DNA from: an uncultured delta proteobacterium
GTDB taxonomy: Bacteria; Myxococcota_A; Polyangia; Polyangiales; CAVUEK01
Direction: 5' to 3'
NCBI GenBank assembly: GCA_963740495.1
Contig: CAVUEK010000009.1
Coordinates: forward strand, 80,722 to 144,721
Length of the DNA: 64,000 bases
Shown here: piece by piece, positions 1-64,000 of the stretch
Layout: every line of letters begins with the position of its first letter
Numbering within the stretch: position 1 is the stretch's first letter
Made by a program: the position numbers and the translations under genes
The notes under the pieces: model-generated
Told to the model about the DNA's origin: nothing
The model's database searches: none
What the model saw: the letters and a program-made list of their open reading frames with translations, nothing else

Positions 1-323
1 CGCATCACCTCGTGCTGAGCCGTCACAGCTACCAGCCTGGCATCGTCGTCTACTCGAAGCGCTGGTACGACTCGCTGCCTCACGATCTGCAACACGTCCT
101 CGACAGCGTACCGCAGCAGCTCGTCACGGACGGGCGCGAGGGCGTGCGCCAGATGGAGCCGATCCTGCTGCGCAACCTCAGGAGCCGAGGCATCGAGGTG
201 CACGAGATGAGCGCCGAGGAGCGAGCGGCGTTCGTCGAGGTCGCGGCGCCGGTGCCGGACCGCATCGCCCGCAAGGCCGGGCGAAACGGCCGGGCGCTCC
301 TCGCTGCGCTGCGGGCGCGCTGA
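1..323 (+). CDS. dctP: TRAP transporter substrate-binding protein (DctP family), 3' part only
   Basis: LSRHSYQPGIVVYSKRWYDSLP...GIEVHEMSAEERAAF resembles the DctP C-terminus; truncated by the window edge. Confidence 0.75.
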   Translation, partial: HHLVLSRHSYQPGIVVYSKRWYDSLPHDLQHVLDSVPQQLVTDGREGVRQMEPILLRNLRSRGIEVHEMSAEERAAFVEVAAPVPDRIARKAGRNGRALLAALRAR

Positions 324-368
324 GCCCCAAGCTCCCCGGCGAGGTCTTCGTGGCAATCCTCCCCGGTG

Positions 369-384
369 TGGTATGCACCGTGCA
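369..384 (+). promoter_or_regulatory. candidate sigma54 -24/-12 promoter upstream of rml operon
   Basis: TGGTATGCACCGTGCA has exact GG-N10-GC spacing. Confidence 0.35.
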
Positions 385-545
385 GAAATTTGTCGCGACT
401 GCGCGATGGAGTGGCACAAACACACCCCGATGAGGGAGGGTGTGACCGCCGCGTAGTGTCCGAGAGGCACAGTGTATCTTTCTTGCAACGGTCCCCCGGC
501 ACGCCCTCGGGGCGTGTGGTAGAGGGGCCGAATCGGAGAGCTTCG

Positions 546-1598
546 ATGCGTATTCTCGTCACCGGCGGCGCGGGCTTCATCGGGAGCAACTTCCTCTCTC
601 GATTCGTGCCCCGGCACCAAGAGCACGAGTTCATCAACCTCGACAAGCTCACCTACGCGGCGAACCTCCTGAGCCTCTCGGAGGTCGCGCAGCTGCCGAA
701 CTACAGGTTCGTCCAGGCCGACGTGGGCGACCGGGCCGAGGTCGAGGCGGTCTTCGACGAGCACCAGCCCGAGGTGATCGTCCACTTCGCCGCCGAGAGC
801 CACGTCGACCGCAGCATCCTCGACCCCGGCGAGTTTCTGCGGACGAACGTGCAGGGGACGCTGCACCTCCTCGAGGCGGCCCGGGCGAGCTGGGACGACG
901 GCGAGGGGCTCTTTCACCATGTGAGCACCGACGAGGTCTACGGCTCGCTCGGCGACACGGGCCACTTCGACGAGGCGAGCGCCTACGACCCGTCGAGCCC
1001 GTACTCGGCGTCCAAGGCCGCGAGCGACCACCTCGTCCGGGCGTGGCACCGAACCTACGGGTTGCCCGTGAAGGTGACCAACTGCTCGAACAACTACGGG
1101 CCGCGTCAGTTCCCCGAGAAGCTCGTGCCGCTGATGATCCTCCGCTGCCTCGAGCGGCGCCCGCTTCCGATCTACGGTCAGGGCCTCAACGTCCGCGACT
1201 GGCTCTACGTGGACGACCACTGCGACGCGATCTGGGCCGTCATCGAGCACGGACTGGTCGGCGAGACGTACAACGTCGGCGGCGGCGCCGAGCGGCGCAA
1301 CATCGACGTGGTGCAGTCGATCTGTCGGATCTTCGCCGAGGAAACGGGCGACGACCTCGACCGGTTGCTGTCGCTGATGACGTTCGTCACCGATCGACCC
1401 GGCCACGACCTGCGCTACGCGGTCGACGCCGGCAAGATCCGGCGCGAGTGCGGATGGGCGCCCGCCGACACGTTCGAGTCGGGCCTGCGAAAGACGATCC
1501 GCTGGTACCTCGACAACCGTACGTGGATCGACCGCGTTCGCTCGGGCGCATACCGCGAGTGGGTCGAGCGGCAGTACGTCCACACCGACGCGCTCTAG
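546..1598 (+). CDS. rmlB: dTDP-glucose 4,6-dehydratase
   Basis: [50 protein letters not shown]. Confidence 0.97.
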
Positions 1599-1617
1599 CA
1601 CGACCACCGGACCTTCG

Positions 1618-2499
1618 ATGACTCGCAACGGAATCATCCTCGCCGGCGGCTCGGGCACGCGGCTCTTCCCGCTGACCCGCGCGGTGTCGAAGCAGCTCGT
1701 TCCCGTCTACGACAAGCCGATGATCTACTACCCGCTCACGACGCTCATGCTGGCGGGCATCCGGCGCATCCTCGTCATCAACACGCCGCACGAACAGCCG
1801 CTGTTCCGTCACCTGCTCGGGGATGGCTCGCAGTGGGGGCTCACGCTGGAGTACGCGGTGCAGCCCGAGCCGCGGGGGCTCGCCGAGGCGTTCCTCATCG
1901 GACGCCGCTTCGTGGGCCACGACCCGTGCGCGCTGATCCTCGGCGACAACATCTTCCACGGCCAGGGCCTACACGCGCTGCTCGAGAGCGTCTCGCGGCG
2001 CCAAGACGGGGCGACCATCTTCGGCTGCTGGGTCAAGGATCCGAACCGCTACGGCGTCGCCGAGATCGATCGCGAGGGATGCATCTCGGGGATCGAGGAG
2101 AAGCCGAAAGCGCCGAAGAGCCACTGGGCGATCCCGGGGCTCTACTTCTACGACGCGGACGTCGTCGACTTCGCGGAGAAGCTCGCACCGTCCGCCCGCG
2201 GGGAGCTCGAGATCACCGATCTCAACCGCCTGTACCTCGAGCGGCAGAGGCTCGGGTTCGAGCGGCTCGGGCGCGGCATCGCGTGGTTCGACACGGGGAC
2301 GCCGGACGCGCTCCTGCACGCGGCGAACTTCGTGCAGACCGTGCAGTCGCGACAGGGGTTGCAGATCGCGTGCCCAGAAGAGGTCGCGTGGCGCAAGCGC
2401 TGGATCGACGACGACGCGGTTCGCGAGCTCGCGCGCCCGCTCTCGAACACCGCGTACGGGCGCTATCTGCTCGACCTCGTCGACGACGAACGCCCATGA
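1618..2499 (+). CDS. rmlA: glucose-1-phosphate thymidylyltransferase
   Basis: GIILAGGSGTRLFP, SKQLVPVYDKPMIYYPL, SARGELEITD, WFDTGT. Confidence 0.97.
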   Translation: MTRNGIILAGGSGTRLFPLTRAVSKQLVPVYDKPMIYYPLTTLMLAGIRRILVINTPHEQPLFRHLLGDGSQWGLTLEYAVQPEPRGLAEAFLIGRRFVGHDPCALILGDNIFHGQGLHALLESVSRRQDGATIFGCWVKDPNRYGVAEIDREGCISGIEEKPKAPKSHWAIPGLYFYDADVVDFAEKLAPSARGELEITDLNRLYLERQRLGFERLGRGIAWFDTGTPDALLHAANFVQTVQSRQGLQIACPEEVAWRKRWIDDDAVRELARPLSNTAYGRYLLDLVDDERP

Positions 2500-3056
2500 G
2501 AGTGGAGACGACGAAGCTCGACGGGGTGCTCGTCCTCCACCCCCTGGTCCACGGCGACACGCGCGGCTTCTTCCAGGAGACCTGGGTCGAAGAGCGTTAC
2601 CGGGCCCACGGCATCGGCCCGCACTTCGTCCAAGACAACCTCTCGCGCTCGGTGCGCGGCACGATCCGCGGGTTGCACCTACAGCACCCCGACGATCAGG
2701 GAAAGCTCGTGTTCGTCCCGTACGGGGAGGCGCTCGACGTCGCCGTCGACGTGCGCGTCGGCTCGCCCACGTTCGGCCGAAACCGCGCGAGCTGTTGTCG
2801 GGCGAGAACCACCGCCAGCTCTGGATCCCCTCCGGGCTTCGCGCACGGGTTCGCCGTCCGGAGCGAGACGGTCGTGTTCGCGTACAAGTGCACCGGCCCG
2901 TACAGCCCGAGGTCCGAGATCGGGATCGCGTGGGACGACCCCGATTTGCGGATCCCGTGGGACGTCGCCGAGCCGCTCGTCTCCGAGAAGGACCGCGCTC
3001 AGCCCAGGCTCTCGGAGATCGATCCGCGGACGCTCCCGCGCTGGGCCGCGGGGTGA
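2496..3056 (+). CDS. rmlC: dTDP-4-dehydrorhamnose 3,5-epimerase (compensating frameshift pair ~2780-2830)
   Basis: GDTRGFFQE, QDNLSRS, RGLHLQ, DVRVGSPTFG, GFAHGF; the expected LSGENHRQLWIP lies in the adjacent frame. Confidence 0.95.
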   Translation: MRVETTKLDGVLVLHPLVHGDTRGFFQETWVEERYRAHGIGPHFVQDNLSRSVRGTIRGLHLQHPDDQGKLVFVPYGEALDVAVDVRVGSPTFGRNRASCCRARTTASSGSPPGFAHGFAVRSETVVFAYKCTGPYSPRSEIGIAWDDPDLRIPWDVAEPLVSEKDRAQPRLSEIDPRTLPRWAAG

Positions 3057-3901
3057 CCCGGAGCGTTCGCGGCCCGGTCGTGCTCGTGGGCGCGAGCGGC
3101 ATGCTCGGGCGCGCGATGGTCGACGCGCTCGACGCAGAGAGCGCCGAGGTGCGTGTCCCGGCGCGAAGCGCGCTCGACCTCGAGCGCCCGGAGACGATTC
3201 GCGACGCGGTCTCGTCGAACGCGGCGCTCGTGATCAATTGCGCGGCCTACACGGACGTCGACGGCGCCGAGCGGGAAGAGGAGAGAGCCGTGCGCACGAA
3301 CGGCGACGGCGTGGGGCGGCTCGCCGAACGATGCCGCGAGGTCGGCGCGTTGCTCGTCCACTTCTCGACCGACTACGTCTTCGACGGAACCCGCTCCGAG
3401 CCGTACGCGGTCGACCACGCGCGCTCGCCGATCAACGCGTACGGGCGGAGCAAGGCTCGAGGCGAGGAGCTCTTGCTCGCGTCGGGCGCGCGCCACCTCC
3501 TCGTGCGGACGAGCTGGCTCCACGCCCCGTGGGGCAAGTGCTTTCCGCGCACGATCGTCGAGCTCGCCCGCGCGAGGGGCTCGATCCGCGTGGTCCACGA
3601 TCAGCGCGGACGGCCGACCTTCGCGCCGCACCTCGCGAGCGCGGCGCTCGAGCTCGCGCTCCGCGGCGGCGAGGGAACCTTTCACGTGACCGACGGAGGC
3701 GAGTGCTCGTGGTTCGAGCTCGCGCGAGCTGTCGTCGAGACGGCGGGGCTATCGTGCGTCGTCGAGCCATGCACGACGCGAGACATGCCGCGTCCGGCAG
3801 CTCGGCCGGAGCGCTCGGTGCTCGACTTGTCGAAGACCGAAGCGGTGCTCGGACCGATGCCGCCCTGGACCGAGCACCTCGGTCATCTCCGCGCCTCGTA
3901 G
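3053..3901 (+). CDS. rmlD: dTDP-4-dehydrorhamnose reductase
   Basis: GASGMLG, INCAAYTDVDGAE, STDYVFDG, YGRSK, DQRGRPT, AARP; GTG overlaps the rmlC stop. Confidence 0.95.
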   Translation: MTRSVRGPVVLVGASGMLGRAMVDALDAESAEVRVPARSALDLERPETIRDAVSSNAALVINCAAYTDVDGAEREEERAVRTNGDGVGRLAERCREVGALLVHFSTDYVFDGTRSEPYAVDHARSPINAYGRSKARGEELLLASGARHLLVRTSWLHAPWGKCFPRTIVELARARGSIRVVHDQRGRPTFAPHLASAALELALRGGEGTFHVTDGGECSWFELARAVVETAGLSCVVEPCTTRDMPRPAARPERSVLDLSKTEAVLGPMPPWTEHLGHLRAS

Positions 3902-5535
3902 ATCTCGAAGCGCTCGACGGGCTCGAGCGTCAGCGTCCACGGCACGCCCTGCCACACGGAGTAGAAGCCGAGGCGCGTCGTGACAGTGCGAAAGAGGTCG
4001 AGCGGGCCGCCGGGCACCTCGCGCGTCTCGCGGAGATCGAGCCGGGCGCGGTCGCGCTCGGCGAGCGCGGAGTGATCGACCGTCGTCGGAACGACGACGA
4101 GGTCGCCTCGCGCGAGCTCGCTCTCGCCGGGAACGTAGGCTCGCATCCCCGCGCGCTCCGCGTAGTACTGAAAGCCCCAATGGCCGTCGTACCAGACGGT
4201 GTGGCCCGCGCCGGCCTCGGTCGCGAGCTCGGGCGCCGCGTCCTCGAACACCGCCGCGTAGCGGTGATCGGCGAGCGCGACGACGAGCCCGAGCGCGATC
4301 GTCAGCGCGAGAGCCCCTCGCGTCGCCGGGATGCGCCCGTCGGCGAGGAGGAGAAGGAGGACCGGCGGGACGACGAGCAGGACGTGTCGCACCGCGACGA
4401 ACGGCGAGAGTAGAACGACGAAGCTCGTCGTGACGAGCGCCCACGCGCCGATGATGGACGCGATGCGCGCGAGCCGCACGTCGTCGGACCGCGCGAGGCG
4501 ACGCGCCGCGAGCGCGGTGTGCGTGGCGACGGCGATGCCTGCCGCCGCGAAGGCCGCGCGAAGGAGGCTCGTCGCGACGCTCTCGTCGCGCATCTCCGCC
4601 GGCCCGTACGCGGCGAGGCCGCGGCCGACGAGCGTCCCGAGGGCGACGAACGCGAGCGATCCCGCGAGCACGACGCGCCCGCGCCGCGAGCGGAGCGCCG
4701 CGGGAACGGCGCCTGCCGCGAACGGCACGACCGCGCCGAGCGTCACGAGGAACAGACCGAAGCGACCGATCGTGACGCCGACCGTCGCGCCGATTCCGCC
4801 GACGTGCGCGCTGTCCATCGGACGCGAAAGGATGTGGACGCCACCGTAGTCCACGAGGTTGAAGACGGACCACGCGACGAGCGCGAGGATCGGGACGAGC
4901 ACCGCGAGGTACCGCTTCGGCTTGCGGGAGAGGCGGGCGTCGAGCGCGAGCACCGGCAGGAGCGCGAGGCCGGTGTACTTGACGAGGCATGCGGCCGCGA
5001 CGGCGAACGCGGCCCCGAGCGTGGCTCGATCGCCGTCGGCACCGGACTCGTCGTGGCGCGCGGCGCGCGCGAGACCAGCGATCGCGACGAGAAAGAGCGA
5101 GACGAGCGGAACGTCGGTCATCAGGTTCTGCGACGGGAGGAGCGCGGGCCCGAGGAGAAACGCCACGACCGCCCAAGCGCTCCTCCTCACGTCCAGATCG
5201 ATCGACCGCGCGAGTCGGTAGAGCGAGATCGCTCCGAGCCCGGCGAAGAGCGAGACGAGGAGGTGGGCGAGGACGAGCGAGCGATCGAGCGCGAGCGTCG
5301 CGGCGAGGGCGTAGAAGAAGAGGTGCGGTTGGTTGAGGTCGTGGATCGGCGCCGGTCGCTCGCCCCAGTGCACCACTCCCGACATCGGGTGGACCGGGTC
5401 TCGGAGGATGTGCTCGGCGATCGCGAGGTGGGCGGTGTCGTCGATGTGGACGGGCTTCCAGGCGTTCACCGCCGCTGCGACGGCCCAGGCGAGCACCATC
5501 GCGAATCGGGCGCGCGCGATCTCGCGGCCGTTCAC
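3883..5535 (-). CDS. GT-C fold membrane glycosyltransferase (ArnT/PMT-like)
   Basis: HIDD acidic motif after TM1, many TM helices, VKYTGL; GTG overlaps the stop of the oxygenase. Confidence 0.7.
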   Translation of the reverse strand: MNGREIARARFAMVLAWAVAAAVNAWKPVHIDDTAHLAIAEHILRDPVHPMSGVVHWGERPAPIHDLNQPHLFFYALAATLALDRSLVLAHLLVSLFAGLGAISLYRLARSIDLDVRRSAWAVVAFLLGPALLPSQNLMTDVPLVSLFLVAIAGLARAARHDESGADGDRATLGAAFAVAAACLVKYTGLALLPVLALDARLSRKPKRYLAVLVPILALVAWSVFNLVDYGGVHILSRPMDSAHVGGIGATVGVTIGRFGLFLVTLGAVVPFAAGAVPAALRSRRGRVVLAGSLAFVALGTLVGRGLAAYGPAEMRDESVATSLLRAAFAAAGIAVATHTALAARRLARSDDVRLARIASIIGAWALVTTSFVVLLSPFVAVRHVLLVVPPVLLLLLADGRIPATRGALALTIALGLVVALADHRYAAVFEDAAPELATEAGAGHTVWYDGHWGFQYYAERAGMRAYVPGESELARGDLVVVPTTVDHSALAERDRARLDLRETREVPGGPLDLFRTVTTRLGFYSVWQGVPWTLTLEPVERFEIYEARR

Positions 5536-6344
5536 CCGCGTCGCCGCGTCATCCGCTCGAACGTGTTGAGCACGATGGGCGGGCACAGCTGCTCGCCGAT
5601 CTCGCGGAACGTGAGGGGGATGCGCTCGCCCGGACGGCGTCGAAACACCGTGCTGTGGTCGACGCCCGCCCGAGCCGGTGGCGCTTCGGGCGTGTAGTAG
5701 TAGAGGGCCATCGACTTGCGCGTTCGATCGGGAGGGCACGCGAGGGGGTCGGGGTGGCCGTGGTACGAGATGTCGCTCGTCTCGAACAGGACGAGGCGGT
5801 TCGCGAGAGGCTCGACCGAGCGGTCGCAGCGCGACACGTCGGCGTTCCAGAGCTCGAGGTTGCCGCCCCACTCGGGGCTCCAGTCTTCGTTGAGATAGAG
5901 GAGCGCGTTGAGGCGTCGGAAGAGGCCGGTGCGCGAGTGGCGGCTGAAGTCCACGTGAACCTTGAGGAGGCCCCCGGGAACGATTTGGTGCAGGCCGCCG
6001 CCCTCGAACCAGGAGTCGGCGACGAGGCGTTCGATACCGGTCAGCTCTTCGAGGAACGCGAGGAACGCTGCGGAGTTGAACTGCGCGAGCACGTGGCGCG
6101 TCAACGGCCCGAGGTCGCGGTCGCGGCTCGACGCGAGCTTGCGCTGGCGGGGCTCCTCGAACCTCTGCCAGCGCGGCGCGTCGGGCGAGGGGAACTCCTC
6201 GAGGAGACCGCGCACGATCTCGGGCGGGAGAAAGTCGTCGATCACGACGTGCGGAAACGGAGACGCCGTCCGGTACTCGGCGCGGTGCGCGCTGCCGCGC
6301 TCGACGAGCGAGTCATGGTCGAAGAAGAAGAGAGGCTGTTCCAC
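5532..6344 (-). CDS. 2OG-Fe(II) oxygenase (prolyl-hydroxylase-like)
   Basis: PFPHVVIDDFL, HVD...H facial triad (KVHVDF, SYHGH), WGGNLELW, RKS. Confidence 0.9.
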   Translation of the reverse strand: MEQPLFFFDHDSLVERGSAHRAEYRTASPFPHVVIDDFLPPEIVRGLLEEFPSPDAPRWQRFEEPRQRKLASSRDRDLGPLTRHVLAQFNSAAFLAFLEELTGIERLVADSWFEGGGLHQIVPGGLLKVHVDFSRHSRTGLFRRLNALLYLNEDWSPEWGGNLELWNADVSRCDRSVEPLANRLVLFETSDISYHGHPDPLACPPDRTRKSMALYYYTPEAPPARAGVDHSTVFRRRPGERIPLTFREIGEQLCPPIVLNTFERMTRRRG

Positions 6345-6391
6345 GAGGCCCGACTTGCGCTACCCATGCCGCGGAGGCTAAACCCCGCCGG

Positions 6392-7294
6392 ATGCCGCGG
6401 CTGAGTGTTGTCGTCCCGTCGTACAACGCGCAAGCGCTCTTGTCGCGCGCGCTCGAGCGGCTCGCACAGACCGCGAACGGCGCCGAGATCATCGTCGTCG
6501 ACGGCGGCTCGAAGGATGGCTCTCCCTCCATCGTTCGCGAGCAATTTCCGCGAGTTAAGCTCATCGAGCAGCCGAACTATGGCTGGGGTCATGCCACCAA
6601 CCGAGGGATCGAGGCGGCGTCCGGCGACCTCGTGCTCATGATGAATTCCGACCTGTTCCTGAGCACTCCGGCGCTCGACGCGATGGAGGAGCGACTCCTC
6701 TCGAGCCCGGGCGTCGGCGCCGTCGGGCCGTATCTCCTGAACGAGGACGGCACGCGCCAGCGCGTGTTCTCCGCGCTGCACTGGCCGCGGTACGTGCCGA
6801 TGGTCGGCCCGATCTCGGTGCCGGTCGTCTCGGGCGCGTGCATGATGACGCGACGCGACGTGCTGAGCCGCGTCGGGCTCTTCGACGAAGGCTTCTTCAT
6901 GTACAACGAGGAGTACGACTTCTGCGGCCGCATGCGTGAGCACGGCTACCGCGCCGAGCTCGTACCGTTCGGCGTCGTGCACGTCGGCGGCGGGTCGACG
7001 CAGCCCTCTCACGAGCTCGTGCTCGAGACGCACCGCGGGTTCATGTACCTGATGGACAAGCGTCATCCCGGCGTCGTGAGCGAAGGAGTCCGACGCCTGA
7101 TGCAGCTCAAGGGCTGGTTCGGCAAGCGGTTCGAGCGCGAGCCGGCGAAGCGCGAGATGTGGGCGCAGCTCGAGTCGATCGCGGCGCGGGAGGCGTACAC
7201 CGAGAGCCCGTTCGAGCTCAGCGGGCGCCGAGAGGTACGCTTCAAGCGCGGCTCGAACGGCAAGTCGAACGGCAAGTCGAACGGCGGGCGCTGA
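6392..7294 (+). CDS. glycosyltransferase family 2 (WbbL-like, possibly rhamnosyltransferase)
   Basis: SVVVPSYN, IVVDGGSKD, NSD, VSGACMM, FDEGFFMYNEEYD. Confidence 0.9.
   Translation: MPRLSVVVPSYNAQALLSRALERLAQTANGAEIIVVDGGSKDGSPSIVREQFPRVKLIEQPNYGWGHATNRGIEAASGDLVLMMNSDLFLSTPALDAMEERLLSSPGVGAVGPYLLNEDGTRQRVFSALHWPRYVPMVGPISVPVVSGACMMTRRDVLSRVGLFDEGFFMYNEEYDFCGRMREHGYRAELVPFGVVHVGGGSTQPSHELVLETHRGFMYLMDKRHPGVVSEGVRRLMQLKGWFGKRFEREPAKREMWAQLESIAAREAYTESPFELSGRREVRFKRGSNGKSNGKSNGGR
7253..7285 (+). repeat. 12-bp tandem repeat TCGAACGGCAAG x2.75 (SNGK tail)
   Basis: Directly visible at the 3' end of the GT2 gene. Confidence 0.8.
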
Positions 7295-7306
7295 GCGTCG
7301 AGTCGG

Positions 7307-8839
7307 TCAGACGCGCGAGCTGTCTCGAGCCGACGCGAGGCTCTGCGACGCCTCCGCGCTCGTGCGCGCGGTGTCCTCGAGGATGAAGTCGATCGTGGGG
7401 CGCGACTCCGCCACGACGAAGATCTGGTAGCTGAAGAGGGTGCGGCTGACCCGGATGAGCGCCTCGTTCGCTCGGAGCAGCGCGTGAGCGAGGGCGTTGT
7501 CCCCGACCGCTTTCGGGAAAGGCGCCGGAACCCCGCGCACCTCCTTCACTCGGAGGCCCGCGTCGTCGAGGAGCTGGAGGAACGACCGGAAGGTGAAGAG
7601 GCGCGTGTGCGTCCTGTCGAGGATGCCGCGCTTGCCGTAGTTGAACTGCCCGGCGAGCAGCATCAGCCGTGGGATCGCGAAGGCGACGTTCGGTGTGGTG
7701 ATGACGATCGTCTGGCGCTCGTTCGTGAACTTGCGGCGGAGCTCGTCGAGGAACGTCTCGGGCGAGGCCAGGTGCTCGATGACGTCCAGCACCAGCACGT
7801 GCGAGTACCGCTCGATGTCGAGATCGAGCGGCTCGTTCAGATCGTGGAGGTGTAGATCTACGCCCTCGGGAAGATCCGGCAGCGTGCGGTCGACCACGGT
7901 GACCTCGCAGCGCTTGTCGACGAGCGCGCGCGCGACGGCCCCAGGCCCTGCGCCGAGGTCGAGCACCTTCGCGCCGGCGGGCACGCTCTCGACGGCGAGC
8001 TGGTGCGTGGACGCCCACCCGAGCTTCTCCTCGTAGTGGACGTTCGCGTCGTCGTCCGGTGCGGGATCGAACCGACGTTGGTAGAGGAGCCCCATGCGGT
8101 GGAGCGCGTTCTTCGTCGTCGCGACCATCACGTCCTTGGCGTACCTCATGCCGTTCACACGGCTGATCTCGTCGCCGTAGTACGTGGGGATCGGGATCTC
8201 GACGATGCGCTGCTCCGCGTTGAGCAGCTGGATGATGATCTCCGTGTCGAAGTGGAAGTCGTTCGAGTCGAGGAGGTACTTGACGCGCGAGAGCGCCCTG
8301 GTGGAGTAGGCGCGGTACCCGCTGTGGAACTCCGACAGGCTCGTGCGCAGGAGCGCGTTCTGAGCTGTCGTGAGGATCCGATTGCCGACGTACTTGTAGA
8401 GCGGCATCCCTCCACGAAGCGCGCCGAGCGTGGTCATCATGCGGCTTCCAAACACCGCGTCGGCTTCGCCGCGCGCCACCGGGGCGATCATCCTCGGCAG
8501 CTCTTCGGGAGCGTACTGGCCGTCGCCGTGGAGCATCACCACCACATCGAAGCCGTTCCGCAGGGCCCAGGTGTAGCCGACCTTCTGGTTGCCCCCGTAG
8601 CCCTGGTTGACGCTGTTCGTGAGCACCGTCATCGCCACGGACGGGTGCGTGCGACGGTACTCCTCGCCGATCGCGAACGTACGGTCCGCCGACGCGTCGT
8701 CGACGACGAGGATCTCGGCGTCGTACGAGCGGAAGACCTCGTCCGGGATACGGTCGAGCACGCGCTCCAGGGTCGCCTCCGCCTGGTACGCGATGACGAA
8801 GATGCAGACGCGTCTGCGCTGCTTCGACCCCTCGTTCAT
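7307..8839 (-). CDS. bifunctional GT2 (polyprenyl-P-sugar synthase-like) / class I SAM methyltransferase
   Basis: VVDDASAD, GYGGNQK, HGDGQY, FHSGYRAY, FDTEI; C-terminal VLDLGAGPG, DVIEHL, GILDRTH. Confidence 0.92.
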   Translation of the reverse strand: MNEGSKQRRRVCIFVIAYQAEATLERVLDRIPDEVFRSYDAEILVVDDASADRTFAIGEEYRRTHPSVAMTVLTNSVNQGYGGNQKVGYTWALRNGFDVVVMLHGDGQYAPEELPRMIAPVARGEADAVFGSRMMTTLGALRGGMPLYKYVGNRILTTAQNALLRTSLSEFHSGYRAYSTRALSRVKYLLDSNDFHFDTEIIIQLLNAEQRIVEIPIPTYYGDEISRVNGMRYAKDVMVATTKNALHRMGLLYQRRFDPAPDDDANVHYEEKLGWASTHQLAVESVPAGAKVLDLGAGPGAVARALVDKRCEVTVVDRTLPDLPEGVDLHLHDLNEPLDLDIERYSHVLVLDVIEHLASPETFLDELRRKFTNERQTIVITTPNVAFAIPRLMLLAGQFNYGKRGILDRTHTRLFTFRSFLQLLDDAGLRVKEVRGVPAPFPKAVGDNALAHALLRANEALIRVSRTLFSYQIFVVAESRPTIDFILEDTARTSAEASQSLASARDSSRV

Positions 8840-10677
8840 GGCCGGGCAGGATGGGTTCTGACCCCGTCTCGGTCAAGGAGAGCCGGCCCGGAGCAGGCCC
8901 CCGCGTCGAGCTCCACGAGCCTCCCGTCGACCTCCACGTACGCGCTCCGCTCCGGGTGCGCGCACGCGAGCTCGACGTCGCGCGCGCCGAGATCTCGCGC
9001 GAAGAGGATCGGCGCGTCGAGGTCGGGGCCGACCGCCCAGAACGCGCGCTGGTACTTTCCCTCGACGAAGACGAGCGCGGGGCGCGTGAGCTCCGCGCGC
9101 GCATGCGCCACGACGCCCCCGTCCTGCGCGTACACGGTGCGATAGTAGACTCCGAGCCCCGGCAGGACGGATACGAGACCGATCGCGACACAGACGACCG
9201 CGCCGCGCGCGACGTGCCCGGCGCCCGCCCCGGCGCGGAGCGCCGACGGCAGGGCGAGCGCGGCGAGTGGATAGAGCCCGACGCTCGCTTCGAACATGTA
9301 GCGTGGACCGAACGTGAGGTCCTGGAAGTACCACCCCGCGTAGATCAGGATCGCCGACACGAGGCCGCCGCCGAAGAGCCACGTGGCGGGCGTCGAGCGA
9401 TGCTTCGCCCACGCCCAGATCGCGAGAGCGAGCCCGGGAAGCGGGAGCGGCAGAAGATAGAGGTCGAGCGCGTTCGCATTTCGGAGCGAGTACTCGAGCC
9501 CTCTCCACGCCGTGTGCGTCTGACCCATCGACTCGACGAACCCGTAGTGGAGGTGGGGATAGCCGACGGCGTAACCGAACAGAAGCGGATCGCCCGTCGT
9601 CCGTCGATTGAACTCCAGCTGAAGCGCGCACACGCACGCGGCGGCCGCGGCGAGAGCGAGCGATGCCGGCACGACGCGCGGGGCGCGTGCGACGAGCGCG
9701 CGATGCGCGAGGAAGAGCGCTACGGGCAGGTTCAGCGCTGCGCACGTCAGCGGCTTCGTGTCGAAGAGGATCCCCGCGCCGAGCCCTGCGAGCGCGCCGA
9801 GAGCGAGCGCGACCCCGAGCGAGGGTGACCTCGCCGACGAGGTGAGGCGAACGACCGCGTAGAGCTCGAGCGCGTACGCGAACGCGGCGGTCGAGTGGTT
9901 CATGTACTCGGCGCTCATGTACGCGACGAACGGCGAGAACGCCGCGAGCCCTGCAGCGACACGGGCGGTCCTCTCGCCGAACGGGATGCGCGCGGTCGCC
10001 CAGACGAGGACGCACGTACCGGCTCCGAGGAGCGGGTTCACGAGAAACGGAGCACCGGCGAGCACGCCGACGGCGAGCGGCAGGATGTGACCGAGCGGGT
10101 AGATCGAGTACCAGCGCCCGTGCGCCTGGATCATGTTCTCCGCGAGGAAGAAGTCGCCGAGCGGCGGCGTCGCGGCGGTGAAACGTCCGCTCGCGAGCAG
10201 CCTCGCGTGCCAGAGCTGCGCTTGGCTGTCCTGGATCACGGGGACGAAGCGAAAGACGAGCCAGCCGAGCGCGACGTACGACGCGAGCGAAAAGAAGAAG
10301 AGCGCGAGAGCGAACCGCGCGCCTGAGACGCCGAGCGCGCGCTCGTACGCGCGCTTCGCGAGCGGCACGAGGCGATCCGCCGGCGAGAGGAACCGGGCCG
10401 CGAGAATCCACGTCGACAGGAGCCCGAGGCCCGCGAGGACCAGGCCGAAGTCGCGTGCGCTCGGAAGGAACGTGAGAAGCCCCGCGAAGAGCGGCCATGA
10501 AAAGCGACGGGTCGGCTCGACGCGACGGGCGATCACGCGGGTCACGAGCCCGAGGAGGACCGCGAGCGCTGCCCAGACCGCCAGGTAGATCTGCCAGTGG
10601 TGCTCGCTCCCGTGAAAAGCGTCGAGCGGAAGGCGCGCGTCGAACGTGGCGTGCGCGTCGGCGTGCTCCTCGGGCAT
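8836..10677 (-). CDS. GT-C fold membrane glycosyltransferase (GT39/PMT_2-like)
   Basis: Multi-TM; QDSQAQ loop, WYSIYPLG, FGPRYMFE. Confidence 0.72.
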   Translation of the reverse strand: MPEEHADAHATFDARLPLDAFHGSEHHWQIYLAVWAALAVLLGLVTRVIARRVEPTRRFSWPLFAGLLTFLPSARDFGLVLAGLGLLSTWILAARFLSPADRLVPLAKRAYERALGVSGARFALALFFFSLASYVALGWLVFRFVPVIQDSQAQLWHARLLASGRFTAATPPLGDFFLAENMIQAHGRWYSIYPLGHILPLAVGVLAGAPFLVNPLLGAGTCVLVWATARIPFGERTARVAAGLAAFSPFVAYMSAEYMNHSTAAFAYALELYAVVRLTSSARSPSLGVALALGALAGLGAGILFDTKPLTCAALNLPVALFLAHRALVARAPRVVPASLALAAAAACVCALQLEFNRRTTGDPLLFGYAVGYPHLHYGFVESMGQTHTAWRGLEYSLRNANALDLYLLPLPLPGLALAIWAWAKHRSTPATWLFGGGLVSAILIYAGWYFQDLTFGPRYMFEASVGLYPLAALALPSALRAGAGAGHVARGAVVCVAIGLVSVLPGLGVYYRTVYAQDGGVVAHARAELTRPALVFVEGKYQRAFWAVGPDLDAPILFARDLGARDVELACAHPERSAYVEVDGRLVELDAGACSGPALLDRDGVRTHPARP

Positions 10678-10766
10678 CGGGCCGCGTTGAACACCGGCTC
10701 GACGGCGGGGTCAAGCCGATGAGCTGCGGCCACCCGTCCGCCAACCTTCGCGATACGCTCCCCCCG

Positions 10767-11280
10767 ATGCATGCACCGAGGATCACCGTCGTCGTCGTTC
10801 TGCTCATCGCCTGTGGCAGCACCTCTTCGCCGCCGCCGGACGAGGCCGGCGCCGAGAATGCTCCGACGGCGACGAGCGGGGGCGATGTCGAATCCGCCAC
10901 CGGCGGGGCCTCCGCGCCTCGTGCTCGAGGACGTAGACGCAATCGGTCCCGAGGGCACCGCGTTCGAGCTCCACGCGGACGGATCGGTCGTCGTCGGAGG
11001 AGAGGCGGTCGGAACGCTCGGCACCGACGGGCGACTCGAGGTTCCGGGCGAGGGCGTCGTGGCCGAGCTTCGCGCCGACGGAGGCCTCTACGCGCGCGAC
11101 CGGCGGATCGCGACAATCGACGCGAGCGGGCTGGCGACGCTCGCGGGCGGCGAGACGCTACGCTTCGGCCCGGACGGTGCGCTCGAGTGGGGCGCCGAAC
11201 GACCCGCGCTCCGGCTCAATCCGCCGGGCTCCGCGGCGGCCCGGGCGGCGCTCCTGCTCGTCATCGTGTTGATGTACTGA
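10767..11280 (+). CDS. hypothetical lipoprotein (frameshift ~10915)
   Basis: MHAPRITVVVVLLIAC lipobox in one frame, joined to short beta repeats (ELHADG, TLGTDG, ELRADG) in the next. Confidence 0.6.
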
Positions 11281-11284
11281 GAGC

Positions 11285-12455
11285 TCAGTCGAGCCCCGGC
11301 GCGCTCTTCGGCCCCCGAAATGGGTAGACGAGCTGGCCGAAGAACGTGCGTGGCAGCCGCTTCAGGGTCCCGTACTCCTTCGGCCAGTGCTCCTTCGGCA
11401 TGTGGAACGTCCCGAACACGAGGTCGAGCAGCGGCAGGTGCGCCGCGTAGTTCGTGTCAATCGCGGGCCGGTCCTTGCTGTGATGCCAGTGATGGTACTT
11501 CGGCGTCACGAAGAGATAGCCGATCGGGCCGAGCTCGATTCGGAAGTTCGCGTGGATGAGCACCGCCTGGAAGGCGACGATGATCACGTAGAGGTTCAGC
11601 GCTTCTTCGCGCGGGCCCAGGAGGTAGAGCGGCACCATCACGAGCGCGCGATGGATGATCGTCTCGAGGAGGTGCGTTCGGGAGCCCGCGAGCCAGTCGA
11701 GGTGCTCCGCCGAGTGGTGGACGGCGTGAAGGCCCCAGAGCCAAGGGATCTCGTGGTACGCGCGATGGACCCAGTATTGGACGAAGTCCGCACACAACAT
11801 GAGCAGGAGAACCTGCGCCGGCAGCCAGAGGCCCGAGACGAACGCCTGGACGTGCCCATTGACGGCCCAGCCGAACACGCTCGGAGCGAACCCGTTCACG
11901 ATCATGAGGAGCACGCCGAGGAGGAGGTGATTGACCGTGAAGTACCCGAGGTCGAGCTGCCACTCCGGCCTCAAGATCGGCTGCTCGCGATACTTCGGGA
12001 AGAGCTTCTCGAGGAAGATGAAGATGACGGTCGACTTGAGGAGGTCGAGCACCATCCAGTCGACGCCGATGCCCGGACCCTCTTGATGAACGGCTCGCTC
12101 GGACAGCGACCCGCCGACGAAGTACGCGGCGATGACCGAGACGACGCCGACGGCGCCCATCCACCTTCGCCCGGAGCTCCGCACGAAGTTGAAGAGGCCG
12201 AGCGCAATCGCGATCCACATCGCGGACCGCAGGATCGTGCGAAGCAGCTCGACGTCGTAGACATCGCGAAGCTCGCGCGTCGTGAGGAATCTCAGGGAAT
12301 CGGAAGCACGCCGCGCCGAGCAGCGCCATCACGCCCAGCAAGAGCGAGATCGCGCCGGAGATGCGCCCTTCCCCGAAGCGCAATGCGCGCTCCGGCATCG
12401 GCGGCACGACGCGCTCACCGTACTCGTAGCTGTCCCGCGGTGCGTCCTCGCTCAC
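11285..12455 (-). CDS. sterol desaturase / fatty acid hydroxylase family protein (frameshift ~12295)
   Basis: His boxes HRAYH, HAVHH, HHWHH; N-terminus ...LRFGEGRISG...CFRFPE in the adjacent frame; GTG overlaps the MMPL stop. Confidence 0.88.
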
Positions 12456-14960
12456 GGCGAGCCGATCGTAGCTCGCGCGCGCTTCCGTGTCGCGGCCAGC
12501 GCGAGCACGGCCGGAAGCGCGACGATCGCAGCGAGCACGCACGTCAGCTCGCTGATCGCCATCGCCGCCCCGAACGAGTTGAGCGCCCGGTTGCTGCTCA
12601 CGTAGAGCGAGATGTAGCCGACGATCGTGGTGAGCGAGCAGAGCACGACGGCGCCTCCGGTCGCTTCGACCGCCCGACGAATCGCCGCATCCGGAGCCTC
12701 GGGCGCCGCGGGGTCGACCGCCGCTTCTTCCTGCGAGATGCGTTTCATGGTGTTGACGCCGTAGTCGGCGCCGTTGCCGAACGTCACCGGGAACGCCACG
12801 AAGTTGAGGAAGTTCAGTCGGATCCGGAACGCCGCCATCGCACCGGCCATGAAGAGGATGCCCGCGAGGAGCGACGACAGAGTGAGGAAACGGTCGCGCG
12901 CCCGGCGAAACGCCAAGAGCACGAGGACGACCGTCACGGACAGCGCCGCGGCGACCGCCTTGGGCCCGTCCTTGCCGATCGCGCTGAGGAGATCGGCGAA
13001 GACCGGAGCGTGCCCCGACAGCGGTGGGCGCGTACCGTCGGGAAGCCGAACGGCGCGCATCGCTCCCGCCCACGCGAGCAGGTACTTCCCGTCCCATCCG
13101 TTCGCGCCGGGATAGTGCTCGACGAAGAGGATCCGTCCGAGCGAGCCGTCAATCTCGCGGAACATGCGCGTCGCCTGCTCGGGAAGATCGTCTGGGGAGA
13201 GCGGCAACAGGTCGGCCGGAGGAAGGTGCTCGTCGATCGTCGCCTGCGCCTCGGGGCTCGCGTGCGCCCGGAGCGCGAGCATCGTCTCGCGAATGTGAGC
13301 GAGCACTTCGATCTTGCGCTCCTGCTCGAGCGGCAGGACGTCGCGAATGCTCCGCGTGGGTCCGAGCACGAGGGGCCGCTCCTTGCGAACAATCTCGATC
13401 TCGTCCCTCCATCTTCCGAGCCATCTCCGCGCTCGGGAGGAGCACGGCGATGCTCGAGCCGGTCGCGGCCTGGCTCACGATCTCGCCTTGCCGGAGGTTC
13501 ACCCACGCGGTCCGGCTGTTCGGGTCGCGCTCCGACTGCAGGTTCCGGAAGTCGTACTCGAACGGATCCTCGATCACGAACTCGACGACCAATGCGAGCG
13601 ACGCGAAGCTCGCGACCACGGAGGCGATCACGACCGCTCGCGGGGCGCCAAGCGCGAGCCAGGCGAACGCAGCACCGAACGGGTTGCGATACGAGCCGCG
13701 GAGGTCGCGGCCCGGAAGGAGCCGTTCGCCGAGCGCCGCGAGCGCCGGCAGGAGCAAGAACGCGGCGAGCCACGAGAGCGCCATTCCGACGGCGCCAATC
13801 AGCCCGAAGTCGCGAAAGCCGCGAAAGTCCGTGATGACGAGCGATCCGTACGCCAAGCCGGCGGCGAGCGATGCCGTCAGCGTGGCCGCCCACGTCGACC
13901 GATGCGAGGTCGCGATCGCGTCGCGGACGCTCTCGCCCGCGCGGCGCGCCTCGAAGTAGCGGGCGAGCCAGATGATGTTCGGGTTGATGCCGTTTCCGAC
14001 GACGATGCTTCCGAGAAACGCGGTCGACGTATTGAGGAAGCCGACCATCGGTTGGGCGAGCGCGAACGTGACGATCACGGGCGGGACCAGCGCCAGCGCG
14101 AGCAACGGGATCGCGCGCACCCGACGAAAGAACACGTACACCGCGAGCAGGACGAGCACGACGGTCGCGACAATCGCGAGCGCGACCTCGGTGACGAGCG
14201 CGCGCACCTCCTCGAGGATGTCCATCGTGTCGCCGCCGTAGTCGACGCGAATCCCGTCGAGGAGCCCGTCGTGGCGCATGGAGGCTTCGATCTCTCGCAC
14301 GCGCTCCAGCAGATCCTCGGCGGCGAGCGCGTCGCCCGTGCCCGCATGCGTCCTGACGAAGACGACGACGAGCGGAAGCGAGCGATGGACGAAGTACCCC
14401 TCGGGATCGACGACCCTTCGCGCGCGCTCCTCCTCGGCGCGCTGCTGCAGGCGGTCTCCCAGAGCCTCGACGTCCTCGGGAGGCTCGCCTTCGAGATCCA
14501 CGTAGAACGGGTTCGCGCGCGCCCGCTCCCACTCGAGCCGCGCCTCGAGCGCGCTCTCGACCTCCTCGAGATCGCGCATCGGCGCGTAGAGATAGCGATG
14601 CTCCTCGACGAACTCGACGAGCTCGCGGACGTTCCACTCGACGGTCGCGACCTCGGGCAGGTCCTCCGCCTCGATGCGCTCCGCCATGGCCCGCGCCGCG
14701 CGCTCGAGCGCAGGGATCTGGGCGCGCGTCTCGGCGCCGAGCGCGATCGTGAACGTGGACTTGCCCTCGAATCGCCCCTCGATCCGGTGCATGTCGACCA
14801 CCGACTGCTGGTCGTCCGGCAGCAGCGCGGAGATGTCACCGCGCAGCTCGAGCTTCGCCACCAGCGGGAGCGACGCCGCCGCGAGCGCGAACGCGATCGC
14901 CACGATCGTGAACGGCCGCGCCGTCTGGATCGCAGCGAGCCTCTCCGCGAGAGCGTTCAT
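12452..14960 (-). CDS. MMPL/RND family lipid transporter (frameshift ~13380)
   Basis: Two periplasmic loop + TM repeats; GNGIN, DFRGFRDFG, GNGADYGVN, SLTTIVGY. Confidence 0.9.
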
Positions 14961-14963
14961 GAG

Positions 14964-16601
14964 CTACCGCCGGCGCGGTGGCGTCTCTCCGTGGATGAAC
15001 ACCCAGGTGCCGGCGGAGCCCTCTTCCGGATACACGCCGTGCCACCCCTCGGGCAGCTGCGGGTCGGTCCAGCCGAACAGCCATCGCGCGTCGCGGGGCG
15101 AGAGATTCACGCACCCGTGGCTCTTCGGCTTTCCGAAGAGGTCGTGCCAGAACGCGGAGTGTAGCGCGTATCCCTGCTCGTAGTACTGCACGTACGCGAC
15201 GTCCTGGATGCTGTACGGACCGTCGAACGCGTTGTCGCCGTCCATGGTGGTCGCGAGGTGCTTCGCGCGGATCCGGAACACCCCGGTCGGCGTCGGATGA
15301 TTCAGGTCAGGTGTTCGCTCCGAGATGACGATGCCCGTGGAGACGAGCGTCGCGAAGACCGGCGTGTCCCCTTCGTACGCGACGAGGGTCTGCGTCGTGA
15401 GGTCGACGTCGATCCACTTCTCGCCTTCGCCCACTTCTTCGGGACGCGCTCGCGCCTCGACGCGCGTCACGTCGGGCTCACGGTACGCGTGCCCATCGGC
15501 CGAGAGCCAATAACGCTGGCCGTGCTGCTCGTGCTCGCCGACGATCGGAAACGACGCGTGATACCCGGGCGCGCCGCGCGCGCGACGCAGCCGCCCGTCC
15601 TCGCGGAGGTCGTACGCGCCGACGTGCGACGAGAGTATCCACCCGTACGGCAGCGCGCGGCCTTCGTCGCCGAGCACGGCACCCTCGAACGTGCTCCCCG
15701 TCTTCAGGTTCAGCATCGCGTACGGGATGAACTCGTGCTGCTGCGTACGCCAATAGCGCCTCGCGCCCGCCCGGAAGTCGCGATCGAGGCTCACGTAGAA
15801 ACCCTTCATCATCCGCCGGAGCAGGATCGAGCCGCGCTCTCCGGTGAGGTCGGCGAGCGTCGGCGGACCCGCCGGCTCTTCGGGCTCCGGCTCCGGCATC
15901 GCGAGCTCGGAGTCGGCGTCCTCGGCGCCTCCGATGCCCGCCGGCGTCGAGGCGGGCGTGTCCTCGGCCGTGGCAGGCGGCCCCGCTCCCTCGACCACCG
16001 AGGGGGCTTGCTCCTCCGGGGGCTCGGCGCCCGGGATGACGTAGCCCTCGAACTCGGCGGCGTCTTCGTCGGTGGGAAGGCCACGATAGACGGGGACGTC
16101 GTTCCGTCGTGCGTACGCGTATTGATACGGCAGATCGGCCGCGCGATCCGGCTGAGCTGCGCGCACCTCCGGCAGGCGCCTGCCGTCGAACGCGATCGCG
16201 TCGTCCCCCGTGCACACGAAGCCGCCCGTCTCGAGCTCGTACCAGCCCGTGTCGCAGCCGTCGGACGCGACGGGCCGCGAGGTGCGGGCCGTGAGGACCG
16301 CCCCTCCGCGCAGGTACCCGATCCGGAACGCCTCGGGGTCGGGCGCCGTTCGTACCTGGACGACGAACCTTCGGGCGAAGATGCGCTTTTGTGGCCCCGG
16401 GTCCTCGGGCTCGACCGCGGCCGGCCCGGCCTGCGTCTCGGGGGGCTCCGCGACCTCCGTGGAGTCGGCCGCGACCGTCTCCTCTTCGCGCGCGCGGTCG
16501 CTGCACGCCACCGCGGCGACGAGCGCCGGCAGGACGAGAGCCTGGATAAAGAGTAGGGTTCGAACGCGCGTACCCATCGTCCGTGCGTCGGCTGATTTCA
16601 T
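14964..16601 (-). CDS. L,D-transpeptidase (YkuD domain), probable lipoprotein
   Basis: WIDVDLTTQTLVAYEG, TPTGVF, ALHSAFWH...SHGCVNLS; AVAC lipobox; start may be ATG 16578. Confidence 0.9.
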   Translation of the reverse strand: MKSADARTMGTRVRTLLFIQALVLPALVAAVACSDRAREEETVAADSTEVAEPPETQAGPAAVEPEDPGPQKRIFARRFVVQVRTAPDPEAFRIGYLRGGAVLTARTSRPVASDGCDTGWYELETGGFVCTGDDAIAFDGRRLPEVRAAQPDRAADLPYQYAYARRNDVPVYRGLPTDEDAAEFEGYVIPGAEPPEEQAPSVVEGAGPPATAEDTPASTPAGIGGAEDADSELAMPEPEPEEPAGPPTLADLTGERGSILLRRMMKGFYVSLDRDFRAGARRYWRTQQHEFIPYAMLNLKTGSTFEGAVLGDEGRALPYGWILSSHVGAYDLREDGRLRRARGAPGYHASFPIVGEHEQHGQRYWLSADGHAYREPDVTRVEARARPEEVGEGEKWIDVDLTTQTLVAYEGDTPVFATLVSTGIVISERTPDLNHPTPTGVFRIRAKHLATTMDGDNAFDGPYSIQDVAYVQYYEQGYALHSAFWHDLFGKPKSHGCVNLSPRDARWLFGWTDPQLPEGWHGVYPEEGSAGTWVFIHGETPPRRR

Positions 16602-16634
16602 GCACCCGCGCCCGCGTCAACCCGTCGAGCCGCG

Positions 16635-18011
16635 ATGCCGCTGAGCGCGCCCGCGAAAGAACGCTGGGGCGCCGCCGCCGGGCTCGCCGCGTCGCTCGCG
16701 CTCCACGCGGGGCTCTTGACGTGGGTGAGCTGGTCGAGGACCGAGCTCGACTTCGAGCTCACGCTCCCGGACGAGGTCGAGATCGGCCTGACCGAGGACG
16801 TGTTCGTCGTCGGCGGCGATCCGGCGGGCGCGGAGGCGCCACCCGCGCCGGCGCCCGCGGTGGCCGAGGCCGCCGCGGAGGCCGCCGCCGAGGCGGAGGC
16901 AGCGCGGGACGCGGGGGCGCGGGGGCCGAGGGACGCGGGCGTGCCCGACGCCGGCGGGACGGGCCAGGACCTCGTCGCAGAAGAGGAAGGCGCCGAGGGC
17001 GAGGGCGGCGCGGGCGGGGGCCAGACCGACGAGACACGGCTCCCCGCGGGAGCGCAGATCGCGCTTCGTCTCGACATGGAGCGGATCCGCGGCTCGTCGC
17101 TCGCGCCCGACGTGCGGCGGGTGCTCGGCGCCGTGCCGGACTGGCAGGCGGTCCTCGAGGGATCCGGAATCGAGCCGCTCGACGATCTCGACCGCGTGCT
17201 GATCGCGTCGCCCAACCTGCAGCGCTCGCGGATGGTGCTGGCGGGCCGATACGTTCCGGACCGAGTGGACGTTCGCGCCGTCATCGCACGGATGGCCGCG
17301 GCGCGAGGCACGACAGCCGAGATGCACCGCGAGCACGGGGTCGAGGTTGCGCCGTGGGCGAACGCGGACGACACCGAGCGTGTGATCGCGCTCGTCGGAC
17401 CGCGCCATTTCACGATCACGCGGCCGGAGGATTTGCCGAGGGTGCTCGCGATCGCGTCGGCCAGAGCCGAGCGCGAGCAAGAGGAAGCGGATCCGGGGCA
17501 CGAGCACACCGACGAGAACCCGACCGAGGCGCTCGACGGACCCGACGCGTTGCTCTCGATGGGCGAGGGCGAAGCGCTGAGCCTCGAGGTCGAGGGGGCG
17601 CGTCAGTTCGTGCGCGGACAGACGCGCGGCGCGCCGGCGAGGCTCCGGGTCGCCGTGACGGAGCGCGATGGGGGCGGTGTCGCCATCGACATCGAAGGCC
17701 ATTTCGACTCCGACGCCGAGGCGCGCGACGCGCTCGACTACTGGTCGGCGCTGCGCGACCAAGCATCGCGCGATGTGTTCGTCGCGATGACGGGAATGGC
17801 GTCGACGCTGCGCGGGGCGACGCTCGAGGTCGACGGGTCGACGCTACGCGGTCACACGACGATGTCGGCGTCGCAGATCCGGCTCGTCTTGAGCTTCGTC
17901 GAGTCCACATTGGCGCGGCAAGCGCGACGCCAAGGCGCCCCGTCGCCGACTCCGTCACCCTCGGTCTCGCCCACGGCCACGCCCACGCCCAGGCCCGTAC
18001 CTCCGCCCTGA
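16635..18011 (+). CDS. hypothetical membrane-anchored protein with TonB-like N-terminal helix
   Basis: AASLALHAGLL TM, Ala/Glu/Gly-rich linker, globular C-terminal region, PT/PS tail. Confidence 0.7.
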   Translation: MPLSAPAKERWGAAAGLAASLALHAGLLTWVSWSRTELDFELTLPDEVEIGLTEDVFVVGGDPAGAEAPPAPAPAVAEAAAEAAAEAEAARDAGARGPRDAGVPDAGGTGQDLVAEEEGAEGEGGAGGGQTDETRLPAGAQIALRLDMERIRGSSLAPDVRRVLGAVPDWQAVLEGSGIEPLDDLDRVLIASPNLQRSRMVLAGRYVPDRVDVRAVIARMAAARGTTAEMHREHGVEVAPWANADDTERVIALVGPRHFTITRPEDLPRVLAIASARAEREQEEADPGHEHTDENPTEALDGPDALLSMGEGEALSLEVEGARQFVRGQTRGAPARLRVAVTERDGGGVAIDIEGHFDSDAEARDALDYWSALRDQASRDVFVAMTGMASTLRGATLEVDGSTLRGHTTMSASQIRLVLSFVESTLARQARRQGAPSPTPSPSVSPTATPTPRPVPPP

Positions 18012-18296
18012 GCGCGCGCTGGCCCCCCTGGGCGCGGATCACAGGCGTCCGGCCGGTACGCGCCCGTCCGCGATGCCGGCCCGTTGCTCGAACAGAAACG
18101 GCGGCTCGAAGAGCTCGTAGAGATTGGGACGAGCTCCGCGAACACGGCGAGATTCCCGGCCGAGATCTCCTCGCTGACGCGCTCGGTGACCGTCGTCGCG
18201 ATGGGCGCGACGCCCGTCAGCCGGAGCAGCCTCGCGGCGGACGCGCCGGCGGCGTCGAACACCGGACGTAGCCGCGGAGATCATGCACCGCGAACG

Positions 18297-18330
18297 AAAA
18301 AAGGGCGCGAGGCTCGTGGCCGCGCGCCCT
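18297..18330 (-). terminator. rho-independent terminator of HU gene
   Basis: Minus strand AGGGCGCG...CGCGCCC hairpin followed by T6. Confidence 0.75.
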
Positions 18331-18354
18331 CTTCCGAATCTCACCGAGATCGGC

Positions 18355-18669
18355 TCAGAGAACCATTTCCTTGAGCTTCTTGAGCGGCGTCGCGCGGAGC
18401 TTCTTGCTCGCGGGAACGTCGCGCACGATGATCTCGCCCGTCTGCGGGTTACGGAACTTCTTGCCCTTCTGCGCCGGCGCCTTGCGCACCTTCAGCTTGA
18501 GCGCGAGCTCCGGAATCACGAACTCTCCGGGACCGCGCTTGCCGAGCTCGCGCTTGACGACCTCCCGAAGCCCTTCGAAGACCGCGTTGATGTCCTTCTT
18601 GCTCATGCCGGTCTTCTCGGCGAGCTCGCTCACGATCTGGCCCTTCGTCATCCGCTTGCCGTTTGCCAT
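18355..18669 (-). CDS. hup: HU family DNA-binding protein
   Basis: MTKGQIVSELAEKTGMSKKD...RNPQTGE...PASKKLRATPLKKLKE; strong SD AAGGAGG. Confidence 0.92.
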   Translation of the reverse strand: MANGKRMTKGQIVSELAEKTGMSKKDINAVFEGLREVVKRELGKRGPGEFVIPELALKLKVRKAPAQKGKKFRNPQTGEIIVRDVPASKKLRATPLKKLKEMVL

Positions 18670-18971
18670 GGTGACCCTTCCCTCCTTCGCACTGCTCTCG
18701 AGAACGTTTTGTTCGCTCGTTCGATCGGGCCGTGGTTCGAAAGGTCGCGGCCCCGAGTCGGCGGCCATCTATGCACTCTGGTCTTTCGGCTGACAAGGGG
18801 ATTCGCCGCGAAAACCGCCAAAAACGGCGGAAATCGCGCGCTCCCGCTCAGCACGGCAAACGATCGCCGCCGTTTCACGCGATCTCACAGGGCTGTCACG
18901 CGCGATCACCCCGAAAAAACGTGGGCCTAGCGCCCCCCGACGGCGCCGGGCACAACGCCCCGAGCCACAGG

Positions 18972-18980
18972 TTATCCACA
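18972..18980 (+). promoter_or_regulatory. perfect DnaA box 1
   Basis: TTATCCACA in intergenic DNA. Confidence 0.75.
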
Positions 18981-19119
18981 GTCGACCGCGACGCGTGAAC
19001 CACCGTCGCACGCGCCGCGAGCTGCGAAGCGCAAGCGCATGGGATCACGCGTGTAACTCGATGAGCCGGGGGGTGGCTTCTGCGGTCGCCACCCGGTGGG
19101 CCGGAGAGCGGCCCGGACC

Positions 19120-19128
19120 TTATCCACA
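19120..19128 (+). promoter_or_regulatory. perfect DnaA box 2
   Basis: TTATCCACA, same orientation, 148 bp from box 1; both continue GTC. Confidence 0.75.
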
Positions 19129-19129
19129 G

Positions 19130-19579
19130 TCATCTCCGGCGGCCCTGGGAAGGCCGGGCCGCTGTGCAAAGAAGGTCCGTTCGCGCCTTCATGCGTCGCT
19201 CTTCCGTCACGGTCCGGTGATCCATGCCGAGCAGGTGCAGCAGGCCGTGGGCGAGGAGCATGGTCACCTCGTCGACGATCGTCCCGTGCGCCCGAGCGGC
19301 CTGCCGCCGAGCGGTTTCGACCGAGATGACCACGTCGCCGAGCGCGGGCGTCCGCGCCCCCCGACCCTCGTCCAGCGGAAACGCCAGCACATCGGTAGGC
19401 CGGTCGCTCGCACGCCACCTCGCGTTGAGATCTCGAATGGTCGCGTCGTCGCACAAGAGCACCGAGAGCTCTCGGTCGTCGAGCGCGAGCGCCGTGAGCA
19501 TGCGCTCGGCCCGGTGTCGGATGTCGTCGGGTGCGACCGAGCGTCGGGTGAGCCCGCGAGTGCGCAAGAAGACCGGCAC
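19130..19579 (-). CDS. ybeY: rRNA maturation RNase YbeY
   Basis: PTDVLAFP, LGDVVIS, AHGLLHLLGMDH. Confidence 0.95.
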   Translation of the reverse strand: MPVFLRTRGLTRRSVAPDDIRHRAERMLTALALDDRELSVLLCDDATIRDLNARWRASDRPTDVLAFPLDEGRGARTPALGDVVISVETARRQAARAHGTIVDEVTMLLAHGLLHLLGMDHRTVTEERRMKARTDLLCTAARPSQGRRR

Positions 19580-19650
19580 GGCCCGAGCCTACCCCACGCT
19601 CCGAGCGCGCGCGCCCCGAACGCACGCGCTTGCGCTATGCTGCGCGCGGC

Positions 19651-20970
19651 ATGACGGCGACCATCGAGCGCATCCTGATCGTCGGACCGAGCGAGCACGC
19701 TGCGCGCGTCGAGCGCACGTGCCGGCGGCTCGGGCTCGACGTGCTGGTCGCCGGCGGGGACGTGGCGGAGCATCCGCATCGACCCGACCCCGAATCGCTC
19801 GTGCGCACCGCGATCGACGCGGGCGCGAACGCGATTCATCCGGGCCACGTCGCGCCGCGCACGCGCGCCGAGCTCGGCATGTTCGCGCGTGAGGCCGGCC
19901 TCGTGCTCGTGGCTCCGTCGAGCGAGTCGCTCGCGTGCCTCGCGGACAAGACGGTGCTGCGCGCACGCGCCGCGAGCGCCGGCCTGCGAATCATCGAGGG
20001 GTCCGACCCCGTGGCCAGCCCCGACGCAGCGCTCGACGCGGCGGATCGCCTCGGGTACCCGGTGATGCTCAAGCCGGTCGGCGGCGCCGACGGAGTCGGC
20101 GTGAAGCGGTGCCTCGACGCCGACGACCTGCGCGGAGCCTTCGACGCGTCGAGCGAGCAAGCCGGACGGGCGCACGGCGACTCGAGGCTCTATGTCGAGC
20201 GCGCGCTCGATCGACCTAGGCAGCTCGACATCGTCGTCCTCCGAGACTCGACCGGGGCGGCCGCGGCGCTCACCGAGTGCGAATGCAGCGTCCGGAGGCT
20301 GAACCGCGTGCTCATCGCCGAGACGCCGTCACCGTACGTGCTCGCGCTTCCCGACGGCGAGGCTCTGCGCGAGCTGCTCGTCGACCACGCGCTGCGGATC
20401 GCTGCCGAGCTCACGCTGGTCGGCGTCGCCACGATCGAGCTGCTCGTCGACCCCGATGGCCACGTACACTTTCTCGAAGCGAACGCGGACGCGCATCCTT
20501 CGTCGCTCACCACCGAGCTCCTCTCGGGCATCGACGTCCACGAGCTCTCCCTCGTGCTGGCGTGCGGCGGCGAGGTGGGTGATGAAGCGCGGCTGCTCGC
20601 GTACGGTCACGCGTTCGAAGCTCGACTCGTGGCAGAAGACCCGGACGACGCGTTCCGCACGCAGCCCGGCGTCGTCGACGAGATGCGGTTCCCGCCCGCG
20701 CCCCACGGGCGAGTGCGCATCGAGACCACCGTCGAGCCGGGCGAAGCGCCTTCGAACGGCATAGAGGCGCTCGTCGCTCGCATCGGCACCTCGGGTCCCG
20801 TGCGGCACGACGCGCTCCTGTCGCTCGATCGCACCCTCGCCGAGTGCTTCGTCGGTCCGGTCCCGACGAACGCGGAGTTTCTGCGCCGAGTCATCGCCGC
20901 CGAGTCCTTTCGCGCGGGCCAGTACGACGTGACTTTCACCGAGCAGGTGCTCTCGGGCGTCGCGATCTGA
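19651..20970 (+). CDS. biotin carboxylase-like ATP-grasp protein, active site degenerate
   Basis: Colinear with AccC (AIHPG, GYPVMLKP, LYVER, GHAFEARLVAEDP, TNAEFL) but catalytic motifs replaced. Confidence 0.85.
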   Translation: MTATIERILIVGPSEHAARVERTCRRLGLDVLVAGGDVAEHPHRPDPESLVRTAIDAGANAIHPGHVAPRTRAELGMFAREAGLVLVAPSSESLACLADKTVLRARAASAGLRIIEGSDPVASPDAALDAADRLGYPVMLKPVGGADGVGVKRCLDADDLRGAFDASSEQAGRAHGDSRLYVERALDRPRQLDIVVLRDSTGAAAALTECECSVRRLNRVLIAETPSPYVLALPDGEALRELLVDHALRIAAELTLVGVATIELLVDPDGHVHFLEANADAHPSSLTTELLSGIDVHELSLVLACGGEVGDEARLLAYGHAFEARLVAEDPDDAFRTQPGVVDEMRFPPAPHGRVRIETTVEPGEAPSNGIEALVARIGTSGPVRHDALLSLDRTLAECFVGPVPTNAEFLRRVIAAESFRAGQYDVTFTEQVLSGVAI

Positions 20971-21022
20971 TGACGACGATCGCCCGACCGCATCGTCGCG
21001 AGCCCAGGACGACGGGGAGGAG

Positions 21023-21730
21023 ATGAGCAAATCTCGGCGCGGTGACGTGTGGATCCTGCGTGAGGCCCTCGAGCGCGAGCTCTCGCCCTCGACGACGTCG
21101 GCGGTGCTGTTCGAAGCGCTCTCGACGTACGGCTCCGAGGTGCCGAGCTCACCCGACGCGCTCCGCGATTCGGCGCGAACCGCGCTCGGGCCCGCGCTCG
21201 AGAAGCGCGTCGACGCGGAGCTCGCCGCGAACCTCGTCGCCTCGGTGCTCGACGCGCTCGAGGGGTCGGAGCCCGAGATCGTCATCTCGGAGATGCGCTC
21301 GGACCCGCCCGCGTCCTCCCCCAAGAGCCGCGAGTCGACGCAAGCCGTCCCCACGCACCGAAGCCCCGTGCAGGTCTTGGTGATTGCCGGAGGGGACGCG
21401 TTCGAGCGACGGCTCGCGGCCTCGCTCGGTCCGCGACGCGTCGCGCCGTTCAGCGCCGGCAACCTGAAGAACGTCCGTCGTCACCGAACGGCGGCCATCG
21501 TGCTCGTCGACGCGACGGACTTCGCCAGGATCGAGCCCGTCGAGCTCGCGGACGAGCTCGCCGGCCTGCCGGACACGACCGCGCGCGTCATCTGGGGAGC
21601 GGATCTGCCCTACGGGCGCGGGGTGCTCGCAGCGATGCAACAGATCGGCGTCGCGGTGGTGTCGCTCAACCGGCTCGATGGATTCGACCCGTTGCTGGAC
21701 CTGATCCGCTCACGCCGGTCGGAAGACTGA
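21023..21730 (+). CDS. hypothetical protein with C-terminal receiver-like fold
   Basis: SD GGAGGAG; VLVIAGG...IVLVD...VIWGA alpha/beta pattern. Confidence 0.65.
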   Translation: MSKSRRGDVWILREALERELSPSTTSAVLFEALSTYGSEVPSSPDALRDSARTALGPALEKRVDAELAANLVASVLDALEGSEPEIVISEMRSDPPASSPKSRESTQAVPTHRSPVQVLVIAGGDAFERRLAASLGPRRVAPFSAGNLKNVRRHRTAAIVLVDATDFARIEPVELADELAGLPDTTARVIWGADLPYGRGVLAAMQQIGVAVVSLNRLDGFDPLLDLIRSRRSED

Positions 21731-21746
21731 CCCGCTCGGCGCGCGC

Positions 21747-22871
<1,125 letters not shown>

Positions 22872-22974
22872 GTCTTGTCTGCTCCGAGGGTGAGCGTTGA
22901 GCCGAAGCGTCGGCGCGGCAACGGGGAGCCGGCCGGGCGTCCGATGGAGGCCGCGAGCCGTCCCAGCAGCCGCA

Positions 22975-24260
<1,286 letters not shown>

Positions 24261-24291
24261 TGTTCGCTCCTCGCGTCGCTCCGGAGGCTGC

Positions 24292-24321
24292 GGAGTATTC
24301 GGGCGCGGTGGGTGGTGTCAA
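24292..24321 (-). promoter_or_regulatory. sigma70-type promoter of eno
   Basis: Minus strand TTGACA ... AATACT(CC); SD AGGAG before ATG. Confidence 0.55.
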
Positions 24322-24383
24322 CCGGAGCGCTCCGACGAAGGAACGGCTCGCATCGACCGGTTCGACGGAGTAAAACGGCCCCC

Positions 24384-25337
24384 GTGGAGCCGCTTCTTTA
24401 CATCCCGTGGTTCAAGCCGGAGGCGCTCGAGATACCCCTTCCATGGGGTTATTCGCTTCCAATCCAGCCGTTCGGCGTCATCGTCGCCATCGCCGTGCTC
24501 GTGGGCGCGAAGCTCTCGGAGCGCTACGCCAAGCGGAGCGGCGTCTCGCCGCAGGTGATGGGCGATCTCGTCGGGCACATCGTCATCACGGCGTTCGTCT
24601 CCTGCTACTTCCTGAACGGGCTCCTCTACGAGCCTGCGAAGTTCTGGGCGGTCGTCGACAATCCGATCCGCTTGTTCGACTTCAAGAACTACTACCTCGG
24701 GCTGAGCTCGTACGGCGGGTTCGTCGGCGCGGTGCTCGGCCTGCTCATCTGGAAGTGGCGACGCCGCCTGCCGGCGATCGTCGTCGGCGAGTCCGCCGTC
24801 TGGGCGTTCCCGTTCGCCTGGACCATCGGCCGGCTCGCGTGCTTCACCGCGAAGGATCACCCCGGCGTCGTCACCGACTTCTTCCTCGCGGTCGACAACT
24901 ACCACTACGGGCAGCCGGACCACTGGGAGAACGGCGAGCCGGTCTACCCGCCGCGACACGACCTCGGGCTCTACGAGGCGATGTACACGGCGCTCATCGC
25001 GCTGCTGTTCTTTTTTCTCTCGAGGAAGAAAGTCCGCAAGCCCGGCTTCTACTTCGGGCTCTTCCCGATCCTGTACGCGGTCGCACGCTTCCCGCTCGAC
25101 TACCTGCGCGTCGACGACGCGACGTACGGTGGGCTCACCCCGGGACAATGGGGCTCGATCCTCCTGCTCTTCGCGGGGGCGGCGCTCTTCTATTGGACCC
25201 AGACCCACCCGACCCCGGCGCTTCCGAAGAGCGCGCGGTACGACCCCGAGGCCGAGGCCAAGGAACGCGAGAACGAGGCGGAGGCGAGCCGCAAGAAGAG
25301 CTCCAAGAAGCTCCGCAAGGCCAAGAAAAAGAGCTGA
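24384..25337 (+). CDS. lgt: prolipoprotein diacylglyceryl transferase
   Basis: IQPFG, GLSSYGGFVGA, IGRLACF, RHDLGLYE, RFPLDYLR, LTPGQW. Confidence 0.9.
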   Translation: MEPLLYIPWFKPEALEIPLPWGYSLPIQPFGVIVAIAVLVGAKLSERYAKRSGVSPQVMGDLVGHIVITAFVSCYFLNGLLYEPAKFWAVVDNPIRLFDFKNYYLGLSSYGGFVGAVLGLLIWKWRRRLPAIVVGESAVWAFPFAWTIGRLACFTAKDHPGVVTDFFLAVDNYHYGQPDHWENGEPVYPPRHDLGLYEAMYTALIALLFFFLSRKKVRKPGFYFGLFPILYAVARFPLDYLRVDDATYGGLTPGQWGSILLLFAGAALFYWTQTHPTPALPKSARYDPEAEAKERENEAEASRKKSSKKLRKAKKKS

Positions 25338-25423
25338 AAAGCGCGTAGAGAGACGGCTCTCTCGCGCCCGAGCGTCCGGCCCGCGAGCGGTCGAACCGCT
25401 CCCGGGCTATCCTGAGAAGCGAG

Positions 25424-26764
25424 ATGCGCTCTGACGTGCGAGGTGCGTGGGTGGCGGCTCTGGCCTCCCTCGCCGTGCACGCGATGCTCGCGGTCTTCCT
25501 CGTGACGCTGCCGCCGACGAGCTCGCTCGTCGCGCGCGCCGCCGAGGTCGAGATCGATCTCGCCAGCGCGCCGGCGGTGGGCGATGGGGAGACCGGGAGC
25601 GCGCGCGTGGCGCGGGCAGCAGCGCCGGCTCCCGGAGGGGGCACGCCCAGGGAGAACGTGGACGCGCGCGATCGCGGACGCGGCGGCGACCGGAGGGGCG
25701 CAAGCCGCGTGATCGTGCTCTTGCCGCACGCCGACGCGGTCCTCCTGCAGGACAGCCCGATGAACGCGTGGCGCGACGCGCAGACGCAGCGCATCCGCAC
25801 AGCCGACAATCGCGCCTCGCGCGACTCGCGCCGCGCGACGCCGAGCCCCGACGTCGATCCGTTTCTCGCGAGCGGCGACGGCGCGCATCCGGAGCGCCGT
25901 CCCATCGCAGCCACCGATGCGCGCACAGGAGCTCGGGTCGCGCCGCGGGAGAGCGAGCTCGGTCAGACGCGCACCGCAGCGCCCGAGCTGCGGGGGCCGG
26001 AGCTCGCCCGCGCGGAGGGATCGCTCTTCGCGAGCGCGGGTGCCTACGGCACCGACGCCGAGCACTCGCCGCTCGACGCCGCCCATCGGCGGATGCGTCA
26101 GGGGACATCGGTCTCGTCGCCAGGACGCGGCATTCTCGAAGGGCGCGGCGAGCGAGAGAGCGAAGCGGCGCGTGTCGCCCGCGGACGACCGCCGGTGGAC
26201 GAGGGCCCCGCCGCGACGCAGGCGCGGTCGGTGGACGCGCGCATTCGCGACGACCAGGACGCGGAGCTCCTCGCCGCCGAGATGGTGCAGTCGCTCGTCG
26301 AGTCGAGCCCTCGCAGCGGTCCCGACCGTGGGCAAGGCGCGGGCGGGACGGGTGGCGGCGGTGCGCCCGGAACGGGCGGCGGCGCCGCCGAGGGCGGGCG
26401 CGCGCACGCGGTGGGGCCCGGAAGCGGGGAGTATCCCGCGCTCGACACGTCCGACGCGCGATACGTGCGGTGGTACCTCCAGGTCCGCGAGCGGGTCGGC
26501 GAGCACCTCGAGTTTCCTCGCGAGCGCGCGCTCGCGATGGACCAGGGGCTCAGCGTGTACAGCTTCACGGTGAGGCGCGACGGTGCGCTCGTCGGCGAGC
26601 CCGAGCTCGTGCGATTGAGCGGCTTCGCCGATTTCGACACGGCCGGGCGGCGAGCGATCGAGCGAGCCGCGCCGTTCCCGCCGCTGCCACCGGAGCTTGC
26701 CGAGGGCCTCTCCACGCACGCCGTGCGGATGACCGTCGAGCACTCGAACCCGATGGTCCACTGA
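25424..26764 (+). CDS. TonB family protein
   Basis: N-terminal SLAVH TM; C-terminal FTVRRDG...SGFADFD.AGRRAIERAAPFPPLP. Confidence 0.8.
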   Translation: MRSDVRGAWVAALASLAVHAMLAVFLVTLPPTSSLVARAAEVEIDLASAPAVGDGETGSARVARAAAPAPGGGTPRENVDARDRGRGGDRRGASRVIVLLPHADAVLLQDSPMNAWRDAQTQRIRTADNRASRDSRRATPSPDVDPFLASGDGAHPERRPIAATDARTGARVAPRESELGQTRTAAPELRGPELARAEGSLFASAGAYGTDAEHSPLDAAHRRMRQGTSVSSPGRGILEGRGERESEAARVARGRPPVDEGPAATQARSVDARIRDDQDAELLAAEMVQSLVESSPRSGPDRGQGAGGTGGGGAPGTGGGAAEGGRAHAVGPGSGEYPALDTSDARYVRWYLQVRERVGEHLEFPRERALAMDQGLSVYSFTVRRDGALVGEPELVRLSGFADFDTAGRRAIERAAPFPPLPPELAEGLSTHAVRMTVEHSNPMVH

Positions 26765-26822
26765 GCGCTGGCGGCGACGGCCGTCGGCTCAAAACCTGCT
26801 AGCATGCTCGGGTCCATCCCGG

Positions 26823-29285
26823 GTGACGCCGATGACTCTGCTTCGCTTTCAGCGCCTCGCCTGCACGTTCGTCGCGGGCCTCACGCTCGCCTCGTGCGCG
26901 AACGGCTCGGGCGCCCAGATCGCGCCCCTACCGCCGCAGACGGCCGTCGTGGGGATGCTTCTCAGAGTCCCCGTCGACGTGCAGAGCGGCTCGACGTCGA
27001 TGACGATCGGGCTCGAGAGCGATACCCGCGCTACCGCGAGCGGGACCGGCGCGGGAGGCGAAGTGCGATGGACGCCGCTCGCGGCGGAAGTGGGCATGCA
27101 CGAGCTCCACGTGTTGTTGCTCGATGGCGACACCGAGATCGATCGAGAGACGCTCGTCGTGACTGTCACGCCGTCGGCGGACTCGGCTCCGATCTTCGTC
27201 ACGCCGAGCGGTGCCGGCCAGACGTTCGACCTCTCGCGAGACGCGACGGTCCGTTTCGACGTCGACGTTCGCGACGACGACACCAACGACATCACGCTCA
27301 GCGCGACGAGCTTGCCCGAAGGCGCCCGCTTCGATCCCGTCGGGCCGAAGGAAGGCGAGTTCAGCTGGGAGCCCACGCCCGACCAGGTCGAGGCGAGCGA
27401 GCGCTGGACGATCACTCTCCTCGCGGACGACGGCGACCACGAGCCGACACAGAAGCAGTTCATCGTGGTCTTGCGCTCGGGACCTGGGCGCGAGGGTTGC
27501 CCGGGGTCGCCGCCGAGCATCGTGATCGCGGAGCCGTCCGAAGGAGAGCACCGGTCGAACGAGCCCGGTTATACGGTCGCCGTCGACGTGAGCGACGACG
27601 TGGGCCTTCGTGACGCCCCGCTCCTCTACTACGCGACGACACAGCCCGACGACCCCGAGAAGCCCGACATCACCGAGTTCGAGCAGGTCCCGTTCAGCCC
27701 GGATGGCAGCTCGTTCGTCGCGCGGATCCCGTCGCTCGGTCTCGCGACCGGCGCCGAGCAGCAGGTCTGGTACGTGGTCAGCGCCACCGACAACGACGAC
27801 GCCGCCGGGACCTTGTGCGACCACCGCGTCGACAGCGATCTGCACTCGTTCGTCGCCGTCGGTGGCGATGCCTCGGGCGGGCTCGCTCGATGCCAGCACT
27901 GCACGCGGTCGAGCGACTGTACGTCCGGCATCTGCGCGACCGAAGCCGGTGGCGGTCGCTGCCTCGACGCATGCAGCGGCTCGTGCGGCTCGGGGACGTG
28001 CGGAAGCCGCACGACGACGGAGGGCGGCGTCGTGTCCGCGTGCGGACCGGTGAGCACCGTCTGTCTCGGCCGCAGCGACACGTGCACCGACGACACCTAC
28101 GAGCCGAACGACACGCTGAGCAGCGCGGCCACGGCGCCCGACTCGCTGTCCGGTCAGATCTGCTCGGGGGACGACGACTTCTACCGGATCACCACGTCGA
28201 CCGGCACGGACCTGACGGTCACGATCGACGGATTCGTGCACGGCGATGGCGATTCCGATCTCCAGCTCCTCGGGGCGACGGGGACGATCCTCGCGTCGAG
28301 CGCGGGCGTGACAAACAGCGAGAGCGTCCACTACTGCGTGCCCTCGGGTGGCAACGTGTACGCGCGCGTCCTCGGGTACCTCGGCGCGGAGAACCACTAC
28401 GACATGCACGTCCTGCGCTCCGCGGGCAGCTGCTGCCTCGACGACGCCCGCGAGGACGACGACAGTCGCGCGAGCGCACGCACGCTCTCCGGCACCTCGT
28501 TCGACGGCACCATCTGCCCTCGAGACGACGACTACGTCCGTTTCAACGTATCGAGCCCGACGGGCGTGGTGATCACTCTCGTGTTCGACCACTCCATGGG
28601 CGACCTCGACCTCGAGCTCTACGGGCCCAGCGGAACGCTGGTCGCCGCCTCGCGCGGGACGACCGACGAGGAGGACATCACGATGGACCTCTTCGAGACC
28701 GGGACCTACACCATTCGCGTCCTCGGCTACATGGGCGCGCTCGGGGACTACCTCGGCGAGGTTCGCTTCACGAGCTTCAGCGGCTGCACCTCGAGCGCGG
28801 GCTGCCCGAGCGGTCAGGTCTGCGACACCGGCAGCTGTCGCAGCGGTAGCTGCACGAGCTCGAGCACGTGCCCGTCCGGCCACATCTGCCCGACGGCCGG
28901 GCCCGGCGGCGGCGCGAGCACGTGCGGACAGTCGTGCACCGTGAACACCGACTGCAAGGGATCCGAAGCGTGCAAGTGGTTTCCGGAGGGCCGTTACTGC
29001 GGCGCGCGCGGCAGCGGGCTCAACGGCGCGGCGTGCACCAACTTCGCTGCCTGCGGTGGCCAGCGCGCATGCGTCGCGTGGACGGGAGGCTACTGCGCGC
29101 GCGCCGGCTGCGCGCACAACAGCGACTGCGAGACCGGAACGTACTGCGTCAACGTCTCGGGCCAACGCGTGTGCGCGCTCGACTGCTGGGCCGCGGACGA
29201 GATCTGCCGGTTGAGCGGCGGCTACGACTGCAACGTCGCCACGGACACGGACGGCTTGGTCGAATTCGTATGCACGCCCGGGTGA
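26823..29285 (+). CDS. secreted lipoprotein with Ig/cadherin-like, two PPC and Cys-rich domains
   Basis: LASC lipobox; LPEGARF/FSWEP Ig-like repeats; DDTYEPND...DDDFY and DLDLELY PPC motifs; Cys-rich C-terminus. Confidence 0.8.
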   Translation: MTPMTLLRFQRLACTFVAGLTLASCANGSGAQIAPLPPQTAVVGMLLRVPVDVQSGSTSMTIGLESDTRATASGTGAGGEVRWTPLAAEVGMHELHVLLLDGDTEIDRETLVVTVTPSADSAPIFVTPSGAGQTFDLSRDATVRFDVDVRDDDTNDITLSATSLPEGARFDPVGPKEGEFSWEPTPDQVEASERWTITLLADDGDHEPTQKQFIVVLRSGPGREGCPGSPPSIVIAEPSEGEHRSNEPGYTVAVDVSDDVGLRDAPLLYYATTQPDDPEKPDITEFEQVPFSPDGSSFVARIPSLGLATGAEQQVWYVVSATDNDDAAGTLCDHRVDSDLHSFVAVGGDASGGLARCQHCTRSSDCTSGICATEAGGGRCLDACSGSCGSGTCGSRTTTEGGVVSACGPVSTVCLGRSDTCTDDTYEPNDTLSSAATAPDSLSGQICSGDDDFYRITTSTGTDLTVTIDGFVHGDGDSDLQLLGATGTILASSAGVTNSESVHYCVPSGGNVYARVLGYLGAENHYDMHVLRSAGSCCLDDAREDDDSRASARTLSGTSFDGTICPRDDDYVRFNVSSPTGVVITLVFDHSMGDLDLELYGPSGTLVAASRGTTDEEDITMDLFETGTYTIRVLGYMGALGDYLGEVRFTSFSGCTSSAGCPSGQVCDTGSCRSGSCTSSSTCPSGHICPTAGPGGGASTCGQSCTVNTDCKGSEACKWFPEGRYCGARGSGLNGAACTNFAACGGQRACVAWTGGYCARAGCAHNSDCETGTYCVNVSGQRVCALDCWAADEICRLSGGYDCNVATDTDGLVEFVCTPG

Positions 29286-31135
29286 GACCAGTCTCCCTGG
29301 CAGCAGCGGTGGCGCTCTCGACGCTGGCGTGCGGGAGCGATGCACCACCGCCACCGCCGCCCGACGAGCGCCCGATCATCGGCAACGTCGAGGCTCCGAC
29401 CCCGACGCTCGAGGGGAGCCTGCTGCGGGTGACGGGCAGCCGCTTCGAGTTTCTCGGCGACGCGCCGTTTCTCGCGCTCGACGGTCCGGACGGCGGGGAC
29501 GACCTTCCGCTCGAGCGCGCCGGCGCGCCGGGCGAGCTCTTCTTCCGCGTGACGGCGGGTCTCGTCGGGTCGCTCGGCAACGGTCTTCACGCGCTCGACG
29601 GCACGCTCCACGGAGACAACGGGACGAGCGACCCGTACCCGGTCGATCTCGAGATCGCGAGCGAGCTCTCCATCTCGCTCGACGAGGTCCCGTCCGGCCT
29701 CGTCCATCGCAACGACCTCGGCGTCGTGCGCGGCGGCGGGATCCTCGGCGAGGGCGAAGGGACGGTCTACGCGCACTTCGAGGGAACGTTCTCCGCCGAC
29801 GCGGGAGGCAGCGCCGCGGTCGACGTGCGAATTCCGGTCGCCCCCGCGGAGCGCTACGACCGCGAGCGCGGCGTCGTGCGGCTCACGACCGCGATCGGCG
29901 GGCTCGCGACGGGATCGTTCGACGGAACGATCACGCTCGAGTCGGAGCCGGCGTCGGGCGGTACGCTCGCGTCGAGCCCGCTCTCGACCTCGCTCACGTT
30001 CATCGGTCCCGAGCTCTACGCGTTCTCGCCGTCCGAGGTGTACCTCGAGCAGGTCGTCACCGTGCAAGGAGCCGGCTTCCTGGGCGGCCCGGACGAGCCG
30101 GACGAGCTCACGATCGTGCACATCGACGGCACGTTCGAGCCGGAGGACGGCCTGCCCCGCGCGGTCAGCGAGGACCTCGTGCTCGATTGGATCTCGGGCA
30201 CCGAGCTGCGCACGACGATCTCCGCGGAGGTGAGGAGCGCGAGGCTCGTGTCGGCGCTCTTCGGGGCGAGCCGAGGCGTGTTCACCGGCCGCGCTACGCT
30301 CACCGTGGTCAAGGGCGTCGAGGAGCTCTCGAGCACGCCCGTGGACTTCGCGCTCACGCTCGCGGGCATGAAGCAGGTCGTTTGGGTGCAGTTCATCCCG
30401 GGGTTCTACGTGAGCCTCGCGCGCTTCGGGCTGCAGGGCGCCTACGGGCGCATCGAGGAGCTCGTGCGCGAGCGCATGCAATCCATCTACGCCGATTACA
30501 ACGTCGACATCCGCCTCGAACAGCCGACCGACTTCTCCGAGAACGGCTTCGCGCGCGTGGAGGTCGGGGGCCCCGACCCGACCGGGCGCGGGCTCTTCGG
30601 CTACGACAACACGCCGGGCAAGGACGTCTACAACACGCGCCTCTTCGACCGCATCGGTGGCGCGAACTCCGAGCGTCAACAGCAGGACGACGCTCCGGGC
30701 TACGGCGGCGTCTTCGTCGAGTCGTTCCTCTACTTCTCGTCGCACCCCGACCTGCCCGGAACGCCGCCGCTGAGCCGCCCGGATCCGGATCCGCTCTTCG
30801 ACGAGATCTTCAACCCCGTCCGCAGTCGCACGGCGTCGCTCGCGGAGCTCGACGGCGAAGGCGACCCCGCGCGCGTCGACGCCGTGCAGCGCGCGTTCCA
30901 CGCCCTCGCGTCGATGATCGGCGAGACCACCGCGCACGAGCTCGGCCACAGCCTCGGCCTCGCGAATCCTCGCGGCTCGCCCACGTCGTTCCACAACGCC
31001 ACCGACGATCCCGGCTGCCTCATGGACAACGGCGGCAACCGCACCATCGCGGAGCGCACCGACCAACCCGGCGCCGAGCCCACCCACCTCTGCCACGACG
31101 CGCCCAGCTACCTCGCCGAGATCATGCCGCGCTGA
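29282..31135 (+). CDS. lipoprotein zinc metallopeptidase with IPT/TIG-like N-terminal domains
   Basis: TLAC lipobox; HELGHSLGL; CLMD Met-turn; GTG overlaps the upstream stop. Confidence 0.78.
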   Translation: MRPVSLAAAVALSTLACGSDAPPPPPPDERPIIGNVEAPTPTLEGSLLRVTGSRFEFLGDAPFLALDGPDGGDDLPLERAGAPGELFFRVTAGLVGSLGNGLHALDGTLHGDNGTSDPYPVDLEIASELSISLDEVPSGLVHRNDLGVVRGGGILGEGEGTVYAHFEGTFSADAGGSAAVDVRIPVAPAERYDRERGVVRLTTAIGGLATGSFDGTITLESEPASGGTLASSPLSTSLTFIGPELYAFSPSEVYLEQVVTVQGAGFLGGPDEPDELTIVHIDGTFEPEDGLPRAVSEDLVLDWISGTELRTTISAEVRSARLVSALFGASRGVFTGRATLTVVKGVEELSSTPVDFALTLAGMKQVVWVQFIPGFYVSLARFGLQGAYGRIEELVRERMQSIYADYNVDIRLEQPTDFSENGFARVEVGGPDPTGRGLFGYDNTPGKDVYNTRLFDRIGGANSERQQQDDAPGYGGVFVESFLYFSSHPDLPGTPPLSRPDPDPLFDEIFNPVRSRTASLAELDGEGDPARVDAVQRAFHALASMIGETTAHELGHSLGLANPRGSPTSFHNATDDPGCLMDNGGNRTIAERTDQPGAEPTHLCHDAPSYLAEIMPR

Positions 31136-31178
31136 GAGCGCGAGCTCGTGCTCGGGAGCCCGGCGCGAGGCCAGCCAA

Positions 31179-31207
31179 TTGACCGATCCGGGCCTCGGGC
31201 ATAGGTT
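31179..31207 (+). promoter_or_regulatory. sigma70-type promoter, probably leaderless
   Basis: TTGACC-17bp-TAGGTT, GTG start 6 nt downstream. Confidence 0.65.
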
Positions 31208-31213
31208 GCCGAC

Positions 31214-31714
31214 GTGCTGCCCGACACGCCCGCGGGGTACGGTCTCGTCGCCGCCGTGCTCTTGTTCGTCGTCTTTCTGCTGTTCAAGGCCACGGTCGGG
31301 CTGCGTCCCCGCGATCCCGCGATGGCCGAAGCGCGGCGCCGGATTGGGGAGGCCAAGCTCCGGGCCCGCGCCGCCGGGACCGACACCGAGGCCCGTGTGC
31401 GTGCCTGGCTCGAGGCCGCGCGCATCGCGCGCGACGAGCTCGCGAGGCCCCGCCTGGCGGCGAGCTTCGCGCACCGCGCCGTGAAGTTCGGCCCGAACGA
31501 CGTCGAGGCGATCGGGACGATGGCCCAGTGCTTCCGCGAGGCCAAGCGCTACCGCGCTCTCGAACGGTTCCTCTGGCGGCGGCTCGATGGAGACGCCGGA
31601 CCGGGCTACGACCGCGCGTTCGACGAGCTCCTCTCCCTCTACGAAGGGCCGATGCGCAAGCGCGAGCGCGCGCACGCGCTCCAGAAGCTGAAGGCGCGCG
31701 CGAGCGAAGCGTGA
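31214..31714 (+). CDS. hypothetical membrane-anchored helical (TPR-like) protein
   Basis: N-terminal TM, helical repeats, stop overlaps the next ATG. Confidence 0.7.
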
Positions 31715-32145
31715 TGAGCCCGCGCGTTCCGTTCCACCTCGCCTTCCCCGTGCACGACCTCCATGCCGCGCTCGTGTTCTACCGCGACGTGCTCGGCTGT
31801 CGCGTCGGTCGCACCGGAGAGCGCTGGATCGACTTCGACTTTCACGGCCACCAGCTGAGCGCTCACCTCGTCGACGCCGCTCGCGCCGGCGACGGGCCCG
31901 CGCTCACGAACGAGGTCGACGGCGACGGCGTGCCGGTTCGCCACTTCGGCGCCGTTCTGCCGTGGGACGAGTGGCACGCGCTCGCCAAGCGGCTTCGGGC
32001 GCTCGGGCAGGTCTTTCTCATCGAGCCCAAGACGCGCTTCCGCGGCGAGCCCGGCGAGCAAGCGACGTTCTTCGTGCTCGACCCGTCGGGCAATGCGATC
32101 GAGCTCAAGTCGTTCCGCGATCCGGCGAGCCTCTTCGCGACCTGA
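31714..32145 (+). CDS. VOC / glyoxalase family protein
   Basis: [42 protein letters not shown]. Confidence 0.92.
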
Positions 32146-32182
32146 ACGAAGGGAGCCGCGACGGATGCTACCCTGCCCCGCC

Positions 32183-32707
32183 ATGCGAAACCTCGTCCTC
32201 GCCGCCGCCGCATCGGTCCTCGTGCTCGGCGGTGCCTGCGGCAACGACGGCGGCGCGACGCCGATCCCGCAACCGTCGACGAGCCCGACCACGCCCCCCG
32301 CCGCCACGCTCGACCCACAGGTTCCGCCCGCCGATCCGAACGACCCGATCGGGAGCCAGATGCAGCTCCGCGCGACCCAGTTCGCCGAGGGGATGGCGCC
32401 CGCGACCCCGATCTTCCGCGGCTCCCTGCAGACGGGCGAGAACCAAGACTACCAAGCGATCCTGCAGAGCGACCGCTGCTTCCGCGTCATCGGCGTCGGT
32501 AGCTCGACCGTCACGGATCTCGATCTCTTCCTCTTCGATCCGAACGGCGTCCAGCTCCAGCAGGACACCGCGGTGGACGCGTACCCCGTCCTCGGCCTCA
32601 CCCACCCCATCTGCCCGGATCTCGCCGGCAGCTACCGCGTGCAGGTCCGCATGTACACCGGCAGCGGCGACTACGGCGTGCAGGTCTTCTACAACGAACG
32701 GCACTAG
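32183..32707 (+). CDS. lipoprotein with PPC-like beta-sandwich
   Basis: GGAC lipobox, Pro-rich linker, DLDLFLFDPNG, YRVQV. Confidence 0.75.
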   Translation: MRNLVLAAAASVLVLGGACGNDGGATPIPQPSTSPTTPPAATLDPQVPPADPNDPIGSQMQLRATQFAEGMAPATPIFRGSLQTGENQDYQAILQSDRCFRVIGVGSSTVTDLDLFLFDPNGVQLQQDTAVDAYPVLGLTHPICPDLAGSYRVQVRMYTGSGDYGVQVFYNERH

Positions 32708-32725
32708 CGAACGGAGCCCGTCTCG

Positions 32726-35210
32726 CTACGGAAGCGTCAGCGCTTCCTCGAGCCGCGCCACGGGAGCTCCGTCGGGGGAGTGCGCGAGGAGCGCTCCGAG
32801 CTGCGCCGCCTCGCGGAGCTCGGGCGACAGGATCACCGGGAGCTCGCCGTCGCTCGCGGCCTCGGCGTCGCGCCCGCGCGCGGAGCCGAGCGCGCCGACG
32901 CCGAGCACGTAGTCGAGAAGCGTCGTCGGGCGCGCGGGGACGACCTCGATGGGCGCGTCGTCCGGCAGATTCGCGCGCGCACGCGCGCGGGCGAGCGCCG
33001 ACCCGAACCCGCCGAGCCGGTCGACGAGGCCGTTCCTCGACGCCGCGTCGCCACTCCAGATGCGACCGCGCGCGATCGCGTCGATCGCCTCGACGTCCAT
33101 GCCGCGCGATCGATGAACGCGCTCGAGAAACATCCTGTACCAGATCCTCACCTTGTCCGCGGCGAGCGCGCGCTCCTCCGGCGTGAACGGCCGGAACAGC
33201 GAGTCGAGCCCCGCGTGCCGCCCGCGCGCGATCTCCTCGAGGCCGACGCCGATCCGCTCGGCGAGCTCGGCGAAGTCGACCTTCGTGTAGAAGACGCCGA
33301 TCGATCCGGTGATCGTCGCCGGGTCCGCCCAGATCTCGTCCGCCGCCGACGCGATCTCGTACGCGGCGCTCGTCGCGATCGCGCCCATGGAGACGATCAC
33401 CGGCTTGTGCCGTCGCGCTCGCATGACCGCGCGGTAGATCTGATCGGCGGCGATCACGCTGCCGCCCGGGCTGTCGATCCGGAGCACGATCGCCGCGACG
33501 CTCGAGTCCGCGGCGACGCGCTCGATGGTCTGGACGACCGTCTCGCTCCCGCTCATGCGAATCCCGAGGATCGGGATGTCGACGTTCTCCCCGGTGACGA
33601 TGTCGCCATCCACGACGACGACGCCGATGTGCCGGTCGCGGCCCCACCGCCTCGTCGCGAGGTCGGGCTCGTCGGTCAACCGCCGAAAGCTGCCCCCGAG
33701 CGCGACGCGCAGCTCCTCGTCGAGGTCGACTTCGTCCGCGCGACCGTCGACGAGCCCGAGATGCGCGAGCTCGCTCGCGACGTACGGCCCTTCGTCGTAG
33801 ATCTGCCGGACGCGCGCCTCGTCCATGTGCCAATCGCGCGAGAGGTCGCGCACGTCTCGCGCGAACACGTCGTCGTAGAACGCCTCGTACGCGCCGCGCG
33901 CGGGCTCGCTCGAGGTCCGGTTCTCGAACTGCTCCGGCGCCGACTTGAACTGGCCGATGCGCACCGACTCGACGCGGATCCCGAGCTCGCGAGCCAAGTC
34001 CCCGACGAGGATCGTCGTGCTCGCCGGACCGACCAGCCACGCGCCGCCCGCGGGATCGACGACCGTGCGCGTCGCGCCCGCGCACGCGTAGAGCTCGGCG
34101 CCGGAAGCGGACTCGAGGTGGCAGACGACGTGCTTGCCCGCGCGCTCGAGCTCCGCGACCATCAAGCGGATCTCCTGCGCGTAGGCGCTTCCGATGCTCG
34201 AGTCGCGCATGCGCAAGAGCACGCCCGCTACGTCACGGTCGTGGAGCGCCCGGTCGAGCCGCCGGATGATGGAGACCATTCCGCGGGCGCCCGCTCCGGT
34301 CACCTCGACGTCGGCGACGTAGCGGGGCGTCGGCAGCCCACGCCGACCGAACGCCTCGATGTGCCCGGTGACGAACCACCCGGGCAATTGGTCGATCCCG
34401 TCGCCGCCGACGAGCCCTCCGCCGACGCCGACGCCCGACCAGTCCGCCGAGAGGCCGCCGAGGAACATCAGGTCGGTCTGCTCGTCGAACCGCTCGACCT
34501 CGACGCTCCCGAAGAGCCTCCCGACGTAGGGCACCTCGAGCGCGCCGAGCAAACGCGCGCCCAGCCGGCCGTCCACGTCGACCGAACCGGCCGCGTCGAA
34601 GAGGAGCTCGCGCGAGCCGGTCGGTCGAAAGCCCACGGCCAGCACGAAGCTCGGAGCCAGAATCGCTCGACCCGAGGTCGAGCCTGCCGTTGACGTCACG
34701 CGCGATGAACGAGAACGCGATGCGCTCGTCGGGGCGGTAGCTCGCCGCGAGGTCGACCGTGGTCGCGCCCGGCACGAACGGAGCGGGCGATCCGAACCAA
34801 CGGATCGATGCGCCCAGCCCGAGCGCGTCGCTCGGTGCCCACGCGATCGCGACGTTGCCCATGCCTCGATCGAGCTCGGAGGTGGCCAGGCTCGGCCGGA
34901 TGCTCTGCGCGGAGCCGCCGAGCGCGAGGCCGAACGGAAGCGGTATCGCCACCCGGACGGCATCGCCGCGGCGCCGCATCGCAATCTCGTCGCTCCCATC
35001 GGCGTGGACGTAGACGAGGCTGAACGCGTCGAGGAACGGCATGGCCGACGGGTTGATGTCGGCCGCCGTGGCGTCGTCGGGCGCGGAAAAAGAGGCCCCG
35101 GGGGTGAGGACCGGAGCGCTGGCCCCACGGAGCTGAGCGCGCACGGACGGGGCGACCGCGACGAGAAGCGCGGAGACGAGCCCCGCCAACGCGCGCCGAA
35201 CTCTGTGCAT
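32726..35210 (-). CDS. sppA: signal peptide peptidase SppA (S49), long form (frameshift ~34665)
   Basis: GQFKSAPE, LRIDSPGGS, ITGSIGV, ARGRIWSG, GLVDRLG; signal peptide in the adjacent frame. Confidence 0.9.
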
Positions 35211-35296
35211 TCGTTGCACATACCACGGTTGCGGTGCCCCCGTCCGCCCATCGGACGGCTGGCGAACCGGCGCACGAGACGGTACGTTCGAGCTGG

Positions 35297-36121
35297 ATGG
35301 ATGCGACAAAGCCCCGACTCGGGCTGGGGGCGTGCGCCGTGGTGCTGGTCTCTGCGTCGCTCTCCCTCATGTCGCCCGCCCCGGTGCTCGCCCAGGGTGC
35401 CTCCAGCACGCCTCCCGAGGCGGTCGAGTTCTACCGTCGCGGACGCGACCACTTCGCCGCCGGCAGGTACCGCGAAGCGATCGCCGATCTCGAGCGCGCG
35501 TTCGCGCTCGATCCCACGTCCGCGACGCTGGTCTACAACCTCGCCCGCGTGTACGAGCTGCTCGGCGAGCTCGACCCTTCGATCCAGAAGTATCGCCAAT
35601 ACCTCTCCATGCTCGGGCCCGACGACGACGAGGAGCGCGCCCGAGTCGAGGAGACGCTGCAACGCCTCGAAGGCGCGCGCGATCAGGTCGAGGCCGAGAT
35701 GGCAGATCCGCAGCCGACGCCAAGCGGGGGCGGCCTCGAGATGAACGCGCCGGTGCGGATCGAGGAGCGCGGCGTCGCAGACTGGCTCTTCTGGGGAACG
35801 ACGCTGACGAGCGTCGCGCTCTTCGCTGGCGGTGCGATCATGGGAGTGCTCGCGCTGAACGAGGAGAGCACCGCGCAGTCGTTCGTCGTCGGCGCGGACG
35901 GCCCACTGTCGCTCCGAGACTGCATCGCGTCGACCGCCGACACGCTCGCGCTTCTCACCGACGTGCTGTTCATCGCCGGGGGCGTCGCCGCGGTCTCGGC
36001 GACCTTGCTATACCTCCTGCGCACTCGAACGGTCGAGACGCACCCGGGCTACGACGAGACGAGCGGGTTCCTGACGACCGACGGGCACGGCATCTTGGTG
36101 GGCGTTCGAGGGACGTTGTGA
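35297..36121 (+). CDS. tetratricopeptide repeat protein with C-terminal hydrophobic segments
   Basis: Signal peptide; GRYREAIADLERAFALDP, LVYNLARVYELLG; ends VGVRGTL. Confidence 0.85.
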   Translation: MDATKPRLGLGACAVVLVSASLSLMSPAPVLAQGASSTPPEAVEFYRRGRDHFAAGRYREAIADLERAFALDPTSATLVYNLARVYELLGELDPSIQKYRQYLSMLGPDDDEERARVEETLQRLEGARDQVEAEMADPQPTPSGGGLEMNAPVRIEERGVADWLFWGTTLTSVALFAGGAIMGVLALNEESTAQSFVVGADGPLSLRDCIASTADTLALLTDVLFIAGGVAAVSATLLYLLRTRTVETHPGYDETSGFLTTDGHGILVGVRGTL

Positions 36122-37518
36122 CGCAGCCAAGCGTGTCGTTGTCGGCGTGGGTGTGGCTGGTCGCGTGCGCGGCCGGTTGCTCGCTGCTCGTCGACCCCAA
36201 CGACGAGCCGGTTCGATGCGCGCCGTCGGTTCCGGGCTCGTGCCCGGCGGGGCAGACGTGCACGCCGGAAGGGACCTGCTCCACGGGAACCACGCGCCTC
36301 GACGGGGGCAGCCGTCCCGACGCGCCCGTCCCCGACGGCTGCGACGTCGAGCGCTGCAACCAGATCGACGACGACTGCGACGGACGGATCGACGAAGGTC
36401 ACGATCAGGACGGCGATGGCTACACGTGGTGCGGGGACGGGATCGACATGGCGTCGCGCGACTGCGACGACAGCGTCGCGAGCACGCGCCCCGGCGCACC
36501 GGAGGTGTGCGATCTCGTCGACAACGATTGCGATGGAGCGACCGACGAGAGCCCGACGACAATCTGCTCGGGGGGCCAGGTGTGCTCGTCGGGATCCTGT
36601 CTCGCGGCCGGCGACTGCCGCCTCGCCACGCCGCCGTGCTCGGGTGACGACATCTGCGACACGAGCACCTCCCCCGCGCATTGCATCACGCCGGGGTGCA
36701 CGCCTGCCGACTGCACGTCGCCCGAAGTGTGCGATCCGGTCACGGGAGATTGCATCACGCCGCTCGTGTTCGGCAGTGCCTGCACGCGCGACGCCGAGTG
36801 CGCCACCGACCTCTGCGCGCCGGCCACCCTGATCGGGCTCTCGACGGTCCCTTCGCGAATGTGCACCCAATCCTGTTGCTCGGACCGCGACTGCCCATCG
36901 AACGCCGTGTGCTTCGCGTCGGGGCTCGGACCGAAGCTGTGCATCCCGCTCGAGTACACCGGCCTCACGAGCGTCGGGGCCGGAGGCGCCGGTGCTTCCT
37001 GCTCGAGCGGTACCACGTGCCGGTCGGGGCGCTGCTTCACGGGCGACAACGCGTGCCTCGCGCAATGCGCGCACGCTGCGGACTGCGACGGTCTCGCCTG
37101 CGTCGCGTACCCGATCGGGAGCGCCACGAGCGCCATCGTCACCACATTCTGCGACACCGCCGGCGGCGGCGGGTTCGGCGACTTCTGCCTGAGCGACAAC
37201 GACTGCGGGACCGGCTTGTGCCGAACGGTGATCTGCACGCAGCCGTGCCGGTCGTCGGCGGACTGCGGGTCGGGCGGGTTCTGTACGTACCTCTCGCGGC
37301 GCGGCGATTGGGTGGCGGCGTGCGACTTCCGGACGCGGGCGGGGGGAACGGCGACGACCGGAGCGGCGTGCGCGTCTCCCGACGACTGCGAGGATCGCGT
37401 CTGCTACGAGGGCCGGTGCGCGGACATCTGCTGCACCAACGCCGACTGTCCGGAGGCGGGCTACGATTGCAAGCCCATCTCGGTGGGTGACCACTACGAG
37501 ATGCACTGCGTTCCCTGA
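36118..37518 (+). CDS. Cys-rich lipoprotein with putative metal-binding (MopE-related) motifs
   Basis: AAGC lipobox; CNQIDDDCDG, DCDDS...PGAPEVCDLVDNDCDG; CxxDxDC repeats. Confidence 0.8.
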   Translation: MTQPSVSLSAWVWLVACAAGCSLLVDPNDEPVRCAPSVPGSCPAGQTCTPEGTCSTGTTRLDGGSRPDAPVPDGCDVERCNQIDDDCDGRIDEGHDQDGDGYTWCGDGIDMASRDCDDSVASTRPGAPEVCDLVDNDCDGATDESPTTICSGGQVCSSGSCLAAGDCRLATPPCSGDDICDTSTSPAHCITPGCTPADCTSPEVCDPVTGDCITPLVFGSACTRDAECATDLCAPATLIGLSTVPSRMCTQSCCSDRDCPSNAVCFASGLGPKLCIPLEYTGLTSVGAGGAGASCSSGTTCRSGRCFTGDNACLAQCAHAADCDGLACVAYPIGSATSAIVTTFCDTAGGGGFGDFCLSDNDCGTGLCRTVICTQPCRSSADCGSGGFCTYLSRRGDWVAACDFRTRAGGTATTGAACASPDDCEDRVCYEGRCADICCTNADCPEAGYDCKPISVGDHYEMHCVP

Positions 37519-37664
37519 GGCTTGGCGTCCGTGTGAGCACACGTGATACGTCCCCTGGTGCGCGCGCGTCGAGGTCGGGCTAGACTCGGACGGTTTCGGA
37601 GGAGGCCGTCGCGTAAGGCGTTCCAAGACGCCCCCCGGTGGGGAGCGTCCGACACGACACGAGC

Positions 37665-39182
<1,518 letters not shown>

Positions 39183-39243
39183 CGACACCGATGGAGGCCG
39201 CCGAACCAGCTCCTTCGATCGATCCGTACGACGATGTGGTGAG

Positions 39244-41626
39244 TCAGCGCAGGGTCGACCACGGTGACCCGCATCGCCGCCCTCGTCGCGCGACGCGTCG
39301 TGCATGCGCCTCGACGTACCGACTCTTTTCGAGGTTCTCGCGCAGAGCGTCCCTGAGCGCGAACGTGCCCATGCCGTGCAGAACGAACGCGACGGGCTCG
39401 ACCGGCAGCGTACAGCCTATCGAGGAAGGCCTCGACCATGGCGAGCGCGTCGTCGACGCGCAATCCCCGAACGTCGACCGTGTTGTCGCTCGTTCGAGCC
39501 GCGGCTGCGTGCGAGCGGCGTCCGCCGCTCGCGCCCGGCTCGAGCGCGCCGGGGTCGGGTCGTCGGGCTCACGGTTTGGGCGCGCACCGACGACGCGCAC
39601 GTCGGCGACGCCGACCGTCAGCCTCATCGGTCCGGCGGCGACCCGTACCCGCCCTCGACGCGGCGTCTCGACGACCTCCGCTTCGGTGCGCAACCGTTCG
39701 ACACCACACGCGCGTCCGGGCGCGAGCAGGTCCTCGGTGGCGGGTTGGCCCCGGGGCTCGAGCGCGGCTTCGGCCGCGATGTGCTCCGCCGCGCGCTGCG
39801 CCGCTTCGGCCGCGACACGAAGGCGCCTCCGGACTTCGGCGAGCTCCTCCCTGGTCCGCGCGTCGAATCGCTCGGCGCGCGTCGCGGACCTCGTCGTCGA
39901 GCTCGAACGAGATCGGAGCGCAGGCGCTCCACGTCGCCCGCGACCTCGGCTCGAAGCCGACCGCGCGACCCTTCGATCGCGCGGTCGAGCTCGGCGCGCT
40001 TCTCGAGCAGCTCTCCCTCCCGATGCGCGAGCGTCCGGCGTTCCTCGTCCAGCCTGTGCTTCACGCGAGCGAGCTCACGCGAGAGCTCGTCGAAGGTTCG
40101 CGCCTCTTCGGGCAGTAGGCGGCGCGCCGTCTCGACGACGTCCCGCGGCATGCCGAAGCGCGCAGCGACCGCGAGCGCGCTCGACGGACCGGGACGTCCG
40201 GCACGAGCCGAAACGTCGGCTCCATTCGCTCGACGTCGAATCCAACCGAAGCGTTGCGCAGCCTACCGTCCGCCGCCGCCATCGCCTTGAGCGCTTCGTA
40301 GTGCGTCGTCACCGCGACCGCGGCGCCCCGCTCGCAGAGCGCGTCGACGACTGCGCACGCCGAGCGCTGCGCCCTCGACCGGGTCGGTGCCGCCCGCGAG
40401 CTCGTCGAGCAGGACGAGCGTGCCCGTTCGCGAGCGCTCGAGGATCCGCGCGATGTTGGCGACGTGCAGCGGAGAACGTCGAGAGGTTCCTCGCGATCGA
40501 CTGATCGTCGCCGACGTCGGTCAACACGGGATCGAAGAACCCACACTCGCTCCCCTCGGCCGCGGGGAACGGCAACCCGGCCCGCGTCATCAACGCCGCG
40601 AGCCCGAGGAGCTTGAGCGCCACGGTCTTGCCGCCGGCGTTCGGTCCGGAGAGAACGAGCGCGTGCGCTCCGCTCGCCTCGATGTCGTTCGGCACCACCT
40701 CGGCCCCGTCGAGCAGGAGCAACGGGTGGCGCGCTCGCAGAAGGCGGATCCGCGGCTCGCCCACCAGCCCGAGCACGTGCCCGTCGAGGTCGCGCCCCAG
40801 CTGCGCCGCCGCCGTCCGCAGGTCGATGTGATCGATCGCATCGGCCGCAGCGCGCAGCTCGGGCACGCGCTCCTCGACGAGCTCGCTCAACGCGGCCAGG
40901 ATGCGTGCCTCTTCGCGCTCCATCTCGCCCTGCGCCATCTTCAGACGGTTGCCCTGTGCGACGAGACCGCGCGGCTCCACGAAATCGTCGACCCGCTCGC
41001 GCTCGTCGCGTGAACGATCCCGCGAAGCGCTCGTGCGCGTCGGTGCGCACCGGAAGGACGTAGCGACCCTCCCGGATCGTGTGGAAGCGGTCCGAGAGGA
41101 TCGCCGAGCTCTTGACGATGAGGTCCTCGAGGCGCGCGATGATGCGCGCGCGGAGGTTCGACACCTCGATGCGAAGCCGCGCGAGCTCCGGGCTCGCCGC
41201 GTCGCGCAGCGTGCCGTCGAGGTCGACGGCGAGATCCAGCTCTTCGCCGAGCGGCACGAGCGTCGGGTCGATGGTGCACGCGGCGACGAGGCGCGGGGCT
41301 CGATCGCGGCGCTGCCCGAGAAACCGACGCAGCGCGCTCGCGGCCCGAATGGTGGCAGAGATGTCGCGGATCGCCGGCCCGTCGAGCGCGGCGTGGCGCT
41401 CCAGGCGAAGCAGGTGCGCTCGCACGTCTCGAAGACCGTCGAGGGGTGGCGGCTCGTGAGCATCGAGGAGCTGGCGCGCCTCGTGCGCCTCGGCGAGCGC
41501 GACTTTCGCCTGCGCCAGCGTCGCGGCGAAGGGAAGCTCCCGGATCGCCGCGCGCGGCCCCCGGCAGCGAGCGAGGACCGCGTTGAGGATGCGATCCCAC
41601 GCGAGATCGTCGAGCGTCTTCGTCAC
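39244..41626 (-). CDS. mutS2: endonuclease MutS2 (multiple frameshifts)
   Basis: ASPELARLR, REGRYVLPV, ARHPLL, SGPNAGGKT, DVGDDQSI..NLSTFS, TTHYEALK, Smr-type LHG. Confidence 0.93.
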
Positions 41627-41686
41627 TGCGCCCAGGCTCTCACAGTCGGCGAGGATTCTGGCCTCGGGTCTGCTACGATCCGGTCC

Positions 41687-44600
41687 GTGGACGGTCGCAG
41701 CCGGCGCGCTCTGTCGGTGGCGCTTTGCGCTTATCTTCTCTCCGGATGCCAGCCGGGTGAGAACGCCGTCCTCATCGAGGCGACGAGCGAAGCGTACGTC
41801 CAGACGGTCGACGTGACCGTCGTCACGCTCGACGCGCGGCGCCGGCGCGTACACCGTGCGTTCCCGGTGAACCGCGACACGCCGGACATCGACGCCGTAC
41901 CGATTCGGATCGCGGTCGAGCTCGACGGGCCCTCTTCGGTCCTCGTGCACCTGAGCGCTCTGTCCGAGTCGGGCGCGACGCAGGTCGCGACACGCTGCTA
42001 CGAAGTGAGCGGCGTGATGCACGACTCGGTGCGTCTCGTCTTTCCGCCTCCGGGATCCGACCCGGACATGGACGGGTTCCCGGCGGACCCGCACGCCACG
42101 TGCTTCGATGCGTCGGGAGCGCCTTGCGGCGCGTTCATCTGCCCTGCAGAGGTCGGCGGCGATTGCGCGCCCGACGACGCGTCGGTGAGCCCCGGGGCAG
42201 TGGAGCTCTGCGAGGACTCGATCGATCAGGACTGCTCCGCCGGCGGCGACCCCTCGGGCGACATCGAGTGTCGAGACGACGATGGCGACGGATGGCGAAC
42301 GTGCAGTGGCGGCAGCGCGCCGGGCACGTGCGACTGCGATGACGTCGACCCCGACGTGAGCCCGTCCGCGACGGAGAGCGACGACCCGGCCGACGGCACG
42401 TGCGGCGATGGAGTCGATCAGGACTGCGACGGGGTATTCGTGGCCTGTGATCGCGATCGCGACGGCTATCGGGCCGACCGCGAGGTCGGCGGGACACCGG
42501 ACTGTGACGACACCAACGCCGCGATCAACCCCGGGGCCGCCGAGCGATGCACGCCCGAGGGAGAGACGCCGGTCGACGAGAACTGCAACGGCCTCTTGGA
42601 CGAGGCGCCCGAGTGCGTCGGGCCCGACCTCGACCGCGACGGCGTCGACGGCTGCGACGCACCAGGCGCTCCCCCGCGACCGAACTGCGATTGCAACGAC
42701 TGCGACTCGGGCGTGAAGCCCGGCGTCGTCGATCGCTGCGGAGACGGCATCGACCAGGACTGCGACGGCGTCGATCCGCCGTGCCCCGCCGGTGACATGG
42801 ACGGCGACGGCGACCCGGCGATCGCGAGCGGCGGAGGCGACTGCAACGACGCCAATCCGACCATCAACAGCTTCGCTCCCGAGCACTGCGGGGACGGGAT
42901 CGACCAGGACTGCGACTCGGTACCGGACGACGGATGCGACGGCGACACGGACGGGGACGGTTGGGTCGAGACCGGAGCGCTCGCCGATTGCGAAGGCGAT
43001 CCCACCCGCAATCCCGGCATGCCCGAGCTCTGCAACGGCATCGATGACGACTGCGACGGAACGGCCGACGAGCTGCTCCTACCCCCCGTCGGAGGCGACC
43101 CGGGCTTCCCGGAGGGCGCGACGGGCTGCGTCCGGCCCGATGCGAGCGTGCCCGGCTGCACCGGAAGCGCGTGCGTCGTCGACTACATGTCGACGTTCGG
43201 GCACTGCCACGTCTGTCGCGACGCTTGCCCTCCCACGCGCGCTCTCGAGTGCATCGGTGGCGTGTGCAACTGCCCCGCCGAGACGAGCTTCGTCGGACCG
43301 TGCAGCGATGAGCAGCTGTGCTGCGGGACGGGCTGCGAGAATTACCTCGTCGACATCGACAACTGCGGCGAGTGTGGGAACGAGTGCAACCGGGTGACCG
43401 CGGAGCGCAATGCGTCGCAGCCGGCCGCCGACCAATGCGTCGGCGGCGTCTGCCAGTGCGGCGCCGCGGGAGCCTGCGGGCCGAACCTGATGTGCTGCGG
43501 AGCGGCCTGTGTCGGGTACAACGACATCAACAACTGCGGCGCCTGCGGCAACGTGTGCTTCTCGGACGCGAGCAGCCCCGCGCGAATGACCTGCCCCGCG
43601 GCGACACTGCGGTGCGAGTGCGCCGTGGCGAATCGCGCCGACTGCAATTCGAACTCGGCCGACGGCTGTGAGCGCGACCTCCAGACGGACGTGAACCATT
43701 GCGGAGGCTGCGGCAATCGCTGCTCGTTCGCGAACGCGAGCGCCGAGTGCACGGGTGGCTCGTGCCACATCGCGAGCTGCAACTCCGGCTGGGGCAACTG
43801 CGACGGCAACGAGGCCAACGGGTGCGAGACGCAGCTCAATTCGCTCTCGAATTGCGCCAGCTGCGGCACGTCGTGCTCGCGCGCGAACGCCACCGCCACG
43901 TGCGCCACCGGGAGCTGTGCCATCGCGATGTGCAGCTCGGGATGGGGCAACTGCGACGGCAACGACGGAAACGGCTGCGAGCTTCGTCTCAACACGACGG
44001 CGAATTGCGGCGGCTGCGGTGTCGGATGCGCTCCACCCTTCGCCACGGGAACGTGCTCTTCGGGCTCGTGTCAAATCATGAGCTGTGACACGCTCCGCGG
44101 CGATTGCGGTGGCGGCGTCGGCAACGGCTGCGAGACCGACTTCACCACGACGAGCAACTGCAACGGCTGCGGCGTGAGCTGTACGCGCGCGAACGCGACG
44201 CCCACGTGCGCGGGCGGGATGTGCCGGATCGGAAGCTGCAGCTCCGGTTGGGACAACTGCGACGGAACGGACGGGAACGGCTGCGAGACCTCGCTCAACC
44301 AGCCGTCGAGCTGCGGCAGCTGCACCAACATGTGCTCCCTGATGCACACGGCGACATACTCGTGCCCGAGCGGCACCTGCAGGGTCGCGAGCTGCAGCTC
44401 GGGCTGGGGCAACTGCGACGGATCGCACCCGAACGGCTGCGAGACGCCGACCAACACGACGACGAACTGCGGCGCTTGCGGCATGGCGTGCATGCCGCAG
44501 CACGCCACCGGCGACTGCTCGACGGGCACGTGCGCGATCGCCTCGTGCACCTCGGGCTGGGCCGACTGCAACGGCGGCGCGGGCAACGGCTGCGAGACTC

Positions 44601-44911
44601 AGCTCGGTACGGACGCGAACTGCAACGGGTGCGGAAACACGTGTACGGCGCCTCAGACGTGTGGCGGCGGCGGGACGCCCGGCACGTGTGGCTGTACACC
44701 CATGCCGTGCGGTGGGCGTTGCGGCTCGGTGCCCGACGGCTGCGGCGGGATGATCAGCTGCGGCGGTTGCCCGGGAGCGAGCAACATGTGCTGCAACAGC
44801 ATGTGCGTCGACACGGACACCAGCAACATGCACTGCGGCGGCTGCAACATGCCCTGCACGTCGCCTCAGACCTGCGGCGGCGGCTCGGCCCCGCCCGGCA
44901 TGTGCGGCTGA
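41687..44911 (+). CDS. giant Cys-rich lipoprotein (~1074 aa) with two repeat types
   Basis: LSGC lipobox; GTG 7 nt after TGC-TACGAT; repeats listed separately. Confidence 0.85.
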   Translation: MDGRSRRALSVALCAYLLSGCQPGENAVLIEATSEAYVQTVDVTVVTLDARRRRVHRAFPVNRDTPDIDAVPIRIAVELDGPSSVLVHLSALSESGATQVATRCYEVSGVMHDSVRLVFPPPGSDPDMDGFPADPHATCFDASGAPCGAFICPAEVGGDCAPDDASVSPGAVELCEDSIDQDCSAGGDPSGDIECRDDDGDGWRTCSGGSAPGTCDCDDVDPDVSPSATESDDPADGTCGDGVDQDCDGVFVACDRDRDGYRADREVGGTPDCDDTNAAINPGAAERCTPEGETPVDENCNGLLDEAPECVGPDLDRDGVDGCDAPGAPPRPNCDCNDCDSGVKPGVVDRCGDGIDQDCDGVDPPCPAGDMDGDGDPAIASGGGDCNDANPTINSFAPEHCGDGIDQDCDSVPDDGCDGDTDGDGWVETGALADCEGDPTRNPGMPELCNGIDDDCDGTADELLLPPVGGDPGFPEGATGCVRPDASVPGCTGSACVVDYMSTFGHCHVCRDACPPTRALECIGGVCNCPAETSFVGPCSDEQLCCGTGCENYLVDIDNCGECGNECNRVTAERNASQPAADQCVGGVCQCGAAGACGPNLMCCGAACVGYNDINNCGACGNVCFSDASSPARMTCPAATLRCECAVANRADCNSNSADGCERDLQTDVNHCGGCGNRCSFANASAECTGGSCHIASCNSGWGNCDGNEANGCETQLNSLSNCASCGTSCSRANATATCATGSCAIAMCSSGWGNCDGNDGNGCELRLNTTANCGGCGVGCAPPFATGTCSSGSCQIMSCDTLRGDCGGGVGNGCETDFTTTSNCNGCGVSCTRANATPTCAGGMCRIGSCSSGWDNCDGTDGNGCETSLNQPSSCGSCTNMCSLMHTATYSCPSGTCRVASCSSGWGNCDGSHPNGCETPTNTTTNCGACGMACMPQHATGDCSTGTCAIASCTSGWADCNGGAGNGCETQLGTDANCNGCGNTCTAPQTCGGGGTPGTCGCTPMPCGGRCGSVPDGCGGMISCGGCPGASNMCCNSMCVDTDTSNMHCGGCNMPCTSPQTCGGGSAPPGMCG
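42160..43070 (+). repeat. six acidic metal-binding-motif repeats (DCxD...P...C.DGIDQDCDG)
   Basis: Visible in the translation. Confidence 0.75.
43636..44640 (+). repeat. seven ~51-aa (~153 bp) Cys-rich tandem repeats
   Basis: Consensus near SCxSGWGNCDGxxxNGCETxLxxxxNCGxCG. Confidence 0.85.
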
Positions 44912-44948
44912 CCCGGCGCTCCGGCGCCGCCCAAGCACCACGCGCGCG

Positions 44949-46622
44949 CTACCGCGGCGGCTTGGCCCAGTCCGGTATCTTCAGGTCGTTCGAGGAGTGC
45001 CCACCGGTGCCCTGCGAGCCGTTCCCGTTGCCGTTTCCCTCGCCGTGAGGGCGCGCGCCTCCCCCGCGACGCGACAGGACCATCTCGATCTCCATCGCCT
45101 CGGTCGGCTCGAGGTCGCGCGACGCGACCAGACGGCCACGACGCGCGCGAATCCGGAGCGCCTCGCCGGGCGAGGCGTCGAACGAGCAAGGCGATGGATC
45201 ACAGACCACACCTCGGCCGTCGACTTCAATCTCGGCGCCGGACGGCTGCGTCGAGACGCGAACGCTCACGAGCGACGGCGCGACGGTCTCGGGAGGTGGA
45301 TCCGTTCGCTCCGGGTCGTCCGCAGAGGCGCGCTCGGGATCGACGGCGGCGAGCCCGGCGTTCTCTTCGGGATGCGACGGAGCGGCCGCGACGGGCGGCA
45401 CGGGCGTCGTTCCGTTTGCCGCCGTTGGCTGCGGCCGAAACGCGAAGTAACCACCGACGCCTGCCGCGACGAGCGCGAGCATTCCGCCTGCGATAGCGAG
45501 GCCCATGCGAGCGCGCCTCGGCTCCCCCGAGTACTCGGTCGTGGGCGCCGCCTCGACCATCCTCGCGCGGTTGCGGGCCGACCGGCTCGGCTCCCCATAG
45601 CCGGGAACCGTGTGGTCGTCGTGAAACGCACCGGACAGGTCCATCGCGACGGCGAGGGCGCGCCCGTACGCGCCCATCGACGGGTAGCGCTCGTCGGGCT
45701 CCTTCGCGAGAGCCTTCAGAATGACGAGCTCGAGCTCTTCTGGACAGACGACGTTCTGGTTGATCGCGCGGAGCGGCGGCACCTGCTCGAACATGTGCTG
45801 CGTGAGTATCCCCATGAACGTGTCGCCGATGAATGGGACCCGCCCGGTGAGTGCCTCGAAGAGGATCACGCCGAGCGCGTAGATGTCGACGCGGTGATCC
45901 AGCGGCTTTCCGGCGGCCTGCTCGGGTGACATGTACTCGGGCGTCCCGAAGATCATCCCGGTCTTCGTGAGCTTTCGGCCGGGCGCGCCCTCCGTCTCGA
46001 TGTCGCTCATCTTCGCGATGCCGAAATCGACGATCTTCACGAAGTCGGCCTGCTCGTCGCGACGTCGTGAGGAAGATGTTCTCCGGCTTCATGTCGCGAT
46101 GGACGATGCCCTTCGCGTGCGCGGCGCCGAGCGCGCGGCAGCACTGCAGGACGATGTCCACGCGCGCGCGCGGGGCGCGAGCGTCCCCTCCCGCGCGAGG
46201 ACGTTCGCGAGGTCTTCGCCCTCGAGCGTACTCCATCACGAAGTAGCTCGCGCCCGTCGGCGTCTCGCCGAAGTCGGAGATGTCGACGATGTGCTCGTGG
46301 CCGATGCGCGACGCGCTCTTGGCCTCTTGGCGGAAGCGCTCGACGACCTCGGTGCGCTTCGAGAAGTCGTCGCGCAGGACTTGATCGCGACCTGCTTCTC
46401 GATGATCGTGTGCTCGCCTCGTAGACGATCGCCCATCCCGCCTTCGCCGATCGCGCGGATGACTTTGTAGCGACCGCCGAGCGTCGATTCCGACGAGCGG
46501 ATCGCTGGCGTCGGGGCCCTCGGTCATCATCTGGCTCGGCGTGCTGAGGCGCGCACCGTCCAGCGGGCAGAAGACCTCTCCACCGCCGATACTCGGACTT
46601 GCACGATGGGGCAGACCTTCAT
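44949..46622 (-). CDS. Ser/Thr protein kinase with N-terminal Cys knuckle, TM and PEGA-like domain (frameshifted)
   Basis: MKVCP...FCPLDG; HRDMKPEN; DFGIAK; GTPEYMSPEQ. Confidence 0.92.
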
Positions 46623-46655
46623 CGACTCGGTGCCCGTGCCTGATGGACGAGACAG

Positions 46656-46685
46656 ACGGTAGCATCGGGTCCTCTTGAGGGTCAA
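46656..46685 (-). promoter_or_regulatory. sigma70-type promoter of kinase
   Basis: Minus strand TTGACC-18bp-TACCGT with extended TG. Confidence 0.5.
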
Positions 46686-46821
46686 CGCAAGCGACAGCCG
46701 CGTCAACCGAATGCGCTTCGAAGTGATTGTCCACGACGCAGACACCGAGCGTGTTGCGCGCCTCGACGCGTCGCGCGGACGTGATGCGCCGCGCGGCTCG
46801 CTGATACAGCGATGTAACCTC

Positions 46822-48642
<1,821 letters not shown>

Positions 48643-48646
<4 letters not shown>

Positions 48647-49602
48647 CTGAGCCGGCGCTGCCCGAAGTCCTGGTCCTCGCCGGCGCGACGGCGACGGGAA
48701 AGACCGACATCGCGATCGACATCGCGAGCGAGGTCGGGGGCGAGATCGTCGGCGCCGATAGCGTTCAGGTGTACCGAGGGCTCGACATCGGCTCCGGCAA
48801 GCCGACGCGAGCGGAGCTCCGCGGCGTCCGGCACCACATGATCGACATCGTGGATCCCGACGAGCCGATCGACGCGGTTCGATACGCGGAGCTGGCGGAC
48901 CGCGCGATCGCCGATGTCGCGGCTCGAGGTCGCCTTCCGATCGTCGTCGGTGGCACCGGGCTCTGGCTCCGCGCGTTGCTGCGCGGCCTCGTCGACGTGC
49001 CCAAGGTCGATCCCGACGTTCGCGCTCGGCTCGAAAGAGAGGCCGAGCGCGACGGTGTAGCCACCCTCCACGCGCGCCTTTGCGCCGTGGACCCGCGCGG
49101 CGCGAGCGCCATCCACCCGCACGACCGCGTGCGCATCGTGCGCGCGCTCGAGGTGTACGAGCAGACCGGCGAGCCGCTCGGCGAGCTCCGCGCGCGCCAC
49201 GCGCTCGGAGCGCCGCGGTACGGAGGGATGGCGCTCGTCCTCGATCGTCCGATCGACGCGCTCGAGTCGCGTATCGAGAGCCGGGTTCGTCGAATGATCG
49301 ATGCGGGGTGGGCGACCGAGGTCCGATCGCTCGTCTCTCGGTGGGGCTCGGAGATACGCGGGCTCCACGCCGTCGGCTACGAGGAGATGCTGGGGCACGT
49401 CACGGGCGGGCCGCCCATGGACGAGACCGAGCGTCGCATCATCAAGGCCACACGCGCGTACGCTCGGCGGCAGCGAAATTGGTTTCGCGCCGAGCCCGGG
49501 CTCGAGCCGCGAGTGGCCCCGGATGCATTGCTCGCCGCGGGCGAGCTGCGAGATCGGATCCGAGCGCTCGCGGGCTCGGCTCGCACGAGAGGTGCGATGT
49601 GA
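48643..49602 (+). CDS. miaA: tRNA dimethylallyltransferase
   Basis: [43 protein letters not shown]; canonical mutL-miaA order. Confidence 0.96.
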
Positions 49603-50258
49603 ACTTCGTCGCGCACGCGTTCGTCGCGCTCGGGGCCCGTTCGTCGCCAGCGATTGTCCTCGGCGCGATGCTCCCGGACTTCTTCGGAATGGCGCGCACG
49701 CGAGGTGCCCGCACCGACCATGGAGAGCTCGCGAGCGGCATCGCCCTCCATCACGCCACCGACAGCGCCTTTCACGGAGCCAAGACCTTCCTCGCGCTCA
49801 CTGCGCAAGCCGTCGGCGAGCTCGAGGCTCGCGGTGTCGCGCACGGGCCCGCGCGGGCGGCGGCGCACGTCGGCATCGAGCTGCTCCTCGACGGCTTCGT
49901 CGTCGAGGAGCCCGGCCTGCGCAACGCCTACGCGGCGGCGCTCGCCGTCGCGCCGCGGACGGCGCTCGGCCGGCACCTCGCGTTTCGCCGCCCCGACCAC
50001 GGCGAGCGTTACGACGCGCTCGTCGAACGCCTCGCAACGTGGGGACTGCCGGAGGGGTTCGCGGAGCCCGACGCGGTGGCCGATCGCCTCTCTCGCGCGC
50101 TCGCGGGCCGGCCACGCCTCGCGCTCGACGACGCGGCGGAGCGAAGCGTGCGCGTGTGGCTCCCTCTCGCCAAGGAATCGCTCGGCAACGTCGTCGGAAG
50201 ACTGCTCTCGGAGGTTCGCGAGGGCCGCGCGCGCGCTCGGGACGTGCCGTCAGGTTGA
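49599..50258 (+). CDS. AcpH/DUF479-like HD-type hydrolase
   Basis: NFVAHA, LGAMLPDF, GIALHHATDSAFH. Confidence 0.65.
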   Translation: MNFVAHAFVALGARSSPAIVLGAMLPDFFGMARTRGARTDHGELASGIALHHATDSAFHGAKTFLALTAQAVGELEARGVAHGPARAAAHVGIELLLDGFVVEEPGLRNAYAAALAVAPRTALGRHLAFRRPDHGERYDALVERLATWGLPEGFAEPDAVADRLSRALAGRPRLALDDAAERSVRVWLPLAKESLGNVVGRLLSEVREGRARARDVPSG

Positions 50259-50373
50259 CACACGACGGGGCGCGCATGCGATACTTCGCGGGTCTAGCTC
50301 AGCGATTTTGCGAGGCAAAAGCACGCCGGGCGACGCGAGGAAGAGCCGAAGAAGCAGAAGGACAGAGAGCCCG

Positions 50374-52552
50374 GTGTCCCAAGCCCACGTCCCGGCACCT
50401 CCACCCCCGCCTCCTCCCCAGGGAGACGACGCCGCCGGCCCGCCCGAGCTCCCCGAAGAGCAGATGCCGAAGCGCTTCGGCAAGTACACCCTCATCCGCC
50501 GGCTCGCGCTCGGTGGCATGGCCGAGCTCTTCCTCGGCATCCAACGCTCGATGGCCGGCTTCGAGAAGCTGATCGTCATCAAGCGCGTCCTTCCCCACCT
50601 GGCGAAGGACACCGACTTCGTCGAGATGCTCCTCGACGAGGCTCGCATCGCGGCCACGCTGAACCACCCGAACGTCGCCCACATCTACGACGTCGGCGTG
50701 TTCGAGGCTCAGTACTTCATCGCCATGGAGCACATCCACGGCGAGGACCTGCGCTCGATCGTGCGGCAGATGAAGAAGAAGGAGGTGACGGCCTTCCCGC
50801 TCGAGCACGCGCTCGCGATCGTGCTCGGGTGCTGCTCGGGGCTCGCATACGCGCACGAGAAGAACAGCCTCGACGGCGAGCCTCTCAACATCGTGCACCG
50901 TGACGTGAGCCCGCAGAACATCCTCGTCACGTTCAGCGGCGACGTGAAGCTCGTCGACTTCGGCATCGCCAAAGCCGGCAGGAGCGCCGAGGAAGAGACG
51001 AAGAGCGGCAAGCTCAAGGGAAAGATCCCGTACATGAGCCCGGAGCAGGCGCAGGGTGTGCTGCTCGACGCGCGCAGCGACATCTTCAGCCTCGGCGTGA
51101 TTCTCTTCGAGCTCTGCACCGGGCGCCGCCTCTTCAAGGGCACGAGCGAGTTCGACACGATGCGCCTCATCGTCGACGGGGAGTACCCGAGGCCTCGTGT
51201 TCTCAACCCCGCCCTGTCGCCGCGTCTCGAAGAGATCATCATGCGCGCGCTCGCGAAGGACCGCGACAAGCGGTACCAGACGGCGCGCGAGCTGCAGGGA
51301 GATCTCGAAGGCTTCATTCGAGCCGAACGCCTCGCGGTGAGCCCGCTCTCGCTCGGCGAGTGGATGCAGGGCCTCTTCGCCGAGAAGCTCGCGCAGCAAA
51401 AGCAGATGCTCCAAGAGGGCCGCCAGCTCGCCGAGGTCATCGCGGCGCAAGTCGCGGAGGAGGAGGCGGAAGCGAAGGAGGTCCTCGCGTCCGGAGTTCA
51501 TCGGCGCAAGGCGAGCAAAGCGCCGTGGATTCCTCCTCGTGCTCGTTCTGCTCGCCGCCGGAGGCGCCGGCGCGTTTCTCCTCACGCGCCCGCCGAAGAC
51601 CGGCATCGCCACCGGGCCGGGCGTCCTCGACGTCGAGACGACGCCGCCTGGCGCCGCGATCTGGCTCGACGGCGACCGGAGGAGCGAGCGGACACCCGCG
51701 ACCCTCCGGCAGCTCCCCGTCGGGGCCACGTACACGGTCAAGCTCGCCGCCGACGGCTACGCCCCCCACGTCGAGCAGGTGCGCTTGACGACCGCCGAGC
51801 CTCACGGTCGCCTGCAAGCGACGCTCGAGCGGCCGTCGGCGGACTCCTTCGCGGTCGTGAACGTCCGAACGATTCCGGCCGGCGCTCACGTCCTCTTCGA
51901 TGGGACCGACACGAGCGAGACTACGCCCGCAACGGTTCCACGCATCGAGCCGGGCATCGAGCACACGCTCGTGCTCACGCTCGACGGCTACGTCACGCGC
52001 TCGGTGCCGCTCACGCTTCGCGCCGGCCAAGCGGAAGACCTCGTCTTCGAGCTCGAGCGCACGCCGCTCACCGACGCCGAAGCGATCCTCCGCCTCGTCA
52101 CCGAGCCCGACGACGCGCGCGTACAGCTCGACGGTCGCTGGTACGACACGGGAAGCCCCTACGAGTTCCGCGTCCAAGCCCGCGCATACCGGCTCGTCGT
52201 CGCCAAGAGCGGCTATCGTCCGGACGAGCAGCACGTCGAGCTGCCGGGCGGCGAGGTCACCGAGACGACGGTCCGCCTCCATCAAGCCCGCCGCACCGGT
52301 GGAAACCAGACGGGAAGCAGCGAGGTGACGCCCACCGCGAGCGGTCCGGGCCAGCTCACGTTCGACGCGAGGCCCTGGTGCCAGGTGTCGATCGACGGCA
52401 GCGGCGTCGGTCAGACGCCGATCGTCAACCGCACGCTCCCATCCGGACACCACCGGATCACGTGCACGAACCCCGACCTCGGCGTCACCCGCACCGTCAA
52501 CGTCGAGATCCGACCGGGCGAGACGACGCGGCAGCGCATCTCCCTCGAGTGA
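50374..52552 (+). CDS. receptor Ser/Thr kinase with TM and four PEGA-type domains (frameshift ~51530)
   Basis: LALGGMAE, VIKR, HRDVSPQN, DFGIAK, KGKIPYMSPEQ; TTPPGA, TIPAGA, TEPDDA and ARPWCQVSIDG repeats. Confidence 0.93.
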
Positions 52553-53526
52553 ACGCGCACGAGCCACCGACCCGCGACAAGAAGAAGCGGCGCATTCTCT
52601 TGGCCATCCAGATCGCGGGCTCCGCCTGCGGGTTCGCGTACATCGCAGCGGTCGCCGATCTCGGCGCGGCGTTCGACGCTGCTCTCTCCGCACCGCTCAC
52701 GAGCCTCGGCGCCGCCATCGCGATCGGCTTCGCGACGCTCGGAGTCGGCGCGCTTCGCTGGCAGATCCTCCTGCGCGCGTATGGTGCCACCCAGGTTCCC
52801 GCGCTGCGCCGCCTCTATCTCATCTACCTCGTGGGTCTCTTCTACAACTGCTACCTCCCCGGCGGCGTGGGCGGCGACGTCGTGCGGGGCGTGGTCTCTC
52901 GCGAGGCGTTCGGCGCCGAGGGCGTGACGCGTGGAATCGCGGTCGTCACCGTCGAGCGCGCGCTCGGCTTGAGCGGGCTGCTCCTCGTGTGTGCCGGCGC
53001 GCTCTACGCACGCCCGGTCCCGACGGCGATTCCGAGCGAAGCGGCGCTCGGGCTCGCCGTCGCTTGCACGGTCGGCGTCGTGGTCGGACTCGCATGGGCG
53101 CGACGCCTCGCGCCGCGGCTCCCCGGCGCGCTCGCCCGCGTCGCAGGTGCGCTGCCTCGAGCACGGAGCCTCGGCAGCATAGGGATCGCCCTCGCGCTCA
53201 GCGTCGTCACGCAGCTCGGCGTCGCGCTCGCTGGCCACGCCGTGCTCAGCGCGATCGAGCCGCGCGCGATGCTCGCCGACTCTCTCTTCATCGTCCCGCT
53301 CGCCGCCGCGACCGCGTTTCTCCCCATCACGGTCGGCGGCGCGGGCGCGCGCGAGGCCGCGTTCGTCGTCCTCGCGGCGACGGTGATCGGGACGAGCCAA
53401 GACCGCGCCACCGCAGCGTCGCTCCTGCTCTGGGCATCTCAGCTCGTCGTCGCGGGCGTGGGCGGCATCGTCCAGATTTTTCTCCCGGTCACGCGCGTCG
53501 CGACGCGAGCCGACGAAGCATCATGA
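52549..53526 (+). CDS. lysylphosphatidylglycerol-synthase TM domain (flippase-like) protein
   Basis: LRWQILL, FYNCYLPGGVGGDVVR, ER, LPITVGGAGARE. Confidence 0.88.
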   Translation: MNAHEPPTRDKKKRRILLAIQIAGSACGFAYIAAVADLGAAFDAALSAPLTSLGAAIAIGFATLGVGALRWQILLRAYGATQVPALRRLYLIYLVGLFYNCYLPGGVGGDVVRGVVSREAFGAEGVTRGIAVVTVERALGLSGLLLVCAGALYARPVPTAIPSEAALGLAVACTVGVVVGLAWARRLAPRLPGALARVAGALPRARSLGSIGIALALSVVTQLGVALAGHAVLSAIEPRAMLADSLFIVPLAAATAFLPITVGGAGAREAAFVVLAATVIGTSQDRATAASLLLWASQLVVAGVGGIVQIFLPVTRVATRADEAS

Positions 53527-55464
53527 GCGAAGTCGGCCCGCGCCCGCGGCTCGCGACGCTGTACCTCCCGCTCGCCGCGCCGGGCGTTGCGTGGGCCACC
53601 TCGGCCGTCGTCTTCGCCGTCTACGTCGCGACGATGGGTCGAGATTCTCGGCCCGTACGACAGCGCGGAGCTCGCGCTCGCGGCGTGCGAGCCGGGGCTG
53701 AGCCATCCGATCGGCCAACCGCTCCACACCCTCCTCGGCTTCGTCGCGTGCCACCTCCCCGCCATCCCCTCGCTCGTCGGCCTCGGGCTGCTCTCCGCGC
53801 TCCCCGCTGCGCTGACGATCCTGCCGGTCGCGTCCATCGCCGAGCGGCTCGGCGCCGGGCGCGATCCGCGCGGCACCGGGATCGTCCTCGCTCTGTTCGC
53901 GCTCCACGCCACGCTCTGGGAGCCGGCGACGCGAGTCGAGGTCTACGCACTCGGCACGTTCTTCGCGCTCTGGTCGATCGCGCGCGGCGTCGCCGCAGAG
54001 CGCCCGCGCGACCATGCGCTGGTCGGCCTCGCCGCCGGTCTCGCGGCGTCTTCGAACGCGTGGCTCGGCGTGATGGCAGCGGCGACGATCGCGCCCCGGC
54101 TGCTCTTCGCCCTCCGGCGCGATCGGCGCGCTCCTCGTCAGCTCGGCGCGGCGGTGGCTCTCGGCCTCGCCGGCCTCGTCCCGTACGCGTGGATCCCGTA
54201 CGCGTTCGTCGCCCGGCGCGGACACGCGTTCGTCTGGGGCGCGTCGGGCGCGCCCGATGCGCTCTCGTTCTACCTCCGCGGCGCCGACTACACGCAGAAC
54301 CGGCAGCTCACGGGCGACCTCTTCGCGGACAACCTCGCGCGCTTCGCGTCATGGGGCGTGACGAGCGGTTACCTGCCGTTGCTCGCGCTCGGCGCCCTCG
54401 GCGTCGCGCTCGCGAAGGATGCGCCGCGGGCAGCGCGCTTCGCCATCGTCGTGCCGGTCGCGCTCTCGATCGGGCTCGTCACGACCAACGCCATCTACGA
54501 GCCGACCGTCCTCGACCACCTCGGCTACCTCGCTCCCGGCCTCTGGCTCGCCGCCGCATGCGTCGCGGCAGCGCTCGCGGGTGCACGGACGCGGAGCGGG
54601 CGCGGCAGGATGGGCGCCGCGCTCGGTGTCTTCGTGCTCGGTGTCGCCACGCTCGTCGGACCGCCCTCGATCCTCGCCCGCACGCGTGCGCGCGACGACT
54701 CGCTCCGCGTGCTCGTCGATGGCGTGCTCTCGGAGGCGCCGCGCGACGCGATCCTCGTCGTCGAGCGCGACCACTGGGCCGCTCCGCTCCTCTACGTCCA
54801 ACGCGTCGAGCACGCGCGCCCGGACCTCGTGATCCTCCCGTACGGTCTGAGCGCGTCGTCATGGTATTGGCAGCTCTTGCAGCACGACCACCCGCGGCTC
54901 CGGCGATTCGCGCTTCGAGGGCCGGGAGGGCGCCCCGCGCGCCTGCAGCGGTTCCTCGGCGCGAACCCCGAGCGAGCGGTGCTCGTCCAGACCCGTGAGC
55001 TCGGCGCGATCGTTGGCCTTCCGATCTGCGGCGTCGGATTTCTCGCTCGCGCGCGCCCATGCCCCGCACCGGCGCTCGACCCGGGCGTCGCGACGCGCGC
55101 GACAGCCTCTCTGCTCTCGCGCATCGGGCATGGGTCACCCGCGACCGACGAGGTGCTGGCGAGCGTGGCGCTCGACCGCGGGCTCGCGCTCGCGGACCTC
55201 GGGCGGTTTGCAGACGCGCTCAGCGCGCTGCTCTCGGGAGTCGTCGAGCCACCGGCCAGCCGCTGGCCCGCGGGATCGTCGCTCGACGCACCGCTCGGGC
55301 CCCTGCCACCCTTCACGGGCCACGCAGCGATCGGAGACGAGCGCAGAAATCTCCACGTCGCGGCGATCCTCCTCCTGCGAGCCGGCGCCGAGCGCGAGAG
55401 CCGGCGGCTCCTCGACGAGGCCGCGCGCCGGGGCCTGCCGCGCGCGTTCGCGACGCCCCCGTGA
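53523..55464 (+). CDS. DUF2723 (TMEM260-like) GT-C glycosyltransferase (frameshift ~53640)
   Basis: YDSAEL, HPIGQPLH, ATRVEVYAL, LYVQRVEHARPDL. Confidence 0.82.
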
Positions 55465-55504
55465 GGTCGCACCCCCTCGCCCGACCCGGTGGTATCGTCC
55501 GCGC

Positions 55505-56024
55505 GTGCGGCACTCCTCGCATGGAACCGGCGCGTTCACCCCGGCCGACCTCGCTGCCTGCGGCGAAGGCTGCGTGTTCGAGACCGGAGTACTGATTCTT
55601 CACCCCGAGAACGTGCGGCTCGGCAAGAACGTCTACGTCGGCCACCAGACGATCCTCAAGGGCTACTACAAGAACGCGCTCCTCGTCGGCGACGAGACCT
55701 GGATCGGACAGCAGTGCTTCTTTCACTCCGCCGGCGGTCTGACGATCGGCGCCCGCGTCGGGATCGGGCCCGGCGTGCGCATCATCACCTCGACGCATCG
55801 CGAGGTCGGCCGCGCGACGCCGATCCTCCTCGCTCCTGTCGACCTCGCCCCGGTCGTGATCGAGGACGACTCGGACCTCGGCACCTCGTCGGTGATCTCT
55901 ACCGGGCGTCACGATTGGCAGAGGCGCCCAGGTCGGCGCCGGCTCCGTGGTGACCCGCGACGTGCCCCCGTACGCCGTCGTCGCCGGCGCGCCCGCGCGC
56001 GTCCTTCGCGAGCGCCCCGAGTGA
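55505..56024 (+). CDS. hexapeptide-repeat acyltransferase (frameshift ~55900)
   Basis: [60 protein letters not shown]. Confidence 0.9.
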
Positions 56025-56747
56025 GCGAGCGGACACCTTTGTCGGTCGTCGTCCTGGCGTACGACGAGGAGGAGAACGTCCCGGCGGTGCTGGGCGAGCT
56101 CCTCGCGTGGCTCGACGCGAACGAGCCCGACGCCGAGGTCGTCTTCGTCGACGACGGCTCACGAGACGCTACGCGTGCGCGAGCTCGAGAGATCCTCGGC
56201 GGGCGACGCGCCACCATCGTCGGACACGAACGCAACCGAGGGATGGGCGCCGGGCTCAAGACCGGTGTCCGCGCGGCGACCGGCACGTGGGTGACGTTCC
56301 TCCCGGCGGACGGACAGATCGCCCCCGAGGCGATCGGAACGCTTCGCGCCGCGGCCGACGACGAGACCGACGTCGTGCTCAGCGTGTACGAGCATCGCGA
56401 CGACGGAGTGCATCGAACGATCCTGTCGTGGGGCGTGCGGGCACTCGATCCTCGCGGTGCACGGCGTGCGCCTCCGGAGCGACGGCCCCTACCTCTTCCG
56501 CCGCCGGCTCTTCGTCCCCGAGCAGCTTCCGCCCGACACGTTCTTCCTGAACTTCGAGTTCCCGATCCGAGCCCTCGCGGCGGGCCTGCGCGTCCACACC
56601 GTCGTGATCGAGTGCCGTCCCCGTCGCGCAGGGCACTCCAAGACCACAGCGTTCGGCCGAGCCGCCGGCGTCGCGCGTGATCTCGTCGCGCTTCGATGGC
56701 GTCGAACGCGCGAGCTCGCGGCCAACGCCCTCGGACTGCGCCGCTGA
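56021..56747 (+). CDS. GT2 polyprenol-phosphate glycosyltransferase (DPM1-like; frameshift ~56445)
   Basis: [38 protein letters not shown]. Confidence 0.88.
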
Positions 56748-56758
56748 CGCGTTCGCCC

Positions 56759-56787
56759 TTGAAACCCGAGGCTCGCGTGACTACGAA
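56759..56787 (+). promoter_or_regulatory. sigma70-type promoter, probably leaderless
   Basis: TTGAAA-17bp-TACGAA, ATG 6 nt downstream. Confidence 0.55.
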
Positions 56788-56793
56788 GACCGC

Positions 56794-57594
56794 ATGGATC
56801 GCGCCCCGGCCGTAGCTGGCACGTTCTACCCGAAAGAAGCTGCCGCGCTCGCGAGCACGGTCGATGGCCTGATCGGCGAGACGGTGGCAGACGAGCACGC
56901 GATCGCCGTCGTCGCGCCGCACGCCGGGTACGTCTACAGCGGCGCCGTCGCCGGCGAGGTGTACGCGGCCGTGCACGTTCCCGAGATCGCCGTCGTGATG
57001 TGCCCGAATCACAGCGGTCTCGGAGCGCGCGCAGCGATCATGAGCACGGGCGCGTTCCTCATGCCGGGCGGCGCGGTGCCGATCGCCGAGCCGGTCGCGG
57101 AGGAGCTCCGCGATCAAGCGGGGCTCACGGAGGACGCACGTGCCCACGCGCGAGAGCACGCGCTCGAGGTGCAGCTGCCGTTTCTGCGCGCGCGCAATCC
57201 CGGCGTATCCATCGTCCCGTTGTGCCTGGGCGTGCTGCCCTTCGAGTCGTGCGCTCGCATCGGGACGGCGCTCGCCGACGTGATCGCTCGCCATGGTCGC
57301 GTACCGCTCATCGTGGCCTCGACCGACATGAGCCACTACATCCCCGCCGAGAGCGCGCGACGCCTCGACCGAATGGCGATCGACCGGATCGAGCGCCTCG
57401 ACGCCGAGGGTCTCTACCGAACCGTCTTCGACAACGACATCACGATGTGCGGTGTCATCCCGACGACCGTCGCTCTCGTGACCGCCCGCGCGCTCGGCGC
57501 GCGCAGCGCCGAGCTCGTGCGTTACGCGAACAGCGGCGACGTCTCGGGAGACTTCGACCGCGTCGTCGGCTACGCGGGCCTCGTCGTTCGCTGA
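56794..57594 (+). CDS. amrB: AmmeMemoRadiSam system protein B (MEMO1 family)
   Basis: PAVAGTFYP, PHAGYVYSG, PNH, EHALEVQLPFL, ASTDMSHY, TMCG, VVGYAG. Confidence 0.95.
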   Translation: MDRAPAVAGTFYPKEAAALASTVDGLIGETVADEHAIAVVAPHAGYVYSGAVAGEVYAAVHVPEIAVVMCPNHSGLGARAAIMSTGAFLMPGGAVPIAEPVAEELRDQAGLTEDARAHAREHALEVQLPFLRARNPGVSIVPLCLGVLPFESCARIGTALADVIARHGRVPLIVASTDMSHYIPAESARRLDRMAIDRIERLDAEGLYRTVFDNDITMCGVIPTTVALVTARALGARSAELVRYANSGDVSGDFDRVVGYAGLVVR

Positions 57595-57635
57595 CCCTGA
57601 AGCGCACGAAGGCGCCCCGGCTCACCGATGCGCGT

Positions 57636-59210
57636 TCACCGCCGGACCTTCACCGCCGGCATCTCCTGCACCGTGCGCCGCACGCGCGTGCTCGCGGGGC
57701 CCTTCAACCGGTCGCGCAGCGTCGAGCGCGGCAAGCCGAGGGCGCGCGCCGCCGCGGTGAGGTTGCCGCCGTGACGCTCGACCTCTTCGGAGAGCGCGAC
57801 GTTCTCCCGCCGCACCGCATCGATGCCGCCGACGCGAGCGAGCGCGGCGTCGACGTCGCACGACTGGATCACCTCGGCGGGCGTCGCGGCGGCAGCGGTT
57901 GCGAGCACGTTGCGGAGCTCGCGGACGTTTCCCGGCCACGGATGCTCGAGCAACCTCCCGAGCGCAGGCTCGCTCAGCCGACGTGTGCCGATGTCGTTCG
58001 CCATCTCGCGCAGAAACCGGGCCGCGAGCGCGCACAGGTCCTCGGGCCGGTCGCGAAGGGGGGGCAGCTCCACCACGAGCCGCGCGATGCGATAGTAGAG
58101 GTCTTCTCGGAACGCGCCCTCTGCGACCATCTCGCGGAGATCGCGATGCGTCGCACAGACGAGCCTCACGTCCACGCGCGTCGCGCGCTCGCTACCCACG
58201 CGCCGAACCTCCCACGTCTCGAGCACCCGAAGCAGGCGCGTCTGCAGGTCGAGCGGAAGCTCGGCCACCTCGTCGAGAAAGAGCGTCCCGCCGCTCGCCT
58301 GCTCGAACACGCCGCGATGCGCGCTCACCGCCCCCGTGAACGCGCCGAGCTCGTGACCGAAGAGCTCGCTCTCGACGAGCTGCCGCGGGAGCCCCCCTGC
58401 GTTGAGCGCGACGAACGGGCCGGGCGCTCGAGGCCCGTCGCTGTGGAGGCGGCGGGCGACGAGCTCCTTGCCCGTACCGCTCGCTCCGTGCAGAAGCACC
58501 GGCCAGCTGAGCCGGGCGAGCCGGAGAACCTCGGCGAGGACGCCCTGCATCGCGGGCGAGGCGACCACGATGTCCCCGTCGGCGTCGTCGTCTCGGTCCA
58601 CCGAGACGTGGAGGTCGGTCCGCCCGATCCGCACGTGCGCCCCGGGACCGACGCGCGCGACCGTGACCCGTACCCCATCGACCCACGTGCCGTTCGAGCT
58701 GTCGAGATCGCGGATCAGCGCGCCGTCGAGCAGCTTGTCGACCCGGAGGTGGCGCGCGCTGACCGTGGGGTCGGGCAAGACCACCTGATTCGCGGGCGAG
58801 CTTCCCACGTGGAGCGGCTCGTCACACAGCCGGTGCCGCCTCGCTTCGCTGCCCCGCCCCACCGTGAGGACGAGGTGCCCGGGCCGCTCGCGCGGCAGGG
58901 CGACCTGCTCGGTGCGAGGCGTTTCCCGGCACACCCGACCCTTCGACTCGACGCGGACGAGGGAATGATGAAGCCCGAGGGCGAGGCGCAATCCCCGGCG
59001 GACGGCGCGGCCCCGCCAGGGTCGGTCGCCCGAGAGGTCGTAGGCCACCACCTCGTCGCCCCGACGGCGGACCAGCCACGCGCGCTCGGCGATGCCCGGG
59101 TCGTGGACGACGATGTCGCAGGCCGAGCTCCGACCGATCTCGAGGGGGCGAGCGTCCAACGGAAACTCGCGGAGGGGCTCCTCGCGGTAGCACAGAACGA
59201 GCGCGTCCAT
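57636..59210 (-). CDS. sigma54-dependent activator with N-terminal FHA domain(s) and Fis HTH
   Basis: GRSSACD and VSARH...DLDSSNGT FHA motifs; GASGTGKE, ESELFGH, GAFTGA, LFLDE, WPGNVREL; SD GGAGG. Confidence 0.95.
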   Translation of the reverse strand: MDALVLCYREEPLREFPLDARPLEIGRSSACDIVVHDPGIAERAWLVRRRGDEVVAYDLSGDRPWRGRAVRRGLRLALGLHHSLVRVESKGRVCRETPRTEQVALPRERPGHLVLTVGRGSEARRHRLCDEPLHVGSSPANQVVLPDPTVSARHLRVDKLLDGALIRDLDSSNGTWVDGVRVTVARVGPGAHVRIGRTDLHVSVDRDDDADGDIVVASPAMQGVLAEVLRLARLSWPVLLHGASGTGKELVARRLHSDGPRAPGPFVALNAGGLPRQLVESELFGHELGAFTGAVSAHRGVFEQASGGTLFLDEVAELPLDLQTRLLRVLETWEVRRVGSERATRVDVRLVCATHRDLREMVAEGAFREDLYYRIARLVVELPPLRDRPEDLCALAARFLREMANDIGTRRLSEPALGRLLEHPWPGNVRELRNVLATAAAATPAEVIQSCDVDAALARVGGIDAVRRENVALSEEVERHGGNLTAAARALGLPRSTLRDRLKGPASTRVRRTVQEMPAVKVRR

Positions 59211-59344
59211 CGTACCTCCGGCGTGGTTATCGCTCGGGGGGGACGGGCGTTTCGGGCCAGGGACCTCGCCCGCAGCATGGAGAAGGCACCAACACCGCAG
59301 CCGGGCGCGGTCCGCCGTGGCAGAACCGACCTTCGGCGGCCTGC

Positions 59345-59491
59345 TCAGGCCTCGGCGGACTGCGCGGTCGCGTTGGCGCGGCGGGCGCGCCGGCGCGCGA
59401 GGCCGTCGGCGATGACGACCGGCAGGAGGAACACCCCGCCCGGGAGAACCACGATGGCGGCCCAGGCGAGCAGTCGGAGCGCCGGAGTCAT
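59345..59491 (-). CDS. small membrane protein (48 aa, LPGG motif)
   Basis: MTPALRLLAWAAIVVLPGGVFLLPVVIADGLARRR; sigma54-like promoter just upstream. Confidence 0.6.
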   Translation of the reverse strand: MTPALRLLAWAAIVVLPGGVFLLPVVIADGLARRRARRANATAQSAEA

Positions 59492-59504
59492 GTGTGAGAA
59501 CATG

Positions 59505-59520
59505 TGCACGGCGCGTGCCC
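59505..59520 (-). promoter_or_regulatory. candidate sigma54 -24/-12 promoter
   Basis: Minus strand GGGCACGCGCCGTGCA versus consensus TGGCACGNNNNTTGCW. Confidence 0.55.
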
Positions 59521-59618
59521 ACGTCCAGATCCGCCACCGCGCGCGCCTCGCTTTCGCCGACCATGACAAGCGTGTCGCGGGTGTGCTCGCTACGGCCCAC
59601 GTCGCTCCGGCGCTCCCC

Positions 59619-59647
59619 TTGAAAGGGAGGGGGGCCGCGGCTACTGT
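59619..59647 (+). promoter_or_regulatory. sigma70-type promoter of gcv operon
   Basis: TTGAAA-17bp-TACTGT, GTG 9 nt downstream; the -35 sits inside a CTCCC/GGGAG inverted repeat. Confidence 0.6.
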
Positions 59648-59656
59648 CCCGCGACC

Positions 59657-60779
59657 GTGGCGGACGAAGGGCTGAAGCAGACACCTCTGATCGAGGAGCA
59701 TCGCGCCCTCGGCGCGCGTCTCGTGCCCTTCGCCGGCTACCTCATGCCCGTCCAGTACGCAGGGGTCGTCGCGGAGCACACCGCCGTGCGCAACGCGGTC
59801 GGCCTCTTCGACGTGTCCCACATGGGGGAGCTCGTGCTCGAAGGGGAGCACGCGCTCTCGCTCGTCGACTTCCAGGTCACGAACGACGTCGGGCCGGCTC
59901 GCGGTCGGCCAGGCGCGCTACACACCTTGCTGCAACGAGCGCGGGACCATCCTCGACGACCTCATCGTCTATCGGCTCGGCGCCGAGCAGGTGCTGGTCG
60001 TATGCAACGCCTCGAACCACGCGAAGATGGCAGCCCACTTCGCGCGGGCTGCGCCGAGGGCCACTGCAGCTTCCGAGACGAGACCGAGACGACGGCGTTG
60101 CTCGCGCTCCAGGGGCCCCGGGCGCTGCGGACCCTCGAAGCCGCCGGGGGTCGCGGACGCTGACCCTCCTCTCGCTACCGTCCTTCCACGTCGCTCGCGG
60201 CCGAGTGGGCGCGGTCGAGGTCACGGTCGCGCGCACCGGGTACACCGGCGAGGACGGGGTCGAGATCTTCTGCGCCTCTCGCGACGCGGTAGCCCTGTGG
60301 CGCCGGCTCCTCGCGGCGGGCGCGCGAGCACGGCATCGCCGCGACCGGGCTCGGGGCGCGCGACACGCTCCGCCTCGAAGCGCGGTTGAGCCTGTACGGA
60401 AACGACATCGACGAGACGACAAACCCGATCGAGGCCGGCCTGGGTTGGACGGTGAAGCTCGACAAGGGCGACTTCGACGGGAGAGCAGCGCTCGCGCGCG
60501 TCGAAGTCGCGAGGGGCCCAGCCGGAGGATCGTCGGCCTCGAGATGGTCGGGCCGCGGCATCGCGCGCCACGGCTACCCGATCGTGGTGCGAGCGGCGAG
60601 CAGGTCGGCGTCGTCACGAGCGGCTCTCCCGGCCCGACGCTCGGCAAGAACATCGGCCTGGGATACGTCCCGGCGCGATGAGCAAGATCGGTACGCCCGC
60701 TCGGCGTCGAGATCCGCGGTCAAAGGTCATCGATGCCGTGATGGTGAAGACTCCGTTCTACAAGCGGAGCGACGCGTGA
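59657..60779 (+). CDS. gcvT: glycine cleavage aminomethyltransferase T (frameshifted)
   Basis: [62 protein letters not shown]. Confidence 0.95.
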
Positions 60780-60814
60780 GGCGAATCGCTCGCGGGGACG
60801 CAGAGAATGAAGAG

Positions 60815-61210
60815 ATGGCGCACTACCCGAGCGACCTCAAGTACACGAAAGAGCACGAGTGGGCGCGACCCGAGGGTGACCTCGTGCGCGTCGGCGTGAC
60901 GCGTACGCGGTGGAGCAGCTCGGCGACGTCACGCTCGTCGATCTGCCGAAGGTCGGTACCGAGCGTACAGGCGCACGAGCGGTTCGGGGACATCGAGAGC
61001 GTCAAGACCGTCGAGCGAGCTCTTCGCGCCGGTGAGCGGCGAGGTCGTCGAGGTCAACGCGAACCTCGAGGACGCGCCCCGAAGCGGTCGAACGAGGCGA
61101 CCGTACGAGAACGGCTGGATGGTGCGATCCGGCCGTCCATCCGCCGCGGAGATCGACGAGCTGATGGACGCGACGCATACGAGAAGTACCTCGGAACGCT
61201 GGACAGCGCG
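60815..61210 (+). CDS. gcvH: glycine cleavage H protein (frameshifted, end approximate)
   Basis: [19 protein letters not shown] lipoyl-Lys, [16 protein letters not shown]. Confidence 0.93.
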
Positions 61211-61223
61211 CGAGGGGGGCACG

Positions 61224-62570
61224 ATGAGGTACCTGCCGCACACCGCCGACGAGATCCGCGACGATGCTCGCGCGCATCGGCGTCGAGTCGTCGACGCGCT
61301 CTTCGAGCCGATCCCCGCGTCGCATCGGTTCACGCGCGCGCTCGACCTCGAGCCGACGCTCGACGAGCCGGCGCTGATGGCTCACCTGCACGGAGCTCGC
61401 GCGACGAGAACGACGCGGCGCGCGCTCGTCTCGTTTCTCGGCGCCGGGATGTACGACCACCACATTCCGCCCGCGGTCGATCAGCTGCTCATGCGGAGCG
61501 AGTTCTACACGGCGTACACGCCGTACCAGGCGGAGGTCTCGCAAGGGACGCTGCAGGCGATGTTCGAGTTCCAGACGATCGTCTGCCAGCTCTTCGCGAT
61601 GGACATCTCGAACTCGTCGATGTACGACGGCGCGAGCGCGGCGGCCGAGGCCGGCCTGATGGCGCGCCGCCTGACCGGGCGCGGGCACATGCGTGCTGGC
61701 GAGGCGCTCCACCCCGAGTACACGGCGACCTCCGCACGTACGGCCCGCGATCGGCATGACCGACAGTGTCGTCGCCCGTCGCCGCGGACGGCCGCACGGA
61801 CGTCGCCGCCTCGTGCAGAGCCTGCTGCGTGCCGACACGGCGCGGTCGTCGTCGGCTACCCGAACTTCTTCGGGTGCGTCGAGGACCTCGCCGGCGCTGC
61901 GCCAGCTCGCCTCGGAGGCGAGCATCTGCTCGTCACCGCGACCGCGGAGCCGTACGCGCTGTCGCTGCTGCGCGCCGCCGGGCGCCGCGGGCGTCGACAT
62001 CGCGGTCGGCGAGGGCCAGCCGCTCGGCGTGCCGCCGCAGTTCGGCGGGCCCGGCGTCGGGCTCTTCGCGTGCGGCGCGCGTACCTGCAGAAGATGCCGG
62101 GGCGCCTCGTCGGCGAGACGGTCGACGCGGCCGGCCAGCGCGGCTTCATGCTCACGCTCTCGACGCGCGAGCAGCACATCCGCCGCGAGCGCGCGACGTC
62201 GAACATCTGCACGAACAACGGGCTCATCGCCCTCGCGCTCACGATCCGGACCGCGATGCTCGGTCGCCAGGGCTTCGCCACGCGGGCGCCTGTGCGCGAG
62301 CAAGGCCGAGTACTCAAGCAGCGCATCCCGCGATCGGCGGCCGGTACACGATGCCGTACTCGGCGCCCACCTTCAACGAGTTCGTCGTCCGCCGCAGCGA
62401 CGGCAAGGCGGCGCCGCTGCTCGCCGCGCTCGCCGCGCAAGGGCTCGTCGCAGGCATCGACCTCGGTCGGTTCTATCCCGGGCGTGACCACGAGCTTCCT
62501 CGTCGCGGTGACCGAGCGCCACGGGAGCAGCCGACTCGATCGGCTGGTCGAAGCGCTCGCGGACGCGTGA
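61224..62570 (+). CDS. gcvPA: glycine dehydrogenase subunit 1 (frameshifted)
   Basis: [59 protein letters not shown]. Confidence 0.95.
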
Positions 62571-62595
62571 TCGGACAGCCGAGGCGACGACGACG

Positions 62596-64000
<1,405 letters not shown>

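Follow-up and report, generated by a model that had tools for sequence, protein, structure and literature searches.

Several bacterial systems transfer lipid-linked sugars by means of three components, namely ArnC/ArnE-F/ArnT, GtrA/GtrB/GtrC, CsbB/GtcA/YfhO, and PpgS/Rv3632/Rv3779, each of which groups the genes for a polyprenyl-phosphate-charging GT2, a flippase, and a GT-C enzyme. Most of the characterised trios (ArnC-ArnT, GtrABC, CsbB-YfhO, PpgS-Rv3779) decorate lipids or glycans, not proteins. Actinobacterial Ppm1/Pmt pairs a polyprenyl-phosphate sugar synthase with a GT-C enzyme for Ser/Thr glycosylation of secreted proteins; to our knowledge, this system has no dedicated flippase gene or acetyltransferase. 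Human TMEM260 is an ER protein O-mannosyltransferase for IPT domains (PDB 9rql/9rqm/9rqn; PMC10214176; preprint 10.64898/2026.03.17.711096). The preprint describes residues D52, H67, and D441 as essential, with D441 as the catalytic base, and a TPR-like tail that grips the peptide. In archaea, PMC5898192 places MprF-family (UPF0104) genes next to a PMT/STT3-like enzyme and an AglD-like GT2, and predicts that the family flips lipid-linked sugars. Finally, the GpgSDF operon of Pseudomonas aeruginosa, as described in PMC12713373, consists of a glycosyltransferase, an enzyme that removes an acetyl group (GpgD), and a UPF0104 flippase-like protein, with no GT-C enzyme among the components described there.

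The locus analysed here lies in a window of 64,000 nt (CAVUEK010000009.1 of assembly GCA_963740495.1, 80,722–144,721, forward strand) from an uncultured member of the Polyangiales, CAVUEK01. Its five genes occupy positions 50374–56747 on the plus strand, both ends of which fit the sequence, in the order kinase, flippase-like protein, GT-C enzyme, acetyltransferase, and GT2 (Table 1). All five families named in the initial annotation were matched in Pfam. The GTGA/ATGA overlaps that it had reported are real: three-frame translation revealed 4-nt overlaps between the kinase and the flippase-like gene (GTG 52549 over TGA 52550–52552), between the latter and the GT-C gene (ATG 53523 over TGA 53524–53526), and between the acetyltransferase and GT2 genes (GTG 56021 over TGA 56022–56024).

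Table 1. Coordinates of the features at the locus and the basis of their assignment (positions in the window)
Feature	Position	Strand	Basis
AcpH-like ORF	49575..50258	+	Pfam ACP_PD E 3.3e-4, 21.2 bits, below cut-off 27
Ser/Thr kinase, cytoplasmic catalytic part, frame 1	50374..51531	+	Pkinase, motifs, L018 match
Kinase, remainder, frame 2: TM helix and four PEGA repeats, stop TGA 52550–52552	51533..52552	+	PEGA, L018 match
LPG_synthase_TM (UPF0104/PplT, MprF-flippase family) membrane protein	52549..53526	+	PF03706
GT-C enzyme, first TM helix, frame 3	53523..53645	+	Three-frame translation; matches N-terminal region of intact orthologues (alignment)
TMEM260-like (DUF2723) GT-C enzyme, main body, frame 1	53629..55464	+	PF11028; TM core, Rossmann-like domain, TPR-like tail
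Hexapeptide-repeat acetyltransferase, N-terminal part, frame 2	55505..55906	+	Hexapep, L018 match
Acetyltransferase, remainder, frame 3, stop TGA 56022–56024	55896..56024	+	Hexapep E 1.3e-4, L018 match
GT2, N-terminal part, frame 2	56021..56446	+	Glycos_transf_2 E 2.3e-25
GT2, remainder, frame 3, stop 56745–56747	56448..56747	+	L018 match

The genes are not, however, unbroken as had been assumed. A GC3 frame plot, together with tblastn searches of the window with intact orthologues, revealed an overlooked one-base +1 frameshift in every gene except that of the flippase-like protein; none of these four genes is a single open frame. In the kinase, residues 12–385 of the orthologue from a related locus (L018) map to 50398–51531 with 73% identity, and residues 386–726 follow contiguously at 51533–52549. 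The frame changes near 53640–53655 in the GT-C gene, near 55899–55906 in the acetyltransferase gene, and from 56446 to 56448 in the GT2 gene. Frame 1 is open from 49654 to 53526, and the spurious fusion of kinase and flippase-like protein that it contains is a by-product of these shifts. Four one-base shifts that all go the same way within 6.4 kb might indicate a decaying cluster of pseudogenes in the source organism, but this is very improbable. GC3 is still high in the shifted frames, and the assembly (6 Mb in 25 contigs) has a marker completeness of 54.6%; its rpoB was matched in 14 pieces and its rpoC in 8, across frames, its enolase is split at about 23563, and its ClpB is also split across frames. 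As rpoB, rpoC, and enolase are broken likewise and the relatives have intact orthologues, with one frame each for the kinase, acetyltransferase, and GT2, the four shifts are most likely assembly errors. Therefore, the genes were taken as intact in the organism.

The DUF2723 protein is a true relative of TMEM260 with a GT-C fold, and both the HMM and the structure comparison bore out its earlier designation. Pfam returned TMEM260-like PF11028 (E 8.5e-9; 35.9 bits, cut-off 24.2). A PMT_2 match stayed below its cut-off (E 5.7e-4), in which the enzyme differs from Pmt, a member of the PMT (GT39) family, whereas the pairing of a sugar synthase with a GT-C enzyme is common to both. Searched against the PDB, a profile of 61 GT-C sequences retrieved human TMEM260 (9rql, chain residues 31–480, E 3.5e-23) across the TM core and the Rossmann-like domain, and nothing else at E up to 0.01. 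The AF2 model (pLDDT 91.9, pTM 0.92) has TM helices to about residue 345, followed by a domain of beta-alpha type and, at the C-terminus, five helices. This tail resembles TPR proteins (best Z 8.3), more distant family members bear Pfam TPR repeats, and the domain order equals that of TMEM260. With this model, the top 35 Foldseek rows were all GT-C enzymes, the first other protein appearing at rank 36; ArnT was among the best matches (5f15, TM-score 0.48 on query).

The equivalents of D52 and H67 are retained in 61/61 sequences and that of D441 in 60/61. In contrast, the column aligned to the phosphate contact R264 holds A, G, or L (R in 0/61), Y267 is replaced by F in 40/61, and only parts of the chain align, with about 40 residues per 100. 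Unlike TMEM260, the bacterial enzyme is periplasmic and encoded alongside its own donor-making genes; like TMEM260, it would use a polyprenyl-phosphate monosaccharide, judging from the neighbouring GT2, although its sugar is perhaps acetylated.

The GT2 fits the DPM1-like label given to it, as the nearest solved relatives of its orthologue are ArnC (full length), DPMS, and GtrB, all weak matches (E about 1e-5). Its second piece is 71% identical to residues 142–227 of the L018 GT2 and contiguous with the first, and no TM segment was found in the GT2. The motif PAD occurs in 41/41 sequences; DPM1/GtrB-type enzymes carry DAD at that place. The presumed acyltransferase (Hexapep E 1.1e-6; 28.5, cut-off 27) proved to resemble O-acetyltransferases of the Maa/LacA/WcaF types, and its two pieces match residues 1–134 and 132–171 of the L018 orthologue with 61% and 87.5% identity (tblastn). 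NCBIfam matches of the GT2, acetyltransferase, and flippase-like protein were all below the curated cut-offs. The GT2 relatives and the fold match to ArnT connect the locus with the Arn and Gtr systems. The system differs from the Arn, Gtr, CsbB, and PpgS trios in several respects: its flippase-like protein comes from the MprF/UPF0104 family and not from the GtrA or ArnE/F types, its GT-C enzyme from the TMEM260-like family, its GT2 lacks TM helices and is coupled to a soluble acetyltransferase, and in one lineage the first gene of the operon encodes a receptor kinase.

The flippase-like protein, with about 8 hydrophobic segments, belongs to the MprF-flippase family (LPG_synthase_TM PF03706, E 1.2e-25; TIGR00374, E 6.5e-10, below its cut-off). 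The LPG_synthase_TM members for which evidence is presented in PMC12713373 and preprint 10.1101/2022.03.11.483950 act on phospholipid derivatives and not on polyprenyl-phosphate sugars; the substrate of MprF is Lys-PG, and GpgF is part of the GlcN-PG operon. This would suit a scheme resembling GpgSDF/HexSDF, with a membrane glycolipid, for instance a glycosylated phospholipid, built and flipped by the GT2, acetyltransferase, and flippase-like protein while the GT-C enzyme acts elsewhere. We regard such a scheme as improbable. GpgS is a GT4 on phosphatidylglycerol (PMC12713373), whereas the solved structures closest to the GT2 are those of polyprenyl-phosphate transferases. Furthermore, the flippase and GT-C genes overlap in most related loci (see below), and one representative in a larger sequence library is a fusion of LPG_synthase_TM and TMEM260-like domains.

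Comparison of 80 related loci, all from MAGs, revealed a core of four genes, for the flippase-like protein, the GT-C enzyme, the acetyltransferase, and the GT2, that is conserved widely across Polyangia and lies inside a mutL-miaA block. The flippase-like gene lies 5' of the GT-C gene in 52/76 loci, and the acetyltransferase and GT2 genes lie 3' of it in 33 of the 59 loci whose downstream sequence is long enough. Tight coupling is likewise conserved: a GT2 start that overlaps the acetyltransferase gene by 4 nt is possible in 38/38 loci, and flippase and GT-C genes overlap by 4, 8, or 11 nt in 52/56. In six loci (L040, L023, L036, L055, L057, L088), the GT2 gene is directly upstream, adjoining the flippase-like or GT-C gene. 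The same three families stand side by side in the archaeal UPF0104 neighbourhood, where flipping is a prediction (PMC5898192); there, however, AglD is a GT2-UPF0104 fusion, while the Polyangia are bacteria with separate genes and a TMEM260-like GT-C enzyme. The AcpH-like ORF, which had no NCBIfam match, is the conserved upstream neighbour after mutL and miaA, and in most conserved-block loci it immediately precedes either the kinase or the flippase-like gene (tblastn); whether it is a member of the module is uncertain.

The best explanation of the locus as a whole, to which we give about even credence, is one operon for glycosylation in the periplasm, with a monosaccharide donated from a lipid carrier. 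From the relation to TMEM260, the relatives of the GT2, the MprF family, the acetyltransferase type, and the conserved coupling, we infer the three-component logic proposed initially, with a sugar that is possibly acetylated. The TM-less GT2 would transfer a sugar from its nucleotide-activated form to polyprenyl (undecaprenyl) phosphate on the inner face of the membrane, and the soluble hexapeptide enzyme may O-acetylate that sugar or its nucleotide precursor. The LPG_synthase_TM protein would then flip the lipid-linked sugar and may also anchor the GT2, comparable to the fusion in AglD. In the periplasm, the TMEM260-like enzyme would move the sugar to a hydroxyl group of an acceptor that presumably docks in the lobe formed by its Rossmann-like and TPR-like parts.

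The acceptor may plausibly be a protein, most likely an envelope protein with an extended segment that contains Ser/Thr. The IPT/Ig-like proteins suggested as candidates at 26.8–31.1 kb were not recovered: Pfam found no TIG/IPT domain in these ORFs at E up to 1, only a PPC domain with a sub-threshold He_PIG match at 26823–29267 and nothing at 29363–31126. The human TMEM260 sequon was not found in the ORFs of the window. The same donor pathway could instead serve lipid A/LPS core, exopolysaccharide, peptidoglycan, or a protein-attached glycan, which we consider rather unlikely; ArnT, GtrC, YfhO, and archaeal AglS would be comparable systems. The preference of the characterised bacterial trios for lipids and glycans, the fold match to ArnT, and the absence of R264 point in this direction. 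Additionally, 27 of the 51 fully flanked loci consist of the four-gene core alone, without the kinase or another candidate protein substrate gene beside it, and placement in the mutL-miaA housekeeping block would be expected for a general envelope function. On the other hand, the sole PDB sequence match is a protein O-mannosyltransferase, the acceptor-activating base D441 in the luminal domain is kept in nearly all sequences, and a TPR-like tail is present, the part which in the TMEM260 preprint contacts the peptide.

The kinase is of the Hanks type (Pkinase E 1.8e-35; IVIK, HRD, DFG, and SPE motifs all present), and a single hydrophobic segment precedes its PEGA repeats (E 5.3e-35 in 4 stretches); both parts form one frame in relatives. 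A second PEGA kinase is encoded at 37638–39068 in the same window. The proposed link to the module and its synteny stood in part: the core set is widespread in Polyangia, whereas the kinase lies upstream in 11/80 loci (10/65 when loci with less than 4 kb of upstream sequence are set aside), all in one supported GT-C subgroup (support 96/92). In the favoured reading, the PEGA kinase would be a lineage-specific addition at the operon head, acting either as regulator or sensor of the pathway or as one of its clients. Somewhat short of an even chance is given to a mere passenger, inserted between the AcpH-like and flippase-like genes in one lineage without a functional tie. The whole block from mutL to GT2 exists without it in a 32-row clade, and with about 148 kinase loci in 6 Mb such a neighbour is not rare; the second PEGA kinase in the window points the same way. 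A functional tie is favoured by the 4-nt stop/start overlap with the flippase gene, which is present here and possible in 7/10 kinase-linked loci, and by the kinase-flippase-GT-C trio being kept in L024, L028, and L069 although the mutL-miaA context is missing. In L091, from this same GT-C subgroup, a different PEGA kinase gene converges on the GT-C gene, and kinase/PplT fusions in Actinobacteria are reported in preprint 10.1101/2022.03.11.483950. A passenger kinase would be compatible with a protein as well as a non-protein acceptor.

The gene layout of window 50374–56747 was drawn from a third-position G+C plot, three-frame translations and Pfam scans of pieces; the G+C content of the window is about 70%, and its raw ORF lists were noisy. 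Five genes on the same strand were recovered, from a PEGA-repeat Ser/Thr kinase to a glycosyltransferase of family 2 (GT2). Their coordinates and those of other features discussed here are listed in the table.

Features of the window, with coordinates, strand and principal profile matches
Feature	Coordinates	Strand	Match or remark
Hanks-type Ser/Thr kinase	start ATG 50374	+	Pkinase E 1.8e-35
One TM helix and four PEGA repeats of the same kinase	stop TGA 52550–52552	+	PEGA E 5.3e-35
LPG_synthase_TM (flippase-like) protein	52549–53526	+	PF03706 E 1.2e-25
TMEM260-like/DUF2723 protein (GT-C)	53523–55464	+	PF11028, 35.9 bits vs cut-off 24.2
Hexapeptide-repeat transferase (acetyltransferase)	~55505–56024	+	Hexapep
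GT2	56021–56747	+	Glycos_transf_2 E 2.3e-25
Memo-like/AmmeMemoRadiSam system protein B	56794–57594	+	TIGR04336 E 4.7e-79
FHA-domain sigma-54 activator	57645–59210	-	convergent to the operon
Kinase upstream of mutL	44961–46380	-	divergent
Second PEGA Ser/Thr kinase	37638–39068	+	Pkinase E 3.7e-50, PEGA E 6.1e-9
rmlB, rmlA, rmlC, rmlD	555–3880	+	
Membrane-like unnamed ORF	3895–5550	-	weak PMT match
2OG-Fe(II) oxygenase	5550–6356	-	
GT2 of the second glycosylation region	6410–7282	+	
GT2-methyltransferase fusion	7337–8839	-	
PMT_2 GT-C enzyme	8905–10677	-	

The GTGA/ATGA overlaps at 52549, 53523 and 56021, reported in the initial annotation, were all present in the three-frame translation. Tight packing recurs in related loci. 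A start giving a 4-nt overlap between the acetyltransferase and GT2 genes exists in 38 of 38 loci, an overlap of 4, 8 or 11 nt between the flippase-like and GT-C genes in 52 of 56, and a 4-nt overlap between the kinase and flippase-like genes in 7 of 10; in these counts the start nearest such an overlap was chosen by script, which favours small gaps. A promoter and terminator scan of 49400–57800 gave no promoter-like sites and four terminator-like sites against 2.0 expected, and is uninformative at 70% GC. A 1290-aa ORF in frame 1 (49654–53526) was considered as a kinase-flippase fusion and rejected: the codon bias of its middle section is wrong, the coding frame being that of the PEGA repeats.

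In the window, the kinase, GT-C, acetyltransferase and GT2 genes each move by +1 frame mid-gene. The breakpoints were located by tblastn of intact orthologues from a related locus (L018) against the window, the query residues being contiguous across a one-base jump. Residues 12–385 of the kinase orthologue correspond to 50398–51531 and residues 386–726 to 51533–52549, while residues 5–141 of the GT2 orthologue correspond to 56039–56446 and residues 142–227 to 56448–56705. The acetyltransferase breaks near 55899–55906, and the first TM helix of the GT-C enzyme lies in a different frame from the remainder, the extra base being near 53645. The same genes are single frames in ten loci of related genomes.

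The four shifts are most likely uncorrected assembly indels, because essential genes of the same genome (G000), which cannot be so broken, are split likewise. In this 6.05 Mb assembly of 25 contigs with a marker completeness of only 54.6%, rpoB falls into 14 pieces and rpoC into 8 (G000:C15:375666-383931), and no piece attains the family cut-off. Enolase (~23563), the minus-strand kinase upstream of mutL (~46060) and ClpB on contig 6 (L103:14566-17148) are also frame-split. Programmed frameshifting was rejected, since the assembly shows breaks in both directions in essential genes at other places. The breaks are thus assembly-wide, and every gene call from this genome needs a frame check.

The comparison of the GT-C enzyme with DUF2723/TMEM260 by HMM and structure, suggested by the initial annotation, returned a PF11028 match, a profile match to human TMEM260 (PDB 9rql) and a GT-C fold. 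PF11028 scored above its gathering score over window 53629–55461 (E 8.5e-9), and the L018 orthologue reached 37.1 bits. For profile searches, the window sequence and those of 60 of 80 related loci were aligned (A2, 61 sequences); the other 20 loci were left out as they had no single tblastn segment covering at least 88% of the query. The A2 profile matched chain 9rql_A with E 3.5e-23 over chain residues 31–480, and 9rql was the sole PDB sequence at E ≤0.01. Another GT-C alignment (A1) gave E 4.8e-20 against TMEM260. Judged from these profile matches, the window enzyme is a true relative of TMEM260. In profile searches the family is large, with 15,977 cluster representatives at E ≤1e-3, 8,895 at 1e-10 and 1,179 at 1e-30.

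The residues described as essential in TMEM260 are D52 and H67 of the sugar-recognition motif, R264 and Y267 of the donor-loading loop, and D441, the catalytic base in the luminal Rossmann-like domain; the same preprint describes an extended acceptor peptide gripped by TPR "fingers" (10.64898/2026.03.17.711096). The equivalents of D52 and H67 are D11 and H26 of the window fragment (53629–55464), each invariant in 61 of 61 sequences. D381 is equivalent to D441 and is conserved in 60 of 61, with a single G. The R264 column never holds R (A in 33, G in 22 and L in 6 of the 61), in a loop whose alignment is loose and where Arg occurs one column before in 10 of 61. At Y267, F was found in 40 sequences and Y in 21.

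An AlphaFold (AF2) model of the window fragment was obtained with a pLDDT of 91.9 and a pTM of 0.92. The top 35 Foldseek rows were all GT-C enzymes (AglB with E 2.6e-5, ALG9, STT3, ArnT, PglB, Pmt4), the first non-GT-C protein appearing at rank 36. As 9rql was not returned by Foldseek, the likeness to TMEM260 itself is sequence-based only. The sequence alignment extends into the Rossmann-like part, up to chain residue 480, and beta-alpha units are present in both models. Modelled by itself (pLDDT 92.6), the periplasmic lobe consists of a beta-alpha domain and a helical tail. The best matches of this tail are TPR proteins (Z 8.3, 8.1 and 8.0; rmsd 2.1–2.6 over 77–82 residues), a middling score for helical repeats, and Pfam TPR repeats are present in more distant family members.

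Two other family members deserve mention. In the orthologue at L021:8208-10814 (minus strand), a loop after TM helix 5 or 6 is enlarged by some 230 inserted residues made up of Gly/Thr/Ala and Ala/Glu/Asp/Ser repeats (A1 columns ~250–490). The window's own genome has another TMEM260-like gene, of more canonical type (PF11028 E 8.5e-27), in L103:8244-13755 on contig C6. Behind it come a TPR segment and a PD40 beta-propeller protein, and within 8 kb neither a GT2 nor a flippase-like gene was found.

The protein encoded directly upstream of the GT-C enzyme has about eight hydrophobic segments and matched PF03706 with 91.1 bits (vs 33.4). It belongs, by this match, to the MprF flippase domain family, and flipping is its predicted activity. 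The family domain, named PplT, occurs in fusions with glycosyltransferases and, in Actinobacteria, with protein kinases (10.1101/2022.03.11.483950). Archaeal members are predicted flippases of glycosylation pathways, their neighbours being a PMT/STT3-like enzyme and an AglD-like GT2 (PMC5898192), and the member GpgF sits in a GlcN-phosphatidylglycerol operon (PMC12713373). In the passages of these three sources on LPG_synthase_TM proteins, experimental support for flipping concerns MprF only, GpgF and AglD being predictions. One predicted protein of the representative library (P0063, 868 aa) combines LPG_synthase_TM and TMEM260-like domains; it would be either a genuine fusion joining flippase and transferase or the product of a read-through gene call.

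For the GT2 orthologue, the best PDB matches were ArnC (9bhc, 8.5e-6, residues 5–221 of 237), the P. furiosus DPMS (5mlz, 1.3e-5) and GtrB (5ekp, 4.3e-5), and its NCBIfam matches (PpgS, ArnC, PgfS, AglJ) all stayed far under the cut-offs. Enzymes of the GtrB/ArnC type have a DAD metal-binding motif and C-terminal TM helices. The DAD motif is not kept here, PADGQ standing in 41 of 41 GT2 orthologues, and no hydrophobic segment was found in GT2. TM-less polyprenyl-phosphate GT2s such as DPM1 exist, and PADGQ together with the lack of TM helices lowers membership in the GtrB/ArnC subtype only.

The acetyltransferase likewise has no hydrophobic segment. Besides Hexapep (28.5 bits vs 27), it matched a DapD-type N-acetyltransferase (3r8y, 2.7e-14, a local match of 59 residues) and a maltose O-acetyltransferase (3srt, 4.6e-14, residues 55–169) in the PDB. 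Among NCBIfam models the phosphonate-cluster family TIGR03308 came first (2.2e-19) and the WcaF family next (1.3e-18), all under the cut-offs. The protein appears to resemble maltose/galactoside O-acetyltransferases and WcaF, yet the top matches are to other LbH subfamilies, and the matches support membership at the superfamily level only.

Thirty of 41 genomes from the window's order, its own included, contain a relative of the GT-C protein. From 94 confirmed related loci, 80 formed the locus set. All 80 derive from MAGs and none from an isolate, and nearly all are labelled Myxococcota or carry the older delta-proteobacterial label; the exceptions are three Proteobacteria/Pseudomonadota and one locus without a phylum. 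The flippase-like gene lies directly upstream of GT-C in 52 of the 76 loci with at least 1.3 kb upstream, and the acetyltransferase and GT2 genes directly downstream in 33 of the 59 with at least 1.8 kb downstream. Both flanks were available for 51 loci: four have all five genes, two the kinase, flippase-like and GT-C genes only, and 18 other arrangements (nine of these with no partner adjacent), while 27 have the four-gene core without a kinase.

The initial annotation had coupled the glycosylation genes to the receptor kinase. This adjacency was found within the window's GT-C group, a PEGA kinase lying upstream in 10 of the 65 loci with at least 4 kb upstream (11 of 80 overall), but it does not extend to the 27 fully flanked loci with the kinase-less core. 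In a maximum-likelihood tree of the 61 GT-C sequences, the window falls in an 11-row group (96/92) that includes all six kinase-linked rows of the alignment, and a single clade (100/100) is made up of the 32 four-gene loci that lack the kinase. What is new is the PEGA kinase heading the operon in one lineage. The kinase has all of the catalytic motifs IVIK, HRD, DFG and SPE and a single TM segment ahead of PEGA in four stretches, and it is one intact frame of 726 aa in L018.

The genes are part of a wider block, in which a minus-strand kinase is followed by mutL, miaA, an AcpH-like gene, optionally the PEGA kinase, the flippase-like, GT-C, acetyltransferase and GT2 genes, and a minus-strand FHA/sigma-54 activator. 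Since the PEGA kinase is optional in this block, it looks like an insertion into the mutL-miaA block. With about 148 kinase loci in the genome, adjacency to a kinase is by itself unremarkable. The PEGA kinase could be a functional addition or else a passenger. Three loci (L024, L028 and L069) have the kinase/flippase/GT-C trio without mutL-miaA upstream. L091:9905-14624, a member of the GT-C subgroup with linked kinases, has no flippase-like gene, and another PEGA kinase stands immediately downstream of its GT-C gene in convergent orientation. The second PEGA kinase of the window is unlinked to glycosylation genes.

The FHA activator and the minus-strand kinase flank the conserved block in most related loci, whether the PEGA kinase is present or absent, and may form a phospho-threonine signalling pair. 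The Memo-like gene between GT2 and this activator was detected by tblastn in none of the 80 related loci; that placement occurs only in the window.

Taken together, the genes are best read as a periplasmic glycosylation system that would use a polyprenyl-phosphate-linked, probably O-acetylated monosaccharide, with the TMEM260-like enzyme as the transferase. Whether its acceptor is a protein we regard as roughly an even call. Arguments for a protein acceptor, the kind that TMEM260 uses, are the conserved D441 equivalent and the TPR-like tail. On the other side, lipids or glycans are what most characterised bacterial systems of such three-component logic modify, and no acceptor gene accompanies the core genes; we consider a non-protein acceptor the less likely alternative.

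The initial annotation had suggested the PEGA repeats, or IPT/Ig-like proteins at 26.8–31.1 kb, as substrates. The latter could not be substantiated, as Pfam gave no TIG/IPT domain in 26823–31126 at E ≤1. The human TMEM260 sequon P-x6-P-x3-P-x2-G-G-x3-T/S, a pattern taken from a preprint, was sought in window ORFs totalling 23,402 residues. Neither a full nor a middle-length match was found in these ORFs, and one short match occurred in 29363–31126; the scan was judged uninformative because the bacterial TPR tail has diverged. That the PEGA ectodomain of the co-translated kinase is a dedicated client of the TMEM260-like enzyme, its O-glycosylation being needed for receptor folding or signalling, seems to us a long shot. 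If it were true, the system would parallel in bacteria the O-mannosylation by TMEM260 of the beta-sandwich IPT repeats in the receptor kinases cMET and RON, and the partnership between this enzyme family and receptor ectodomains would have an ancient origin instead of having arisen in metazoans.

Only in 2023 was TMEM260 identified as a glycosyltransferase; in humans its loss leads to a severe developmental syndrome. Where the 2023 study touches on bacteria, they are mentioned merely as having "distant homologs" (PMC10214176). In our literature search, no study of a bacterial TMEM260/DUF2723 member was found by title or abstract among the matches listed. The weak points of the present operon are the error-rich assembly and the lack of a cultured carrier among the 80 loci. 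Its value is that of a compact, testable system: the transferase adjoins the genes expected to make, modify and flip its donor, residues of its split active site are conserved, and one lineage offers a receptor kinase as candidate partner. Knowing the sugar and the acceptor would give a large bacterial GT-C family its function and show whether protein O-glycosylation by the TMEM260-like family predates animals.

A second glycosylation region was observed at window 555–10677. It begins with the four rml genes and ends with a PMT_2 GT-C enzyme, with its own GT2 and a GT2-methyltransferase fusion between them.
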